Positions 1-64,000 of a stretch of DNA of 64,000 nucleotides are shown piece after piece. The notes beneath the pieces are model-generated. The model was not told where the DNA came from. It ran no database searches and was given only the letters and a program-made list of their open reading frames with translations. The stretch's first letter is position 1. Each line of letters opens with the position of its first letter. The position numbers were made by a program, and so were the translations under genes. This stretch comes from Macrostomum lignano (Eukaryota). The stretch is from the NCBI GenBank assembly GCA_002269645.1, contig NIVC01002990.1, positions 62,001-126,000 of the forward strand, written 5' to 3'.

Positions 1-1173
1 TAGCTGGCATCCTCTCTGTAGCTGGCATCCCCTCTGTAGCTGGCATCCTCTCTGTAGCTGGCATCCTCAATGTAGCTGGCATCCTCAATGTAGCTGGCAT
101 CCTCTCTGTAGCTGGCATCCCCTCTGTAGCTGGCATCCTCTCTGTAGCTGGCATCCTCTCTGTAGCTGGCATCCCCTCTGTAGCTGGAATCCTCTCTGTA
201 TCTGGCATCCCCTCTGTAGCTGGCATCCTCTCTGTATCTGGCATCCCCTCTGTAGCTGGCATCCTCTCTGTATCTGGCATCCCCTCTGTAGCTGGCATCC
301 TCTCTGTAGCTGGCATCCCCTCTGTAGCTGGCATCCTCTCTGTAGCTGGCATCCTCAATGTAGCTGGCATCCTCAATGTAGCTGGCATCCTCTCTGTAGC
401 TGGCATCTCCTCTGTAGCTGGCATCTCCTCTGTAGCTGGCATCTCCTCTATAGCTGGCATCCCCTCTGTAGCTGGCATCCTCTCTGTAGCTGGCATCCTC
501 AATGTAGCTGGCATCCTCAATGTAGCTGGCATCCTCTCTGTAGTTGGCATCCTCAATGTAGCTGGCATCCTCAATGTAGCTGGCATCCTCTCTGTAGCTG
601 GCATCCTCTCTGTATCTGGCATCCCCTCTGTAGCTGGCATCCTCAATGTAGCTGGCATCCTCAATGTAGCTGGCATCCTCTCTGTAGCTGGCATCTCCTC
701 TGTAGCTGGCATCTCCTCTGTAGCTGGCATCTCCTCTATAGCTGGCATCCCCTCTGTAGCTGGCATCCTCTCTGTAGCTGGCATCCTCAATGTAGCTGGC
801 ATCCTCAATGTAGCTGGCATCCTCTCTGTAGTTGGCATCCTCAATGTAGCTGGCATCCTCAATGTAGCTGGCATCCTCTCTGTAGCTGGCATCCTCTCTG
901 TATCTGGCATCCCCTCTGTAGCTGGCATCCTCAATGTAGCTGGCATCCTCAATGTAGCTGGCATCCTCTCTGTAGCTGGCATCTCCTCTGTAGCTGGCAT
1001 CTCCTCTGTAGCTGGCATCTCCTCTATAGCTGGCATCCCCTCTGTAGCTGGCATCCTCTCTGTAGCTGGCATCCTCAATGTAGCTGGCATCCTCAATGTA
1101 GCTGGCATCCTCTCTGTAGTTGGCATCCTCAATGTAGCTGGCATCCTCAATGTAGCTGGCATCCTCTCTGTAG
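1..1173. repeat. 18-bp minisatellite (GTAGCTGGCATCCTCTCT and variants), ~65 units, with 288-bp higher-order period
   Basis: Directly visible tandem array. The diagnostic CCTCAATG doublet recurs at 353, 641 and 929 (spacing 288 = 16 x 18). Confidence 0.97.
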
Positions 1174-2732
1174 TGAAACGAAAAATTATATGGCTTTTTC
1201 CCATATTATAATCGTTTCCTTCTGCCAACAGTTCAGGAAAACAACGAACGATGGACCTGATGGTAACTTTCTCTGTGTGATCTCTAGAGTCACATTCTCA
1301 AACTTCAGGCGAGGATCTTTCCTCTTCAATCAGTATATTTTATAAGCTAGCACACTGTACGCGAGCAACGAGGAATAGGAGCAGTAGGGAGAGAGAGTGG
1401 GATTTCGAGGCCCAATAGGCAGTGTCGGTCAGAGGTTGTGCATGCATCACGCGAGGGTCGCATGGCTGGGCTTCTTGCTCGCCGATCATCAGGACTATTT
1501 TTAGGCATGCAGATCTTGTGCATCTGGGGAGTTGCTGCCAAGGCTGGATGCTTGTTCACGCATCACGCGCGTGTCGGCTGATTTCTCCCATCCTCTTGCT
1601 AACGGCGCTTTCGCTTCACTTCAGTCGCTCTTTTTTCAGGGAAGCGAGGCCCTCCGAGCTCTGTTGAAAATAAGCTTGGAGCAATGATGACATGGCGTAC
1701 AGTTGTGCATTTGCTTGCGATACGCAGTCCCACTTGGTAACTTGCAATTGAGTTGATGTTGTTGAAACACGAAATTTGGTCAAGGGGCAAAGTGAACTTG
1801 TGACAACAGTGGATGAATTGTACCAGCATATCCTCCTGACTATTTAATCAGATCTGAGAGGGGGATTGACGTGAACTCGGAAACTCAACAAATTGAATGG
1901 GCTTTTCATGCCCTAAACAGTGACGCAAATAGGACTGGACACGGAGACTCGACAAATTGAAACAGCGTCTGGTAGACAGTCAGATCGGGATGCTGGCTGA
2001 AGGTACATTGCAGTTAAATAGGACGTCGAAAAATACCGTCTTGACCAAATTGATTGTGTAGATCTCTCAACGAGAGTTTCTTCTTGGAAGGGTAAACTGC
2101 GTCGCTTCTTGATCTTCGTCCATTGGTCTTATCTAGTTCGAAGTTTTCCTTTACTGAAGGAAGGAAAGTCTCAGTTCTCGATTTACTCGGATGGCTGTTG
2201 AAGACATGCAGCAGAGCGATAACTGCATGGGGTATCTGAGACTTCTGTCTAGCGGCGACTCACGCGGTCAGTGGAACCAATTGAAACGACAATTTATATG
2301 GGTTTTTCCCATATTATTATCGTTTCCTTCTGCCAACAGTTCAGGAAGACAACGAACAATGGACTTCGATGGTAACTTTCTCTTTGTGATCTCTAGAGTC
2401 ACATTCTCAAACTTCAGGCGAGGATCTTTCCTCTTCAATCAGTATATTTTATAAGCTAGCACACTGTACGCGAGCAACGAGGAATAGGAGCAGTAGGGAG
2501 AGAGAGTGGGATTTCGAGGCCCAATAGGCAGTGTCGGTCAGAGGTTGTGCATGCATCACGCGAGGGTCGCATGGCTGGGCTTCTTGCTCGCCGATCATCA
2601 GGACTATTTTTAGGCATGCAGATCTTGTGCATCTGGGGAGTTGCTGCCAAGGCTGGATGCTTGTTCACGCATCACGCGCGTGTCGGCTGATTTCTCCCAT
2701 CCTCTTGCTAACGGCGCTTTCGCTTCACTTCA
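1174..2732 (-). mobile_element. Non-autonomous LTR retroelement (TRIM/LARD-like), 450/451-bp LTRs, 658-bp non-coding interior
   Basis: Direct repeats at 1174-1623 and 2282-2732, each TG...CA. GTAG duplicated at 1170-1173 and 2733-2736. On the minus strand, PBS TGGTTCCACTGACCG (2279-2265) resembles the tRNA-Glu 3' complement TGGTTCCCTGACCG. Purine tract GAAAAAAGAGCGAC abuts the other LTR. TATAAAA lies at 1344-1338. Confidence 0.85.
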
Positions 2733-3195
2733 GTAGCTGGCATCCTCAATGTAGCTGGCATCCTCAATGTAGCTGGCATCCTCTCTGTAGTTGGCATCCT
2801 CAATGTAGCTGGCATCCTCAATGTAGCTGGCATCCTCTCTGTAGCTGGCATCCACTCTGTAGCTGGCATCCACTCTGTAGCTGGCATCCACTCTGTAGAT
2901 GGCATCCACTCTGTAGCTGGCATCCACTCTGTAGCTGGCATCTCCTCTGTAGCTGGCACCCCTCTGTAGCTGGCATCCACTCTGTAGCTGGCATCTCCTC
3001 TGTAGCTGGCACCCCTCTGTAGCTGGCATCCACTCTGTAGCCGGCATCCTCAATGTAGCTGGCATCCCCTCTGTAGCTGGCATCCACTCTGTAGCTGGCA
3101 TCCCCTCTGTAGCTGGCATCCACTCTGTAGCTGGCATCCCCTCTGTAGCTGGCATCCACTCTGTAGCTGGCATCCCCTCTGTAGCTGGCATCCCT
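2733..3195. repeat. Continuation of the 18-bp minisatellite (~26 units)
   Basis: Same GTAGCTGGCATCC core resumes immediately after the LTR element. Confidence 0.97.
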
Positions 3196-4556
3196 TTGAT
3201 GATATTGAAAGCGGGCAAAAAACTTCCACGATCAAAGCATGCTGGTCGCGGGTGCAAGTGCACTCGGATTCATGAAGTTATGTTTGAATGCCGAATCTGA
3301 GAAGCCAACAAGGATTCAACTTTCTGACTTATTTTCAAATGTTTCCTCCAATCAGCAGTTCGAAAAAAATAAATATTTTTAGCTTGTTGAAGCAACGGAA
3401 ATCGATGGCTTCCGGTCTACAATCGAGCGGACGCATTGCGAATGGAAATAAAGCAGGTTTATTTCGGTCCTGGCATTCTGTGAAACGAGTGGCACAAACC
3501 GGAAATTGGTAATTATCAATGTCCTAGTTCAATCCGAGTTGTGTTGAGGATAATGTATATCTAGCTGTCACGTCCTGCCCAGCAATACGTGTACCTGCTG
3601 CATGATCTGCTCCGATTATTAAAAGCAATTTTTATGGTTGATTTCCAATCGGCAGTTATGTTAACGACTTTTACCCGAAATAATTAATACTACTGCTATC
3701 GTTAACAAGTAGCGACTAAAGTATTTATTTGTTTTCTTATTTGTCTGACAGCAACCTAACTAACAGCAAAAGATTGACGAGTGGCTTGAAACCAGATTGG
3801 GCCACCTAGAAGCCTGGCACCCTGCCAATGGGACCTACCAAGCAGAGCAGGGGGTCAGCGGCATGAGGGCCAACCGCCAAGGCACTGCAGAGAGTGCACA
3901 ATGCCTGACGATTAGAAAGTCAGGGCTGCTGTTCACCCTGTGTGATCGTGAGTATGAGTGCTGTGCCTGCAGTTTTGGCGCTCTTGTATATTTAGGAGTC
4001 AGCGTTGGGTGTGGGATGGTATTGGAGCAGCCCCTCCTGCAATTACTGTAATTGCTATCATTACTAAGTTTTGTAACTGATTAATGATTGTCAACACAAG
4101 AGGTTACAAAAATGGTCAGCAATGTTCTCCAGCCGCGAGAGGCCGGGAGTAGTGGATAAAAATGATTAAAAACTATTAAAATTTCGGGGGTTGCTGGGAA
4201 GAGTAAAATCGCTTTGCACAACCAGAAAGCGGAAGTGCGGACCAGTTTCAGGTTTGGAATTTATCAGTGCAAGTGGCGTTTATCGCTCGGGAAATTCCGT
4301 TCTTTATTGGCTTTGCTAAGATTATAAAAAATGCAGCCGTGTTCTGTGACCAGGGAATATCGCCCCTCTTCACCGCTTAGATTCAGGGCTCAGAAAAATA
4401 ACTGTTTTTTTCTGATAGCTCAAAGCAACAAGAGAAGATACGACCTATTTAGAAAGTATTCTTAGAGAAATCTTGGATCTTGAATTCTGAAAAAGTATTC
4501 ACTCAAAGTTCTTAAAAATGTACATAATCTCCACTCAGAATTCCTACAGATGTGCA

Positions 4557-7500
4557 CACTCTTCCCCTGAAGTAGGATATTGGTCCATGAAATATACCAA
4601 GAAAGCAGTTTGTTTCCCATGGATCAGTGTCCTTATAGTAGCCTAAAACAATGTTCACTGAAATCCTATCGCATTGTCTGTACACCGTATAGGTATATTA
4701 ATTAGTCCAGTACTAGCTGGCTGTTATAGTTAGTATTTACTTCACACTAGGGCCTCTGAATTGAATATTTATAGTAAAATTCAGACATGGATATGCAGTT
4801 AAATACTTCAATAGATTCAATCCATTTGCACCTGCATATATCAACACTTGCACCTGTGTAATAACTACCTTTATATGCACCTTGACACCTTTAATTTTTT
4901 CTACCGAAAGTACTGCGAAAAAATCCACAGTGATTGAAAGTGATATAATAAGTAAGTCTAAAAAGTTGCTTGTATTCTGAATGTATACGAAAGATGTTGC
5001 TGAATAGAACATTGTTTAGAAATAGAAACCAGAAATAGAACCATACAAAAGACAATACAATACAAAGAACCATACAATACAACTAAAACAGACTAGCAAC
5101 TCACTATTGAAGAAACAAATAAATCAGGCAAGGTCAGTCAGTTTATGTCCAGTTGATCAAACCATAACGTTAGAAGTTCAAATATGAAACGAATTATAGT
5201 TCACAACAGCCTGAAGAAGGTTTGCGGCATACTGTGGATGATTGAAAGGGCGCCGATATCTTTGCCAGGTGGCCTCGAAATCACTGTGAGCTGACTCCAC
5301 TGTCTGCTCACTAAAGCTCCCCAATGCCTTGCCAGACTTTGAACAGAATGTTGGCACATGGTGGAATAGTGCATGCATCTTGGGTGTCACATTTAGCTGG
5401 AGGAACTGGCATGTCGTCTGAAATCGAGCAATATGCAAAGCAAAGTCATTGGCAAGAGTTTGGCCAAAGCAGGCTAGCCGAATTGCATTGAAATCCTGAA
5501 GTGCAACGGCAAACATTTTCAGGTGCGCAGGTAAAATGTTCCATAGCTCGCCAGCCTTTAGAAGCAGCTTCTTGCATGCTGGACCTTCCAAGCAACCTCC
5601 ATGATACTGCTGACGACAGATCCCTGCTCCATGGGCCCACTTGTAGGCCATATCATTGCCCCATCGGTTGTTGAGCTCATCCAGCAAACGGTTCACAATG
5701 CCAAGCATAATGTGCAGCTCAGGTGGTGGCACCAACTCAATCAGTTCAGTGGAATCCAGTCCAGGCAGCAGTGGAGACTGAACACAGTTGGCAAAGTGTT
5801 TGGCAGCAGGCTGATGTCCGCCGGCCAACTGAAACTCGTTTGCCAGCCGCCTCACTGAGCCAAGTGTTCTGCTTGGTGCTGGAGTGGTCCATGGAGACTT
5901 GCCCTCGCAGTAAAGGCAAGGATGCGTCGAAGCATGGCTTTGAATGCCACAGATGATGTTGGCTAGCTTGAAGTCACAGGCCAAAGTGAATAGGAAGGAA
6001 CTGATGTCCATGGTGGATAATAGAGTTTTGACATTCTCGTAACACTCTTTGACATCCTCTACAATGGCCAGGACGAAAAGCTTTTTAACCCCGAGTTGAG
6101 AAATCTATTGGATGGCCCAGGCATTGAAGCTTGTGCCAGGAGCCCATCACTATCAGTAACGCTGATGCAAATCTTCAATGAATTCCCTCCACCATCAATT
6201 CCAAGCTTGAGATGATGTTCCATCTCAGCCATGCCTCTCAAACTGCAAACATAAGCCAAGAACTCACTCACATTGCAACAGAACACAGCTGAACGATCAA
6301 TTGAAATTACTTGCCCAGATGGTTGCTTGCAGATGAACTGGAGCTGCTCCACAGCAAAGAAATGAGCGACACTCTGGCCTTCAGAAAACAGGAACTCCTT
6401 CAATCCAGGTTGAATTGCTTTTCTGTTGCCAGACGCCTCTCTTATCACTTGCGCAGCTTGAATGGTCTGGTTGGTGCTTAGGTTCAAGGCAGTTTTCATG
6501 GCCCTCATTGTGCTGTGCAACATTTGTGGGACATGGCTGGTTGATGTGTCAACAGCTTGGACTTGGATTGGATGCCCACCGAAACCAGAAGACAGACTAG
6601 CTGTTGCAGCATCTCCGGAAGAAGACACGTCTGCTGCGTTTAGTTTTTCGCGGAGAAAACTGCAGGCTACATGCTCCATTGAACTTGGACTCAAGGTGCT
6701 GAGGTAGCGCAGCTTCGCGGCTTGTCCGCATTCATGTCGCACTCCCCGCGCCACTGGTGACGAGCATGTGCCGCAATGTTTGACGCTGTCTTTCACGGAT
6801 CCAGGTGCACAGTTCAGAGGACGGCCAAGTGGAGTTGCTACCCCTGAATTGAACTCCTCTGACATGTAGGGGTGCGCTACATTCACGTTCTTGTTAGCCC
6901 TGCTGGAGGCGACATTGCAGATCCAGCAGCTGCACTCAGGACGTTCACGAGTGAGTGGTGGAAGGTAGTGCAGATCATCTATTACTTTTTCGTATGGCAA
7001 GCGAGGCGGAAGAGGTGCTGGTGCTGCACTGTTCTGCGATGACAACTTGATCCGGCAGGAGTTGCAGATACCTGACGGCAGAAATTCTCGGTGTTGAGCA
7101 AATCCAGGCAGGACATAGCACTCGATTAAGGCTTCCAGACTTACAGTCAATTGTCGGTCACCCTTGCGAAAGCATAAAATGCACACACTGTTTCGACTTT
7201 CTTCGTGTGTTCGCCTACTGTTAGGCATTTTGAGAAGCAATGAAAGCCAAAAAATATAAAGGCATAAATTTCACACTGACAGTCAGCTCATCTCCTCAAG
7301 ACTTTTGTCTATGGCCAAACCCTCAACACCAGTGTACATACCAACAAAAACTTGTGAAACAAAATCAAATGTCTATGGAAGAGATCGATTTAAAATGTCC
7401 CTTCTCATAAGCCTACCACTGACAAGGCTTGAAAATCTTGATTGACAAACAAAGTCTGTTGTGCTTTTAGCTTTTTGAAGTGACAGCTGTAGAATATATA

Positions 7501-7897
7501 GTTTTTACCCCTTGCTCATCTATTATATGGATTTTTTCGCAGTACTTACGGTAAAAAAATTAAAGGTGTCAAGGTGCATATAAAGGTAGTTATTACACAG
7601 GTGCAAATGTTGATATATGCAGGTGCGAATGGATTGAATCTATTGAAGTATTTAACTGCATATCCATGTCTGAATTTTACTATAAATATTCAATTCAGAG
7701 GCCCTAGTGTGAAGTAAATACTAACTATAACAGCCAGCTAGTACTGGACTAATTAATATACCTGTACGGTGTACAGACAATGCGATATGATTTCAGTGAA
7801 CATTGTTTTAGGCTACTATAAGGACACTGATCCATGGGAAACAAACTGCTTTCTTGGTATATTTCATGGACCAATATCCTACTTCAGGGGAAGAGTG
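4557..7897 (-). mobile_element. Chapaev-type (CMC superfamily) DNA transposon, ~370-bp TIRs
   Basis: TIRs at 4557-4927 and 7528-7897, about 6-7 differences by eye. Ends CAC...GTG flanked by TGCA (4553-4556, 7898-7901). The target is palindromic, so TSD length is formally ambiguous; 4 bp fits Chapaev. Transposase lies inside. Confidence 0.85.
5178..7240 (-). CDS. Chapaev transposase (~686 aa if one base is restored near 6089-6092)
   Basis: N-terminal Chapa-type Zn finger H-x7-C-x2-C-x35-C-x2-C-x40-C-x-C-x2-C. Catalytic candidates LGIDGGG, ACDFKL, SEQTVES. CMC-type CLYC and HALFHH motifs. Adding one G to the minus-strand GGGG joins the two ORFs as ...SGVKKLFVLAIVEDVKECYENV... Confidence 0.85.
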
Positions 7898-7974
7898 TGC
7901 ACAGTCTTCATTAAAAAATTTTTAGAAATGTAAATTACTCGGAATTCTTAGAAATGCACAATGCTCGGAATTCT

Positions 7975-8170
7975 AAGAAATGTACATAATCTTCACTCCA
8001 ACTTCTTAAAAATGTACATAATCTTCACTCCAACTTCTTAAAAATGTACATGATCTTCACTCCAACTTCTTAAAAATGTACATAATCTTCACTCTAAATT
8101 CTTGAAAATGTACATGATCTTCACTCTAAATTCTTGAAAATGTACATGATCTTCACTCTAAATTCTTAGT
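7975..8170. repeat. Degenerate ~33-bp tandem repeat (CTTCACTCCAACTTCTTAAAAATGTACATAAT); related units at ~4490-4556, so the Chapaev element inserted into this array
   Basis: About 6 units are visible. A similar unit directly precedes the left TIR. Confidence 0.8.
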
Positions 8171-11100
8171 TTAAATTACTCAGAGTTCTAAGAGAAATTT
8201 ACTTAATCTTCACTATGCTTTCTCAGAAATATAGAAATCCTCACTAAGCATACCAAGCTTTAGCTAAATAAGGAACGGCAAAACTCAATACATTCAAATC
8301 AATTAAGAATTTGCCAGCTCAGCAATGTCTGCTTGAAATTTAAACCCCCCCCCCTACCCAGAAACCCTGCAATATCACCGAAGCAGTCGCTATGCCAGTC
8401 CTTCAAACGCTTGTTTATTAAGGTTCTTTCTGGGAGAGCCTGCAGTGACGCAGCGAAGTGTTTAGTAGGTCAAGCTGTCTGCGGCAGGGCACAATAGCGA
8501 CCAGCACCAGCTCCGTATTCCAATAGCCCCAACTCCACGCGCTTAGCTCAGATAGAATAATCAATGGCATCCCCTCTTGCTTTTGTATTTTATTCAAAAC
8601 TTCTCTTCGAGCGAGGTTGGGCAGGGGTGGGGGCCGCGCAGCCGGCTTCTCAAGTCTTAAAAAAAAACAAAATTGACAATTGCGGAGGTGGAACCCACTC
8701 GGCTGCCTCACAGAGCTGGCCCGCCAACTTTCAGCTGCCCTCAGCTGCAGTTTTTTTATGGCCCCCCCCCTTAGCCCTGACTGTCTCACTGGCTTTCTGT
8801 CTGTTTAAAGACTTCAATTCAAGGAGGTGGTGCAGCAGCGGCGATCGGGTGCCTCGACGCCTGAAATCGGCTTCCCTGTACATAGAGAATAACGCTAGAG
8901 TGACTTGGTAGCTCCTGGCTATAAAACTGATGCGGGCTTGTGAGCTTTAACTCCGCGCTATTGTGTATGAGTTGCTAATTTCATACACAGCTGGCTGGCT
9001 GGCAGGTCACATGACTTTGAATCTCACCCAGCTCCCGCGCTCAATATTAGCTTGTGTTGACCAATGCAAATACTATATGATAGTAAAATGACTTGTCATA
9101 ACTATATTGCGTGGCAACATAAACTATCTTATGCCAGGTTAGCGTAAACTGTATATCTCTGATTGAACTGGCTGATTTTACTTACGTATTTGTCAAATTG
9201 CAGTTGCGGACAATTGTTTATGCTTCACAAGCCTAACACAGGTTATACTCGTAGTCATTGACGCTATCGCGGTAACAACTATTTATCGTTTTGCTTATGA
9301 CAGAGGCCAAGGAAACCCCCCGGCTGGTGCTGCAAGCTCTGGCATAAGCCGGAAGCCGTCAGCGAACTGTTTGTGTCATTGGCAGCGGATCAACGCGCTG
9401 AAAAGCATTTTGTAGTTTAAATTTGTTAAAATTCTGAAAACATGCATAGATGAATATCTGTTTCAAGTAAATACAGGGTCAGTTTTAGTGTCAATGAACT
9501 GTTTCAAACTTCAAACTGCTAACATTTTAAGTCTTGGCCTGTTGCACTTTAACAATTTGCCGTTAACAAGCGAAGCAACTCCGACAGGCGCTGGCAAGGC
9601 ATGACAATGGCCGGGGCGCCGCTGCTGACGGCTCACGGTTCAAGAATGGCTGCAGCCACTCACTTTATTTTTAAAGCAAGACAACCCAAGGCGACGCACC
9701 TGTTTTGTCTCACATTATGCATCACCCCATGTCATTATAAATGAGTTTTTTGTCTTGTCAAACACATCGCTTTCGGGCCGGAGTTCTATGCGCTGTTGGA
9801 GCTGACAGAGTTACCCAGCCCCGGCATCATTTGTCTCTCATACCCCAGTTAGCTCTATTTGCTCAGAGCCCCCTCTTGTCCGGGGTGGAAGGCAAATTAT
9901 TGATGAAGAAAAATTCCAACTAAAAAATTGTGAAATTCTCTGATGATGCAGAAACACGGCAGAAGGAGCTAATGAATGAATAAGCAAGGCCCTGCGGAAT
10001 GCCAGGCAAAGTCTCTAAGCAGAAGGCGGTAATTTCATACCCCAATTTAAAAACGTTGCAAACTAAGGCTGGGAAAGTTCATGGATTTAAAAAATGGATC
10101 GATTTGTTTTTAACATTTTCAAACATTGTTGCCAATATAGCAGACTTCAGTTTTGTTGATATTGACAGAGTGCAGAAATTGCCAGCAGATTTTGCTTTTA
10201 AGCATCTCTTTCTATTCTTTGACTGTGATGTTTTTTCCTTAAGAAATCAAATATTGACAGCCGGTACCAGATTAGCACCCATGCCCAGTCATCCATTTGT
10301 CGATCAAGCCCCAGACTCTGATGATGGCAGATTTCTCTGGCGCAGTCCCTCTGTTTGCCAGAGGCCAGGGACACATAATGCACACTGGCTCACTGAAAAA
10401 TTACCGGCGGGGTATCTGTGTTTGCATTCGACTAGCAATGTCTGTCTTTTAATGTCACAAATATCTATCACCCCAGTGCCCAGGGATTACAGTTGCTTAA
10501 GCACACACTGGGAATAGTACACAAAGTGAAACATTTTCTAGAATCCCAGGCAGAACCTGTTTTGATTGCTGAGTTGAAACAAAAAAATAGAAAACTTCTC
10601 TCATCCGGGTTGCAGCGTTGACAGAGACCAGCAGACTGAGGCAAATTTGCGAAACGGAAGTAAAATGCAACCGACTGCCCGAAGAAACAACATCCCCTCT
10701 CCCCCGAGCTAGCTCGTAGAAAATGAAAATAAAGCCTTCGAGCAGGAAGAAGAGACAAAAATAGTCGAAAACAGACTGACAAGACAGGAAGCGGTTAAAT
10801 AGAAACGGTGACAATGGCACCGAACAGCTCCAAGGAAAACTCTGAGCCTAGAAAGCGAGACGCATTCAAAGTTGCTGCAAAACTCCAAAACTGCAGACAA
10901 GGCTTGATTGAGTCCAGGCCAGCCAATCTGATGAAGACACCACACACACACACCAGAGTCGGCTTCCCGTCATCAGCTGGGCTGAGCGGAGAGAAGGGAG
11001 CCACGCAGACCCTGTCCAACTGTTACACGTCAGATGTGTCCCACCCTTGCCCTGTTGCCTTACCCCCTGCCCTCGCCAATAAGAGACAGCCCAGCGGAAG

Positions 11101-11351
11101 GTACTGCACTGCTGCTTGCTGCTGCCAGAAGCAGCTGAAGGGAGTGGAGGGGATTGAAATACAAATCGCGCGGAGAGGAGAGACAAAAAAAGAAATTTCT
11201 CAGCCCCTCCCCGGCAGCTTCTATCGGGGGTCTCCCTTGAGCGAAGAGTAACATTCATTGCCCAGCGCTAACTAGCTAAGCTCACTTCGCTCCTCTCCAG
11301 TGCTTCTCTAAAACTCCCCGCCCACCTGTTGCGCTGCCCCTTGTAAAAGTC

Positions 11352-14300
11352 ATGTGCCAGGCGGAGAGCGCCAGCTACCAGAGGATGCTGGACAAGAACC
11401 AGCAGCAGAATCAACAGCCGCAGCAACAGCGCAGCTTCGACTCGGATAGCGCGTCAGCTGCCTTAACAGTCGGCGAGGATTCCGACTGCACAACCTCAAT
11501 GGAAGAAGAGTTCACGGTGGTTGACGAGCTGGACACCTGCTCAACGACAGGTGAGTTGCTCTTTTCGTTTCTCTATATTCATTTCTCATCTTGGCGAGAA
11601 TCGCAATCGAGAATCTCGGTATGCTCCCCATCAAGAAAGCATTCCGCATTTACTGAGGCATCCCGCGGAGGGAGGCGGTGCCTGCGTTCGACACGACTGA
11701 GCGCCGCTGCGCGCTGCGTGACTTCGCTGAATTCGCTTTTACGACAATTCAAGCGCGCGCCCACTGGACCGCATCGGAGGGCAATCTCATTTTTTCTCCC
11801 TCCTGGCTTGCCGTCTTGACTGGCCCGATGGAGCCCCCAGAAGTCGCTGTCAGTTGTTGTCTTTAAAGAAAATTTGCACAAGTTTCAGCCGGAGTTGAGG
11901 AAGAAATCGATCAACACAAGCAGAAACTGTTGCAGACATTGTTTGAGAGGAAAAAAAGGCGAATTGCTTCAACAAGGATTTGCTTGAGTCGACACATAGA
12001 GAGATCAGGGACACATTTATGACGGTGTTGCAAGAAGAAGAGTTGAACGCAAGCGCCCGATGGAAAAAACTTTTTTAGTTGAAACACGGCGCCCACAGTT
12101 GAAATTTTCAAGTGGATGCCCCCCCGTTGCGGAAAAGCTCCAGTCATTGTTGCAGGCAGGTAGAAGCAGGTATCGTTTGAGTAGCGTGGCGGAGGCCCCA
12201 AATCCTCCGTGGACTTATGAATTATTAAATGACCTGATGGATCTGCGCGCATGAGGGCTCAAAAGCGTGGATGGGGGGGGGGTGGCGCCAACCCCCTCAG
12301 ATGCCAATGCGGGACAACTGCTGCTGAACCGGAACGGGGTGGGAAAATTAATAGACAATCAAATATGAAATATAAATTGCCCAGCCTAGCAAATGGGAAT
12401 TGGGGAGGGGAGACATTGATAGGGAGGCCAAGTTTATTTTTTTAACTGTCAAAATTTTGAGGCTGGAAAAATGATCTCAAAACGCTTAGATATTAGGCAT
12501 TAAATATTCAAAACTACACAGGCCGCCCACTTGTAGGCGGATGGGTCCCGTTTTTACAACAGGCATGCAAATTTATTTATTCAAAATTAGAAGAGTAAAG
12601 TTGCGCGTCACAACGGGCCGGCTCTCGTAAGGAGACCAGCTTTTTAAAGTAGATTTTGTACTTTAATTGAATGCCGCCATGTTTGCAGCTATAAATATAA
12701 ATATAAGAGACGGAGATATAAATAATAGAGAGACGGAGAGTAGATTAGAGAGACGCAGAATAGATTAGAGAGACGCAGAATAGATTAGAGAGACCGAGAG
12801 TAGATTAGAGAGACACAGTAGATTAGAGAGATTCAGAGTAGATTAGAGAGATTCAGAGTAGATTAGAGAGATTCAGAGTAGATTAGTGAGATGGAGAGTA
12901 GATTAGAGAGACCGAGAGTAGATTAGAGAGATTCAGAGTAGATTAGAGAGATGGAGAGTAGATTAGAGAGACCGAGAGTAGATTAGAGAGACCGAGAGTA
13001 GATGAGAGAGACGGATAGTAGATTAAAGAGACCGAGAGTAGATTAGAGAGATGGAGAGTAGATTAGAGAGACTCAGAGTAGATTAAAGAGACCGAGAGTA
13101 GATGAGACAGACTCAGAGTAGATTAAAGAGACCGAGAGTAGATGAGAGAGACCGAGAGTAGATTAAAGAGACCGAGAGTAGATGAGAGAGACGGAGAGTA
13201 GATTAGAGAGACCGAGAGTAGATTAAAGAGACCGAGAGTAGATTAGAGAGACGGAGAGTAGATTAGAGAGACCGAGAGTAGATTAGAAAGATGGAGAGTA
13301 GATTAGAGAGACGCAGAGTAGATTAGAGAGACTCAGAGTAGATTAGAGAGACGCAGAGTAGATTAGAGAGACGCAGAGTAGATTAGAGAGACGCAGAGTA
13401 GATTAGAGAGACGCAGAGTAGATTAGAGAGACCGAGAGTAGATTAGAGAGACGGAGAGTAGATTAAAGAGACCGAGAGTAGATGAGAGAGACGGAGAGTA
13501 GATGAAGACAAGAGATCAGTGAGACGCAGCGCAGATGCGAGTGGGAAAGCACGAGTAGCACTGAGACACTATGCATGCATAGAATACGAACTGAAGCACA
13601 AACAGGCACAGGAAAGCAATATATATTCTTGAACAAAATGGTCAAACCAAGCATTTCGCGAAATGGTATTCTGGCAGATTTTGACTTGGATCCATCTGTG
13701 TGTGGCTGGCCTGGCCTACTGAATAGCTAGGAATATCTCAGCGAATTATCTTATACAAAATTTTTATGCTCATATCGGAAGCACCCGCGTTGGTTTACGA
13801 TTAAAACGGTGCTTCCTCAATGCTCAGTTTTGTCTAGAATTTCCCACCCAGTCAAGCCGATACGAAGGTAGGCAGAGCGGAAGCATTATCCCATTATTTT
13901 GTTTTCCACCCCAGCCCCCACCCGTATCGCCATTTCCGGTCAGATGGCTGAGTAGGGGTTTGAGAGAAAGAGAGGCAGCGGAAGTAGGTAGGGGTGAAGA
14001 CAGCGGCCTAACACGATAAATAAATAACTCCCTCTTAATTCCTGCTTAATTCCCTCCCGCTCGAACCCCCTCTCCGGTTACTTGCAGCGCCAGCGGTGGA
14101 CGGGCAGCATCAGCCGGGAGAAGCGGACGAGGAGACATCCGCCGCAGTAGCGGAAGCGGCGTCAGAGACATCAGGCAAGTCGCCGCCGCGGCAAGCCATG
14201 GAGTCCTCGGCCGCCGCGCCATCGAGTTCCCAGCAGGCGGCCGGCGGCGGCAGGCGGAACAGCAGGAAGAAGCAGCACCCGACGAAGAATCAACAGGCGA

Positions 14301-17300
14301 CGGCGCCGTCAGCCGAGGCGGTGCTGCGCCAGTCGCTGCCGCACCACAACTGGTTCGAGCAGAAGCTGCAGAGCACCGGAGAGTCGCCGTCAGAAAACCG
14401 TCAGTTCCGCGTCTGCTATTCGACCTCGCCGGACGGCGACCGGCGCCAAGTGCCGACCCTGCGAATTGTTGACGTCAGGCGGCTGGCCGAAGCTGCCAGG
14501 GAGGTCGGCAAGGAAGGCGACAGCTGCGACGCTGCAGAGGCGGAGGCTTGCGATGGAGACGCGGACGCGGATGAGGAAGAGGAGGAGGAGGACGGCGCGG
14601 AGGAGCAGGGCTTCATCCTGGGCGACAGTCCGTATTCGCCGAAAGCTGACAGGTGAATTACTAATACCTACTTACTAATTCACAACTTGAAACTGGGACT
14701 TTTCTTTGAAGATTTTCATCTATTAATCTGGGTAAGTAATGGTTCTAATTACCTCTAGCACCTTGTTCTCCCCCACATCGCGGATACTTCAGCAAGCCCG
14801 ACAGACAGTCGCAGCAGGCGGTCCCGACAGCTCAGGCTCCGACGCCGCCGACACCGCCGCCGCCGCCGCCGCCCGACGAAGCCGCGCCGGAGGAGAAGCG
14901 CCGGATTCGAAGCGGCCAGGACGCCGATGCCTACGAGAAGGCCCTGCCGTTGAAAAAGCGACGCCTCGTGCAGGACAGCGATAGCAAGGATCCGTCCACT
15001 CGGTCTCGTGAGTGCAGTAGGCTCGATTCGCTAATATTAGGTAACTGAGTAACTATTTATTTAGGCTGGGTTCGTCATCGTTAGTTTCCGGTCCGGTTCC
15101 GGGTTTTCTTCCTAACTGAGGAGCCACACGAAGAGTTCATGACATCAATTTTTGATTAATTCTCGCAAAAACAGACGTCATCCAGATAAACCGGAACCGG
15201 ATAAACGGAACCGGATAAACCATAACCGGATACAAACCGGAACCGGATAAACCGGAACCGGATAAACCGGAACCGGATAAACCGGAACCGGATAAACCGG
15301 AACCGGATAAACCGGAACCGGATAAACCGGAACCGGATAAACTGGAACCGGATAAACCGGAACCGGATGAATCGGAGCTGGATAAACCGGAACCGGATGA
15401 ATCGGAGCCGGATAAACCGGAACCGGATAAACTGGAACCGGATAAACCGGAACCAGACAAACCGGAACCGGATAAACCGGAACCGGATAAACCGGAACCG
15501 GATAAACCGGAACCGGATAAACCGGAACCGGATAAACCGGAACCGGATAAACCGGAACCGGATGAATCGGAGCCGGATAAACCGGAACCGGATAAACCGG
15601 AACCGGATGAATCGGAGCCGGATAAACCGGAACCGGATAAACCGGAACCGGATGAACCGGAACCGGATAAACCGGAACCGGATAAACCGGAACCGGATAA
15701 ACCGGAACCGGATAAACTGGAACCGGATAAACCGGAACCGGATGAATCGGAGCTGGATAAACCGGAACCGGATGAATCGGAGCTGGATAAACCGGAACCG
15801 GATAAACCGGAACCGGATGAACCGGAACCAGATAAACCGGAACCGGATTTTCAGACAGTGGCACTAGCATTCCAGACTTACGCTCGTGGACGGCCTCTCT
15901 TACTCTCCGAGCGCACACAGATACTGTGGGGTACTGAAAACGCACTCAGTTAGCCAAAGCCAAGCAAGAACAACAGGCAGCCACCCCGTTGTGTTCCGCT
16001 TACCCCAGGGATCGATTCTATTGAAGCGAATGCGAATAATAAGTATTAGCTTCGATAGCCACTCAACGGAGAGAGTGCACATCGAACTGGGAGGCTATAA
16101 GCCCAGGACCAAAGATATCGGGATAAATCGATTTTTCCTAGGATCGCCCAAACTCGTTTCGCCGATCGATAATAAGCAATATAAGCGGCAGCGCTGATCC
16201 AGTCTGATATGCAGTTTACACAACAACTGCAAACAGGGACGGGGGCGCGCACAGCTGTCCAGCGAATGAATACTCACCCATTGTTGGGAGAACGGCTATT
16301 GTTGACTGGCATAAAAAACTACTCGGCTCTCCCAGCGGTTCGAAGAAAAGAACCATTGATCCTCTTGACTTCTCCTTAGTCAGTAGGGACTGAAAAATGC
16401 AAGAATCCAACAGGCCTTTAAACATAAGTTTCAAAGACAAATTGCAATGTGCCCGGGGATTATTTCCTCACCTAGTTTTATCCCTGCACTCGCGCCTTTT
16501 TAGCGGGAAAGGATTGCAATAAGAAAAAATTCTCCCCCAAAGGAGCGGCTTTTCTATATGACATTCAAAATAAATTTTCCCGGGAAAGGAACTTAACTGG
16601 ACTCATTAAAATGACTGAAATTTTCCGTGCTAGATAGGATTGGATGAAGCTGGGCGGAGGATCAAATCTAATGGCGTTGACCTTCTGTTCTCCTCAACCC
16701 GCCCCTCCCTGCCCAGCGTCACCGCAGCCCCTCCCGCTGATCAACCCCGCAGCGCCTCTGTCGCTGAGACGCAAGGAGGCGCCGGTGCTGGCCGTGCCGC
16801 CGGTTTGCCGCGACGGCGAGGACGAGGAAAATCCCGAGACTGCGGGGCAGCCGGGGACGCCGGTGCCCGCCTTGGAGGGCGCCACGTCCAGAGCTGACCG
16901 GTCGGCCTCTGCTGTTGTCGAAGCCGCCGGCTTCAAAGACAACTCAGCCAGGCAAATCGTCGCCGGCGATTCGGCGTGCGGTTCGGCCGCCGTCGACGCC
17001 GCCGGGTCCCAGCAGCTGCAGACAGCACAGCCGACCCGGCCGTCAATAAAGACTCCATCGCCGCCAACCCTGACGGTGCAGTCTGATGTCGGAAAGTCGG
17101 TGACCAAAACACTCTCGGCTGTTATCGCTGAAGCTGCCGAAGCGAGCCTGGGCGGCAGCGGCGGCAGCGGCGAAGGCGACGGCGGCGGTCCTCCGCAGCT
17201 GCAAAAGACAACTCAGGAAAAGCCAAAGCGGCCACAGAAGAGGCAGCAAAAGCAGCAAAAACGGCAACAGCTGCAACAACAAAGCAGCTTAACGCCCGAG

Positions 17301-18890
17301 GAACAACTGGCAACGCGTCAACAGAAAAGAAAGTACAACAAGCGCAAAGCAGCGGTCGCTGATTCTCCATCTGTCGACGGCGAAACTTTCGCGAGTAGCA
17401 CAGCTGCCTATCTGCAGCAGGTGCAGCAGCATCTGCAGCATCATCAACAGAAGCAGAAACAGCAGCAGCCGCAGCAGCCGCAGTCGCAGCAGCAACTTCC
17501 GCCTTACTGCTATCCACATCCGCAACAACAGCAGCAGCAGCGGCATCCTCAGCCTCAGCGGCAGCCGCTATCCATTGATTTAACCGAAGAGGAGAGAATG
17601 ATGCAGCGCTGCGGAGTTCAGCATCCGATGTATCCCACCGGCGGCGTGCAGAATCAGCGCTTCAACTGCAGCACTGCGGTTTCGCCTAGCGGCTATCCGG
17701 CCCGAGAACCAGCCAGGTCCTTCCTGAGCCACACCGGACCGCCGGGGTTCGCTAAGCAGCATCAGCAGCAGGCTCACCCGTACGGCCAGCAGCAGAGCTA
17801 TCAACATTCCTATTCGCACCTGCAGCGACAGCAGCCGCCGCCGCCACAGCCGCAGCGCCACATTCCAAGACAACAGTCGCAGTCGCCGGGTTCGCAGATT
17901 CCAGGCAACTTTGATTGGACAGGCACGCAGCAACTGACGCAAGGACCGACTACGTCAAAGCAGCCTCGGCGAGGCCCACCACCGCCGCCGCCGACCCCGC
18001 TGCCGCCGCCATCGCCGTTCCTGCCAGCGCATCCCATGACATCGCAGGCGGCTGCTGCGGCTGCGGCTGCGGTAGCTGCAGCAGCAGCGGCGGCTGGTCC
18101 TACTGCACCCAGTCTGCCGCCTCCGCCACAAGCACAAATGTCTTCTCACGGCTATCCCTGGTCGCCACCGCCTCCTTACATGAACCAGCGCAATCGCCAG
18201 TCATCTGCTGCGGCGGCGGCGGCAGCATCCAGTGGATCATTCCGCGGCGTGCCCTACGCAAACTACGGCGATGACCAGTCGAGCTGCTATTCGAGCCGCT
18301 ACCACCAGATGCTGGACTATTCGCCCGTGGTCAAACCGCCCGGTCAGTCGCCAATGCCCGGACAAGGCTATGGCCGCTATATGCAGCCCCAATTGCCAGG
18401 CAGACATAACCAGCTGCAGCAGCACATGCGGCAGCAGCAGCAGGGTCAGCTCCAGGCTGCGCCACACTTGCCTCCCTCGTGGCTTGGACAGCAGCAGCAC
18501 CAGCAGCAGCTGGAGCAGGCTCATGCAACTGAAGCTGCCGATCGGCTGGCCCGCAAAGTGTCCGGCGGTGACCAACCGGGCGGCAATCTGGTGTACCCGA
18601 TGCCGCTGCGGGCCGGACAGAGAGCCTACCCGACGCCGCCGCCCCAGCTGTCCACAACGCCGAAGCCGAAAACGCCGAAGGCTTTGAAGCAGAAACAGCA
18701 GCAGCAGCAGCAACAACAACAAAATTTTCACGGACAACAGCGGGGCGAGCACTTGATGCAGTATCATCATCAGCAGCAGCCTCAGCAGCACATTCCAGTG
18801 CCACAACGTGAAAACGCAGCCTCAGACATGATGCTGTACCAGCACGCAATGTATCCGCCCACCGATCTGATAAGCCACCAGTTCGGCTAA
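11352..18890 (+). CDS. Multi-exon orphan gene for a Gln/Pro/Ala-rich, probably nuclear and disordered protein (~1100 aa); exons 11352-11550, 14088-14652, 14793-15007, (uncertain exon from ~15855), 16638-18890
   Basis: The first three exons join in frame across GT-AG junctions (phases 1 and 2). Exon 3 encodes PTPPTPPPPPPP and KALPLKKRRL. The 748-aa terminal ORF is Q/P-rich with KRKYNKRK. AATAAA at 19103. The link between exon 3 (phase 1) and the last exon (phase 0) needs an unresolved exon. No folded domain recognised. Confidence 0.6.
12727..13503. repeat. 20-bp minisatellite (GAGTAGATTAGAGAGACCGA), ~39 units, intronic
   Basis: Direct tandem array. Confidence 0.95.
15182..15847. repeat. 15-bp minisatellite (CCGGAACCGGATAAA), ~44 units, ending just before a TTTTCAG acceptor
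   Basis: Direct tandem array. It explains the spurious NRNRI, PVYPV and SGSGL ORFs. Confidence 0.96.
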
Positions 18891-19729
18891 TTCAACTCCA
18901 ATATCACGGGGCACATGAAAGTTGAAAGACCATTTTAGTCAGGCTTTTTTAAAGCTTTTTTTGCTTTATGAAATTATTGTTGCTTCCGAGTAGTTTGTGC
19001 GTGGCAAACTGATGTTTTGTGTGTTTTCTGTACAACTGTCCCTTCGCCCCCTGCAGAACATATCCATTCTTGGAAACGACAGACTGTTGCTAAATTTTAT
19101 TCAATAAATTGGACCCACCATGCCATTGATATCCGAAATTTCACTTTTTGTCCATAAACTGTTTGCTTTTTAAGGCCTCCTTTGGGTTCTGAACAATCTG
19201 AATTGAACTCCGCTTAAGAAATCCTTGTACTGAATAACACATTTTCAGGATTCCGCCTCCCTCTTTCTTGCAAATTGTATCATTTATCAATGTTGCTTGT
19301 ATCATCCAAGCCCATGCCTTTTCTTCTTTTGTTTGTCTGAGAGGACGCGTTTCACCCCCATTATCCTGCAATTCTATTGTCTAGCGCTGTTCCATGTATG
19401 CAGCTAAGCCAATTTGTCACAAATCCCAAGTTTTGTGAAGTCGTGAAAATACAACGCAGAATTCTCTTTTAGCATTATCGCAGCGGAAAGTAGCATAATT
19501 ACTGTTGTTGTTCTACCAGGCGAAGCGGACCAAACTGCCTTGGAGCAACTGCTTCGGAATTGGTGAATCAGGAATGGCGTACTGTAGCTTAACCTGACAA
19601 AAGAATGAGAGACAATTGTTTTTTTGGGCTTTTAGTTGGAGAAAAAACAGCAGACCATGAAGAATCTTGCATTCCTGCAGTTTCATATCTCTAGCTATAG
19701 ATCTACATGTGGGCAAGCTGTGCCCCGGT

Positions 19730-20396
19730 AGCTACTTGTAACTCTACTCTCTAGTTACTCGTAACTCTACCAGCTACTCGTTAACTCTACCAGCTACTCG
19801 TAACTCTACCAGCTACTCGTTAACTCTACCAGATACTCGTAACTCTACCAGCTACTCGTTAACTCTACCAGCTACTCGTAAATCTACCAGCTACTCGTTA
19901 ACTCTACCAGCTACTCGTACATGTAACTCTACCAGTTACTCGTAACTCTACCAGTTACTCGTTTACTCTACCAGCTACTCGTTAACTCTACCAGCTACTC
20001 GTACATGTAACTCTACCAGCTACTCGTTTACTCTACCAGCTACTCGTTTACTCTACCAGCTACTCGTAACTCTACCAGCTACTCGTTAACTCTACCAGCT
20101 ACTCGTAACTCTACCAGCTACTCGTTAACTCTACCAGCTACTCGTAACTCTACCAGCTACTCGTTAACTCTACCAGCTACTCGTTAACTCTACCAGCTAC
20201 TCGTTAACTCTACCAGCTACTCGTTGACTCTACCAGCTACATGTACTCGTTAACTCTACCAGCTACTCGTAAATCTACCAGCTACTCGTTAACTCTACCA
20301 GCTACTCGTTTACTCTACCAGCTACTCGTAACTCTACCAGCTACTCGTAACTCTACCAGCTACTCGTTAACTCTACCAGCTACTCGTAACTCTACA
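19730..20396. repeat. 20/21-bp minisatellite (AACTCTACCAGCTACTCGT[T]), ~32 units
   Basis: Direct tandem array. Confidence 0.95.
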
Positions 20397-20434
20397 AGTG
20401 TACAATGGGTTGTTATTGTACATCCAGTAATGCA

Positions 20435-20442
20435 ATAGATAG

Positions 20443-20519
<77 letters not shown>
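20435..20519. repeat. (GATA)n followed by (GA)n microsatellite; second (GA)n at ~20743-20776
   Basis: Direct. Confidence 0.95.
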
Positions 20520-20521
<2 letters not shown>

Positions 20522-20739
20522 AGTGGATGCTCGTGTAAATTGGTTTCAATCAACGCCAAGACCCTCTCTGCTTCGATTTGAGAACTTAAAAAACATTCAA
20601 CACAAAAGATACTTGACTTTATGTTTGTAGAATATCAAAAATCCTGAGAAGCATACAGAATTTGCATGCAGGAAAACAACAGCCCACTCGGCTGCTGTCA
20701 AAGTGCGTCATAAAAATGCAATTATAAAAACGCTGAAAA

Positions 20740-20778
<39 letters not shown>

Positions 20779-21850
20779 GGGAGAGCCAGACAAAGTGATG
20801 CAGACACGGCAACTGACTCAAAAAGGCAAATAAAATTTAGGAAAAAATATTTCTATGAGCGAGAGCACTCATGCATCCAGAATCCGATGATGCGTGGCTT
20901 AAGCCTTTGTTTCTCGTTCAAGTTGGTAGGATTAAGTAATCTATTCATTCTGCTTTTTTTGCTTCTGCAAGCGGTCGAAAAATAATTTAAATATAAATGG
21001 AATCCCCCGATAGATGTGCCCTGCTGGCATTCTCGAGTAAGTCACGGGCTGTTGAGTGCATAGTCTCTAGCATTTTCACACTTGAGCGAATCTCAATAGC
21101 CATTGAGCCCAGGTCTGAAAGCAGGCTTCAGTCAGATGTTTATTGTAGTCGCATATGGCTCTGCTATTAAATTGAAAATTCAGTATGCAATAATTGGCAA
21201 GTGAAATAATTCATTTGCCATTTGCTTTGTCAAGCCGTTCATCAAGGATCTGTTCGGTTCAATCTTATAAATTCAAGATCCTCTACAGTGCCTACTGCAG
21301 TTGTTACTGCAAATTATTGCTTTTGTTGAGTGCAAAAACAAATAAATTCGGAATGTGAAATGTAAACACAAATTTTAAAAAACAGAATTTTGTTTAAATA
21401 AAATGCCGCACTCAAATACTACGGTAAATAGTTGGCCTCAACAATTTCATGCCAAGAATGCCAGTGGGGATTCGACAGGCAGAGAAATGAGTTGCCAAAA
21501 TCTGACCCACTTTAGACAAATTAATTAATTAAATTACCCAGATTGCATTCCCAGTGAATTGATGCCATATTAAATTTGGCGAAATAAATTGCTCAGCTCG
21601 GCTGTAATGTCAACTATTGTACTCAATAAAAGCACGAGATAGCAATAGATGGACGCAAGGGTGCATGATACGCGGTACGGGTCCCTGCTGTGGTACGCTC
21701 TGGGTGTGCATTTCCCCCAAGGTGCTGTCATCCAGAGACCTGATGAGGCGGGCTCGCGTTCCTTCAGGCCCTCAATAGAACTGCTGTTTCACAAAAGGAA
21801 GATCATTTAAATCAGATTATAAGTACGAGTAATGCAACCAAACCATGCAT

Positions 21851-22032
21851 GGGGGGCGAAGCCCAGTGGTCAAGCACGGCGCTCTGATGTGCCAGCGGCC
21901 CAGGCTCGATTCCTAGTGCAGTCAATATTAATTTGGGGGGTAATTTGGTATCTCGGCTCGCGCAAATTGACGCCTTTAAGGGCCAACCGCCATAGGCGCA
22001 GTGAAGTGTACATGCCTAACGATAAATAAAGT
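21851..22032 (+). mobile_element. Candidate tRNA-derived SINE (tRNA-Glu-like head, body, A-rich end)
   Basis: AGTGGTCAAGCACGGCGCTCTGATGTGCCAGCGGCCCAGGCTCGATTCCTAGT resembles eukaryotic tRNA-Glu (AGTGGTTAGGATTCGGCGCTCTCACCGCCGCGGCCCGGGTTCGATTCCCGGT) but cannot fold a canonical cloverleaf. The 3' body (21979-22032) matches 3866-3920. Confidence 0.5.
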
Positions 22033-22895
22033 TAGGGCCGCTGTACACTCCTGTGTGAGTGTGTGCCTGTGCGTATGACTGCGTACGCATCCGCGCGCTT
22101 GTGTGCCTGCTCAGGGGAGTCGGCGGAATGGGCAGCAATGCCTCTCGCCGGTTGTGTGACAATGTCGCTTGAAGTGCGCCAGGGTGCACACAGCCCCCGG
22201 CCTCTAATAAAGATCCAAACCATGCTTGTAAAACTCAACAGATGACTGATTGGCTCAGGCAATTAGCAATATAAAAACACGATATTGGCGACAAGAGTGG
22301 CATTTCCAGACCAGAAAAGTAGATGATGGGCCCAGGCAATTAGCAAGACAACAATAATAACACAAGGGCGGCATCAATCCAGACTGCCAGGAGGTCGATG
22401 TCACCTGGCAATGGACTGCCTAGCCATGCCAGCGGCAGCAAAAATCAAAGAAGCCAACATTTTGGGATCGGCGGTGCGTATCCGGATGCGCAACAACCGG
22501 CAAAAGCCGCTACATCTTTGAGCAGCGTCCCTTTTCGCAGCAGCTAGCTAGCAAGTTGTCTACTATGCAAAAGGACGGCAGCAATGTAGCAGGAGGATTG
22601 TTTTCAGCTTCTTCTAGTTTCCATTTTAGGCTGATTATTCGGATACTTCGACTCTTGAAGATCGTGCAACGGCATGCCTGTTGGCAGACCATCTGCTTTG
22701 TTTTGTATCAATATTCATGCAAAAATAATTGAAGGCTATAAAACAGACGAACATGTTAGTATTTCCCTTATTCAGCAAACAGATGGCCATCAGAATGCAT
22801 AAAAAGCAGCCATTGATTTTTTTCTTGTATTATTTCGCATACATTTATAATTATAGCCGTATAATTTATTAGCAAATGCCAAGCCGCTCAAGAAG

Positions 22896-25800
22896 TTAGC
22901 GCTGCTCCCGCACTAGCAGCAGGCCGCGATCGTGCAGTCCGGCGGCCAGGGCCACCCGGTCCTCCGGGTCCGCGATTGGCAGCTCGGCGACAGTCAGGAA
23001 GGTTGGATAGGCGGCGGCGAGGGCGGCGACACCGGGCGCCAGAGCCGGCTCAACGTCCAGGTAAGCTGGCTCAGCTTCGCGGAACACGCGCGTATTGCCC
23101 AGACTGCTGTGCAGGCGGCCGTCGCCAGTCAGGCGGGCGGCGCTGCGTCTGACCAGGCGGATCCGCGATTTCAGCGTCACGGCCGGCGGCGCGGCGGTCA
23201 GGCGGCCGCGCCGAGCGTCCCAGACGGGCCCGGCGCCGAACGCGCTGCACGAGGCCTCGCTGGGGTCCAAGGCTGGCGGCAGGGCGTCGCGAACCTTGAT
23301 AAAGGGCGTCGTGAATTAACAACTTCGGACATCCTGGAGCAACGCTTTTGGCGACATGCAATACTGTAATGCAATTCTGCACATTCTGCTGACTTCTGAG
23401 CAATACTGTAGGCAGGCACGGACTCATGCACATGCTCACACGGGGTGTACAGCGGTCCTGACCATAACATGCGCAACACCTGGCCGGCTGGCGGAAGGCC
23501 CAGCCAACCCGAAAATAAACGTACTACTAATTACATGACGAGGCATTTAGCCTTAATAATACAGTTATAGTTACTCCTGCCGTTTACCCAAAATTAGGTT
23601 AGTTTTGTAGGGTTTCTTTTACAGGTAAGTCGCACACGGCTAGTGTAAATCACGGGGTTGCACACTTATGGTCCTTACTTTCAAATTGTCAGGCATATAT
23701 ACACTTTCTATGCCTTGAGGGTTGGCCCTCATCTAGTAAATCCGAACTGATGCAAATAATCCAGCGTCTGTCGCATGAGAACAAATTAACTACATGAAAT
23801 CCGCGGTACATTAACTGCGGCGTCAATTTAAATGAAAATGATTAAAAAACGGGTGAATCTGTAAATCTCTCTCTAGTTTTGACGTTCAAAAGACACTTAA
23901 TCAATTATAGAAGTAAAACGCCCAATATTCCCTTGCGCTGAGCATTAAAGTTGAAAGCTAAAAATACGGTAGAGTCAAACTGATTGGATTAGCAACAGAT
24001 AAGGCAAAGATAAAATGCCTTTTGAGTTGCAGCCATGCATGCAATGAATGTTTAAAACAGTGAAGGAAATGGATTTCCATTTCATTAAAGGAATATTAAA
24101 ATAACAGATTTTTTGGGAAAACAAAGGCAGCAAACGAGTTGTTAGAATACAGTAACGAGGGATACGAGAAGCTGAACCGAAATTGACACAAGGTAAGAGG
24201 ATTAGGAGAATTGGAAAAGAAAAACGTTCAAATAGGATTTTAGGAAACTGAAAGGATGATAGGGTGGGAGGGCGGAGAGGATGTAGGGAGAGTGAAGAGG
24301 ATGTAGGGAGAGCGGAGAGGATGTAGGGAGAGCAGAGAGGATGTAGGGAGAGCGGAGAGGATGTAGGGAGAGCGGAGAGGATGTAGGGAGAGCGGAGAGG
24401 ATGTAGGGAGAGCGGAGAGGATGTAGGGAGAGCGGAGAGGATGTAGGGAGAGCGGAGAGGATGTAGGGAGAGCGGAGAGGATGTAGGGAGAGCGGAGAGG
24501 ATGTAGGGAGAGCGGAGAGGATGTAGGGAGAGCGGAGAGGATGTAGGGAGAGTGGAGAGGATGTAGGGAGAGCGGAGAGGATGTAGGGAGAGTGGAAAGG
24601 ATGTAGGGAGAGCGGAGTGGATGTAGGGAGAGTGGAAAGGATGTAGGGAGAGTGGAGAGGATGTAGGGAGAGTGGAGAGGATGTTGAGAGAGCAACACCA
24701 CAGGAGTAGCAGCTCGTGTATATGTAGCTTGATAACCAGCCCCTCAAGGACATCACAAAGACCCCGAGCTCACTAACCTGTCCACATGCAATCCTGTCCG
24801 CTGCCTCATCCAGGCTGATATGACCGGACAGTCTGGCCAGCAGTGACCGGCAAAATTCTTCGGCTTCGCGTCGCCGATTCGCCCAATCGTCGCGGCTAGC
24901 GGCGGTCAGGGACCCAAAGGCGGAGCCGGCAAAGCCCAGAAGTCCAAGCGGCAGGCCGCGCCTGAACTCCTCGTCCTGGGTGGTTGCCCGCTCCAAAGCG
25001 CCGGAGATGGCCTCAGCGAGTAGATCTGTCCAGGCAAATTTCTGGTAGGTGGACACGGTGATATGCAGCGAGTGCCAGCCATCCAGACAGCGGCCCTGGT
25101 GAATGAAGCCGCGGGGCATGTAAAGCAGGTCGCCAGGCTCCAGGACGGCGTCAATCACGGGCTGGCCCAGCCGGTCCTTCGGCCCAAAGTTTCCTGGTAG
25201 ACAGCGCAAGGAGGAAACAATTTGTGGATTTAAAATTGTGTCAGTGGCAAAGTAGAGCTGAGCACAGGTAAGATGAAAGATACCGGAAGAAATCAAAACT
25301 GGAGAGATTGACGCACAAGAGAGTAAGAAACAAAGCATAAGGGAATAGAGGGGGAAGAGAGATATGGGTAAGGGAAGAGAGAGACGGGGAAAGGGAAGAG
25401 AGATATGGGTAAGGGAAGAGAGAGACGGAGAAAGGGAAGAGAGAGACGGGGAAAGGGAAGAGAGACGGGGAAAGGGAAGAGACGGGGAAAGGGAAGAGAG
25501 ACGGGGAAAGGGAAGAGAGAGACGGAGAAAGGGAAGAGAGAGACGGGGAAAGGGAAGAGAGAGACGAGGAAAGGGAAGAGAGACGGGGAAAGAGAAGAGA
25601 GACGGGGAAAGAGATGAGAGACGGGGAAAGGGAAGAGACACCGGGAAAGAGAAGAGAGGCCTGTAACTCAAGAGCCCTGTATGGTTTAGCAAAAAAGTAC
25701 ATAAAAGTACCGCTAGACTCCCGCGGCAGCCGCTCGTTTGGCGACCTGGGCGCGTACACTCGCCAGTGCTTGCGCCCTTCGAGCTGCATAACGAAGGCTT

Positions 25801-28800
25801 CAATGTCGTCCCAATGCGGCGCGAACCCCTGCGTACCGGGCGGAGTCAGGTAGACATTGGCGCCAACAAAAGATCCGAACAGTTCGTGCAGAATGCTCAG
25901 CTTTTGATAAACGCGATCGTGAAACACCTGCGGACAGAGGAGGCGCAGCGAACAGCCCGACTGGTAGAACTGCCAGGTCTGGCTGGCCAGTGCGCGGCCC
26001 TCCGGGTTGTGCGTCTCGCGCTTGCCTGTGGCGCCGTGCGGGGCGGAGTAGTGGCTTTGATTGGCTTGATTTTATTTGAGTGTGGCGTGATGGCCCAGAG
26101 CTGAGGATCTGGGAGGCTGGCCCAGCAACTGACACTCTGGGAGGCTGGCTTAGCAACTGAGGATCTGGAAGCTGGCCCAGCAACTGAGGATCTGGTAGAC
26201 TGGCCCAGCAACTGAGGAACTGGGAGGCTGGCCCAGCAACTGAGGAACTGGGAGGCTGGCCCAGCAACTGAGGATCTGGAAGGTTGGCCCAGCAGCTGAG
26301 GATCTGGGAGGCTGGCCCAGCAACTGAGGATCTGGAAGGTTGGCCCAGCAACTGAGGAACTAGGAGGCTGGCCCAGCCCAGCAACTGAGGAACTGGGAGG
26401 CTGGCCCAGCCCAGCAACTGAGGATCTGGAAGGTTGGCCCAGCAACTGAGGAACTGGGAGGCTGGCCCAGCAACTGAGGATCTGGAAGGTTGGCCCAGCA
26501 ACTGAGGAACTGGGAGGCTGGCTTAGCAACTGAGGATCTGGGAAGCTGGCCCAGCAGCTGAGGATCTGGGAGGTTGGCCCAGCAGCTGAGGATCTGGGAG
26601 GTTGGCCCAGCAGCTGAGGATCTGGGAGGTTGGCCCAGCAACTGAGGATCTGGGAGGTTGGCAGTGCAGGCCTTGCAACTAAGGATCTGAGAGACTGTCA
26701 GTAGCTCAACAACTGAGGATCTGGGAGGCTGGCGATGGCCCAGCAACTGAGGATCTGAGAGACTGTCAGTAGCTCAACAACTGAGGATCTGGGAGGCTGG
26801 CGATGGCCCAGCAACTGAGGATCTGAGAGACTGTCAGTAGCTCAACAACTGAGGATCTGGGACGTTTCGGTGGCGTTCGAAAATGAAGGTTGTGATAAGT
26901 CTTAAGTTCACTATGCATGGATCAGTTTGGTTGGCAGTGGAGATTACTAATGCTGCTAACGATATCAGAGTAGTTCGGCGAGTGGCGGTAAAGAATCCGG
27001 GGATCAGAAGCAGTCTATTTAATTAGTCTAGAATTAGAATAGAGTCTATAAACGATTTTTGAACTGCATCAAATCCCAGTCTCATTATTGAATTAATTGG
27101 GGCATTTAAAATATCTAGAAATCTATAAATAATCGGCGCTGGATACTCAATTTTGCTAATAATAAGCCACCCCCTGCCACCAGCAGAAATACATCAGACT
27201 ATTTAAGGCAAACCAAAATAATAAAACACGGTAAACAAAGAACCACTGACTTGAAACGGGAAATTTTGGAAAACAGCTCGAAAGAGATTTTCGAAGGGTT
27301 TAACGAAACCTGAGAAGGTTTGGTAAAAACACACAAAGGGCCTGTTGCACTGCGAAAATCTTCGGGCTTATAGGATAACAGGAAAATTGTTTGTAGGTCT
27401 GGTCTGAGGAAATAAAACACTAAGAACTGACTTAGAATCGAAATCTGGGAATCGGTCAAGCCCTTAGCCATAACAATTACACACCGCGCTTCCATTGGTG
27501 CTTCTTGCATTGGGGTCTTTATCTTCTTGCTTAATGAAGCGTTGCTCTTCCGTGTGATAGCACTGCTATATTCCTCTCTGATAGCACTGCTATTCCCCTG
27601 TGATAGCACTGCTATTCCCCTGTGATAACACTGCTATTCCCCTGTGATAGCACTGCTATATTCCTCTCTGATAGCACTGCTATTTCCCTGTGATAGCACT
27701 GATATTCCCCTGTGATAGCACTGCTATTCCCCCGTGATAGCACTGGCTATTCCCTGTGATATAGCACTGCTATTCCCCTGTGATAGCACTGCTATTCCGG
27801 TGTGATAGCACTGATATTCCCCTGTGATAACACTGCTATTTCCCCGTCATAGCACTGGCTATTCCCTGTGATATAGCACTGATATTCCCCTGTGATAGCA
27901 CTGCTATTCCCCTGTGATAACACTGCTATTCCCCTGTGATAGCACTGCTATTCCCCTGTGATAGCACTGCTATTCTCCTGTGATAACACTGCTATTCCCC
28001 TGTGATAGCACTGCTATATTCCTCTCTGATAGCACTGCTATTCCCCTGTGATAGCACTGATATTCCCCTGTGATAGCACTGCTATTCCCCTGTCATAGCA
28101 CTGGCTATTCCCCTGTGATAGCACTGCCATTCCCCTGTCATAGCACTGGCTATTCCCCTGTGATAGCACTGCTATTCCCCCGTGATAACACTGCTATTCC
28201 CCTGTGATGACACTGCTATTCCCCTGTGATAGCACTGCTATATTCCTCTCTGATAGCACTGCTATTCCCCTGTGATAGCACTGCTATTCCCCTGTGATAG
28301 CACTGCTATATTCCTCTCTGATAGCACTGCTATTCCCCTGTGATAGCACTGCTATTCCCCTGTGATAGCACTGCTATTCCCCTGTGATAACACTGCTATT
28401 CCCCTGTGATAGCACTGCTATTCCCCTGTGATAACACTGCTATTCCCCTGTGATAGCACTGCTATATTCCTCTCTGATAGCACTGCTATTCCCCTGTGAT
28501 AGCACTGATATTCCCCTGTGATAGCACTGCTATTCCCCTGTCATAGCACTGGCTATTCCCCTGTGATAGCACTGCCATTCCCCTGTCATAGCACTGGCTA
28601 TTCCCCTGTGATAGCACTGCTATTCCCCCGTGATAACACTGCTATTCCCCTGTGATAACACTGCTATTCCCCTGTGATAGCACTGCTATATTCCTCTCTG
28701 ATAGCACTGCTATTTCCCTGTGATAGCACTGCTATTCCCCTGTGATAGCACTGCTATATTCCTCTCTGATAGCACTGCTATTCCCCTGTGATAGCACTGC

Positions 28801-30707
28801 TATTCCCCTGTGATAACACTGCTATTTCCCTGTGATAGCACTGCTATATTCCTCTCTGATAGCACTGCTATTCCCCTGTGATAGCACTGCTATTCCCCTG
28901 TGATAACACTGCTATTCCCCTGTGATAGCACTGCTATATTCCTCTCTGATAGCACTGCTATTCCCCTGTGATAGCACTGCTATTCCCCTGTGATAGCACT
29001 GCTATTCCCCTGTGATAACACTGCTATTCCCCTGTGATAGCACTGCTATATTCCTCTCTGATAGCACTGCTATTTCCCTGTGATAGCACTGCTATTCCCC
29101 TGTGATAACACTGCTATTCCCCTGTCATAGAACTGCTATTCCCCTGTGATAGCACTGCTATTCCCCCGTGATAGCACTGGCTATTCCCTGTGATATAGCA
29201 CTGCTATTCCCCTGTGATAGCACTGCTATTCCCCTGTGATAGCACTGATATTCCCCTGTGATAACACTGCTATTTCCCCGTCATAGCACTGGCTATTCCC
29301 TGTGATATAGCACTGCTATTCCCCTGTGATAGCACTGCTATTCCCCTGTGATAGCACTGATATTCCCCTGTGATAACACTGCTATTTCCCTGTCATAGCA
29401 CTGCTATTCCCCTGTGATAACACTGCTATTTCCCTGTCATAGCACTGGCTATTCCCCTGTGATAGCACTGCTATTCCCCCGTGATAGCACTGGCTATTCC
29501 CTGTGATATAGCACTGCTATTCCCCTGTGATAGCACTGCTATTCCCCTGTGATAGCACTGCTATTCCCCTGTGATAACACTGCTATTTCCCTGTCATAGC
29601 ACTGATATTCCCCTGTGATAACACTGCTATTTCCCTGTCATAGCACTGGCTATTCCCCTGTGATAGCTGATAGCACTGCTATTCCTCCGTGATAGCACTG
29701 GCTATTCCCCTATGATAGCACTGCTATTCCTCCGTGATAGCACTGGCTATTCCCCTGTGATAGCACTGCTATTCCCCTGTGATAACACTGCTATTCCCCT
29801 GTGATAGCACTGCTATTCCCCTGTGATAGCACTGCTATTCCCCTGTGATAACACTGCTATTCCCCTGTGATAGCACTGGCTATTCCCCTGTGATAGCACT
29901 GCTATTCCCCTGTGATAGCACTGCTATTCCCCCGTGATAGCACTGGCTATTCCCCTGTGATAGCACTGCTATTCCTCTGTGATTTCCCTAATCTTCCCCT
30001 TCCAATCGTACCATCTCTATAGCTGGTAACGTCCAGATGTTCGCCAAACATAACCCGATGATTGCGCAGCATTGAGTCGAAATCGGCCGTACTAAACCAG
30101 TCGTCATAGTGACTGGGAGAATTGCGCTTCACTAACAGCGGCTTGCGCTCCCAATAGGTGCCAAAGAACTGCTCAGTACTAATTGGAGCGATGATCTCTT
30201 TGAAGACCTCAGTGGCTTCGACAATCGGATCGATCACAGAGTCATCCTCAGTGTCGGAGTTGCTTCCAATTTCAGCGGATGAGTCACTGCCAATTGGCAT
30301 CGCTGAGGCTACTGAGCCGGCCTGCTTTGGTTGGCAAGACTCCGAATGTTTGTTTCTTTTTTCCGCTTCTTTTTCTTGCCAGACAAGGCAGCCCCATTAG
30401 AAGCTACTTGATGCTGTTGTGGCTTCAACTTCATACTACTAGAAGTAGTGCTAGTAGTACTCGGAGATTTGGAAAATGCCTTCTCTACTTTTGCAGAGAC
30501 GGACTGTTCCTGCAGTTTTGCTTTCTTTTTCTTACTACTGCCAGTAGCAGCATTGGCACTGTTTTCTGTGCTATTATTAGAATGCTGCCGTTTTTTCTCG
30601 CGATTGACTTGTTGATCCTGCAGTTGGGTTGCCGGTGGCTGCTGCTTTAAGCGCTGATAGGCAGCATAGGCTGAGACCTGCTGTTTGCCTAATTTCAAGT
30701 CTGCCAT
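22896..30707 (-). CDS. RIOX1: Ribosomal oxygenase 1 / NO66 (JmjC histidyl hydroxylase); exons 30707-30012, 26025-25711, 25193-24778, 23294-22896; ~608 aa with one base restored at 30357-30362
   Basis: [59 protein letters not shown] (HxD), [17 protein letters not shown] (distal His), [15 protein letters not shown] and the C-terminal LHDRGLL match the NO66 family. All junctions are GT-AG and in phase. Confidence 0.93.
24268..24685. repeat. 20-bp purine-rich minisatellite (GAGAGGATGTAGGGAGAGCG), ~21 units, RIOX1 intron 3
   Basis: Direct tandem array. Confidence 0.95.
25352..25655. repeat. Nearly all-purine 18-22-bp repeat (GGGGAAAGGGAAGAGAGAC), RIOX1 intron 2
   Basis: Direct tandem array. Confidence 0.92.
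26089..26862. repeat. 28-bp minisatellite (GGCTGGCCCAGCAACTGAGGATCTGGGA) grading into a 68-bp dimeric unit, RIOX1 intron 1
   Basis: Direct tandem array. Confidence 0.93.
27552..29980. repeat. 22-bp minisatellite (GATAGCACTGCTATTCCCCTGT), ~110 units, RIOX1 intron 1
   Basis: Direct tandem array. Each unit contains the inverted repeat ATAGCA-C-TGCTAT. Confidence 0.97.
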
Positions 30708-30753
30708 ATCTTTCTCTATTAGTATTGTGCTGGCAGAAATGAGAAGCAAAACA

Positions 30754-31486
30754 TTGCTGAGATGTCAAGGCTCACGGGTGGAATTGCTGAGATGTCAAGG
30801 CTCATGGGGGAATTGCTGGGATGTTAAGACTCACGGGTGAAATTGCTGAGATGTCAAGGCTCACAGGTGGAATTGCTGAGATGTCAAGGCTCATGGGGGG
30901 AATTGCTGAGATCTCAAGGCTCATGGGGGAATCGCTGAGATGTCAAGACTCACGGGTGGAATCGCTGAGATTTCAAGGCTCATGGTGGAATCGCTGAGAT
31001 CTCAAGGCTCATGGTGGAATCGCTGAGATCTCAAGGCTCATGGGGGAATCGCTGAGATGTCAAGACTCACGGGTGGAATCGCTGAGATTTCAAGGCTCAT
31101 GGTGGAATCGCTGAGATCTCAAGGCTCATGGTGGAATCGCTGAGATCTCAAGGCTCACGGGTGGAATCGCTGAGATCTCAAGGCTCATGGTGGAATCGCT
31201 GAGATTTCAAGGCTCACGGGTGGAATCGCTGAGATCTCAAGGCTCATGGTGGAATCGCTGAGATTTCAAGGCTCATGGTGGAATCGCTGAGATCTCAAGG
31301 CTCATGGTGGAATCGCTGAGATCTCAAGGCTCATGGTGGAATCGCTGAGATTTCAAGGCTCACGGGTGGAATCGCTGAGATCTCAAGGCTCATGGTGGAA
31401 TCGCTGAGATTTCAAGGCTCATGGTGGAATCGCTGAGATCTCAAGGCTCATGGTGGAATCGCTGAGATCTCAAGGCTCATGGGGGA
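30754..31486. repeat. 29-bp minisatellite (GAATCGCTGAGATCTCAAGGCTCATGGTG), ~25 units, just upstream of the RIOX1 ATG
   Basis: Direct tandem array. Many units carry the palindrome TGAGATCTCA. Confidence 0.96.
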
Positions 31487-34400
31487 ACGATATAGTAATA
31501 CAGTATACAATATCTTTTAGTATTATTTATATAAGTTCAATTACCCAACAGAACTCTGAGCAAATTGTCTCAAAGCTGCTCTATAATAAAAATAAATAGG
31601 CAGTTAAAAATAGTGTATATTTCAAACATTCAATTTGCCTAATATGAGTAATATTTAATAAGACTAATGTTGATGTCTACACTTAATTCAAAATTGCCTT
31701 GCACATCTTGTGTCATCTACAAGCTATAGAATTGTATTTGCAATAACAACCCTGACAATGCCAATAAGCCCAGAGCATAGCAAACGGTCTTCTATCCCAT
31801 TGCCATACAATTTTTATAGCATTTCTTTAAATTGCCCAAGGCACATGGTAAATAGAAGAAGTGGTGTAAAGACCTGAAGGCCAAAACATCGAAAATGCTC
31901 ATTCAAGATACACAAATAAGAAGGGATTCACAGCTTGACATGCTGGTGTCTTTTCAGGCCCAGATAATTAGAGACCTTTTAATTTGTCCCTACATTTGTC
32001 TATTTTAAGTAGTATTAAAGATAACCCAATAACACTAGAAGCTATCTTTAAATAAATAGAGAATTTGGAGTGACTTGTTAATATCAACTTCAAAATCTAT
32101 TCATTAGGTGCAACTTGTTTAATTGTATAGCACCCAGCATAAATTGGCTGCCACATTGACCAATTCCAAGTGGAATCTTATTAGTTTACTAATTTTCCTG
32201 TTGCAACCAATTCAAGATCTAGGACTTTGGCTCTCTGAGGGACTAGTGAGCATTATTTTACCCAAGGTAAATATACAAATTAAATGTTCTATTGCATTAT
32301 TGAATTACTAGGATGTGAATGATATGTATTTACATACATGTTTTGTAAATACTTTATATATAGTATTGGACATACACTGTATAATTATATTAATATATTG
32401 TACCTATTGTACATGTGTGTACAGTGTATTCAAGTAGGCACATAGGAAATATGTATAACATTTTCTACTTTGAAAATTCACAGATTTGTAGACTCTGTAA
32501 ATTTCTTAAGGCAGCAACTAACCCACTCTCTGAGCTTTCTGAGTCTATCCAAAGTTGCTTTGCTATTGTTCTAAGCATAGAAAACAAGGGTTTTATTATT
32601 TTAACAATGTTAGATCTCTACTATTGCAATCTTGGATTTCAATGTGACCCTAATGGCATTGCTTGGGCTTGATATAGTGCTCCAGGTGACAATTGCTATG
32701 AGTAGTAGCAAAATAGACAACCTAGATAACAGTAACAAGACTATTACAACTAGTGCTCTAAGCAGCTCCATGATTACTGCCATAGAAAAGCATAGCGTAT
32801 ATAATCTTGAGGATCGCAATGATTAGTCTTTTAGAGCAGTTGGCATGCATAGCTTACCATGGCCAAATTTGATTTAGATGCCATAGCTCTTTGTAGCTGA
32901 CAAATTTAGTTGCTATATCCTAGAAGTTCTATTGGTCTAACCTAGGGACACTAAGACTTAGATAGCAAATACTCTATACTGGTAGTCAGTGAACAAATTA
33001 AATACCTATAGCTAGCCATTTAGCTTTAAAGACTAAAGGCCTCATTGTCATAGAGAAATGCAATAGGTTGTTAACTAAGACAGCTTAGCCTTAAATGCTT
33101 CTTTTCATAGATTTTAACTTGAATGTTTAATAGCAAAAACATTGATTATATTAACATTGACACTAAAGTTATTAGTGTAACCTAAATGATTTAATATTTT
33201 TGAACATTATTTTTTTGCTAAAAATTAATTGGATGCCATTTTAATATTCTGCTTATTCATTGTTGCTACTTCACACAAAACTTTTCATAGAAAGAGTTTC
33301 TTTGTAAAACCATTATAATTTTTATTTATACTTCAATATAGGCCTAGCTAAATAACAAGTCAAAACTGTTTAGGTTATACTCTTTAAAACCTTGATCAAT
33401 ATAAATTTATGCTATATATACATATATTACATAGTCATGATCATGGCATGCTTGCAATGGAACAATCAAATAAGTTTCCTTGTGCCATGTGCCGATACTT
33501 AAAAATACAAAAAAACAAAAATCAGTACTTTTGTTTAAAAAATATCAATAAAACTTATATTTAAATCTGCTTCATAGAAAATACAATGCATTTCAATGTA
33601 TCTTAATTTAACATATTTTTATTTATTTTACATATTGAGTTAACATATTGTGGTAGGCCGGTCTACCACTGGGGCTCCTGCAACAGTTGGCAATGCGTGA
33701 AGCGCCTCCACCTGGTGGGACAATATTTGATGTCATTTCTGCTCTCCCGGATGAACTGTGCGCTTTCCCCTCGTTGCCCCCACCTTTTGTCCAATTGTTG
33801 CCCCTTCCCTTGGTCCTGCTTTGTTTTGCTGTGTTCCTCCCGGGGTTTGTCCCCTTTTTCCCACCAGTGTTCCCCTTGGTGTTCCCCTAATTGGATCCAT
33901 GTAAGAATTTTGTATAAAAATCATTATGTTTACTTCTTCTTCTTCTGCCCTCCCTTCAACTACTGTTTTTCCTGCTCTTGCCTCTGTTTAGTTAAGTTGT
34001 GAATTTGTAGTTAACCGCCTGTTTGGCACTGTCTCGTAATCATCCGTCAAATTTAATAGGGTGCGACATTCATTTTATTGCCTAAATCCATTCATTAGTC
34101 AACTAACTCGTCAATTGCTTATTAACCTCGTGGAAAAAATAATTTTCTATATCATTGACTACAATAGTAATTGCTAATGATTGCTAATAGTAACAAACAA
34201 TAATACTAAGTTTTATATTAATATTTATCCAGTTGGTCTTAATTGAAGCCTCTAGTTTATATTGAGTTCTTTGCCCACGGGGCATAAAATAACCAATCAG
34301 TCTCAACTCAAAGAAAGCTCTGAGACCCTCAACGTTCCGTAAAATGACATTTATGGTAGTGGCAGCACTACTTTACTACTGAAAGTAACACAACTAGCAA

Positions 34401-34747
34401 TCTTGACGAATTAAAAGTTTACGGTGTCTGAGGACCCATTTTGAACGACCCGGGCCACTACAAGACCGCTCGACTACGATTACAACTACCCTCCCCCTGG
34501 AATTGAGGACCCTGGCAGACGGAGTATCCAAGGAGAAGACTCAACGCAGCAATTTGTGCAATTTTCCATCTTTACGCATGCCGAGACAATGCCGGCGGAA
34601 ATTCAAACGTAGAATCCGCCCCACCTCACTGGTGTCGACCAACAATTCAAAAAACCTAAATCTTCTCCACCCCCACCTCATTGGTGTCAGCCAAGTGGGA
34701 TAACGAAACAAAAAAATCATTTCAATGAGTCGTTTAAAATTAACGTC

Positions 34748-35722
34748 ATGGCTTTGACAACTAACTCAAAGGCTGCGGATGCGACAACCGACACCGCGGG
34801 CCCCGACAACTCAACTACTAGGCCGACCTACAACGAGATGATTCGAGCAGTGACTGAGGAGGTGAGGCGGCGACTGGAGCAGGCCAACTTGGGACAGCCG
34901 CAGCACCATCACCACGTGTATCAGCTGCCCCAACAGCCTGACCGAGCTCCAGCGCCGAAACCGGTCAAGATTCAGCGGTACACTCCAAACTAGGACTTTG
35001 ACGTCTGGATCCAGGCCCTCGAGGAGCATTGCAAACTCAACGGGATCGTGGACGACAGACGTAAGAAGGCGGAAGTCTTAGTGAATTTGGATATCGCCAC
35101 CACCTATCCTGCAGTCGTCAGGATGGAACTGCCAGACAATCTGACGTTTGGCGAATTCAAGCAGAGATTGTCCAAGCGCTTCACGCACGTGGCCGACACG
35201 CTGGAGTACCGTGAGCAATTCCGGTGCTGCCAGCAAGGCAAGAATGAGAGTGTGGATGACTACAGCGATCGATTAATTGCTCTGGCCGATAGAGCATTCC
35301 CGCACTTCACCCCGGTTCAGAAACAGGCCGAGCTAGTGGACCAGTTCACCGTGGGAGTGCGAATTGCCCAGTCAGCCAGAGAACAGCTAATCCTGGTGCG
35401 ACCGCAAAATCTAACCACAGCAAGAAGGGCTGTGCTATGCCTAGAGACAGCAGCTAGCCTGGCTCAGCGAGTAGCACCACTACCAGCAGCGAGACATGTC
35501 TGGGTTCTCGAGGATGACGATGGTCAGTCACCAACTGGAGTGCAACACAAGTCATCTCGGCCCGAGGAGAATTGGTTGCATGAAGTGATGGAACAGCAAA
35601 CTGAGACACTGCAAGAGCAGCGACGTCTACTAGAAGCTTTGAGCAATGAGCTGCGAGAGTTCCACTCACTGGGATCGCGCAATAACAACACCCAGGAGCA
35701 TTGGGAATCTGCTTGCCACTAG
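34748..35722 (+). pseudogene. Gypsy gag with an in-frame TAG at 34991-34993
   Basis: ORFs 34748-34993 and 35048-35722 share a frame (…RYTPN*DFDVWIQALEEH…). Gag-like segments QGKNESVDDYSDRLIALA and ELVDQFTVG. Confidence 0.75.
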
Positions 35723-36099
35723 CTGCAGGACTCTTGGGGCCAACACAACAGATGTTTGGTGCCCTCGACTCCTCGCCGCAATGCCGACGAGAGCGCCCAA
35801 TTCAAGACACCCGGCACACGGATTGTGCAGCATGAGCAGTTCCATTGACTTCAGCAACCACAAGATGGCAGCAACCCGCCGCCAAGGACGCCGCCAGCAG
35901 GAGGTCAACGTCAATAGCAGCAGCAGCAGCAGCAGCAACAGCGACAGCCGAGTTCAAGGCCGCTGCCTTATCAGCTGCGGTGACAAAGTGCAATGTGTTA
36001 CAGGTGTAACCGCGAGCACCGCGCTGACGAGTGACCGCAATGGCAGTCGGCTAGCACCGCTTCCCAGCGCAACGGCAGCTCGGGAAATGGGATAGCTGG

Positions 36100-39000
36100 A
36101 TGCGCCAATGGGGGCAGCGCCATCCAGCAGCCAAGCCAGCACTAAAGTCCCCGCCAAGGACTTTAGTCGCTCAGCAGGCCACTGCTGAGACCACCTCTGC
36201 TGCACCTGTACAGAACTCTGCACCCAAGCAACCTCAAAGGGATCCGTTTCTAACTGGTGAGATTCAGGGTCATTATTTTGCTTTTCTGCTTGACACCGGC
36301 TCCAAGTGCAAAGTCCTAGGATTCAGCACCTGGCACCGACTATGTACAGATGACCCGACCCTGCGTGGCCAAATCGAGCCCTGCCTGCAACGCATTGTGA
36401 CTTATAATGGTGAACCTATTCAAATGGCAGGCCAACTAACAATCAAAGTTAAAATTGAAGTTTTGAGCCTATAGTCAAGTTTCTGCTAGTGAAGGGATCT
36501 CATGACAACATCCTGGGCTTCGAGTTTCTGGAGAACTACAGCACCTCCCTGGATCTCGCCGCTGGGATGCTATTTTTCAAGGATGGCACTGCCGCACCAC
36601 TGCGCTATACGCAAACTGAAGCTACTACGTGCAGAATCTACACAGCTGAGAGCACAACTGTGCCGCCGTTATCATCAGCCCGAATCAAGATTAAACTAGC
36701 AAAAGGACGAGAAGAAAACCAGGGTACACCTGCTATGATTGAGCTGCTAAAACCAGCTTGGCATGAAGAAGATGTGCAGCAACTGGACGCTGCGCCTGCC
36801 CTAATATCTATGGCCAATGGAGAAGGCGCTATTGAAATTATCAATCGAGGCACTACATCTATCAAAGTGCGAGCAAATGCCCTAGTGGGGATAGCAAGAC
36901 AAATCAGACTGCCTGAGTTACAATTCTTTCTGCTACCAAAGTCAGAAGCTTCAGTTAATCAAGTTCAAGACGAAGATCCTGACGCTTGGATCAAAGAGAT
37001 CGACATCGGCGAGGACTTGTCCAATGACCAGCGCGCTCAAGTCATTGAGCTATTGAAGAAGTACAAGACCATCTTCTTGCAGGGGCCACACAATCTCGGC
37101 CGAACCCACTTGGTCACCCACAACATTGTATTGAAGGACAAGAATCCTGTACATCTGCTGACCCAGCGGATTCTGCTGCATCTGCTGCCCAAGGTGGACC
37201 AGCTACTTGACGATCTGCTTGCCAAAGGCGTGATTAGACTGAGCTTCTCCAGCTACAACACCCTGCTAGTGATCATCCCAAAGAAGGACGGCAGCCTGAG
37301 AATTGTACAAGACTTCAGGAGTCTGAACCAAAAGTGCGAGTACTTTCCGTACCTGATACCGAACATCCAGGAAGCATTCGCTAGCCTCGAAGGAAGCCAG
37401 CTATTCAGCACGTTCAACTTGAACAGCGGCTACTATCAGATTCCACTGCGTCCAGAGGATCAAGATCTGACGGCCTTTGCCAGGCTGCACCGCAGACAAT
37501 TCGCCTACAATATGATGCCTATGGGATTAAGTTTGGTGCCAGCCAGCTTCATGTGCCTCATGAATGCTGTGCTCAATGGGATCGCCTACAAAAGTGCAAT
37601 AGCCTATCTGGATGACATAATTGTCTATTCTAAGAAATTTAACGACCATCTACAGCATATGGAAGAAGTATTTAAGCCAATTCAAGACGCCAACCTAAAG
37701 TTCAAAGGCAGGAAGTGCCATTTATTTTGGGCAAGTCTAAACTATCTGGGACATCTAGTTACTAAGGACGGAATCAAGACCAATCTGGCGAAGATTGAGG
37801 CTATTCACACCTGGCCAAGACGAAGAACAGCTCAACAACTTAAAAGTTTTGTCTGCACGTGCGCTTACTATGCTAAATTCATACCTGGCTATGCAGAACT
37901 TGCAGCTCTGCTCCACAACATAATTAAGGAAAAGAAGATTAGAAATTTCAATTGTCTATGGGGAAAAGCCCAGCAAGATGCGTTTGATCAGCTCAAAGCA
38001 GCCATGACTTTGATATCAGTGCTCGGGTATCTGCAGTTCAGTGAGGATCCTAATGTTATGTTTATCCTGCACACAATGCTTCTGCGACCAGAATCGGAGC
38101 CTGTCTGAGCCAACGCCAAGCTGACGGGATCGAGCGCCCAATTGGCTATTTCTCCCGGCGACTTAAACTAGCTGAAGCCCGATATCCAATTACTAAGCAA
38201 GAAATCTTGGCAGTCGTAGATGGGATGCGGCACTTCCGCTTTTACCTGCTGGCCAAGAAGTTCAATTGCCGAACCGACCATGCAGCATTGACCTGGATTC
38301 TCCAGCGAACTCAGCAAGTAGGCATCTTCGGATGATGGCTACAGTGGCTAAGCGAATTCGAGTTCGAAATCCAGCATTGCGAATTGAGTCAGCACCAAAA
38401 CACCGACGGTCTCTTGAGACGGCCCAATGACAACACCAAATGCTTGGAGAAGGCTCAGCAAGAGGCAGCTGATGAGGACCAAAGTAAGCAGCCAGCCACA
38501 ATAACTGGCGCAGCGGCGCCAAAGGTCCACAACAGCAGCCACCCTAGCCCTCCACCGAACAAGAAGCCGATGACTCGCCGGAAACGTCGAAGACCGCCAA
38601 TGAAGTCGAAGGAGTCCAACGGCGAGGCTACGCCGCCAGTAACACCGACAGCCAACAGCAAGCCGCTGACAGAGCTGCACCCGCCGGCAACGAAGCTGAG
38701 GCCAATGGCCAGCCATTATGATGACTCGCAGAGGTTGCCTACCAGTTTCAGTAGCACAACATGTTGCCCGTCAAGGAGCCGCCGACTACTAGCTGGAGAT
38801 GGCACGGACAGCGACCACAGTGCAGCCAGAGAGGACAGCTGCCAACCCGCTCGCTGCTCGAAGTTCGAGAAAAGAGTGAGATTCAGCAGCAACGCGGACA
38901 GCTCTGTTGACTTATCATCATGTGCTGACAAATCTGAATCCGACAACAGTGATGCTGAAACTACCGACGAGGATCGACCTTCGGGCACATCAGCAGCATG

Positions 39001-40453
39001 GCAACTGGTTCAAGTAGCAATCATGCGGAGGGAGCTCCAGACCCTAAACCATGCCGCCACAGCCGAAGCTGCGCCGACTAATTTGACTAACCGACGCCCA
39101 ACATTGAATCTAACTGATCATATCCTGAGGCCAGTCACACGTGAGGAGCTCCAGACTCACCAGCGTGCTGACTCTGCCATCGCCATGATGATCAATCTTT
39201 TGGAAAGCCGACAGCCAAAGCCACTGCTGAATCAGCGTTTGAATATGACGCGAGACGAACAAAACCTATTAGCATTCTACCAACAGCTTGAAGTCAGAGA
39301 CAACAGACTACTAGTGATACATCTCGACGATGTTGGCGAGGAAAAAACGGCACGGATCATCCTGCCAAAGAGTCTTGATGCCACGGTTTTCGCCGACCTC
39401 CATGGTTCACCCTACTGCAGACACATGGGCCGAGACCTCACTATCGCGAAGGTGCGCAAAAGGTTCTGGTGACCTGTCCTGGCCAAGGCAGTGTCCAACT
39501 ATGTCGCTTCCTGCCAGACCTGCACTTGGAGCAAAGGACAGCGACAAATTCTGGCGCATGTACAATTGTTTCCGGTCTGTGAAATCTATGGGCGATGTGC
39601 AATCGACATCCTGGGCCCCACTGGAGACCCAACAGACCGAGGAAACAAGTATTCATACATATTGACCTACGTCGACACTATGTCGAAATACCCCTTCGCC
39701 TTCACCATGAAGAATCAGCGGACCAAGACCATTATAACGCTCCTGCAGGAACAAGTGTTTCCGATCACCGGAATCCCGGCATGGATTCACTCCAATCAAG
39801 GGAAACAGTTCACAGGGCATGAGTTCCGGCACTTCTGCAAGGTATACGGCATCCGGCAGACCACGACACCGCCTTTTTTGCCATAGGCCAATGGACAAGC
39901 CGAGTCGTGCAATAAGAACATCAAGAAGGTGCTCACCTGTCTCCTAGAAGACCATCAGCAATGGGACAAGATGCTGCCAGCCGCTTTAACAGCTTTAAGA
40001 TCAGCAGTCAATCGTACAACCGGGTTCTTGCCGCATTATGTCGTCTACGGAGTGCCCTACCGGTATCCAATTGATAACACCCTAGACCAACTGGATGTAT
40101 CAGTGGATCTCCCGGAGTACATTGCCAAGCATCAGCGCAGACTAGCCGAGACAGAACGAATTGTGCGACAGCGACTGAGGACTGAGATCCAGCGCCGAGA
40201 GAAGTACTACAAGAACCGGCCAAAGCCCGTGGAGCTGCAGCCCGGAGACTTGGTTTGCCTGGCCAACCCGAAGCTTGAACTGGGAGAGCTGCCCAAGTTC
40301 CACCGGCCATACAAAAGTATGTACAAGGTTGTCAAGAAAGTTGGAGAAGTGGTGTATTGGATCAAGCCAGCAACAGCCCGCCAAGGACGCCCAGCTGAAA
40401 TGCTAGTTCACCATAACAACATCATCAAGGTGCCGCAGATGATGGCAGATTGA
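36100..40453 (+). pseudogene. Gypsy pol (protease, RT, RNase H, integrase), broken by stops and frameshifts
   Basis: LLDTGS protease motif. RT with PKKDG, RIVQDFRSLN, YLDD. RNase H with IERPIGYFSR, TDHAAL. Integrase zinc region LHGSPYCRHMG...CQTC, IDILGP, NGQAESCNK. Confidence 0.92.
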
Positions 40454-41412
40454 CCACAGGAGCCGCCGCGCCAGACAGAGCGGCCAATGCTGCCCTATGA
40501 GTCGAGCAAAGATAGCAAAGTCGACCCAGCCAATCAGCCCGCGCCAGAGCAGCTGGCCACAGCTCAGCCTGACCTACGAGGCAGTCAGCTGTTCGAGCCC
40601 AGCTTGCGCCACCCTGAGGTGCTTGCCGAAGGCGAACCTACCTGCCTGACATTAGCATGGAGATGGAGCTCTAGAAGGTAATTACCAGCAATTTATTATT
40701 GTACCTAATAGCTAAATTACCAATGCGCATTACTATGAGTAGTCAAGTCTGTGAATGCATTCTGAATTAAATTTTGCTGTAAGCTTTCTCTGCACCCATT
40801 CTGTGCTGAAAGCAGATTTCAATTTCTCCATTCACTTTTGGTTTCCTTATGCTTTCGCGACAATTATTTATCTGCATGCGATTCATTAATTTTGCTCAAT
40901 TGTGTGTCATTAACTTGCAAAGTCCTTTTGCCTTTTGCCTTTAACCTTTTGCCTTTTGTGTAACTCCGTATGGAGATCCAAATTCTAACTCAGCAGCCAT
41001 GCCTGTATCTATCTACTATTCTAATTTTTAGGAACTACCTATGTTTCTTACTATTTTCTAAACTACTATTTATGCGATTATTCAGCCCCCCTCTTTCTAA
41101 CCGCCAGCCTGTTGTGAGCCCTGTGAGGTGCCCCATTCATTCATTCTGATTTTGGACCCTTGCCATGCAGTTATCTATTTTATGACTCCTTGATTCATGT
41201 GCCCACCCCAACTCTGTGTGCCACCTTAGAGTGCATGGGGGGTGATGGCTTAATTCCAGCAGTTGAATTTTATTTCCTCTGGTTGGTTTACAATTCCACC
41301 AGTTGAGATATTTTGTGTCCTATTAAGGAGCCACTTTTCTAATTTTTTCATCAATTCCATTTGTTCGGCCCAAATTTGCTCCGCGAGATCACTGCATTGG
41401 CTAATTTCCGCT

Positions 41413-41967
41413 ATGAATTCCGAGAACAACAACACCAACCCGAATGCCTCTGCCAAGCCGCCGACTGCCTGGGCATCCTGGCTTTCATCCTGTGAGTCGG
41501 ACGCCCTACATGCCTACGCCACTGCTGCGAGCAGCACGGCACCAGCCTGCGACCAGTTGCGCTGGGCGTTAAACACGGCCTATCTACTAGCGGCTGAGAA
41601 GGGCCGAGTCCAAGTAGACGCGCCATGGCGGGCCCTGTGCCACCAGATGCCCCTGCCTGCCACCCGCGACCTACTTCATGAAACACTGCAGCGCGCTGAG
41701 GAGAGTCTACGACAGGGAGGACCCTGGCTGGCCCTTGCCTTGCTGCTGGTTATCGCGTATTGGGAGGCCGGCCACTTCTAGCAAGGCTGGCTCCCGCATC
41801 TGCAACAGTTTTGGGACGCTGCTATTGAACGCTGTACCGAGCGCCTGCATTTTGATGGCCAGGGGCTGCAGCTGCTCGGTGCGCCGCCCCAGTCGAGGTC
41901 AAACCAGTCTGACCCTGATGCCCCTGCTCGCCACGGCCGGCTGGCAACATGGGGCCACCGAACTTAA
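41413..41967 (+). CDS. Extra ORF of unknown function between integrase and the 3' LTR (184 aa if the TAG at 41779-41781 is read as a mutated sense codon)
   Basis: MNSENNN...WLALALLLVIAYWEAGHF* continues open for 61 more codons (QGWLPHLQQFWDAAIERC...) to TAA 41965-41967. It is GC-rich and coding-like amid non-coding DNA. Confidence 0.5.
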
Positions 41968-44632
41968 GAAGACGAATGGAGGCGCTTGTCAACTGTTGCC
42001 AGGTCCCCCGGCGCCCCCACGCCTGTGGTAGGCCAGTCTACCACTGGGGCTCCTGCAACGGTTGGCAACACGCGAAGTGCCTCCACCTGGTGGGACAATA
42101 TTTGACGTCATTTCTGCTCTCCCGGATGAACTGTGCGCTTTCCCCTCATTGCCCCCACCTTTGGTCCAATTGTTGCCCCTTCCCTTGGTCCTGCTTTGTT
42201 TTGCTGTGTTCCTCCCAGGGTTTGTCCCCTTTTTCCCACCAGTGTTCCCCTCAGTGTTCCCCTAATTGGATCCATGTAAGAATTTTGTATAAAAATCATT
42301 GTGTTTACTTCTTCTTTTTCTGCCCTCCCTTCAACTACTGTTTTTCCTGCTCTCGCCTCTGTTTAGTTAAGTTGTGAATTTGTAGTTAACCGCCTGTTTG
42401 GCACTGTCTCGTAATCATCCGTCAAATTTAATAGGGTGCGACATTCATTTTATTGCCTAAATCCATTTATTAGTCAACTAACTTGTCAATTGCTTATTAA
42501 CCTCGTGGAAAAAATAATTTTCTATATCATTGACTACAATAGTAATTGCTAATGTTTGCTAATACTAACAAACAATAATACTAAGTTTTATATTAATATT
42601 TATCCAGTTGGTCTTAATCGAAGCCTCTAGTTTATATTGAGTTCTTTGCCCACGGGGCATAAAATAACCAATCAGTCTCAACTCAAAAAAAGCTCTGAGA
42701 CCCTCAACATTCTGTAAAATGACATTTACAATAGTGGCAGCGCTACTTTACTACTGAAAGTAACACAACTAGCAATCTTGATGAATTACGAGTTTACAGT
42801 GTCTGAGGACCCATTCTGAACGACCCGGGCTGCTACAAGACCGCTCGACTATGATTACAACTATCCTCTCCCTGGAATTGAGGACCCCGGCAGACGGAGT
42901 ATCTAAAGAGAAGACTCAACGCAGCAATTTGTGCAATTTTCCATCTTTACGTGTGCCGAGACAATGCCGGCGGAAATTTAGATGTAGAATCTGCCCCACT
43001 TCACTGGTGTCGACCAACAATTCAAACTGCCAATTTAAAAAACCTAAATCTTCTCCACCCCCAACTCAATATTATAATTAAAAAAGCCATTAATATACTA
43101 AAGAACAAAAAAGTGCTAATTTTCTATCTGCAAAAATATTGCCTTATTGAAAGTTTTTGTCTTGCACCAAATTGCGCCAATTTTTTTTGTCTTACACTCT
43201 TAGACTATATTGTACCAGCTTCTCTACCTGCCTACTATTGCACCAAAATGTGCCAGTGAAGCACATCTTCAATGTCTTTTTGCACTAAAATTTTCCATGA
43301 AAAATGCCACTTTCCTGACTGGCATATATTTTTGGTTGAATAGTCAATTTTTTAAGTAGGCTAGACTAACCTTGAAAACAGAAAAGTAAGTGTTGGTCAT
43401 AATAATTTATTTTCTATATTTAAATTTCATAAAATTCTAATTTTGATTTTAATTTGACAGACTAAATTTTAGGAACATCTTTATAAGCTATGGTGTATAT
43501 TCAATCAAATATATTCTAACTTTAATGATAGATTAGCCTAAAATTTAATTTGGTAAATAATTTATTAATATAGAATATAATATAAAAAACATTTATTTTA
43601 TTTGATAGCTATAGGACTAGAAGGAGCTTTTTAAAGATTTTTTGTTTAGAGCCTTAGGCAAAGAATATTTGCCTTCAAATATAAACATTTGAAATTGAAG
43701 CCCTACAGCCTATTTTTGGATATTGGGCTATTTCGATATTGGATATTATTTATACATATTTTTTTCAAGATTTAAACCTGACGTAAGTTTTAAAATAAGA
43801 GAAAGCTTAGATTTTCAATTACCAAAACAAAAAGGGGTAGGGGCCTACTATAAAAACTGGATTGCTAGGCCCTAGCCTAATAATATATTTAGTAATATAT
43901 TTAGAGATTTAGTATATTTAGATTTTTTATTACTGGGATAAAATAATCTAATACATATCTCTGGTTATTCTAAAAGTACAAATAATCTGCCTGGCTGAAT
44001 TGAACATAGTATGGCATTGTAATTTTACTGGAAGCTTCTTCCGTTACTTTTCTTCTGAATCAAATGATCTTCTGTAAATTGAGTCGAGGTCTTTAAGCTA
44101 TATTTAGAATTTTACTTAAAAACAAACTGTCATTGTGATTGTATTAGTATTTACTCCCACAAACAAACTTTTTGACCAATATGCACAATATATCTTGATT
44201 ACGAAGATTATTATTATGATTATTTTAGTAGCTAAAAGTAGAACTTTTCAACTTAGCCAACACGTTTTTACCAATTTAAATGGCAGATGAGTATAACAAA
44301 ACCCTAGAATAAAAATGTACGTTTTCGTTTACCTTGAGTGATAAAGGTTCGTACTTTGTGAATAGCTTTCAAGAAATCTTTTTTTTTAATCGCACTAGCT
44401 AAAATTTCATTGGTCCCCAGTTTCTACAAAACCCAAAAAATGTTTAAGATCCGTCAGTACTCAAATTAGTAGAAGGACGCGAAACTAAGTTTCTTAGAAA
44501 ATTTTCAGAGGCAGTTTTTTAAAAATAATACGTTACGGACTTACTTTGACTTAGCTGCAGGGCTGTCCCGGAGGGGACACAGCGGGAAGGCGCGGGGCCC
44601 ATTCCGCTAGTCCCTGAACGGCCGACGCGTCG

Positions 44633-47629
44633 CTATGGACGGAGGGTTGGCGCCGCCCAGGGAGGTCCCCCAGTGTCGCCAGCAGCTATAGTGCTCTCTG
44701 GAAAGGAGAGTTCAGCCCTGCGGGTGGCCCGAAGGTAGCGCATGAGCTGATTAAAGTTTTCGGGTTTGCACGCTTCAGTAATAGATGTGTGTGGCCCGAG
44801 GTAAGTGAGTCTGGCCCACGTGAAGGCGGGACAGATGCTGACGAAATGCTCAGCGGTTTCGTCACCTGAGTTGCAGAAACTACAGGTGGCGTTGGTGGCG
44901 TTGCCCTGCAGGTACTGGTGCCTGGAGAAGCAGCCGTGACCAGAGAGGGTCATGGTGGCAGCCCGGATGTCTCTGCGCGAGAGGCGCAAGAGGAGCTTCC
45001 GGAGCTGGTGAGAGGGCTGAGGGACAGCGCCTCTGGATTGCCTGCAGTTCGTGCGGTTCGCCCAAGTCGAGCGGTGCTGAGTCCTGATCCACGCTTTGAT
45101 GCGCGAGTCGATGACACAGCCAGGAATCGGGACAAGAGGTTCGGGGCCGAGAGAGGAGCCGGAGGCACCAACTTTTGCAAGGGTGTCAGCCAACTCATTT
45201 CCTCGGATCCCCACATGCCCCGGAACCCACTTAAGGGTAATTTTGTTGGCGGAACCCAACATGTTGAGGAGTTTGATACAGTCGAGGACTGTAGCAGAGT
45301 TGGTGCTGCAGCCACTGATGGCGTGCAAGGCAGCTTGGCTGTCCGAATGGAAAATGATGTTCTTACCAGTAACGCCAGTGGCGAGAAGCTCTGCAGTGCA
45401 GGAGCTGATGGCCAGAACTTCATTTTGGAAAACACTGGAGTTGACCCCAGTGTATTGAGCGTGGGTAGCGATGACCCTCCCGTTCAGAAAGATTCCAACA
45501 CCAAAGCCGGTGTTGGCTGACTGCTTAGAACCGTCGGTGTAGCAATGAAGCTCACCAGGGTTCCATTGGTCATTGATGTTATCGCGCGAGTCGATAGCTA
45601 CGGAGTAGCGCTGTCTCAGGTTGAGCGTTGAGGCAATGCCATCGGTGAAGACGCGATTGGCCTGACACTCGTTGAGAAAGTTGAGGCACAGATCGCTATG
45701 CGGGACAAGGTTCCACTTAGCAGGTGCTCTCATGTAAATGAATTTGACGCCGGCATCAATTAGACGCCGCGTCGTTCTAGCCGCCTCACCCCTGATGAAG
45801 AGGTCAAGAGGCGGAAGATTAAGGAAGGCCCCCATGCCAGCAAAGGGCGTGGACCTGGTGGCGTTGCAGATGAGCCTACACGCTCTGCCTTGGATCGTGT
45901 TGAGCAGGTCTGCATGGCTTTTGACCTGGGTAGCGCTAACCCAGACAACAGAGGCGTACGTAATGGCAGGTCTAACTACGGAAGTATAGATCCACCAAAG
46001 CCGCTTTGGGGATAGACCCCAAGAAGTGCCAAGTGCTCGTCGGAGCTGGGCCAGGATGGCTGAGGCACGCTTGGCTTTTGCTTTCACGTGGGAGGACCAG
46101 TTGAGCCGGTGGTCAAGTATGACCCCGAGACATCTGGTCTGGTGCGCGAAGGCAATATCTCTGCCGTAGAGCTGCAGAGGACGTATGTTCCAGCGTAGTC
46201 TGCTGGTAAACATAGTGGCAACGGTTTTGGGCTCAGAGAGTTCCAGACCATTGTCATTGGCCCAGGATTCTGCTTTGCGGATAAAGCTCTGCATCAGATC
46301 CCTGAGCGTGCTGGGAGACGGTCCTGCCACAATGGCAGTGACGTCATCAGCATACCCGACTTTGAAGACGGGGTCGGGTCGGGAGTCACTCAAAAGAGCG
46401 TCCATGACCAGGTTCCAGAGCGTCGGGGTGAGGACTCCGCCTTGGGGTCCACCCTTACAGACTCTGGTGGAGGCAGTTTGCCCAAGAAGTTGGGCAGTGA
46501 CCGTACGGTTGGAGATCATGTACATGATCCACCGTATGATGGTAGCATGAGCTTTGCGATTTTGAAGGGCCCTCTGAAACGCTTCAAAGATAACGTTGTC
46601 AAAGGCGCCAACAATGTCAAGAAAGAGAGCCAGAGCGTAACCGTCACCCAGTACCGCCCTTTCAATCTTCTCGACAATCGCATGCAGGGCGCTGTCAGTC
46701 GACCTCCCGGTACGGAAGGCGTGCTGATTATTGCTGAGGGGCATCGCTGTCAGCTCGCAGGACAGCAGCCGCCAGAGAATAAGCCTCTCAGTGAGCTTAA
46801 GCATTGCTGACGTTAAGCTAATAGGCCGGAAGGCCTTGACGCTTTGGTAGTCACCCTTCCCAGGTTTGGGAATAAAGACTACCCGAGCTTCAGTCCAGCA
46901 TTTGGCAACGTATCCCAGCTGGATAGAGGCCCGCATAAGATTGCGGATGAGTCTCAGGAACGAGGGTATCTTGGCTGCTTCACGAAGGAGAACAGGGTAG
47001 ATACCATCAGGTCCAGGAGATTTGAAGGGTTTGAAGGTTCTGACCGCACGAGCGATTAGGTCTTCAGTGACAATGCCCGCCGCTAGGGTGGCTCCATCCA
47101 TTGAATGGTTGGGCTCCGGTCTAGCAGTAGGTACCCTCGGGAAGAATGTGCTAAGCATATGCTGAAGCACTTCTTCAGGGTCTTTAGTAAGAGAGCCATC
47201 ATCTTTTTTGATCATGGCTAATTTGGACATTTTGTCCATTGTAAGGGCCTTGACAAGCCTAGAAGTAGGTCTGTCTTGATCCAATTCATTGCAGAATTGG
47301 CGCCACTTACATTCCTTGGCCTTGCGCACTTCAGATTTGAAATTGCGGGAGGCTTGCCGGAAAAGCTCCATGTCCTCCGGGTTTCCGGTCTTCATGGCAC
47401 GGCGATGAAGGCTTTTGGCCTTCCGCCTGAGTTTCCCCAGCTCCGGGTTCCACCACGGCGCCGAGGTCTTGCCTTTGTAGGCGCGAGCAGGACAAGCCGC
47501 TTCGTAGGCTGCGATAATGCAACCTGTCAGCGTCTCAGCCATATGATCCACATCCTCGCAGGTCTCAATCGGACGTAAGTCCGTGAGTTCCTGCAGGTGC
47601 AGATCAAGGGTAGCCTTGTAGCACTCCAC
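44633..47629 (-). CDS. LINE ORF2 remnant: RT + RNase H + CCHC, no AP endonuclease (998 open codons)
   Basis: APWW, KSPGPDGI, FRPISL, GGPQGGVLTP, YADD. RNase H motifs YTDGSK, SDSQAAL, WVPGHVGIRGNELAD. C-terminal CSFC...ETAEHFVSIC. The frame opens at the post-APE linker (…ECYK…). Confidence 0.92.
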   Translation of the reverse strand: MECYKATLDLHLQELTDLRPIETCEDVDHMAETLTGCIIAAYEAACPARAYKGKTSAPWWNPELGKLRRKAKSLHRRAMKTGNPEDMELFRQASRNFKSEVRKAKECKWRQFCNELDQDRPTSRLVKALTMDKMSKLAMIKKDDGSLTKDPEEVLQHMLSTFFPRVPTARPEPNHSMDGATLAAGIVTEDLIARAVRTFKPFKSPGPDGIYPVLLREAAKIPSFLRLIRNLMRASIQLGYVAKCWTEARVVFIPKPGKGDYQSVKAFRPISLTSAMLKLTERLILWRLLSCELTAMPLSNNQHAFRTGRSTDSALHAIVEKIERAVLGDGYALALFLDIVGAFDNVIFEAFQRALQNRKAHATIIRWIMYMISNRTVTAQLLGQTASTRVCKGGPQGGVLTPTLWNLVMDALLSDSRPDPVFKVGYADDVTAIVAGPSPSTLRDLMQSFIRKAESWANDNGLELSEPKTVATMFTSRLRWNIRPLQLYGRDIAFAHQTRCLGVILDHRLNWSSHVKAKAKRASAILAQLRRALGTSWGLSPKRLWWIYTSVVRPAITYASVVWVSATQVKSHADLLNTIQGRACRLICNATRSTPFAGMGAFLNLPPLDLFIRGEAARTTRRLIDAGVKFIYMRAPAKWNLVPHSDLCLNFLNECQANRVFTDGIASTLNLRQRYSVAIDSRDNINDQWNPGELHCYTDGSKQSANTGFGVGIFLNGRVIATHAQYTGVNSSVFQNEVLAISSCTAELLATGVTGKNIIFHSDSQAALHAISGCSTNSATVLDCIKLLNMLGSANKITLKWVPGHVGIRGNELADTLAKVGASGSSLGPEPLVPIPGCVIDSRIKAWIRTQHRSTWANRTNCRQSRGAVPQPSHQLRKLLLRLSRRDIRAATMTLSGHGCFSRHQYLQGNATNATCSFCNSGDETAEHFVSICPAFTWARLTYLGPHTSITEACKPENFNQLMRYLRATRRAELSFPESTIAAGDTGGPPWAAPTLRP

Positions 47630-48255
47630 ACTTTTTGAAGCTGATCAGTGGTCCAGTCCTGGTCGCGACCTTGGATGATCACTCCCGGGATTTTGGCCTT
47701 GGCCTTCGCCGCAAAGGTAGCTCCCGAAGGAACCTCCTTGTTGGCAGTGGCCATTTGTTGCGCCGTGGTTTCGGCCTCAGCAGCCGCAGCAGCATCTCCA
47801 GGGAGCGCCGCCGCTGAACTACTGGAGCTTCCACCGGCCGGCCCGTCTGGTTGCCTTGGGACGCCAGTCGCTTCAGCATCCATGGTGGACGCCGCCGCTT
47901 TGGCCCCCGCAGCTCCCTTCTTGGCCTGCCTTTTGGCGCGTTGTTTAGCGCGTTTGCGCTCAAGCCGAGCCCGCTGAGCTTAATCGGATCTGCCAGATTT
48001 GGCCGGTCCTTTAGGCTCAGAGCTCGCGGTTCCCTTAGATCCACCAGCGGAGCTGGCAGGTCTTTGGGTATTATGAGTTTGGTAGCTCTGGTCGGATCTG
48101 CCAGCAGAGCCAGCCGGTCCTTCCTTTGCCACAGTTGAATCAGTCGGTTGGGATCTGCCAGCAGGGCCGGCCGGTCCTTCGGACTGAGGTTGGGGTTTAG
48201 AAGGGTCCCCGTCCCTAGAATTAGTTTGGTTATCCATAGGCGGCTCGAAGGCCAT
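47630..48255 (-). pseudogene. 5' part of LINE ORF1 (low-complexity, K/R/A-rich), disrupted and truncated
   Basis: MAFEPPMDNQ...GRSD* then, in the same frame, AQRARLERKRAKQRAKRQAKK...FAAKAKAKIPGVIIQG, ending at the deletion junction. Confidence 0.6.
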
Positions 48256-49961
48256 GATGAAAGGTTGGTGGGCTACCCTCAAAGGGGCGCGGTACCCACC
48301 CGGCCGCTCCACCTGACCGGGCAGTAGGCCAATAGCACCCTCAAGGCTGGCCCGACACCAGGAGGGGGACCGCTTGCGACCGGACTACTCCCCGGCCTTC
48401 CAGCCCATCGGCACGGTCAACACCTTAGGCATTAGAGAATACGTTGAGCAGTACCACGGCCTGCAGGTTGGCGAGCCAGACCCGCATACCCAAATTCGGC
48501 CGAAGCCACTGGATAGGGTCGCCAGCGCCGGAGCCCAGTCTGTCCAGCAGCCCTAGGGACTGCCTTGAACACACGCGGGGACGAGTACCCTGGGTCGACT
48601 TGCGAGACAGCGTGGGGGGTCTGCGGCTGCCAGAGGCAAATAGAGGGTGCAGACCTCCCACCAGCCTTGACCTGCTGAAGATAGGGGCAGGCGTGAAGCA
48701 TCGCAGACCTTAGCCCATGGGCCTAGTCTGTCTCATACTTCACTGGCATGCTGAATACGCCTTCGCGCGCAATACGTTACGGAGATAGGAGGCTTTCCAT
48801 TTTTCAGCACAAAAATTGTTATTGCTTTTGTTAGAAGGACAACCCGATGTTCATCCATGAATGTATACGTCTCGCGCGCCTTTCTTTATATAGCTCTATT
48901 GATATTCATATGGCTTTTCGTTTAGAAAATTGGGAATTAGGAAAACCTGCCTCCTTATTTTTTCCAAGAAACGTAGTTTCCTGTCCTTACTTTGAGTAGT
49001 CCAGTGATAGATGAAGCGGTACGCCCCTTTCAAACAACTACGCGCGATTGCGAAACGGACCTCAGGTCTATATCAGATCAGAAATGAGAAATCTCACGGT
49101 TGCCCCCTTTCTCATACTAAGAAACTTGCATGGGATTACATAGAAAATTTGGAATATATTAGATCGAGGCATGTGTTCGCTTTCAATGTATATTATTTTT
49201 GCTTGACCGCCTGTGATTGTGATTTATAAATGTGCACTTCGTAAGATACATGAAGTCTGAGCCTGTAGCTGTACAAGTATCTTGTAAACTTAAAACGTTC
49301 TCGCAACGTTGTAACCTTTCGTTTTTGTTTGCTTTGTGAAAGCAGTGTCCTTTATAATTTGATAAACGAAGAATGAACTGAAACATCAAAGTGACGCGAT
49401 TACAAGAGAGCCATATACAAATAAAGTTTACACTAACATGCCGTATTGGAGAGAGTCATTAATAGCGCATCAATTTTGCAGCATCATTTTCAGCATCAGC
49501 GACGCAAACAGAAACAGTGGGAAAGCAATTTTTGCACATTTCCAACTGCTGCAGCGTAGGCTTTTTTACAGCCTGCAAGTCTGAAACGCGATTAATTTCT
49601 AGTGCAGAATGAGCGAAATTGGATACAGTTAGCGGCGCTTTCACATTGAAGACAGCTGCTTAATTTTGTTGCGGTCATAAATGCGCGCAATTACGATCGA
49701 TAGCACAATTTCAGCAGTTTTAGTGTCCTGTCCCCCCCATTACATTCTGCCATACCCAACTGTCACATCAATTAAACAAACGTCCTATTAAAACGGAAAT
49801 TTAGCTACAAGGCCAACCGCGGTGCATTTCGCAATTGGGATAAAAAGCCGTTCGAAAACAAATTATTCCAGTAACTACTTGACTATCCAAGCAGCAAACG
49901 CGCGCAGTGTGCGGCAGCTCCAGATTGTACTAACGGATACGTTTTCCAACTGTCACCTGCA

Positions 49962-50417
49962 ATGAAGAACGAAATCTTTGGTTTGCTTTTGCTAGCAGCT
50001 ATTGTAGTGAGTTAACGGTATCTGTTTTATTGATTTACAATTTCAGCAGTATACTTTACTGATTGATGACTTACAGTTTTTATATTGTCAATATAATCTG
50101 TATAGGCCAGTGAACCGTTTGAGGGGCTGACTGAGGAGGAGATGGAATTGAAGCTGAAGCCCTGTCTAGTCTACAACATCAACTGCCCAGCTGACGGCAG
50201 CATGGGCAACTACAAAGAGATGAAAAAGGAGCTAGAAATGATGAAGGTTGGCATCAAGCTGCAGGGCGGCAGGACACCGCCAGAGTGCACGGAGTGCGGC
50301 CGAGGCGAGCGGTGCGACCGCGAGTGCTACTACGCCCTATTGAAAGTGGCGGTGTTGGAGCTCCCTCTCGTCCGGAATCAGAATCAGCAAAGGTTTCCAG
50401 GGAAGCGCTCCGTCTGA
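49962..50417 (+). CDS. Small secreted Cys-rich precursor, 118 aa; exons 49962-50006 and 50106-50417
   Basis: Exon 1 MKNEIFGLLLLAAIV ends at a GTGAGT donor. A 99-bp intron with a CTGAT branch-like site ends at TATAG. Exon 2 is in phase: ASEPFEG...6 Cys...QQRFPGKRSV*. AATAAA at 50522. Confidence 0.75.
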
Positions 50418-50609
50418 TACTGGAAAATTTATTTCGGTACATTGAAATACACTGACTGCTACGGCATTCTGCAGTATTCCGACTGAATGAGAACCAAATT
50501 AATTTTTGATGTAATTGCTACAATAAATCACACTTAAAATTATTAAAATATACGCATAAACATATTTAGAGTCAGCGAAATTATCACTTTATCATTATCA
50601 CTTATCATT

Positions 50610-50690
50610 ACTAGATTATCGCCTAGTTTGACTAGATTGGCGCCGAATTTGATTAGATTGCCGCCGAATTTGACTAGATTGCCCCTCCGA
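50610..50690. repeat. Short 21-bp tandem repeat (ACTAGATTGCCGCCGAATTTG), ~4 units
   Basis: Direct. Confidence 0.75.
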
Positions 50691-51677
50691 TTCAGTCAAT
50701 GGGCAGGTAAAGTACCTATTTTACAAATAAATACAACTAAAACTATCTACTCATACAAGTAATAAGCCAATTGATGAGGACGCACTTTTTCCAAATTTCA
50801 CGCTCGCACATGGGTTCCAAACTTGCTAGCCTACTAACAGCAGGCTATGGGCGTTTTTCTCCCTCTTTTGTAATTTTTCTAGAATTAATACTAGTAGGAC
50901 TTCTGTAGCTATATTAATCTGCCATACTTGTAGTTATAATAACATAGGCGCGGTTTTTTGCTGCTTTTGGGTCATAAATCATTTCGTCTGAGCTGGTCTG
51001 ACCGCCACCTGCGCCTCACTCAGTGCTGGGGCTGGCGCCAGATGGTCTGAGAGGAAGCGAATGATAGCTTTTTTCTCATCATTTTGACAGGCCATCAAGA
51101 TTTATGAGGTCAGGGCCTATTGTTCGTGTTCAATCAAGCATGTGACAGCTTTGACAGCTATGCGTTTTACCCCTAAAAGTACGTTGGGATTAGCAATTAG
51201 CGAGTTCCCTTCAATACCTCCGCTTTCCACTTAATAAGAGCTTTCTAATGTATATTTTCTCATTGATTTTTGTCAATTCTGCGCGAAAATTCATAAAATA
51301 AAAAACATATTTTTTGCGATTTTGATTGATTTATGGCCGCACCTATCATATTTTTACGACCCCGAGGGAACTGATAGGATCTCCCGGTCACGTGACTTTG
51401 GGTGGCAACAAGCAACAATCAGAAAATTCGACGCTCATTTTAACAAATCGGCTCAGCCAATCAGAATCGACGTGTTCCATTATAACAAACTGCGGTCCAG
51501 TTGGCGGCTATTTAAACGGGTGTTTTTGGCCCGCTCGGACTAACTTGGCAACCCTTTCTGGAGACCGGCCAGGAACTTGCTCTCTCCCTGGCCCGACTGT
51601 CGTTTCTTAATCCCCGGATTGCGACTCCCCCCATCATCATCAAGGACGAATTCCCCCGGTCATCAGCAGTGAACATC

Positions 51678-54600
51678 CAAGGAAGCCTCTTTGTTCGCTT
51701 CGCTCACCAGGAAGCGACACTCACTTGGCCCCTCCCCACCTCCTCTACAAGTTTAGTCTCGTTTTGGGAACTTAGGTAGCAAAGAATTTTTGTCCTTCGT
51801 TTACTGTACACTGAATTACTCATATCTTTTCTATGTTATGCCTATATCTTCTCCTGCAGGATATCATTTAGGCAGCAAAAAACAACTGATATCAACTCAC
51901 TCTGAGCAATTCTCTGATTTTCTAAAGTCTAATTTTTTAATCGAACATTTGCATAATACATCATGGGATACAAGTGCTGTGTTCCAGCTTGTGTTACTAA
52001 TTTGCCTCGGTATAAGAAGGACCCGACTGTTTCCATCCACAAGTTTCCTTCTTTCGAGAATCTGGATCTGCTGAACAAGTGGATCGCTACAATTCCTCGA
52101 CAATGGACTGAGGCCGAGCTGTGTAAGCTGCGGTCTGACCCAAGTCACAACTCTCGGGTTTGCTCTCTGCATTTTCCAGCTAAGTTCTTTGTGACTGTCT
52201 CTATGGATTCCAACCCAAATCGCAAAAGGCCGGCATCTGACGATCCATCGACTGCTACTGCTAAGCTGAAAAACCGGCGTCTGACAGATGATGCTGTGCC
52301 GTGCATCTTCCCGAATGTTGCATCCTACTTGAGCAAGGCCGTCCTGGAAGAGAGGCAAACGGTTTGTACATCGGCTGAGAGCCGTCGAGAGAACGACATC
52401 CAGCGTTGCGAGGTAGAAGCAGAGGAGCTTCTACAAAAGGATGTGATTTCTGACTTCCACGCTATTGTGTCATACGATCTACCAGATCATCTAAGGTGCT
52501 TTTTCAAGGTGATCTCTGAATCGAGTGTAACCTTTTTTACAACTAGAATGTCCGGTGCCGGCAACTTGGAGATCGCCACATCGCTGAATGTTGGCCAAGA
52601 GCTGCTGTTTGAGGTCACAGTTGGTGGTGATAAGCAAGCCTCTTTTGCTGGAGATCTGGCAGCTGACGGCAGTCTTAAAACCTTTGCCCAACTTGAAAAC
52701 ATCCTAGCTAGGCTAAAAAATGTCCGTTTGGAAGATTGCCGGCATGGTTATGAGGAGCACCTCTTACTAGCTCAGGAGGCAGTCACGAAAGCTATCACCG
52801 ACTTGTCAGCTAAGATTGAAGTCAAGAGTGATCAAGAGCTGGATACATGCATTGAGGAGGCTGCTTTTGCTAAACTGAATTTTCTTGTCGAGCAGCTAAG
52901 CTTTTCGAGTTTGAAGAAGGGGAAGCTAACATACTCCAGCGAGCTACTTGCTTTTTCATACCTGTTGCAGCACCACAGCCAATCAACGTACAATTTCATT
53001 CGGAAATCCAACACAGTCAACCTCCCAAGTGTTAGGCATCTGCAGAGGCTTTCTTCCGGATTGAGCAATGACCCTGACATCAAGGCTACCGAAGATTATC
53101 TCAAGCTAAAAGTTGACAGCCTGCCTGAGTCTGAGAGGGTAGTGCTTCTTGCAATCGACGAATTTATTCGTCGAAGCGAATGGAATTCAGTGGAGGCAAG
53201 GTATTTGGCACTGACGCAGAAACCGATGAGCTCGCCAAACTGTGTGCGCTTTTTTGATCAAGTCGCTGCATGGAGACTTCCAGGAAGTAATTTCTCTTAT
53301 TCCAAAAAGTAAGCTTAGTGCTCTGGACTTGCAAAATCACCTCACTGACTGCCTTGCTCTGCTTGATAGGGTTCACCTGAAGCCAGTGGTGTGCATTGTT
53401 GACAACAATGCAGTGAATAGGAGCCTCTTTCAGGGTCTTCTATGCAAAGGCAAGCTGCTATCATCAATTCCAAATCCGGTGTCTGGCGAGCCGCTGTTCC
53501 TTCTCTTCGACCCTGTACACAACTTTAAGAACATCTTGAACAATTGGATTTCGCGCCAGGTGTTTCAGTTTCCGGACTTTACCGATCCCCAGAAAATCCA
53601 AACAGCAGATTTTCGCGATTTGCACAAACTTCAAGAGCAAGAACTCGGGCAACCAGCTCGGATCGCCTTTCAACTGAATACAAGGTCCTTGAATCCAACA
53701 AACCTGGAGAAGACTAATGTTCAGCACGCAGCCAGCATCTTCAGCGAGTCTACTGTAGAAGCAGAAAAGTTATACAATTTTTCCTCTGGCTTGGTAGCTT
53801 TCCTAGCGCTCATTCTTAACATGTGGACGATCTGGAATGTCAAGACCACTAGGAAAGCGAAGGAAAAGCGGCTTCTCGACGCCGCTCCGCTGGTGCCGAA
53901 CGATCACCGCCTCGACAAGCTGCGCCAGTTTGCCGCTTTCTTCCAACGTTGGAAGGATTCGAAGTTGCCCGGCTTGACTGCTCCCACTTTCCTTGCTGTT
54001 AAGTCCTGCTGTCTCACTCTTGCTGATCTTTCCGAGCACCTTTTCTCTAGGTTTTTATTTCCCTCTGTTTTGACAGGTAGGATAGTCAGTGACTGGATCG
54101 AGCGGCGCTTTGGTCGCTACCGCCAGTTTCATGGAGGCAACTATTTTGTTTCTGTCCGGCAGATCCTTCAAGCCGAGAAGAAAATTCGCGTTTCCAGCCT
54201 GCTTCAGTTTTATGGCCTTGGACTGAAAGATTTAAAAATTCTTGACCAGGCGAGTTCATCCGAGTTTTTTAATCCACACTTATCCGTGAAGCTTTCAGTT
54301 CTCCAGCATCTTGACGCCGCTCTTACATCTAGTGACCGAAACATTTGTTCCTATCTTGGTGGCTACGTGTCTAAAGCTCTATGCGGCCAGCTGAAGTGCA
54401 CTGACTGCAAGAATCTTCTACTTACTAACGATTACTTGGAGTTTATTGCCGAAGAGGATTGTGCTGACGACTTTGCCCTGATTCAAATGCGTGACCGAGG
54501 CGGTCTGAAGTGCCCCAGCAAATTCGTATTTTTTCTTTTGAAGGCATCCTACTTCATGTTTGAACATCTGCGAGATTATAGTCTGTTAACTGCTGATCTT

Positions 54601-55159
54601 CTCACCTCTGGTAATTTAGTTCAAAATATTGTTGAGCTCTGCCAGGACTACGTGAGTGAATCCACTGATTTTACGACTCTTTCAAGCCAGACTTGCAGTT
54701 GTGGAAAGGCAGCTGCTACTCTTTCTTCGCGGATCTTAATTCCTGCAGTCCGGATTTATCTAAAGAATTTTGTCAATGAGACAAACGATGAGAAGGCGAA
54801 GAACCAGAAGGCGATGAATCGTAAGGCGTCCAAGCTTTCCAGCAAGAGTTCGAGTTAGCTGTTTAATATGCGTTTTAACGAGGGAAGCTCAGAGTTTAAG
54901 CGAAGATTTTTCCTTTTTGTGTATAATATTTAATGACGATTTTTATTTTTTTCAGTTTCATTCATTTGTTGTATAATTTTTAATTGCAGCCTTTTATTTT
55001 CCAAACAAACACGCATCAATTTATACACTTTTTCATACTGAGCGCACTGAAATAAGTGGGTTCTCGTGTAGTCTGGGGAAGAAAAACGAGACTCAACTTG
55101 TATAGGCACGATTTCAGTGTCGCTTCCTGGTGAGCGAAGCGAACAAAGAGGCTTCCCTG
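51678..55159 (+). mobile_element. P-element superfamily DNA transposon (THAP transposase), 44-bp TIRs, 7-bp TSD
   Basis: TIRs at 51678-51721 and 55116-55159 (one mismatch, CA...TG ends). GAACATC duplicated at 51671-51677 and 55160-55166. Subterminal inverted motif at ~51748-51766 and ~55083-55101. Confidence 0.92.
51963..54858 (+). CDS. THAP-domain P-element/THAP9-like transposase (~965 aa if one A is restored at 53161-53162 and one at 53237-53239)
   Basis: THAP: CCVPAC...HKFP...W...VCSLHF...DAVPCIF. Core: LAIDE, IVDN, FDPVHNFKN, NVQHAASIFS, SDWIERRFG. Restoring the two As gives DEIYSSKRMEFSGGKVFG...ELAKTVCAFLI. Confidence 0.9.
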
Positions 55160-57587
55160 GAACATCAAAGTTAAGAGCATCACCTGCTAGCTATCTGCGA
55201 AGGTTGTGACATCAGCATCATCCCGGGTCTACAGCTGCGAATCACTAAGCCGATTCGGTCACTGTGGATTACCTGGTCTCCGGCTGTTGAGTTTCTGATT
55301 GGTTAGGTGAGAGGCTACCTAGACTTGCTTGATTGGGTGATTCCCTGTCTGTCCCCTGTTTCAGTAGCTGGATTAGGCGCACACTTTTGCTCATTTTGTT
55401 CAGTAGTGCTGTTACTGAGACAGAAATCATTCAATAATACTGCTAGTAGTCTGAAGCTCCAATTTAATCTGAGGTGTGAAGTGATTCAAGGAGAAGGTTA
55501 AATCTGACAGTTATTTTTATCGGTTTTACTTCTTTGTTCGCCGATGGCTCAGATGAGTGGCTAAGCTAGTAGGCGCCGGTCATAGTAGACCAATGGCAAG
55601 GCAGTTCTCAGTCGATCAATCTATCAAATCAGTTAGCGAAACTGCCAGTAGTGCAGAATCGGCGCCAGAGATGTACTTTTTGCACTCTAGGTTAGCCAAG
55701 CGGCTCGGGTAATGAATCATGCGGTCTCTGAGGTTCGAGTTGGCCTATCATCAGCGCTAGGAGAGGCTGGTTGGCGCGTTGAAGGCCAAAAGTACAATTC
55801 TTCGTATTTAGCAATGTAATAGTACATGTAGCTACTCCATAGTCTCGCCACTGCAAGAATCCCCTGCACAAGTCCCCTCTGTACCTGCATGGCCAATGCG
55901 ATCTAGTCCCAGCAGTGTCCCTTATCATCGGCTATGACTTCGAGATAGACAGCAAAAGACACTAGTTGGCAGGTAAGTGCAAAGCCCCTTCTAGTCGGAA
56001 GCCCGATTTCGAAAGTTCCGGTTTGGTGAGCCAGGACGTACGGGCTGGTGGCAGCGAGTTAGCTAACCGCGGGTTAACTAATTTCTACCTTCAAAATTCT
56101 CCCTGCTTGTCTCTCGCTGTCCCTCTCTTAGCTATAGGACCTAGACTGCTCGCCACACGATCAAGCTACCATGGGGCTGACCATCTGACAGGAGTGGGGG
56201 GGGCAGGGCTCTAATTGATTTATTTCTGAGACCTGAGGCCCGAAGGCTTCCCCACAAGGGGGCTGAAAGGCCGAAACCCATCACAATAAACAACATTTTA
56301 AGCATTATTACTGAATGCTGATCACATTTTAGGATCAGTGCGTTATCGATGAAACGTATAACTTCTAAATTTACTGTTTAATATTTCAATGCAAAACAGT
56401 TTTCCTTATAAATATAGGCAAAAAAATAATATTCGTGGCGCTTTATGCATTACTGTAAGTAGACAACATTAGGCTTTAACCCCGAATTCGCGCTATTTTC
56501 AAGACTTCATCTATCCATCAAATGTACGTGTTTGGAATGAATGATTCAAATGTTTCAAATTCAAATCGGCAGCGAAACGGGGGCTGAGACAGATGTTGCT
56601 ATAAGCGCGTGCGTGTGAGCGAATACATGGCTCAGAGAATTTAGAAGTGAATAAAAATAACACAATCGTTACAACAAAAATACTATTTAAAAAAATTAAA
56701 AAGCGCATCTATAAACATTCGAAGGTTAAAAAAATAGGCTTATTATAAGACAGCTGATAGATACTGGTGAACAGAAATCGGTTTTTATATCTAACTTCAC
56801 ATGTCTGCATGCGTGAGAACAATATACCAGTGTCAAAGTCAATGTCACTTGAAAGGTATTTTAAAACTGTTTTCCCTATTATCGATTACAAGGTGGGCTG
56901 AGAATATTTTAAAGTAACAACTGATTATTAAGGTATGAATGACTCACAGGTAAAATGACCAGTTTATAAAAATCTATAAATATGCAAAAAGACAATAGAA
57001 AGGAAAATACATTAATTAAGTTAACCAGTCTGCGTAATCACGGATGTCGATCGGGCAGTCATTGGAGTTTTCCCAGACTGGCGAACTCTGAAACAATGCA
57101 AAATAAGATTTCTCGAATAAATTGGCGACACAACTATTCCGACAAGTCAGCATTTTAGAAAGGAAAGCAAAGCACACTCAAAGGCAACGGTTTTAAAAAT
57201 TTGAAACCTTAGAGATGAAGCATGCTTTGAAAACAGTTTAAAAAACATATTTTTTTCCTGACTGCGTGACCCTCCTGCAAGCTATAACCTTAGTTATTGT
57301 TATCCTCTTATCTTTCCTGCTTTACCTTTTTCATAAACATGAATAAGTTCGATAGTGAGAAAAGATTAAAACACCCCCCAAGCATCACGCATTTTAACTT
57401 TCCATGCAGAAATGTAGCAAGCAAGCAAGCATAGTTGCGTGACAGAAACAATCTGATGATGGAAAGTGTGCGCAAGCTTCAATCAACAGAAACAACGATT
57501 GACAGATGCATGTACACAGAGCACAGGTTAAAATAGGTCTGTAGTATGCTGGGACCAACTTTTTTTAGCTTACAATTCAACTTTTCA

Positions 57588-60500
57588 TTATTCTTGACGC
57601 AGACGGTAGGTGCCAGCTGATTCCACTGTGATGGAGAGAAGATACTAATTGATACTCAGTCATATTTGCTAACCAATTTGAGCTAACGTGAATGATGCGC
57701 TTCTCATGCGGATAGTTGGCTTTGAAGTGGCTTTCAGAGTGGGCTTGAAAATCCAAGTTGATTTTGGCTTACCGGTTCGGCTCTCGGGCGCCGGCTGACG
57801 GACGCTGCCAACGCTGGCGGATTTCTTGCGAATCTCGCCTGAAATTTTACGATTTATACACAATTAGACTTGCTACGCTGGTAGCTGTTAGATCCAAGGA
57901 TTAGGATGCTATGCTAATTTCTTATTCTACGTACAATTGCACATGTCCTGTGCCTTAAAATCACTAAAATGGCACGGCTCGGCTCATTGATTTTATGAAT
58001 CTATTTTATCATTCTTAGCTGACTGTGTAGAAGCTTTATGACTATCAATAGAGCAATAAGAAAGGCACAACATATCAAAAGATGAACATTAGGTCTGCTT
58101 CCTATCGAAAGCAATAACAATTTTTGTGCTGAAAAAATGAAAACCTCCTATCTTTGTAGTGTATTTTTTCGGGAAAACCTGCCTTCTAAAATTTTCCAAG
58201 AAACGAGGTTTCCCGTCCTTCTATTTGAGTAGTTCTTGGATACATCATGGACAATTAAGCAACTTACGCTTCAAACTTCGCACTACTTTGCTGCCCTGCT
58301 TCTCCTCCTTTGTCATTTCTGTCTGCTTCTTGGCAAAGTTGATAAACACCTGAAGATAAGTACAGGGGAAAGTGGTGAAAAGATCACCAGTGAAGCTTTT
58401 ATCTACAGAGAACTTACTCAAAAAACAAAGCAAAACGCACCTGGTCAAGCGTTGTCTGATTAACACTATAGTCCTGCACGGTTCCCTCCGATTTGAGGCT
58501 GTTGACAACGTTGAAGATGCGGCTCAGAGTGACATCCTGGCTGATCTGGTACTGCAGCAGCGTGCCGTGCTCTTCCTTCAACTGCGCCTCCGGCAGCTCG
58601 CTCATGAAGCGTTCGTGAAGACTCAGTACGTCTCCTGTTAGCAGGCGGTCGCTGCTACTCGCGGCAGGGCTTCTGTCCATCATCTTTGGGTTCTGATGGC
58701 CATTGTCAGAGACGGCTGTTTCAGACAATGGAGCCTCGGCGCGTGGAAGACGCAGGAAAACCGTGAAACCTTGGCCATATTTTGTCTTCAGGTGCTGCGG
58801 ACTTCCCAGGCACTTCAGTTGGCCATTCACCTTGAAGGTTGGATGCAAATGTCTGATTAATGTGACAAATGTCTGCGGAAACGAACCATGATTCTCTACT
58901 CGTTCGCTCACTCTTTCTATACTGCCCAAGGTAAAGTGCTATTTATTAAAAATCACAGTTACCATAATAGTGAGCCTGTGGCATAGGGCCTGACAGTCCT
59001 CCATGCTGTGACTAGTGAGGATCACACAGGAGCCAGCGGCCACCATTCTTTGGATGCAGCGCCACAAGAAGCGCCGCGCCCCGGGGTCCATTCCAGCAGT
59101 CGGCTCGTCCAGGAACACAATGGGCGGTCCGCCAATAAAGGCAATGCCGCAGGAGAGCTTCCGCTTGTTGCCGCCGCTGTACTCTTCAGTCAGCTTGTCC
59201 AGGTGAGGCACAATGCCAACCCTATAAAAATGTGGAACCGCTTTTGTCAGAAAAAGATAAATTAGCAAAAATCAATTTGATTGGCCAGTACTCACATTCT
59301 TGAAATGTAGGTAATTAGCTCAGGAATCTGATCCTCCGCGATGCCGCGAATCCTAGCAAACAGCTGCAGTGTCTCTCTGCCAGAGAGCAGCGGCAGGAGG
59401 GCATCAAACTGTGGACAATAGCCCATCTGCTTGTGCGCTTCGAGTACATCCGTGAGAATAGAATGCCCATTTAGGGTGGCGTCGCCACTCGTCGGATCAA
59501 TGTCGCCGGTCAGCATTTTAAAGGTGGTGGTCTTGCCTGCACCATTCACGCCCAGAAAGCCGAAGCACTCACGCTGCGAGACACCCAGAGCGACGCCATT
59601 CACTGCGGCCCGAGGACCAGTCCTGGTATGGAAAATCTTCACCAGATCCCGAATCACCAGACAGTTGCTACCTGTGGCGCCGCCGGAATCTCCGCCAGCG
59701 TTGCCCAGCACGCGATCACGCTCTGCTTTAACATCGTCTTCCTCGACTTCCCGGCGCTCCAGCAGTTTGCTGTACTTATCTTGATGGCAGGATCGGTAAA
59801 TGCGCCCGGTGCAGCAGCCTTGGCCGCAAAAGAAGTTGTACTCAATTAGCAGTACCAGTACAAAGTATACGATGCTTTGCACAGCCAGGCAAATAATGTA
59901 GCGTATGGTTTGCTCCCATGCATTGTCACTAATCGTAACGTCGCCGTAAGATGACGCTAGAGTCTGGACGCTAACTCCCAATGAGTCAGCGAGCTCCTTG
60001 AGCTTTACGGAAAACTGATAGTAGTAGTTAAGCTCCATTAGTCCCTGTCCAAGACAAAAGTGAGGAAACACGAGGAACACATACTTCAATGCGTTTGCAG
60101 TATTCTGCATCTGGTCGTCCTTGTTCTCCAGAGCGATCATTTCTACGATTGCTACTGACATGGTGGTGACGAAGCCGACGCCAAGGTTAAAGCATGACAG
60201 CATTGTGAACGCTTTGCTAGGTACACTGAGCACCCAACTGAACGGGTACATAACCGGCGCATTGGCAAAGCCGAACAAAAGCATGATGACAATGAAGGGG
60301 CCGATAGTATCCTTGCTGACAAACGCCTCCGATTTGAAGGCAACGAAGATCAGAATGAGAATAACTAACGGGACTAAATAGTTCACCATGTTCCACAAGT
60401 GGTTTATTAGCCAATAGAGCGCTGGATTGATACCCGACACGAACTGCAGGTGCTTGGCATTCGTTCGTCTCTCTGTTATTAAGAATAGCACAAAGCTAGC

Positions 60501-63500
60501 CGGAATAAATGAAAGGGCGAATATGATGGAGACCACTGTGATGGCGGAAGTGATTGTCTGGCTTGTCAACGTGTTTTCAACATACTCGGAGCGCAGTGTA
60601 ATGGGATGCGTCCAACCGGACACTCCATACAGATTCTCAGAGGCCCCAGTCGGTAGCCGCGAACGAAGCATAGCATTGCTTAAAATATTCAGATAAGCGG
60701 GGCCGGACACGTATCCGCGATTGTCGTACCAGACCTGCGCTCTTAGGAGCTCCGAATTGTTAGTAGTTGGCTTTAGTGCATTGAGGGCATCGGAAAACGA
60801 AGCAGTAAAGTTGTACACGATCGAGTTTCCAACGTTAATGCCCATAGCAGTGACCTCAGATTTGCTGACATAGTTCAGCGTTGGATCGGTGTCGTTGACG
60901 AACAAAGAGAAACCACCGAATCGGATCTTGAAGTATTTTGATACACTAGATTGAATGTAGTTAGTCACATTGTACAGTGTGTAATTTTCAAATATATCCG
61001 CACTCAATAGATTCTTGCTAGCTGGGGTGGGCCAATCAACGCACTTTGCACTTTCTGGATACTTTTCGTAGGAGCAGCGACAGTTGGAGGTGTCCAAAGG
61101 CAGATTGGTAGGCGTTGAGCCCCAAGTTGCAGGAGGATTTGTTGGCGCCAAACAGGAGAATTTGTCGTTGCCATGCTCAGTTGAGGTGCTGACACAGCGA
61201 GTTCCAAGAGAGTCTGTGTTGTAGAAATGCGACTTCAACTTGGCTGCGTCTTGTAGATTTCCAACACTTGGTGTCAGCGTCTCAACGAATGAGTAAAGCT
61301 TCTTCGTTCGCAAAGCGTTCCTGTCCCGTGTGCCTAACATGTACCATGGGGCCAGCTGCATTGGCGGATTATCCCCATCGGTAGGTCTGATTTGTTGCAA
61401 GCCGAGCGAAAGAAGAATGAAGAATATCGGCAGAATAAATTCTGCAACGAAGCCCATCTTCGAGCGGCGAATAACGGTGAATCGCTTGATCCAGAGCGCC
61501 TTCACTTGATGGCGCAAAGGGTGATCAGTATAGCGTAAAGTCGGCGGTTGAGAGAGCGAAGCCCGGCGGCTGCCACGAGGCATGTCCAGTGGTACAGCGC
61601 TTGGAGTGGCGCAACGCGGGCTGTTTTGCTGCTTTGTATCCAGCAAGTCATCATCATCAACCAGCGGATTCGAGGCAGCGGCCGCCTCCAGTTGGCGCTC
61701 TTTTCGGAAGCTGCTGCGGCTAGAGCGAAGGTTGACGACAGCTGACGCATCCTTGTCCACGGTTTCTTCTCGATCAGCTTCAGTAACGTTCAGAAAAATT
61801 TCCTCTAGCGAGCAGTCTTCAATGCCGAACGATTCGATCCCGAGTTCGTCACGACTATTTTCTAGCTGTTGAAACAAGTTTGAAAAACTTTCACTGGCAT
61901 TGAACGGCAGCTTCACTGTTACCTCGCTAGTGGTACACTCGCCTAGCTGTGAGGTGGGTACGTAGCGCTGCACAAATGACAATAGCTTGCTTTGTTCACA
62001 ACTGGTTACCAATGTCAAAGTGTAGCCATGACCGAATGCCTTCTTTAGGAACATTGGAGAGCCGGAGCAAACAAGTCGACCTTTATCGATGATGCAGATT
62101 CGGTCGCCAAGGATGTCAGCTTCGTCCATATGGTGAGTAGTGAGCAAGATTGTACGACCAGATCGGAACTTGCCAAGCACATCCCAGATGGAGCGCCTGG
62201 CGTGGGGGTCCACTCCTGCAGTTGGCTCGTCCAGAATTATTAGCTTTGAGTCTCCCACAAAGGCCATGGCTACAGACAGCTTGCGTTTCATGCCGCCGGA
62301 CAGGTTTCTGCTCAACTCGAATCGCTTGTTATCGAGGCCGACGTCCACAACAAAACTGTCAATCTGTGAGCCTATCGTACTCTTGTCCAGGCCTTTTAGC
62401 ATACCATAGAAGTAGATATGATCCTCCACAGTCAGATGGTTGAACAGCACGTTATGTTGAGGGCAAAATCCAAGGTGTTTCCGAATTTGATCCATTTGTG
62501 TGCGAATGTCGTGTCCATAAATGTAGGCTGTACCCGTCGTGGGCGTGTACAAACCAGTCAAGATCGAAACGGTTGTACTTTTACCTAAAGAAAAATGGTT
62601 GGTTTCGAAAATTAGGCTGAAATGAGGTTTAAACAGAAAAATGCAGCTAATATGATTCTTACCAGCTCCATTGTGCCCCAGGAACGAGGTGACCTGGCCT
62701 TCGTAGAAATTGTACGTAACACTGTTGACAGCAATGAAATCCTTAGCATTTTTGCAGGCACACAAGCCAGGCTTGTATACCTTCGTAAGCGCTCGAAGTG
62801 CGGCTCCAACTTTTAGATTTCTAGGCTCTTCCTCAAAGTGCTGCCGATCACCTGTCATTTCAACATCTCCCTGGTCAGGCGCCAGCTCAACCTTGCTGCA
62901 AGAGCTGCACCAATAAGATTTGGTAAAAGGAAAGTAAAATGGTTTCGGAACGCCATACTTTCCTGGAAAAACCTTTTCGATGTACCAAGTTAGAAGCATT
63001 AGCAGAAATGCGTCGACCCACAGCATAAAAAGAACACCGCCAAACGTAAATGAACTATCCATCAGAGGACTCTTCGCTACGTTATCTGGCTGTATTCCAA
63101 TATTCGCAAGTTCCCAGAGACCAATGTACTTGCAGCCGAGGCCAAACCCAATTTGCGGTATTAGGCAGCTGGCGGCAAGGGCGCCGCGCCCATGCTTTCG
63201 ATGAACCGGTCAACAACAGTGTACGGAATGTAGCCGAGAAAAAACAGCACACCAGCAAACGCCGACGCGACACTGGAGTTCGAGAAAAAAACCGAGATGA
63301 AGAAGGCCTCACAGATAGTGCTGACTACGAAGGATAAAATAAAAAAGAACAGTATTATCGGATGGCTGTTCACGATGATTCCGCCAGCTTTAATTATAAT
63401 AGTCATTAGAATTGTGGCCACCAGCATTACGCATCCAGAAGTGATGAACCAGGCTAGCCAGTGTTCCCAGTCGGCCAGCCCCATGATTTTCATCATCTCT

Positions 63501-64000
63501 TTAAGTCGGCTCTCCTTCTCGTACACCACAGCATTGACGAGCAAGGTGACACTGTAAATCCAGGCCAGGGTCATGATCATCGGGATGACGGACTGAATAA
63601 CCGTCGTAAACTGATCCTGGATGTAGCACGGGCTGGGGAAGAGACGCAAGTAGTTTATCTGGCTAGCATTTCCCCCGAGAATTCGGCCGGTAATGCTTTG
63701 CTCAAGCAGCTCTTGAATGTGAAGAAAAAACGAAGTAAAATATTTGAAGTGTTTGGGATAGGTCGAGCGCTGACCCGGTGACCAGGTACTTGCCGTGACG
63801 CGAAACCGAAGCGTGCTGTCTACCATACTCGAGACCATGCGCAGACGATATTTCTCAAACGTGGCTCCGCCCAGAGTATCAAACGCTACAGCCGCCATGA
63901 AATAAGGCTTACTGTCGTTTTCGTTCTGCTTGAACTCGTCAATCAAGTAAAGCGAATAGTCATTCATGGCCGTCTCCGTTTGGAAGCCGCGCAACTTGTT
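57588..64000 (-). CDS. ABCA-subfamily full transporter, 5' part outside the window; exons >64000-62663 (1-base frameshift near 63180), 62584-59296, 59221-58963, 58830-58441, 58349-58268, 57838-57773, 57625-57588 (last two less certain)
   Basis: [20 protein letters not shown]1: GHNGAG|[52 protein letters not shown]2: [52 protein letters not shown]. Junction phases are consistent. The orthologue cannot be assigned by eye. Confidence 0.93.

What the first reader, a model, noticed from the sequence alone, without database searches (positions are those of the whole stretch)
49962..50417. Hidden two-exon gene for a secreted six-cysteine peptide precursor with a C-terminal amidation signal
Seen: a 45-nt exon encoding a signal-peptide-like MKNEIFGLLLLAAIV, absent from the ORF track, splices in phase to ASEPFEGLTEEEMELKLKPCLVYNINCPADG...KK...GGR-TPPECTECGRGERCDRECYY...VRNQNQQRFP-G-KR-SV*, with AATAAA ~105 bp downstream. 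Established: Gly-Lys-Arg marks convertase cleavage plus PAM amidation. Inference: the Cys spacing (C-x6-C ... C-x2-C-x5-C-x3-C) does not match the insulin, CHH/ITP, eclosion hormone or trissin patterns I know. It may be an undescribed neuropeptide, hormone, pheromone or toxin family releasing an RFP-amide peptide and/or disulfide-bonded domains. This is the best candidate for new biology in the window.
Basis: partly seen in the sequence, partly recalled or inferred. Interest (0 to 1): 0.75.

Follow-up and report, generated by a model that had tools for sequence, protein, structure and literature searches.

The report
Flatworm orphan secreted six-cysteine protein gene
This is a real two-exon gene of the flatworm Macrostomum lignano, already in GenBank as a hypothetical protein, that encodes a small secreted six-cysteine helical protein from a gene family found only in this species, and the amidation signal that suggested a neuropeptide is not shared by its relatives.

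Summary
The gene has exon 1 at 49962-50006, a 99-nt GT-AG phase-0 intron, and exon 2 at 50106-50417. The product is 118 aa with a signal-peptide-like N-terminus, six Cys, a C-terminal G-K-R-S-V and AATAAA at +105.

The gene is not hidden. Its product is 100% identical to GenBank 'hypothetical protein BOX15_Mlig014137g1' of Macrostomum lignano, and that annotation was built from RNA-seq transcripts.

An exhaustive HMMER search found true relatives only in M. lignano: at least 8 diverged paralogue groups with a median domain identity of 30%. All share an ~80-aa domain with the same six Cys plus invariant P, R and Y. Every paralogue gene examined has a phase-0 intron at the end of the signal peptide. 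Two-domain members carry one domain per exon.

AlphaFold2 gives a confident helical bundle (pLDDT 86.6). It has no Foldseek, Pfam or PDB-sequence match.

The GKR tail is specific to this paralogue. The tails are variable and predicted disordered, so the conserved unit is the whole disulfide domain, not an RFP-amide peptide.

Best reading: an orphan secreted helical mini-protein whose basic C-terminal tail is trimmed and, in this paralogue, possibly amidated. Its biological role is unknown and I found no expression data. The neuropeptide-precursor reading is weak. Interest is modest.

The parts
49840..49847 (+). Possible TATA-like element (ATAAAAAG), 122 nt upstream of the ATG
   Evidence: Pattern scan only. 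Two paralogue loci have similar elements at -95 to -97. No shared promoter motif was found, so this part is unverified.
49962..50006 (+). Exon 1 (coding part): 15 codons, MKNEIFGLLLLAAIV. This is the n-region and hydrophobic core of the signal peptide.
   Evidence: The start is identical to that of the annotated CDS of BOX15_Mlig014137g1. An in-frame stop lies 31 codons upstream. The hydrophobic core has a 9-residue Kyte-Doolittle mean of 3.26.
50007..50105 (+). Intron: 99 nt, GTGAGT...TATAG, phase 0
   Evidence: All paralogue genes examined have a phase-0 intron at the end of the signal peptide. The annotation derives from RNA-seq transcript assembly (PMC5730564).
50106..50417 (+). Exon 2: residues 16-118 plus the TGA stop (50415-50417). 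It encodes the last signal-peptide residues and the whole mature protein.
   Evidence: Small residues fitting the -3/-1 rule allow signal-peptidase cleavage after A16 or S17.
50127..50360 (+). Conserved six-cysteine helical domain (residues 23-100). Cys35, 42, 76, 79, 85 and 89 are conserved across the family; four of them plus P73, R87 and Y91 are invariant in the 12-sequence alignment.
   Evidence: The family HMM hit on the six-frame translation has E 7e-32 and is the only copy in the window. Alignments are A1 and A2. The AF2 domain model has pLDDT 86.6 and pTM 0.78, with helices at domain residues 5-18, 31-47, 54-57 and 63-80.
50361..50414 (+). Variable C-terminal tail (residues 101-118, LPLVRNQNQQRFPGKRSV), predicted disordered
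   Evidence: pLDDT is about 50. The tail does not align between paralogues.
50400..50408 (+). G-K-R (residues 114-116): a candidate convertase, carboxypeptidase and amidation site, followed by S-V-stop
   Evidence: Read directly from the sequence. This paralogue is the only one with a G-K-R tail. Six of about 8 paralogue groups have a dibasic motif near the C-terminus.
50522..50527 (+). AATAAA polyadenylation signal, 105 nt after the stop
   Evidence: All paralogue loci have AATAAA or ATTAAA 17-105 nt after their stop codons.

Best explanation

It encodes a 118-aa precursor in three parts: a signal peptide split by a phase-0 intron, an ~80-aa acidic helical-bundle domain locked by three inferred disulfides, and a short disordered tail.

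The gene belongs to a multigene family seen only in M. lignano, with at least 8 diverged paralogue groups. The family includes tandem copies and two-domain proteins built by duplicating the domain exon.

The functional unit is the whole disulfide-bonded domain, released into the secretory pathway as a ~10-11 kDa soluble extracellular protein. The variable tail is probably trimmed at its basic residues by a furin/PC-type convertase plus a carboxypeptidase. In this paralogue that trimming would expose Gly114 and could leave a Pro-amide C-terminus.

The protein is small, acidic, free of enzyme motifs, fast-diverging and lineage-restricted. On that basis I commit to a non-enzymatic secreted ligand or binding protein that works at an interface with the outside: a gland secretion, reproductive fluid or pheromone-type product. 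I do not think it is a conserved endocrine neuropeptide.

- Shown: the gene model, its public annotation, the family, the Cys conservation, the intron conservation, the predicted fold and the absence of known relatives.
- Inferred: secretion, disulfides, tail processing, amidation and the biological role.
For: **The gene is real**
- The spliced product is 100% identical over full length to GenBank BOX15_Mlig014137g1.
- The annotated gene span is the same 456 nt, on two contigs that are 99.9% identical.
- That annotation was made only from StringTie/TACO transcript assemblies plus TransDecoder (PMC5730564).

**The family**
- Exhaustive phmmer over 1.84 billion representatives gave 7 true relatives (E 1e-13 to 3e-4), all from M. 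lignano.
- Profile searches added only one more M. lignano protein.
- C35, C42, P73, R87, C89 and Y91 are invariant in the 12-sequence alignment; C76 and C85 are nearly invariant, as are P34 and A92; the fourth Cys (C79) is also conserved across the family.

**Gene structure**
- Every paralogue gene examined has a phase-0 intron at the end of the signal peptide.
- A second phase-0 intron separates the two domains of P0010.
- Two two-domain genes sit in tandem in L011.

**Disulfides**
- Domain 2 of the P0010, P0018 and P0019 proteins lacks Cys4 and Cys5 together, which points to a C4-C5 pair.

**Fold**
- The AF2 domain model has pLDDT 86.6 and pTM 0.78 and is all-helical. The signal peptide and tail score about 50.

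**Secretion**
- Every member has an N-terminal hydrophobic core (9-residue Kyte-Doolittle mean 2.4-3.3) and small -3/-1 residues.

**Other properties**
- The domains are mostly acidic, pI 4.2-6.7 in 11 of 13, so they are not like cationic antimicrobial peptides.
- A prohormone convertase 2 homologue and amidated (GYIRFamide-type) peptides are reported in M. lignano (PMC4490696).
Against: - I found no expression or localisation data. No family gene ID occurs in the supplements of the seven Macrostomum papers where text was held (one more paper had no supplement text held) or in any main text.
- The signal peptide was judged by heuristics only, because SignalP was not available.
- The disulfide pattern and the fold are predictions, and I could not inspect the model coordinates.
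- Proteomes of other Macrostomum species are probably absent from the databases. 'M. lignano only' therefore cannot distinguish a species-level from a genus-level or order-level restriction.
- dN/dS between the one informative pair of duplicated gene copies is 0.43, but it rests on only 10 substitutions.
- The preference for an interface or gland product over an internal hormone rests on family dynamics alone.
Confidence: 0.6

Rival explanations
1. Classical neuropeptide prohormone. The Cys-rich part would be a spacer or carrier. The bioactive product would be a short amidated peptide (NQNQQRFP-NH2) cut out at monobasic R104 and at G114-K-R.
For: - The G-K-R-S-V end is a textbook convertase, carboxypeptidase and PAM signal (established prohormone-processing knowledge).
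- P0003 ends ...S-K-R-FFGFQ-G, which could give FFGFQ-NH2.
- Dibasic motifs occur near the C-terminus in about 6 of 8 paralogue groups.
- M. lignano has a PC2 homologue with nervous-system expression (PMC4490696).
Against: - The tail is the least conserved part. No paralogue shares RFPG or GKR, and some have no basic site at all, ending GEPAE or EAGF.
- The conserved and confidently folded part is the 'spacer'. That is the reverse of what neuropeptide precursors show.
- The N-terminal cut would need a monobasic site with no supporting context.
- No relevant RFP-amide peptide is in the literature searched.
- Neuropeptide families are normally conserved across flatworms, but this one is undetectable outside M. 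lignano.
Confidence: 0.1
2. Whole-domain protein hormone. It would be a C-terminally amidated, disulfide-rich helical hormone acting inside the animal, working like crustacean CHH/ITP although unrelated to it.
For: - The layout is the same: signal peptide, then a ~80-100-aa helical domain with six Cys, then Gly plus basic residues at the C-terminus.
- The domain is compact and disulfide-locked, as circulating hormones are.
Against: - Amidation potential is not conserved among paralogues.
- The many fast-diverging paralogues (median identity 30%), tandem copies and two-domain forms are unusual for hormones.
- There is no sequence or fold match to CHH/ITP or any other hormone.
- No receptor or expression evidence exists.
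Confidence: 0.2
3. Not a functional secreted-protein gene. It would be a chance ORF, a fragment associated with a transposable element, or a cytosolic Cys-x2-Cys metal-binding peptide. It could also be an internal exon of a larger gene.
For: - The locus lies between a LINE-type RT/RNase H ORF (44633-47629, minus strand) and a THAP/P-element transposase-like ORF (51963-54858, plus strand).
- Cx2C and Cx3C motifs can bind metals.
Against: - The gene model derives from transcripts and has its own ATG, an upstream in-frame stop and a poly(A) signal.
- There are at least 8 diverged paralogue groups at unrelated loci, with conserved Cys and a conserved intron.
- The paralogues have CxC rather than Cx2C, and all have N-terminal hydrophobic leaders.
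- The nearest cellular gene, an ABCA transporter, is on the opposite strand about 8 kb away.
Confidence: 0.03

Closest known systems
Crustacean hyperglycaemic hormone / ion transport peptide family (Pfam PF01147)
   Same: Precursor logic: a signal peptide, then a helical domain of about 70-100 aa with six Cys forming three disulfides, then a C-terminal Gly followed by basic residues that gives an amidated end.
   Different: - There is no Pfam match at E<=10 for any of the 12 family sequences.
- No solved structure of any kind reaches significance in Foldseek against the PDB, a library that should hold CHH-family hormone structures.
- The Cys spacing differs (C-x6-C-x33-C-x1-2-C-x5-C-x3-C).
- The amidation signal is not a family feature.
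- The phylum differs, and this family is species-restricted.
Small helical disulfide-rich water-borne pheromones (Aplysia attractin, Euplotes Er pheromones)
   Same: These are small, acidic, secreted helical bundles held by three disulfides, and they form lineage-restricted, fast-diverging families. This resemblance comes from my own knowledge and is a lead, not a test.
   Different: No sequence or structural match was recovered in the PDB-wide Foldseek and HMM searches. The Cys patterns differ, and no functional data exist for the flatworm family.
Saposin-like (SapB) and WAP four-disulfide-core domains (UniProt's automatic names for the paralogues P0010, P0012, P0005 and P0015)
   Same: These are secreted Cys-rich small domains. 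Saposins are also helical with three disulfides.
   Different: - Pfam SapB_1, SapB_2 and WAP do not match any member at E<=10.
- WAP needs eight Cys, and this domain has six.
- Saposin Cys are spaced as two at each end plus two in the middle, and that is not the pattern here.
- Foldseek found no saposin.
Macrostomum lignano prostate-limited putative seminal fluid proteins (Mlig-pro1-76, PMC5977470)
   Same: These too are small, mostly signal-peptide-bearing proteins of the same animal, many without recognisable homologues.
   Different: No link is shown. That study uses older transcript IDs (MLRNA110815), so the absence of the gene ID from its supplement says nothing either way.

Membership tests
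Macrostomum six-Cys helical domain family (defined here from alignments A1 and A2) | About 80-aa domain with six Cys in the register P-C-x6-C(P) ... P-x2-C-x1-2-C-x5-C-x-R-x-C-Y-Y-A | tested here: met
   The query carries all six Cys plus P34, P73, R87, Y91 and A92. The HMM hit has E 7e-32, and phmmer E-values to the paralogues range from 1e-13 to 3e-4.
Macrostomum six-Cys helical domain family (defined here from alignments A1 and A2) | Short first exon coding for the signal peptide, then a phase-0 intron, then one exon per domain | tested here: met
   In the window, exon 1 is 45 nt and the 99-nt intron is phase 0. The paralogues have first exons of 42-78 nt and phase-0 introns. P0010 has a second phase-0 intron between its domains.
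CHH/ITP/MIH neurohormones (PF01147) | Match to the family profile and its six-Cys register | tested here: not met
   Pfam gave no hit at E<=10 for the query or any of the 12 members. Foldseek against the PDB gave nothing below E 2.3. The Cys spacing differs on direct reading.
Eclosion hormone (PF04736) and insulin/relaxin (PF00049) | Match to the family profile | tested here: not met
   No Pfam hit at E<=10.
Saposin-like proteins (PF05184, PF03489) | Match to the SapB profile, and a saposin fold with C1-C6, C2-C5 and C3-C4 disulfides | tested here: not met
   No Pfam hit, and no saposin among the Foldseek matches. The joint loss of Cys4 and Cys5 in second domains implies a C4-C5 pair between Cys only 5 residues apart, which is unlike saposins.
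WAP four-disulfide core (PF00095) | Eight Cys forming four disulfides, and a profile match | tested here: not met
   Only six Cys are present, and there is no Pfam hit.
Neuropeptide / peptide-hormone precursor (generic) | N-terminal signal peptide | tested here: inconclusive
   A hydrophobic core and -3/-1 small residues are present in all members. SignalP was not available.
Neuropeptide / peptide-hormone precursor (generic) | The bioactive peptide is flanked by convertase sites and is the conserved part of the precursor | tested here: not met
   The candidate peptide lies in the non-conserved, disordered tail, and the conserved part is the Cys domain. The KK at 55-56 lies inside a confident helix and is not conserved.
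Neuropeptide / peptide-hormone precursor (generic) | C-terminal Gly amidation donor followed by basic residues | tested here: met
   G114-K-R is present in this paralogue. Among relatives, only P0003 (terminal Gly) and P0012 (GRR inside a long basic tail) have anything comparable.
Neuropeptide / peptide-hormone precursor (generic) | Expression in neurons or endocrine cells, and detection of the mature peptide | not testable with these tools
   No expression or peptidomic data were reachable.

The most novel reading that the evidence does not exclude
The locus is one member of a previously undescribed, Macrostomum-restricted family of disulfide-locked helical signalling proteins with a fold not yet seen in solved structures. 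Paralogue-specific C-terminal processing, here amidation to ...RFP-NH2, would tune the activity of a hormone or a mate- or conspecific-directed pheromone in a hermaphrodite used as a sexual-selection model.
Probability: 0.2. Interest if true: 0.6.

Novelty: new variant of a known kind. Interest (0 to 1): 0.3.

Why it matters
If the family proves to be signalling or reproductive proteins, it would give Macrostomum lignano a tractable set of lineage-specific secreted ligands. This species is a transgenic model for regeneration and for sexual conflict in hermaphrodites. The family would also show a clear evolutionary mechanism, with one exon per domain, tandem duplication and variable processed tails, and possibly a new small helical disulfide fold. 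As things stand it is an uncharacterised orphan gene family, of which flatworm genomes hold many. The gene itself is already in the public annotation.

Tried and rejected
- **Pfam.** The query and all 12 family sequences gave no hits. The two RhoGAP hits at E 0.049 are noise.
- **PDB sequence profile searches.** These returned only an odorant-binding protein at E 1.2 and a viral papain-like protease at E 0.037 (domain i-E 0.32). I rejected both as chance.
- **Foldseek against the PDB.** Neither the full-length nor the domain-only AF2 model gave any match below E 2.3.
- **Spurious phmmer hits.** P0004, P0008 and P0011 are repeat or C2H2 zinc-finger proteins that matched on Cys-rich low-complexity stretches.
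- **Profile searches of the 5.8-billion-protein database.** They added only one more M. lignano two-domain paralogue.
- **Search for extra copies.** tblastn and a family HMM over the window found a single copy.
- **Second contig.** It is 99.9% identical over 12.8 kb, so it is useless for selection tests.
- **dN/dS.** The one usable pair of duplicated gene copies gave 0.43 from only 10 substitutions, which is too few to weigh.
- **Shared upstream motifs among paralogues.** None was convincing.
- **Expression look-ups.** I searched for family gene IDs in the supplements of PMC5816591, PMC5977470, PMC7336406, PMC5730564, PMC12896417, PMC5946080 and PMC12732829 and found no occurrences. PMC10786194 has no supplement text held. 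Several of these papers use older transcript IDs, so the absences say nothing.
- **Literature searches.** Searches for the gene IDs, for RFP-amide peptides and for a Macrostomum single-cell atlas found nothing relevant. McVeigh et al. 2009 (PMC2749192) is not held.

Full report
**1. Observation**

- An ATG at 49962 opens 15 codons (MKNEIFGLLLLAAIV) that end at 50006.
- The next bases are GTGAGT. Read-through stops after two more codons.
- The 99-nt intron ends TATAG at 50105.
- The frame resumes in phase 0 at 50106 (ASEPFEGL...) and runs to TGA at 50415-50417.
- The spliced product is 118 aa with Cys at 35, 42, 76, 79, 85 and 89. It ends ...NQNQQRFPGKRSV.
- AATAAA lies 105 nt after the stop.
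- An in-frame stop lies 31 codons upstream of the ATG.
- A mechanical ORF list shows only the 91-aa ATG-initiated part of exon 2.

**2. Source and annotation status**

The 118-aa product is 100% identical over its whole length to GenBank 'hypothetical protein BOX15_Mlig014137g1 [Macrostomum lignano]'.

The window is part of contig NIVC01002990.1 of assembly GCA_002269645.1 (Mlig_3_7). The annotated gene span is the same 456 nt as in the window. A second contig, NIVC01004082.1, carries the same gene within 12.8 kb that is 99.9% identical. It is a redundant or allelic copy in this partly duplicated genome and says nothing about selection.

The GenBank annotation of this assembly was produced only from genome-guided RNA-seq transcript assemblies (StringTie and TACO, boundaries set by the TBONE pipeline, ORFs called by TransDecoder; PMC5730564). 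The annotated intron therefore reflects a spliced transcript. I could not view the reads myself.

So the gene is real and already public, but it has no name and no described function.

**3. Relatives**

An exhaustive phmmer search of 1.84 billion representative proteins gave 11 hits.
- Three are spurious Cys-rich repeat or zinc-finger proteins.
- One is the query itself.
- Seven are true relatives, and every one is from M. lignano.

Adding cluster members and one further protein from a profile search gives at least 8 diverged paralogue groups:
- Mlig014137 (the query)
- Mlig014068
- Mlig031165
- Mlig001682 / Mlig030151
- Mlig007900 / Mlig032223
- Mlig028719
- the two-domain Mlig029205 and its tandem neighbour
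- the two-domain A0A1I8G7C1

Profile searches of the 5.8-billion-protein set found nothing outside this species. That database includes UniRef. From my own knowledge, UniRef holds many other flatworm proteomes, but probably not those of other Macrostomum species. The restriction could therefore be to the species, the genus or the order.

**4. Anatomy of the family**

*The domain.* Alignments A1 and A2 show an ~80-aa domain. In the 12-sequence alignment C35, C42, P73, R87, C89 and Y91 are invariant, and P34, C76, C85 and A92 are nearly invariant. The consensus is ...L-E-x3-(R/K)-P-C-I-V-x3-N-C-P...P-x-E-C-x-C-x5-E-x-C-x-R-x-C-Y-Y-A-x2-K. Median pairwise identity is only 30%.

*Leaders.* N-terminal hydrophobic leaders with small -3/-1 residues are present in every member.

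*Tails.* The C-terminal tails do not align. They end GKRSV (query)...RRKRWGLRRK...KRFFGFQG...WRRRR...GEPAE...RRRRSHRK...FPDKRR or ...EAGF. About 6 of 8 groups have a dibasic motif near the end. Only the query has Gly-Lys-Arg.

*Gene structure.* It is conserved in all genes examined: a 42-78-nt first exon, a phase-0 intron at or just before the predicted signal-peptidase site, and the whole mature protein in the next exon. In the two-domain gene a second phase-0 intron separates the domains, so one exon equals one domain. Locus L011 holds two two-domain genes in tandem, separated by an LTR retroelement.

*Disulfides.* In three two-domain proteins (P0010, P0018, P0019) the second domain has lost Cys4 and Cys5 together. 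From this I infer a Cys4-Cys5 disulfide.

**5. Structure**

AlphaFold2 run with the family alignment gives a confident all-helical domain. The domain-only model has pLDDT 86.6 and pTM 0.78, with helices at domain residues 5-18, 31-47, 54-57 and 63-80.

In the full-length model the signal peptide and residues 101-118 score about 50, meaning disordered. The KK at 55-56 lies inside a confident helix and is not conserved, so it is not a likely cleavage site.

Foldseek against the PDB finds nothing. The best E-values are 2.3 and 6.2, and TM-scores normalised to the query stay at or below 0.29. Profile searches of PDB sequences and Pfam scans of every member find nothing significant. UniProt's automatic names for some paralogues ('WAP domain-containing', 'Saposin B-type domain-containing') are not borne out.

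Foldseek is weak on small helical proteins. 'No match' therefore means no demonstrable relationship, not proof of a new fold.

**6. What it most likely is and does**

*Shown.* This is a transcribed gene for a small protein with a leader, a conserved six-Cys helical domain and a variable tail. It belongs to an expanded, fast-diverging, lineage-restricted family.

*Inferred.*
- The leader directs the protein into the ER.
- Three disulfides lock the helical bundle.
- The tail is trimmed at basic residues by a furin/PC-type convertase plus a carboxypeptidase.
- In this paralogue the trimming would expose Gly114, which peptidylglycine amidating enzyme could convert to a Pro113 amide.

M. lignano has a PC2 homologue and amidated FMRFamide-like peptides (PMC4490696), so the machinery is plausible.

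Conservation sits in the domain and not in the tail, so the domain is the functional unit. The domains are mostly acidic, which argues against a cationic antimicrobial peptide. They carry no enzyme signature.

Rapid divergence, tandem and exon duplication and lineage restriction fit proteins that act at an interface: gland secretions, reproductive fluid or pheromones. They fit a conserved endocrine axis less well. This last step is inference from family dynamics only.

**7. Rivals**

- *Short RFP-amide neuropeptide.* This is weak. The tail is not conserved, the N-terminal cut would be monobasic, and no comparable peptide is known.
- *CHH-like amidated protein hormone.* This remains possible as a 'works like' analogy. 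Membership in that family is excluded, and amidation is not a family trait.
- *Chance ORF, TE fragment or part of a bigger gene.* The evidence contradicts this. The gene model is transcript-derived, the gene has its own start, stop and poly(A) signal, and the paralogues sit at unrelated loci. The neighbours are a LINE RT/RNase H ORF upstream, a THAP/P-transposase-like element downstream, and an ABCA transporter on the other strand about 8 kb away.

**8. Novelty and score**

The gene is already in public annotation as a hypothetical protein. The family, its domain, its exon logic and its predicted fold appear undescribed (no Pfam model, and no mention in the searched literature).

It is a new family within a familiar class, the small secreted disulfide-rich helical proteins. 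Orphan secreted families are common in flatworm genomes, and nothing here points yet to a specific function. Interest is therefore modest (0.3).

It would rise if expression or mass spectrometry tied the family to signalling or to seminal fluid. I could find no expression data. All supplement look-ups were negative or uninformative.

Noticed in passing
window 44633-47629 (- strand): An intact 998-aa ORF with reverse transcriptase (RVT_1, E 6e-28) and RNase H domains. It is a non-LTR (LINE-type) retrotransposon about 2.3 kb upstream of the gene.
   Followed up: partly
window 51963-54858 (+ strand): Two overlapping long ORFs of 449 and 538 aa. The first has a THAP domain and a P-element transposase-like HTH. 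Together they probably form a P-element/THAP9-like transposon or a domesticated copy with a frameshift or intron between the parts.
   Followed up: partly
window 58414-63994 (- strand): A multi-exon ABCA-type ABC transporter gene (ABC_tran, ABC2_membrane_3 and the ABCA1 R1 domain). It is also annotated on both contigs.
   Followed up: partly
window 50580-50683: Two short tandem arrays lie just downstream of the gene's poly(A) signal. One is a 13-bp unit in 2.3 copies (ATTATCACTTTATC). The other is a 21-bp unit in 3.5 copies (ACTAGATTGCCGCCGAATTTG). Their significance is unknown.
   Followed up: no
window 33649-34651 and 42024-43026: A ~1-kb segment is duplicated within the window at 95% identity. 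It is probably a repeat element.
   Followed up: no
window 39929-40453 (+ strand): A 174-aa ORF with a weak retroviral-type integrase C-terminal match (E 3e-4, below the Pfam cut-off). It is likely a retroelement remnant.
   Followed up: no
window ~19780-20410: A tandemly repeated coding-like motif (LTLPATRNSTSYS...) turned up among spurious tblastn hits. I did not examine it.
   Followed up: no
L011 69-796 and 8001-8740; L012 5805-5912: In the paralogue loci, two two-domain family genes sit in tandem and are separated by an LTR retrotransposon (gag-protease-RT-integrase). A weak, partial domain-like fragment (E 1e-3) lies 2 kb upstream of the Mlig007900 gene and may be a decayed copy.
   Followed up: partly
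P0002 / P0014 / P0016 (UniProt models from an older M. lignano annotation): In older gene models, family domains are fused to a tubulin-tyrosine-ligase protein or to an RT/RNase H polyprotein. In GenBank the ligase and the small protein are separate neighbouring genes (L005). The fusions are therefore likely annotation artefacts.
   Followed up: partly
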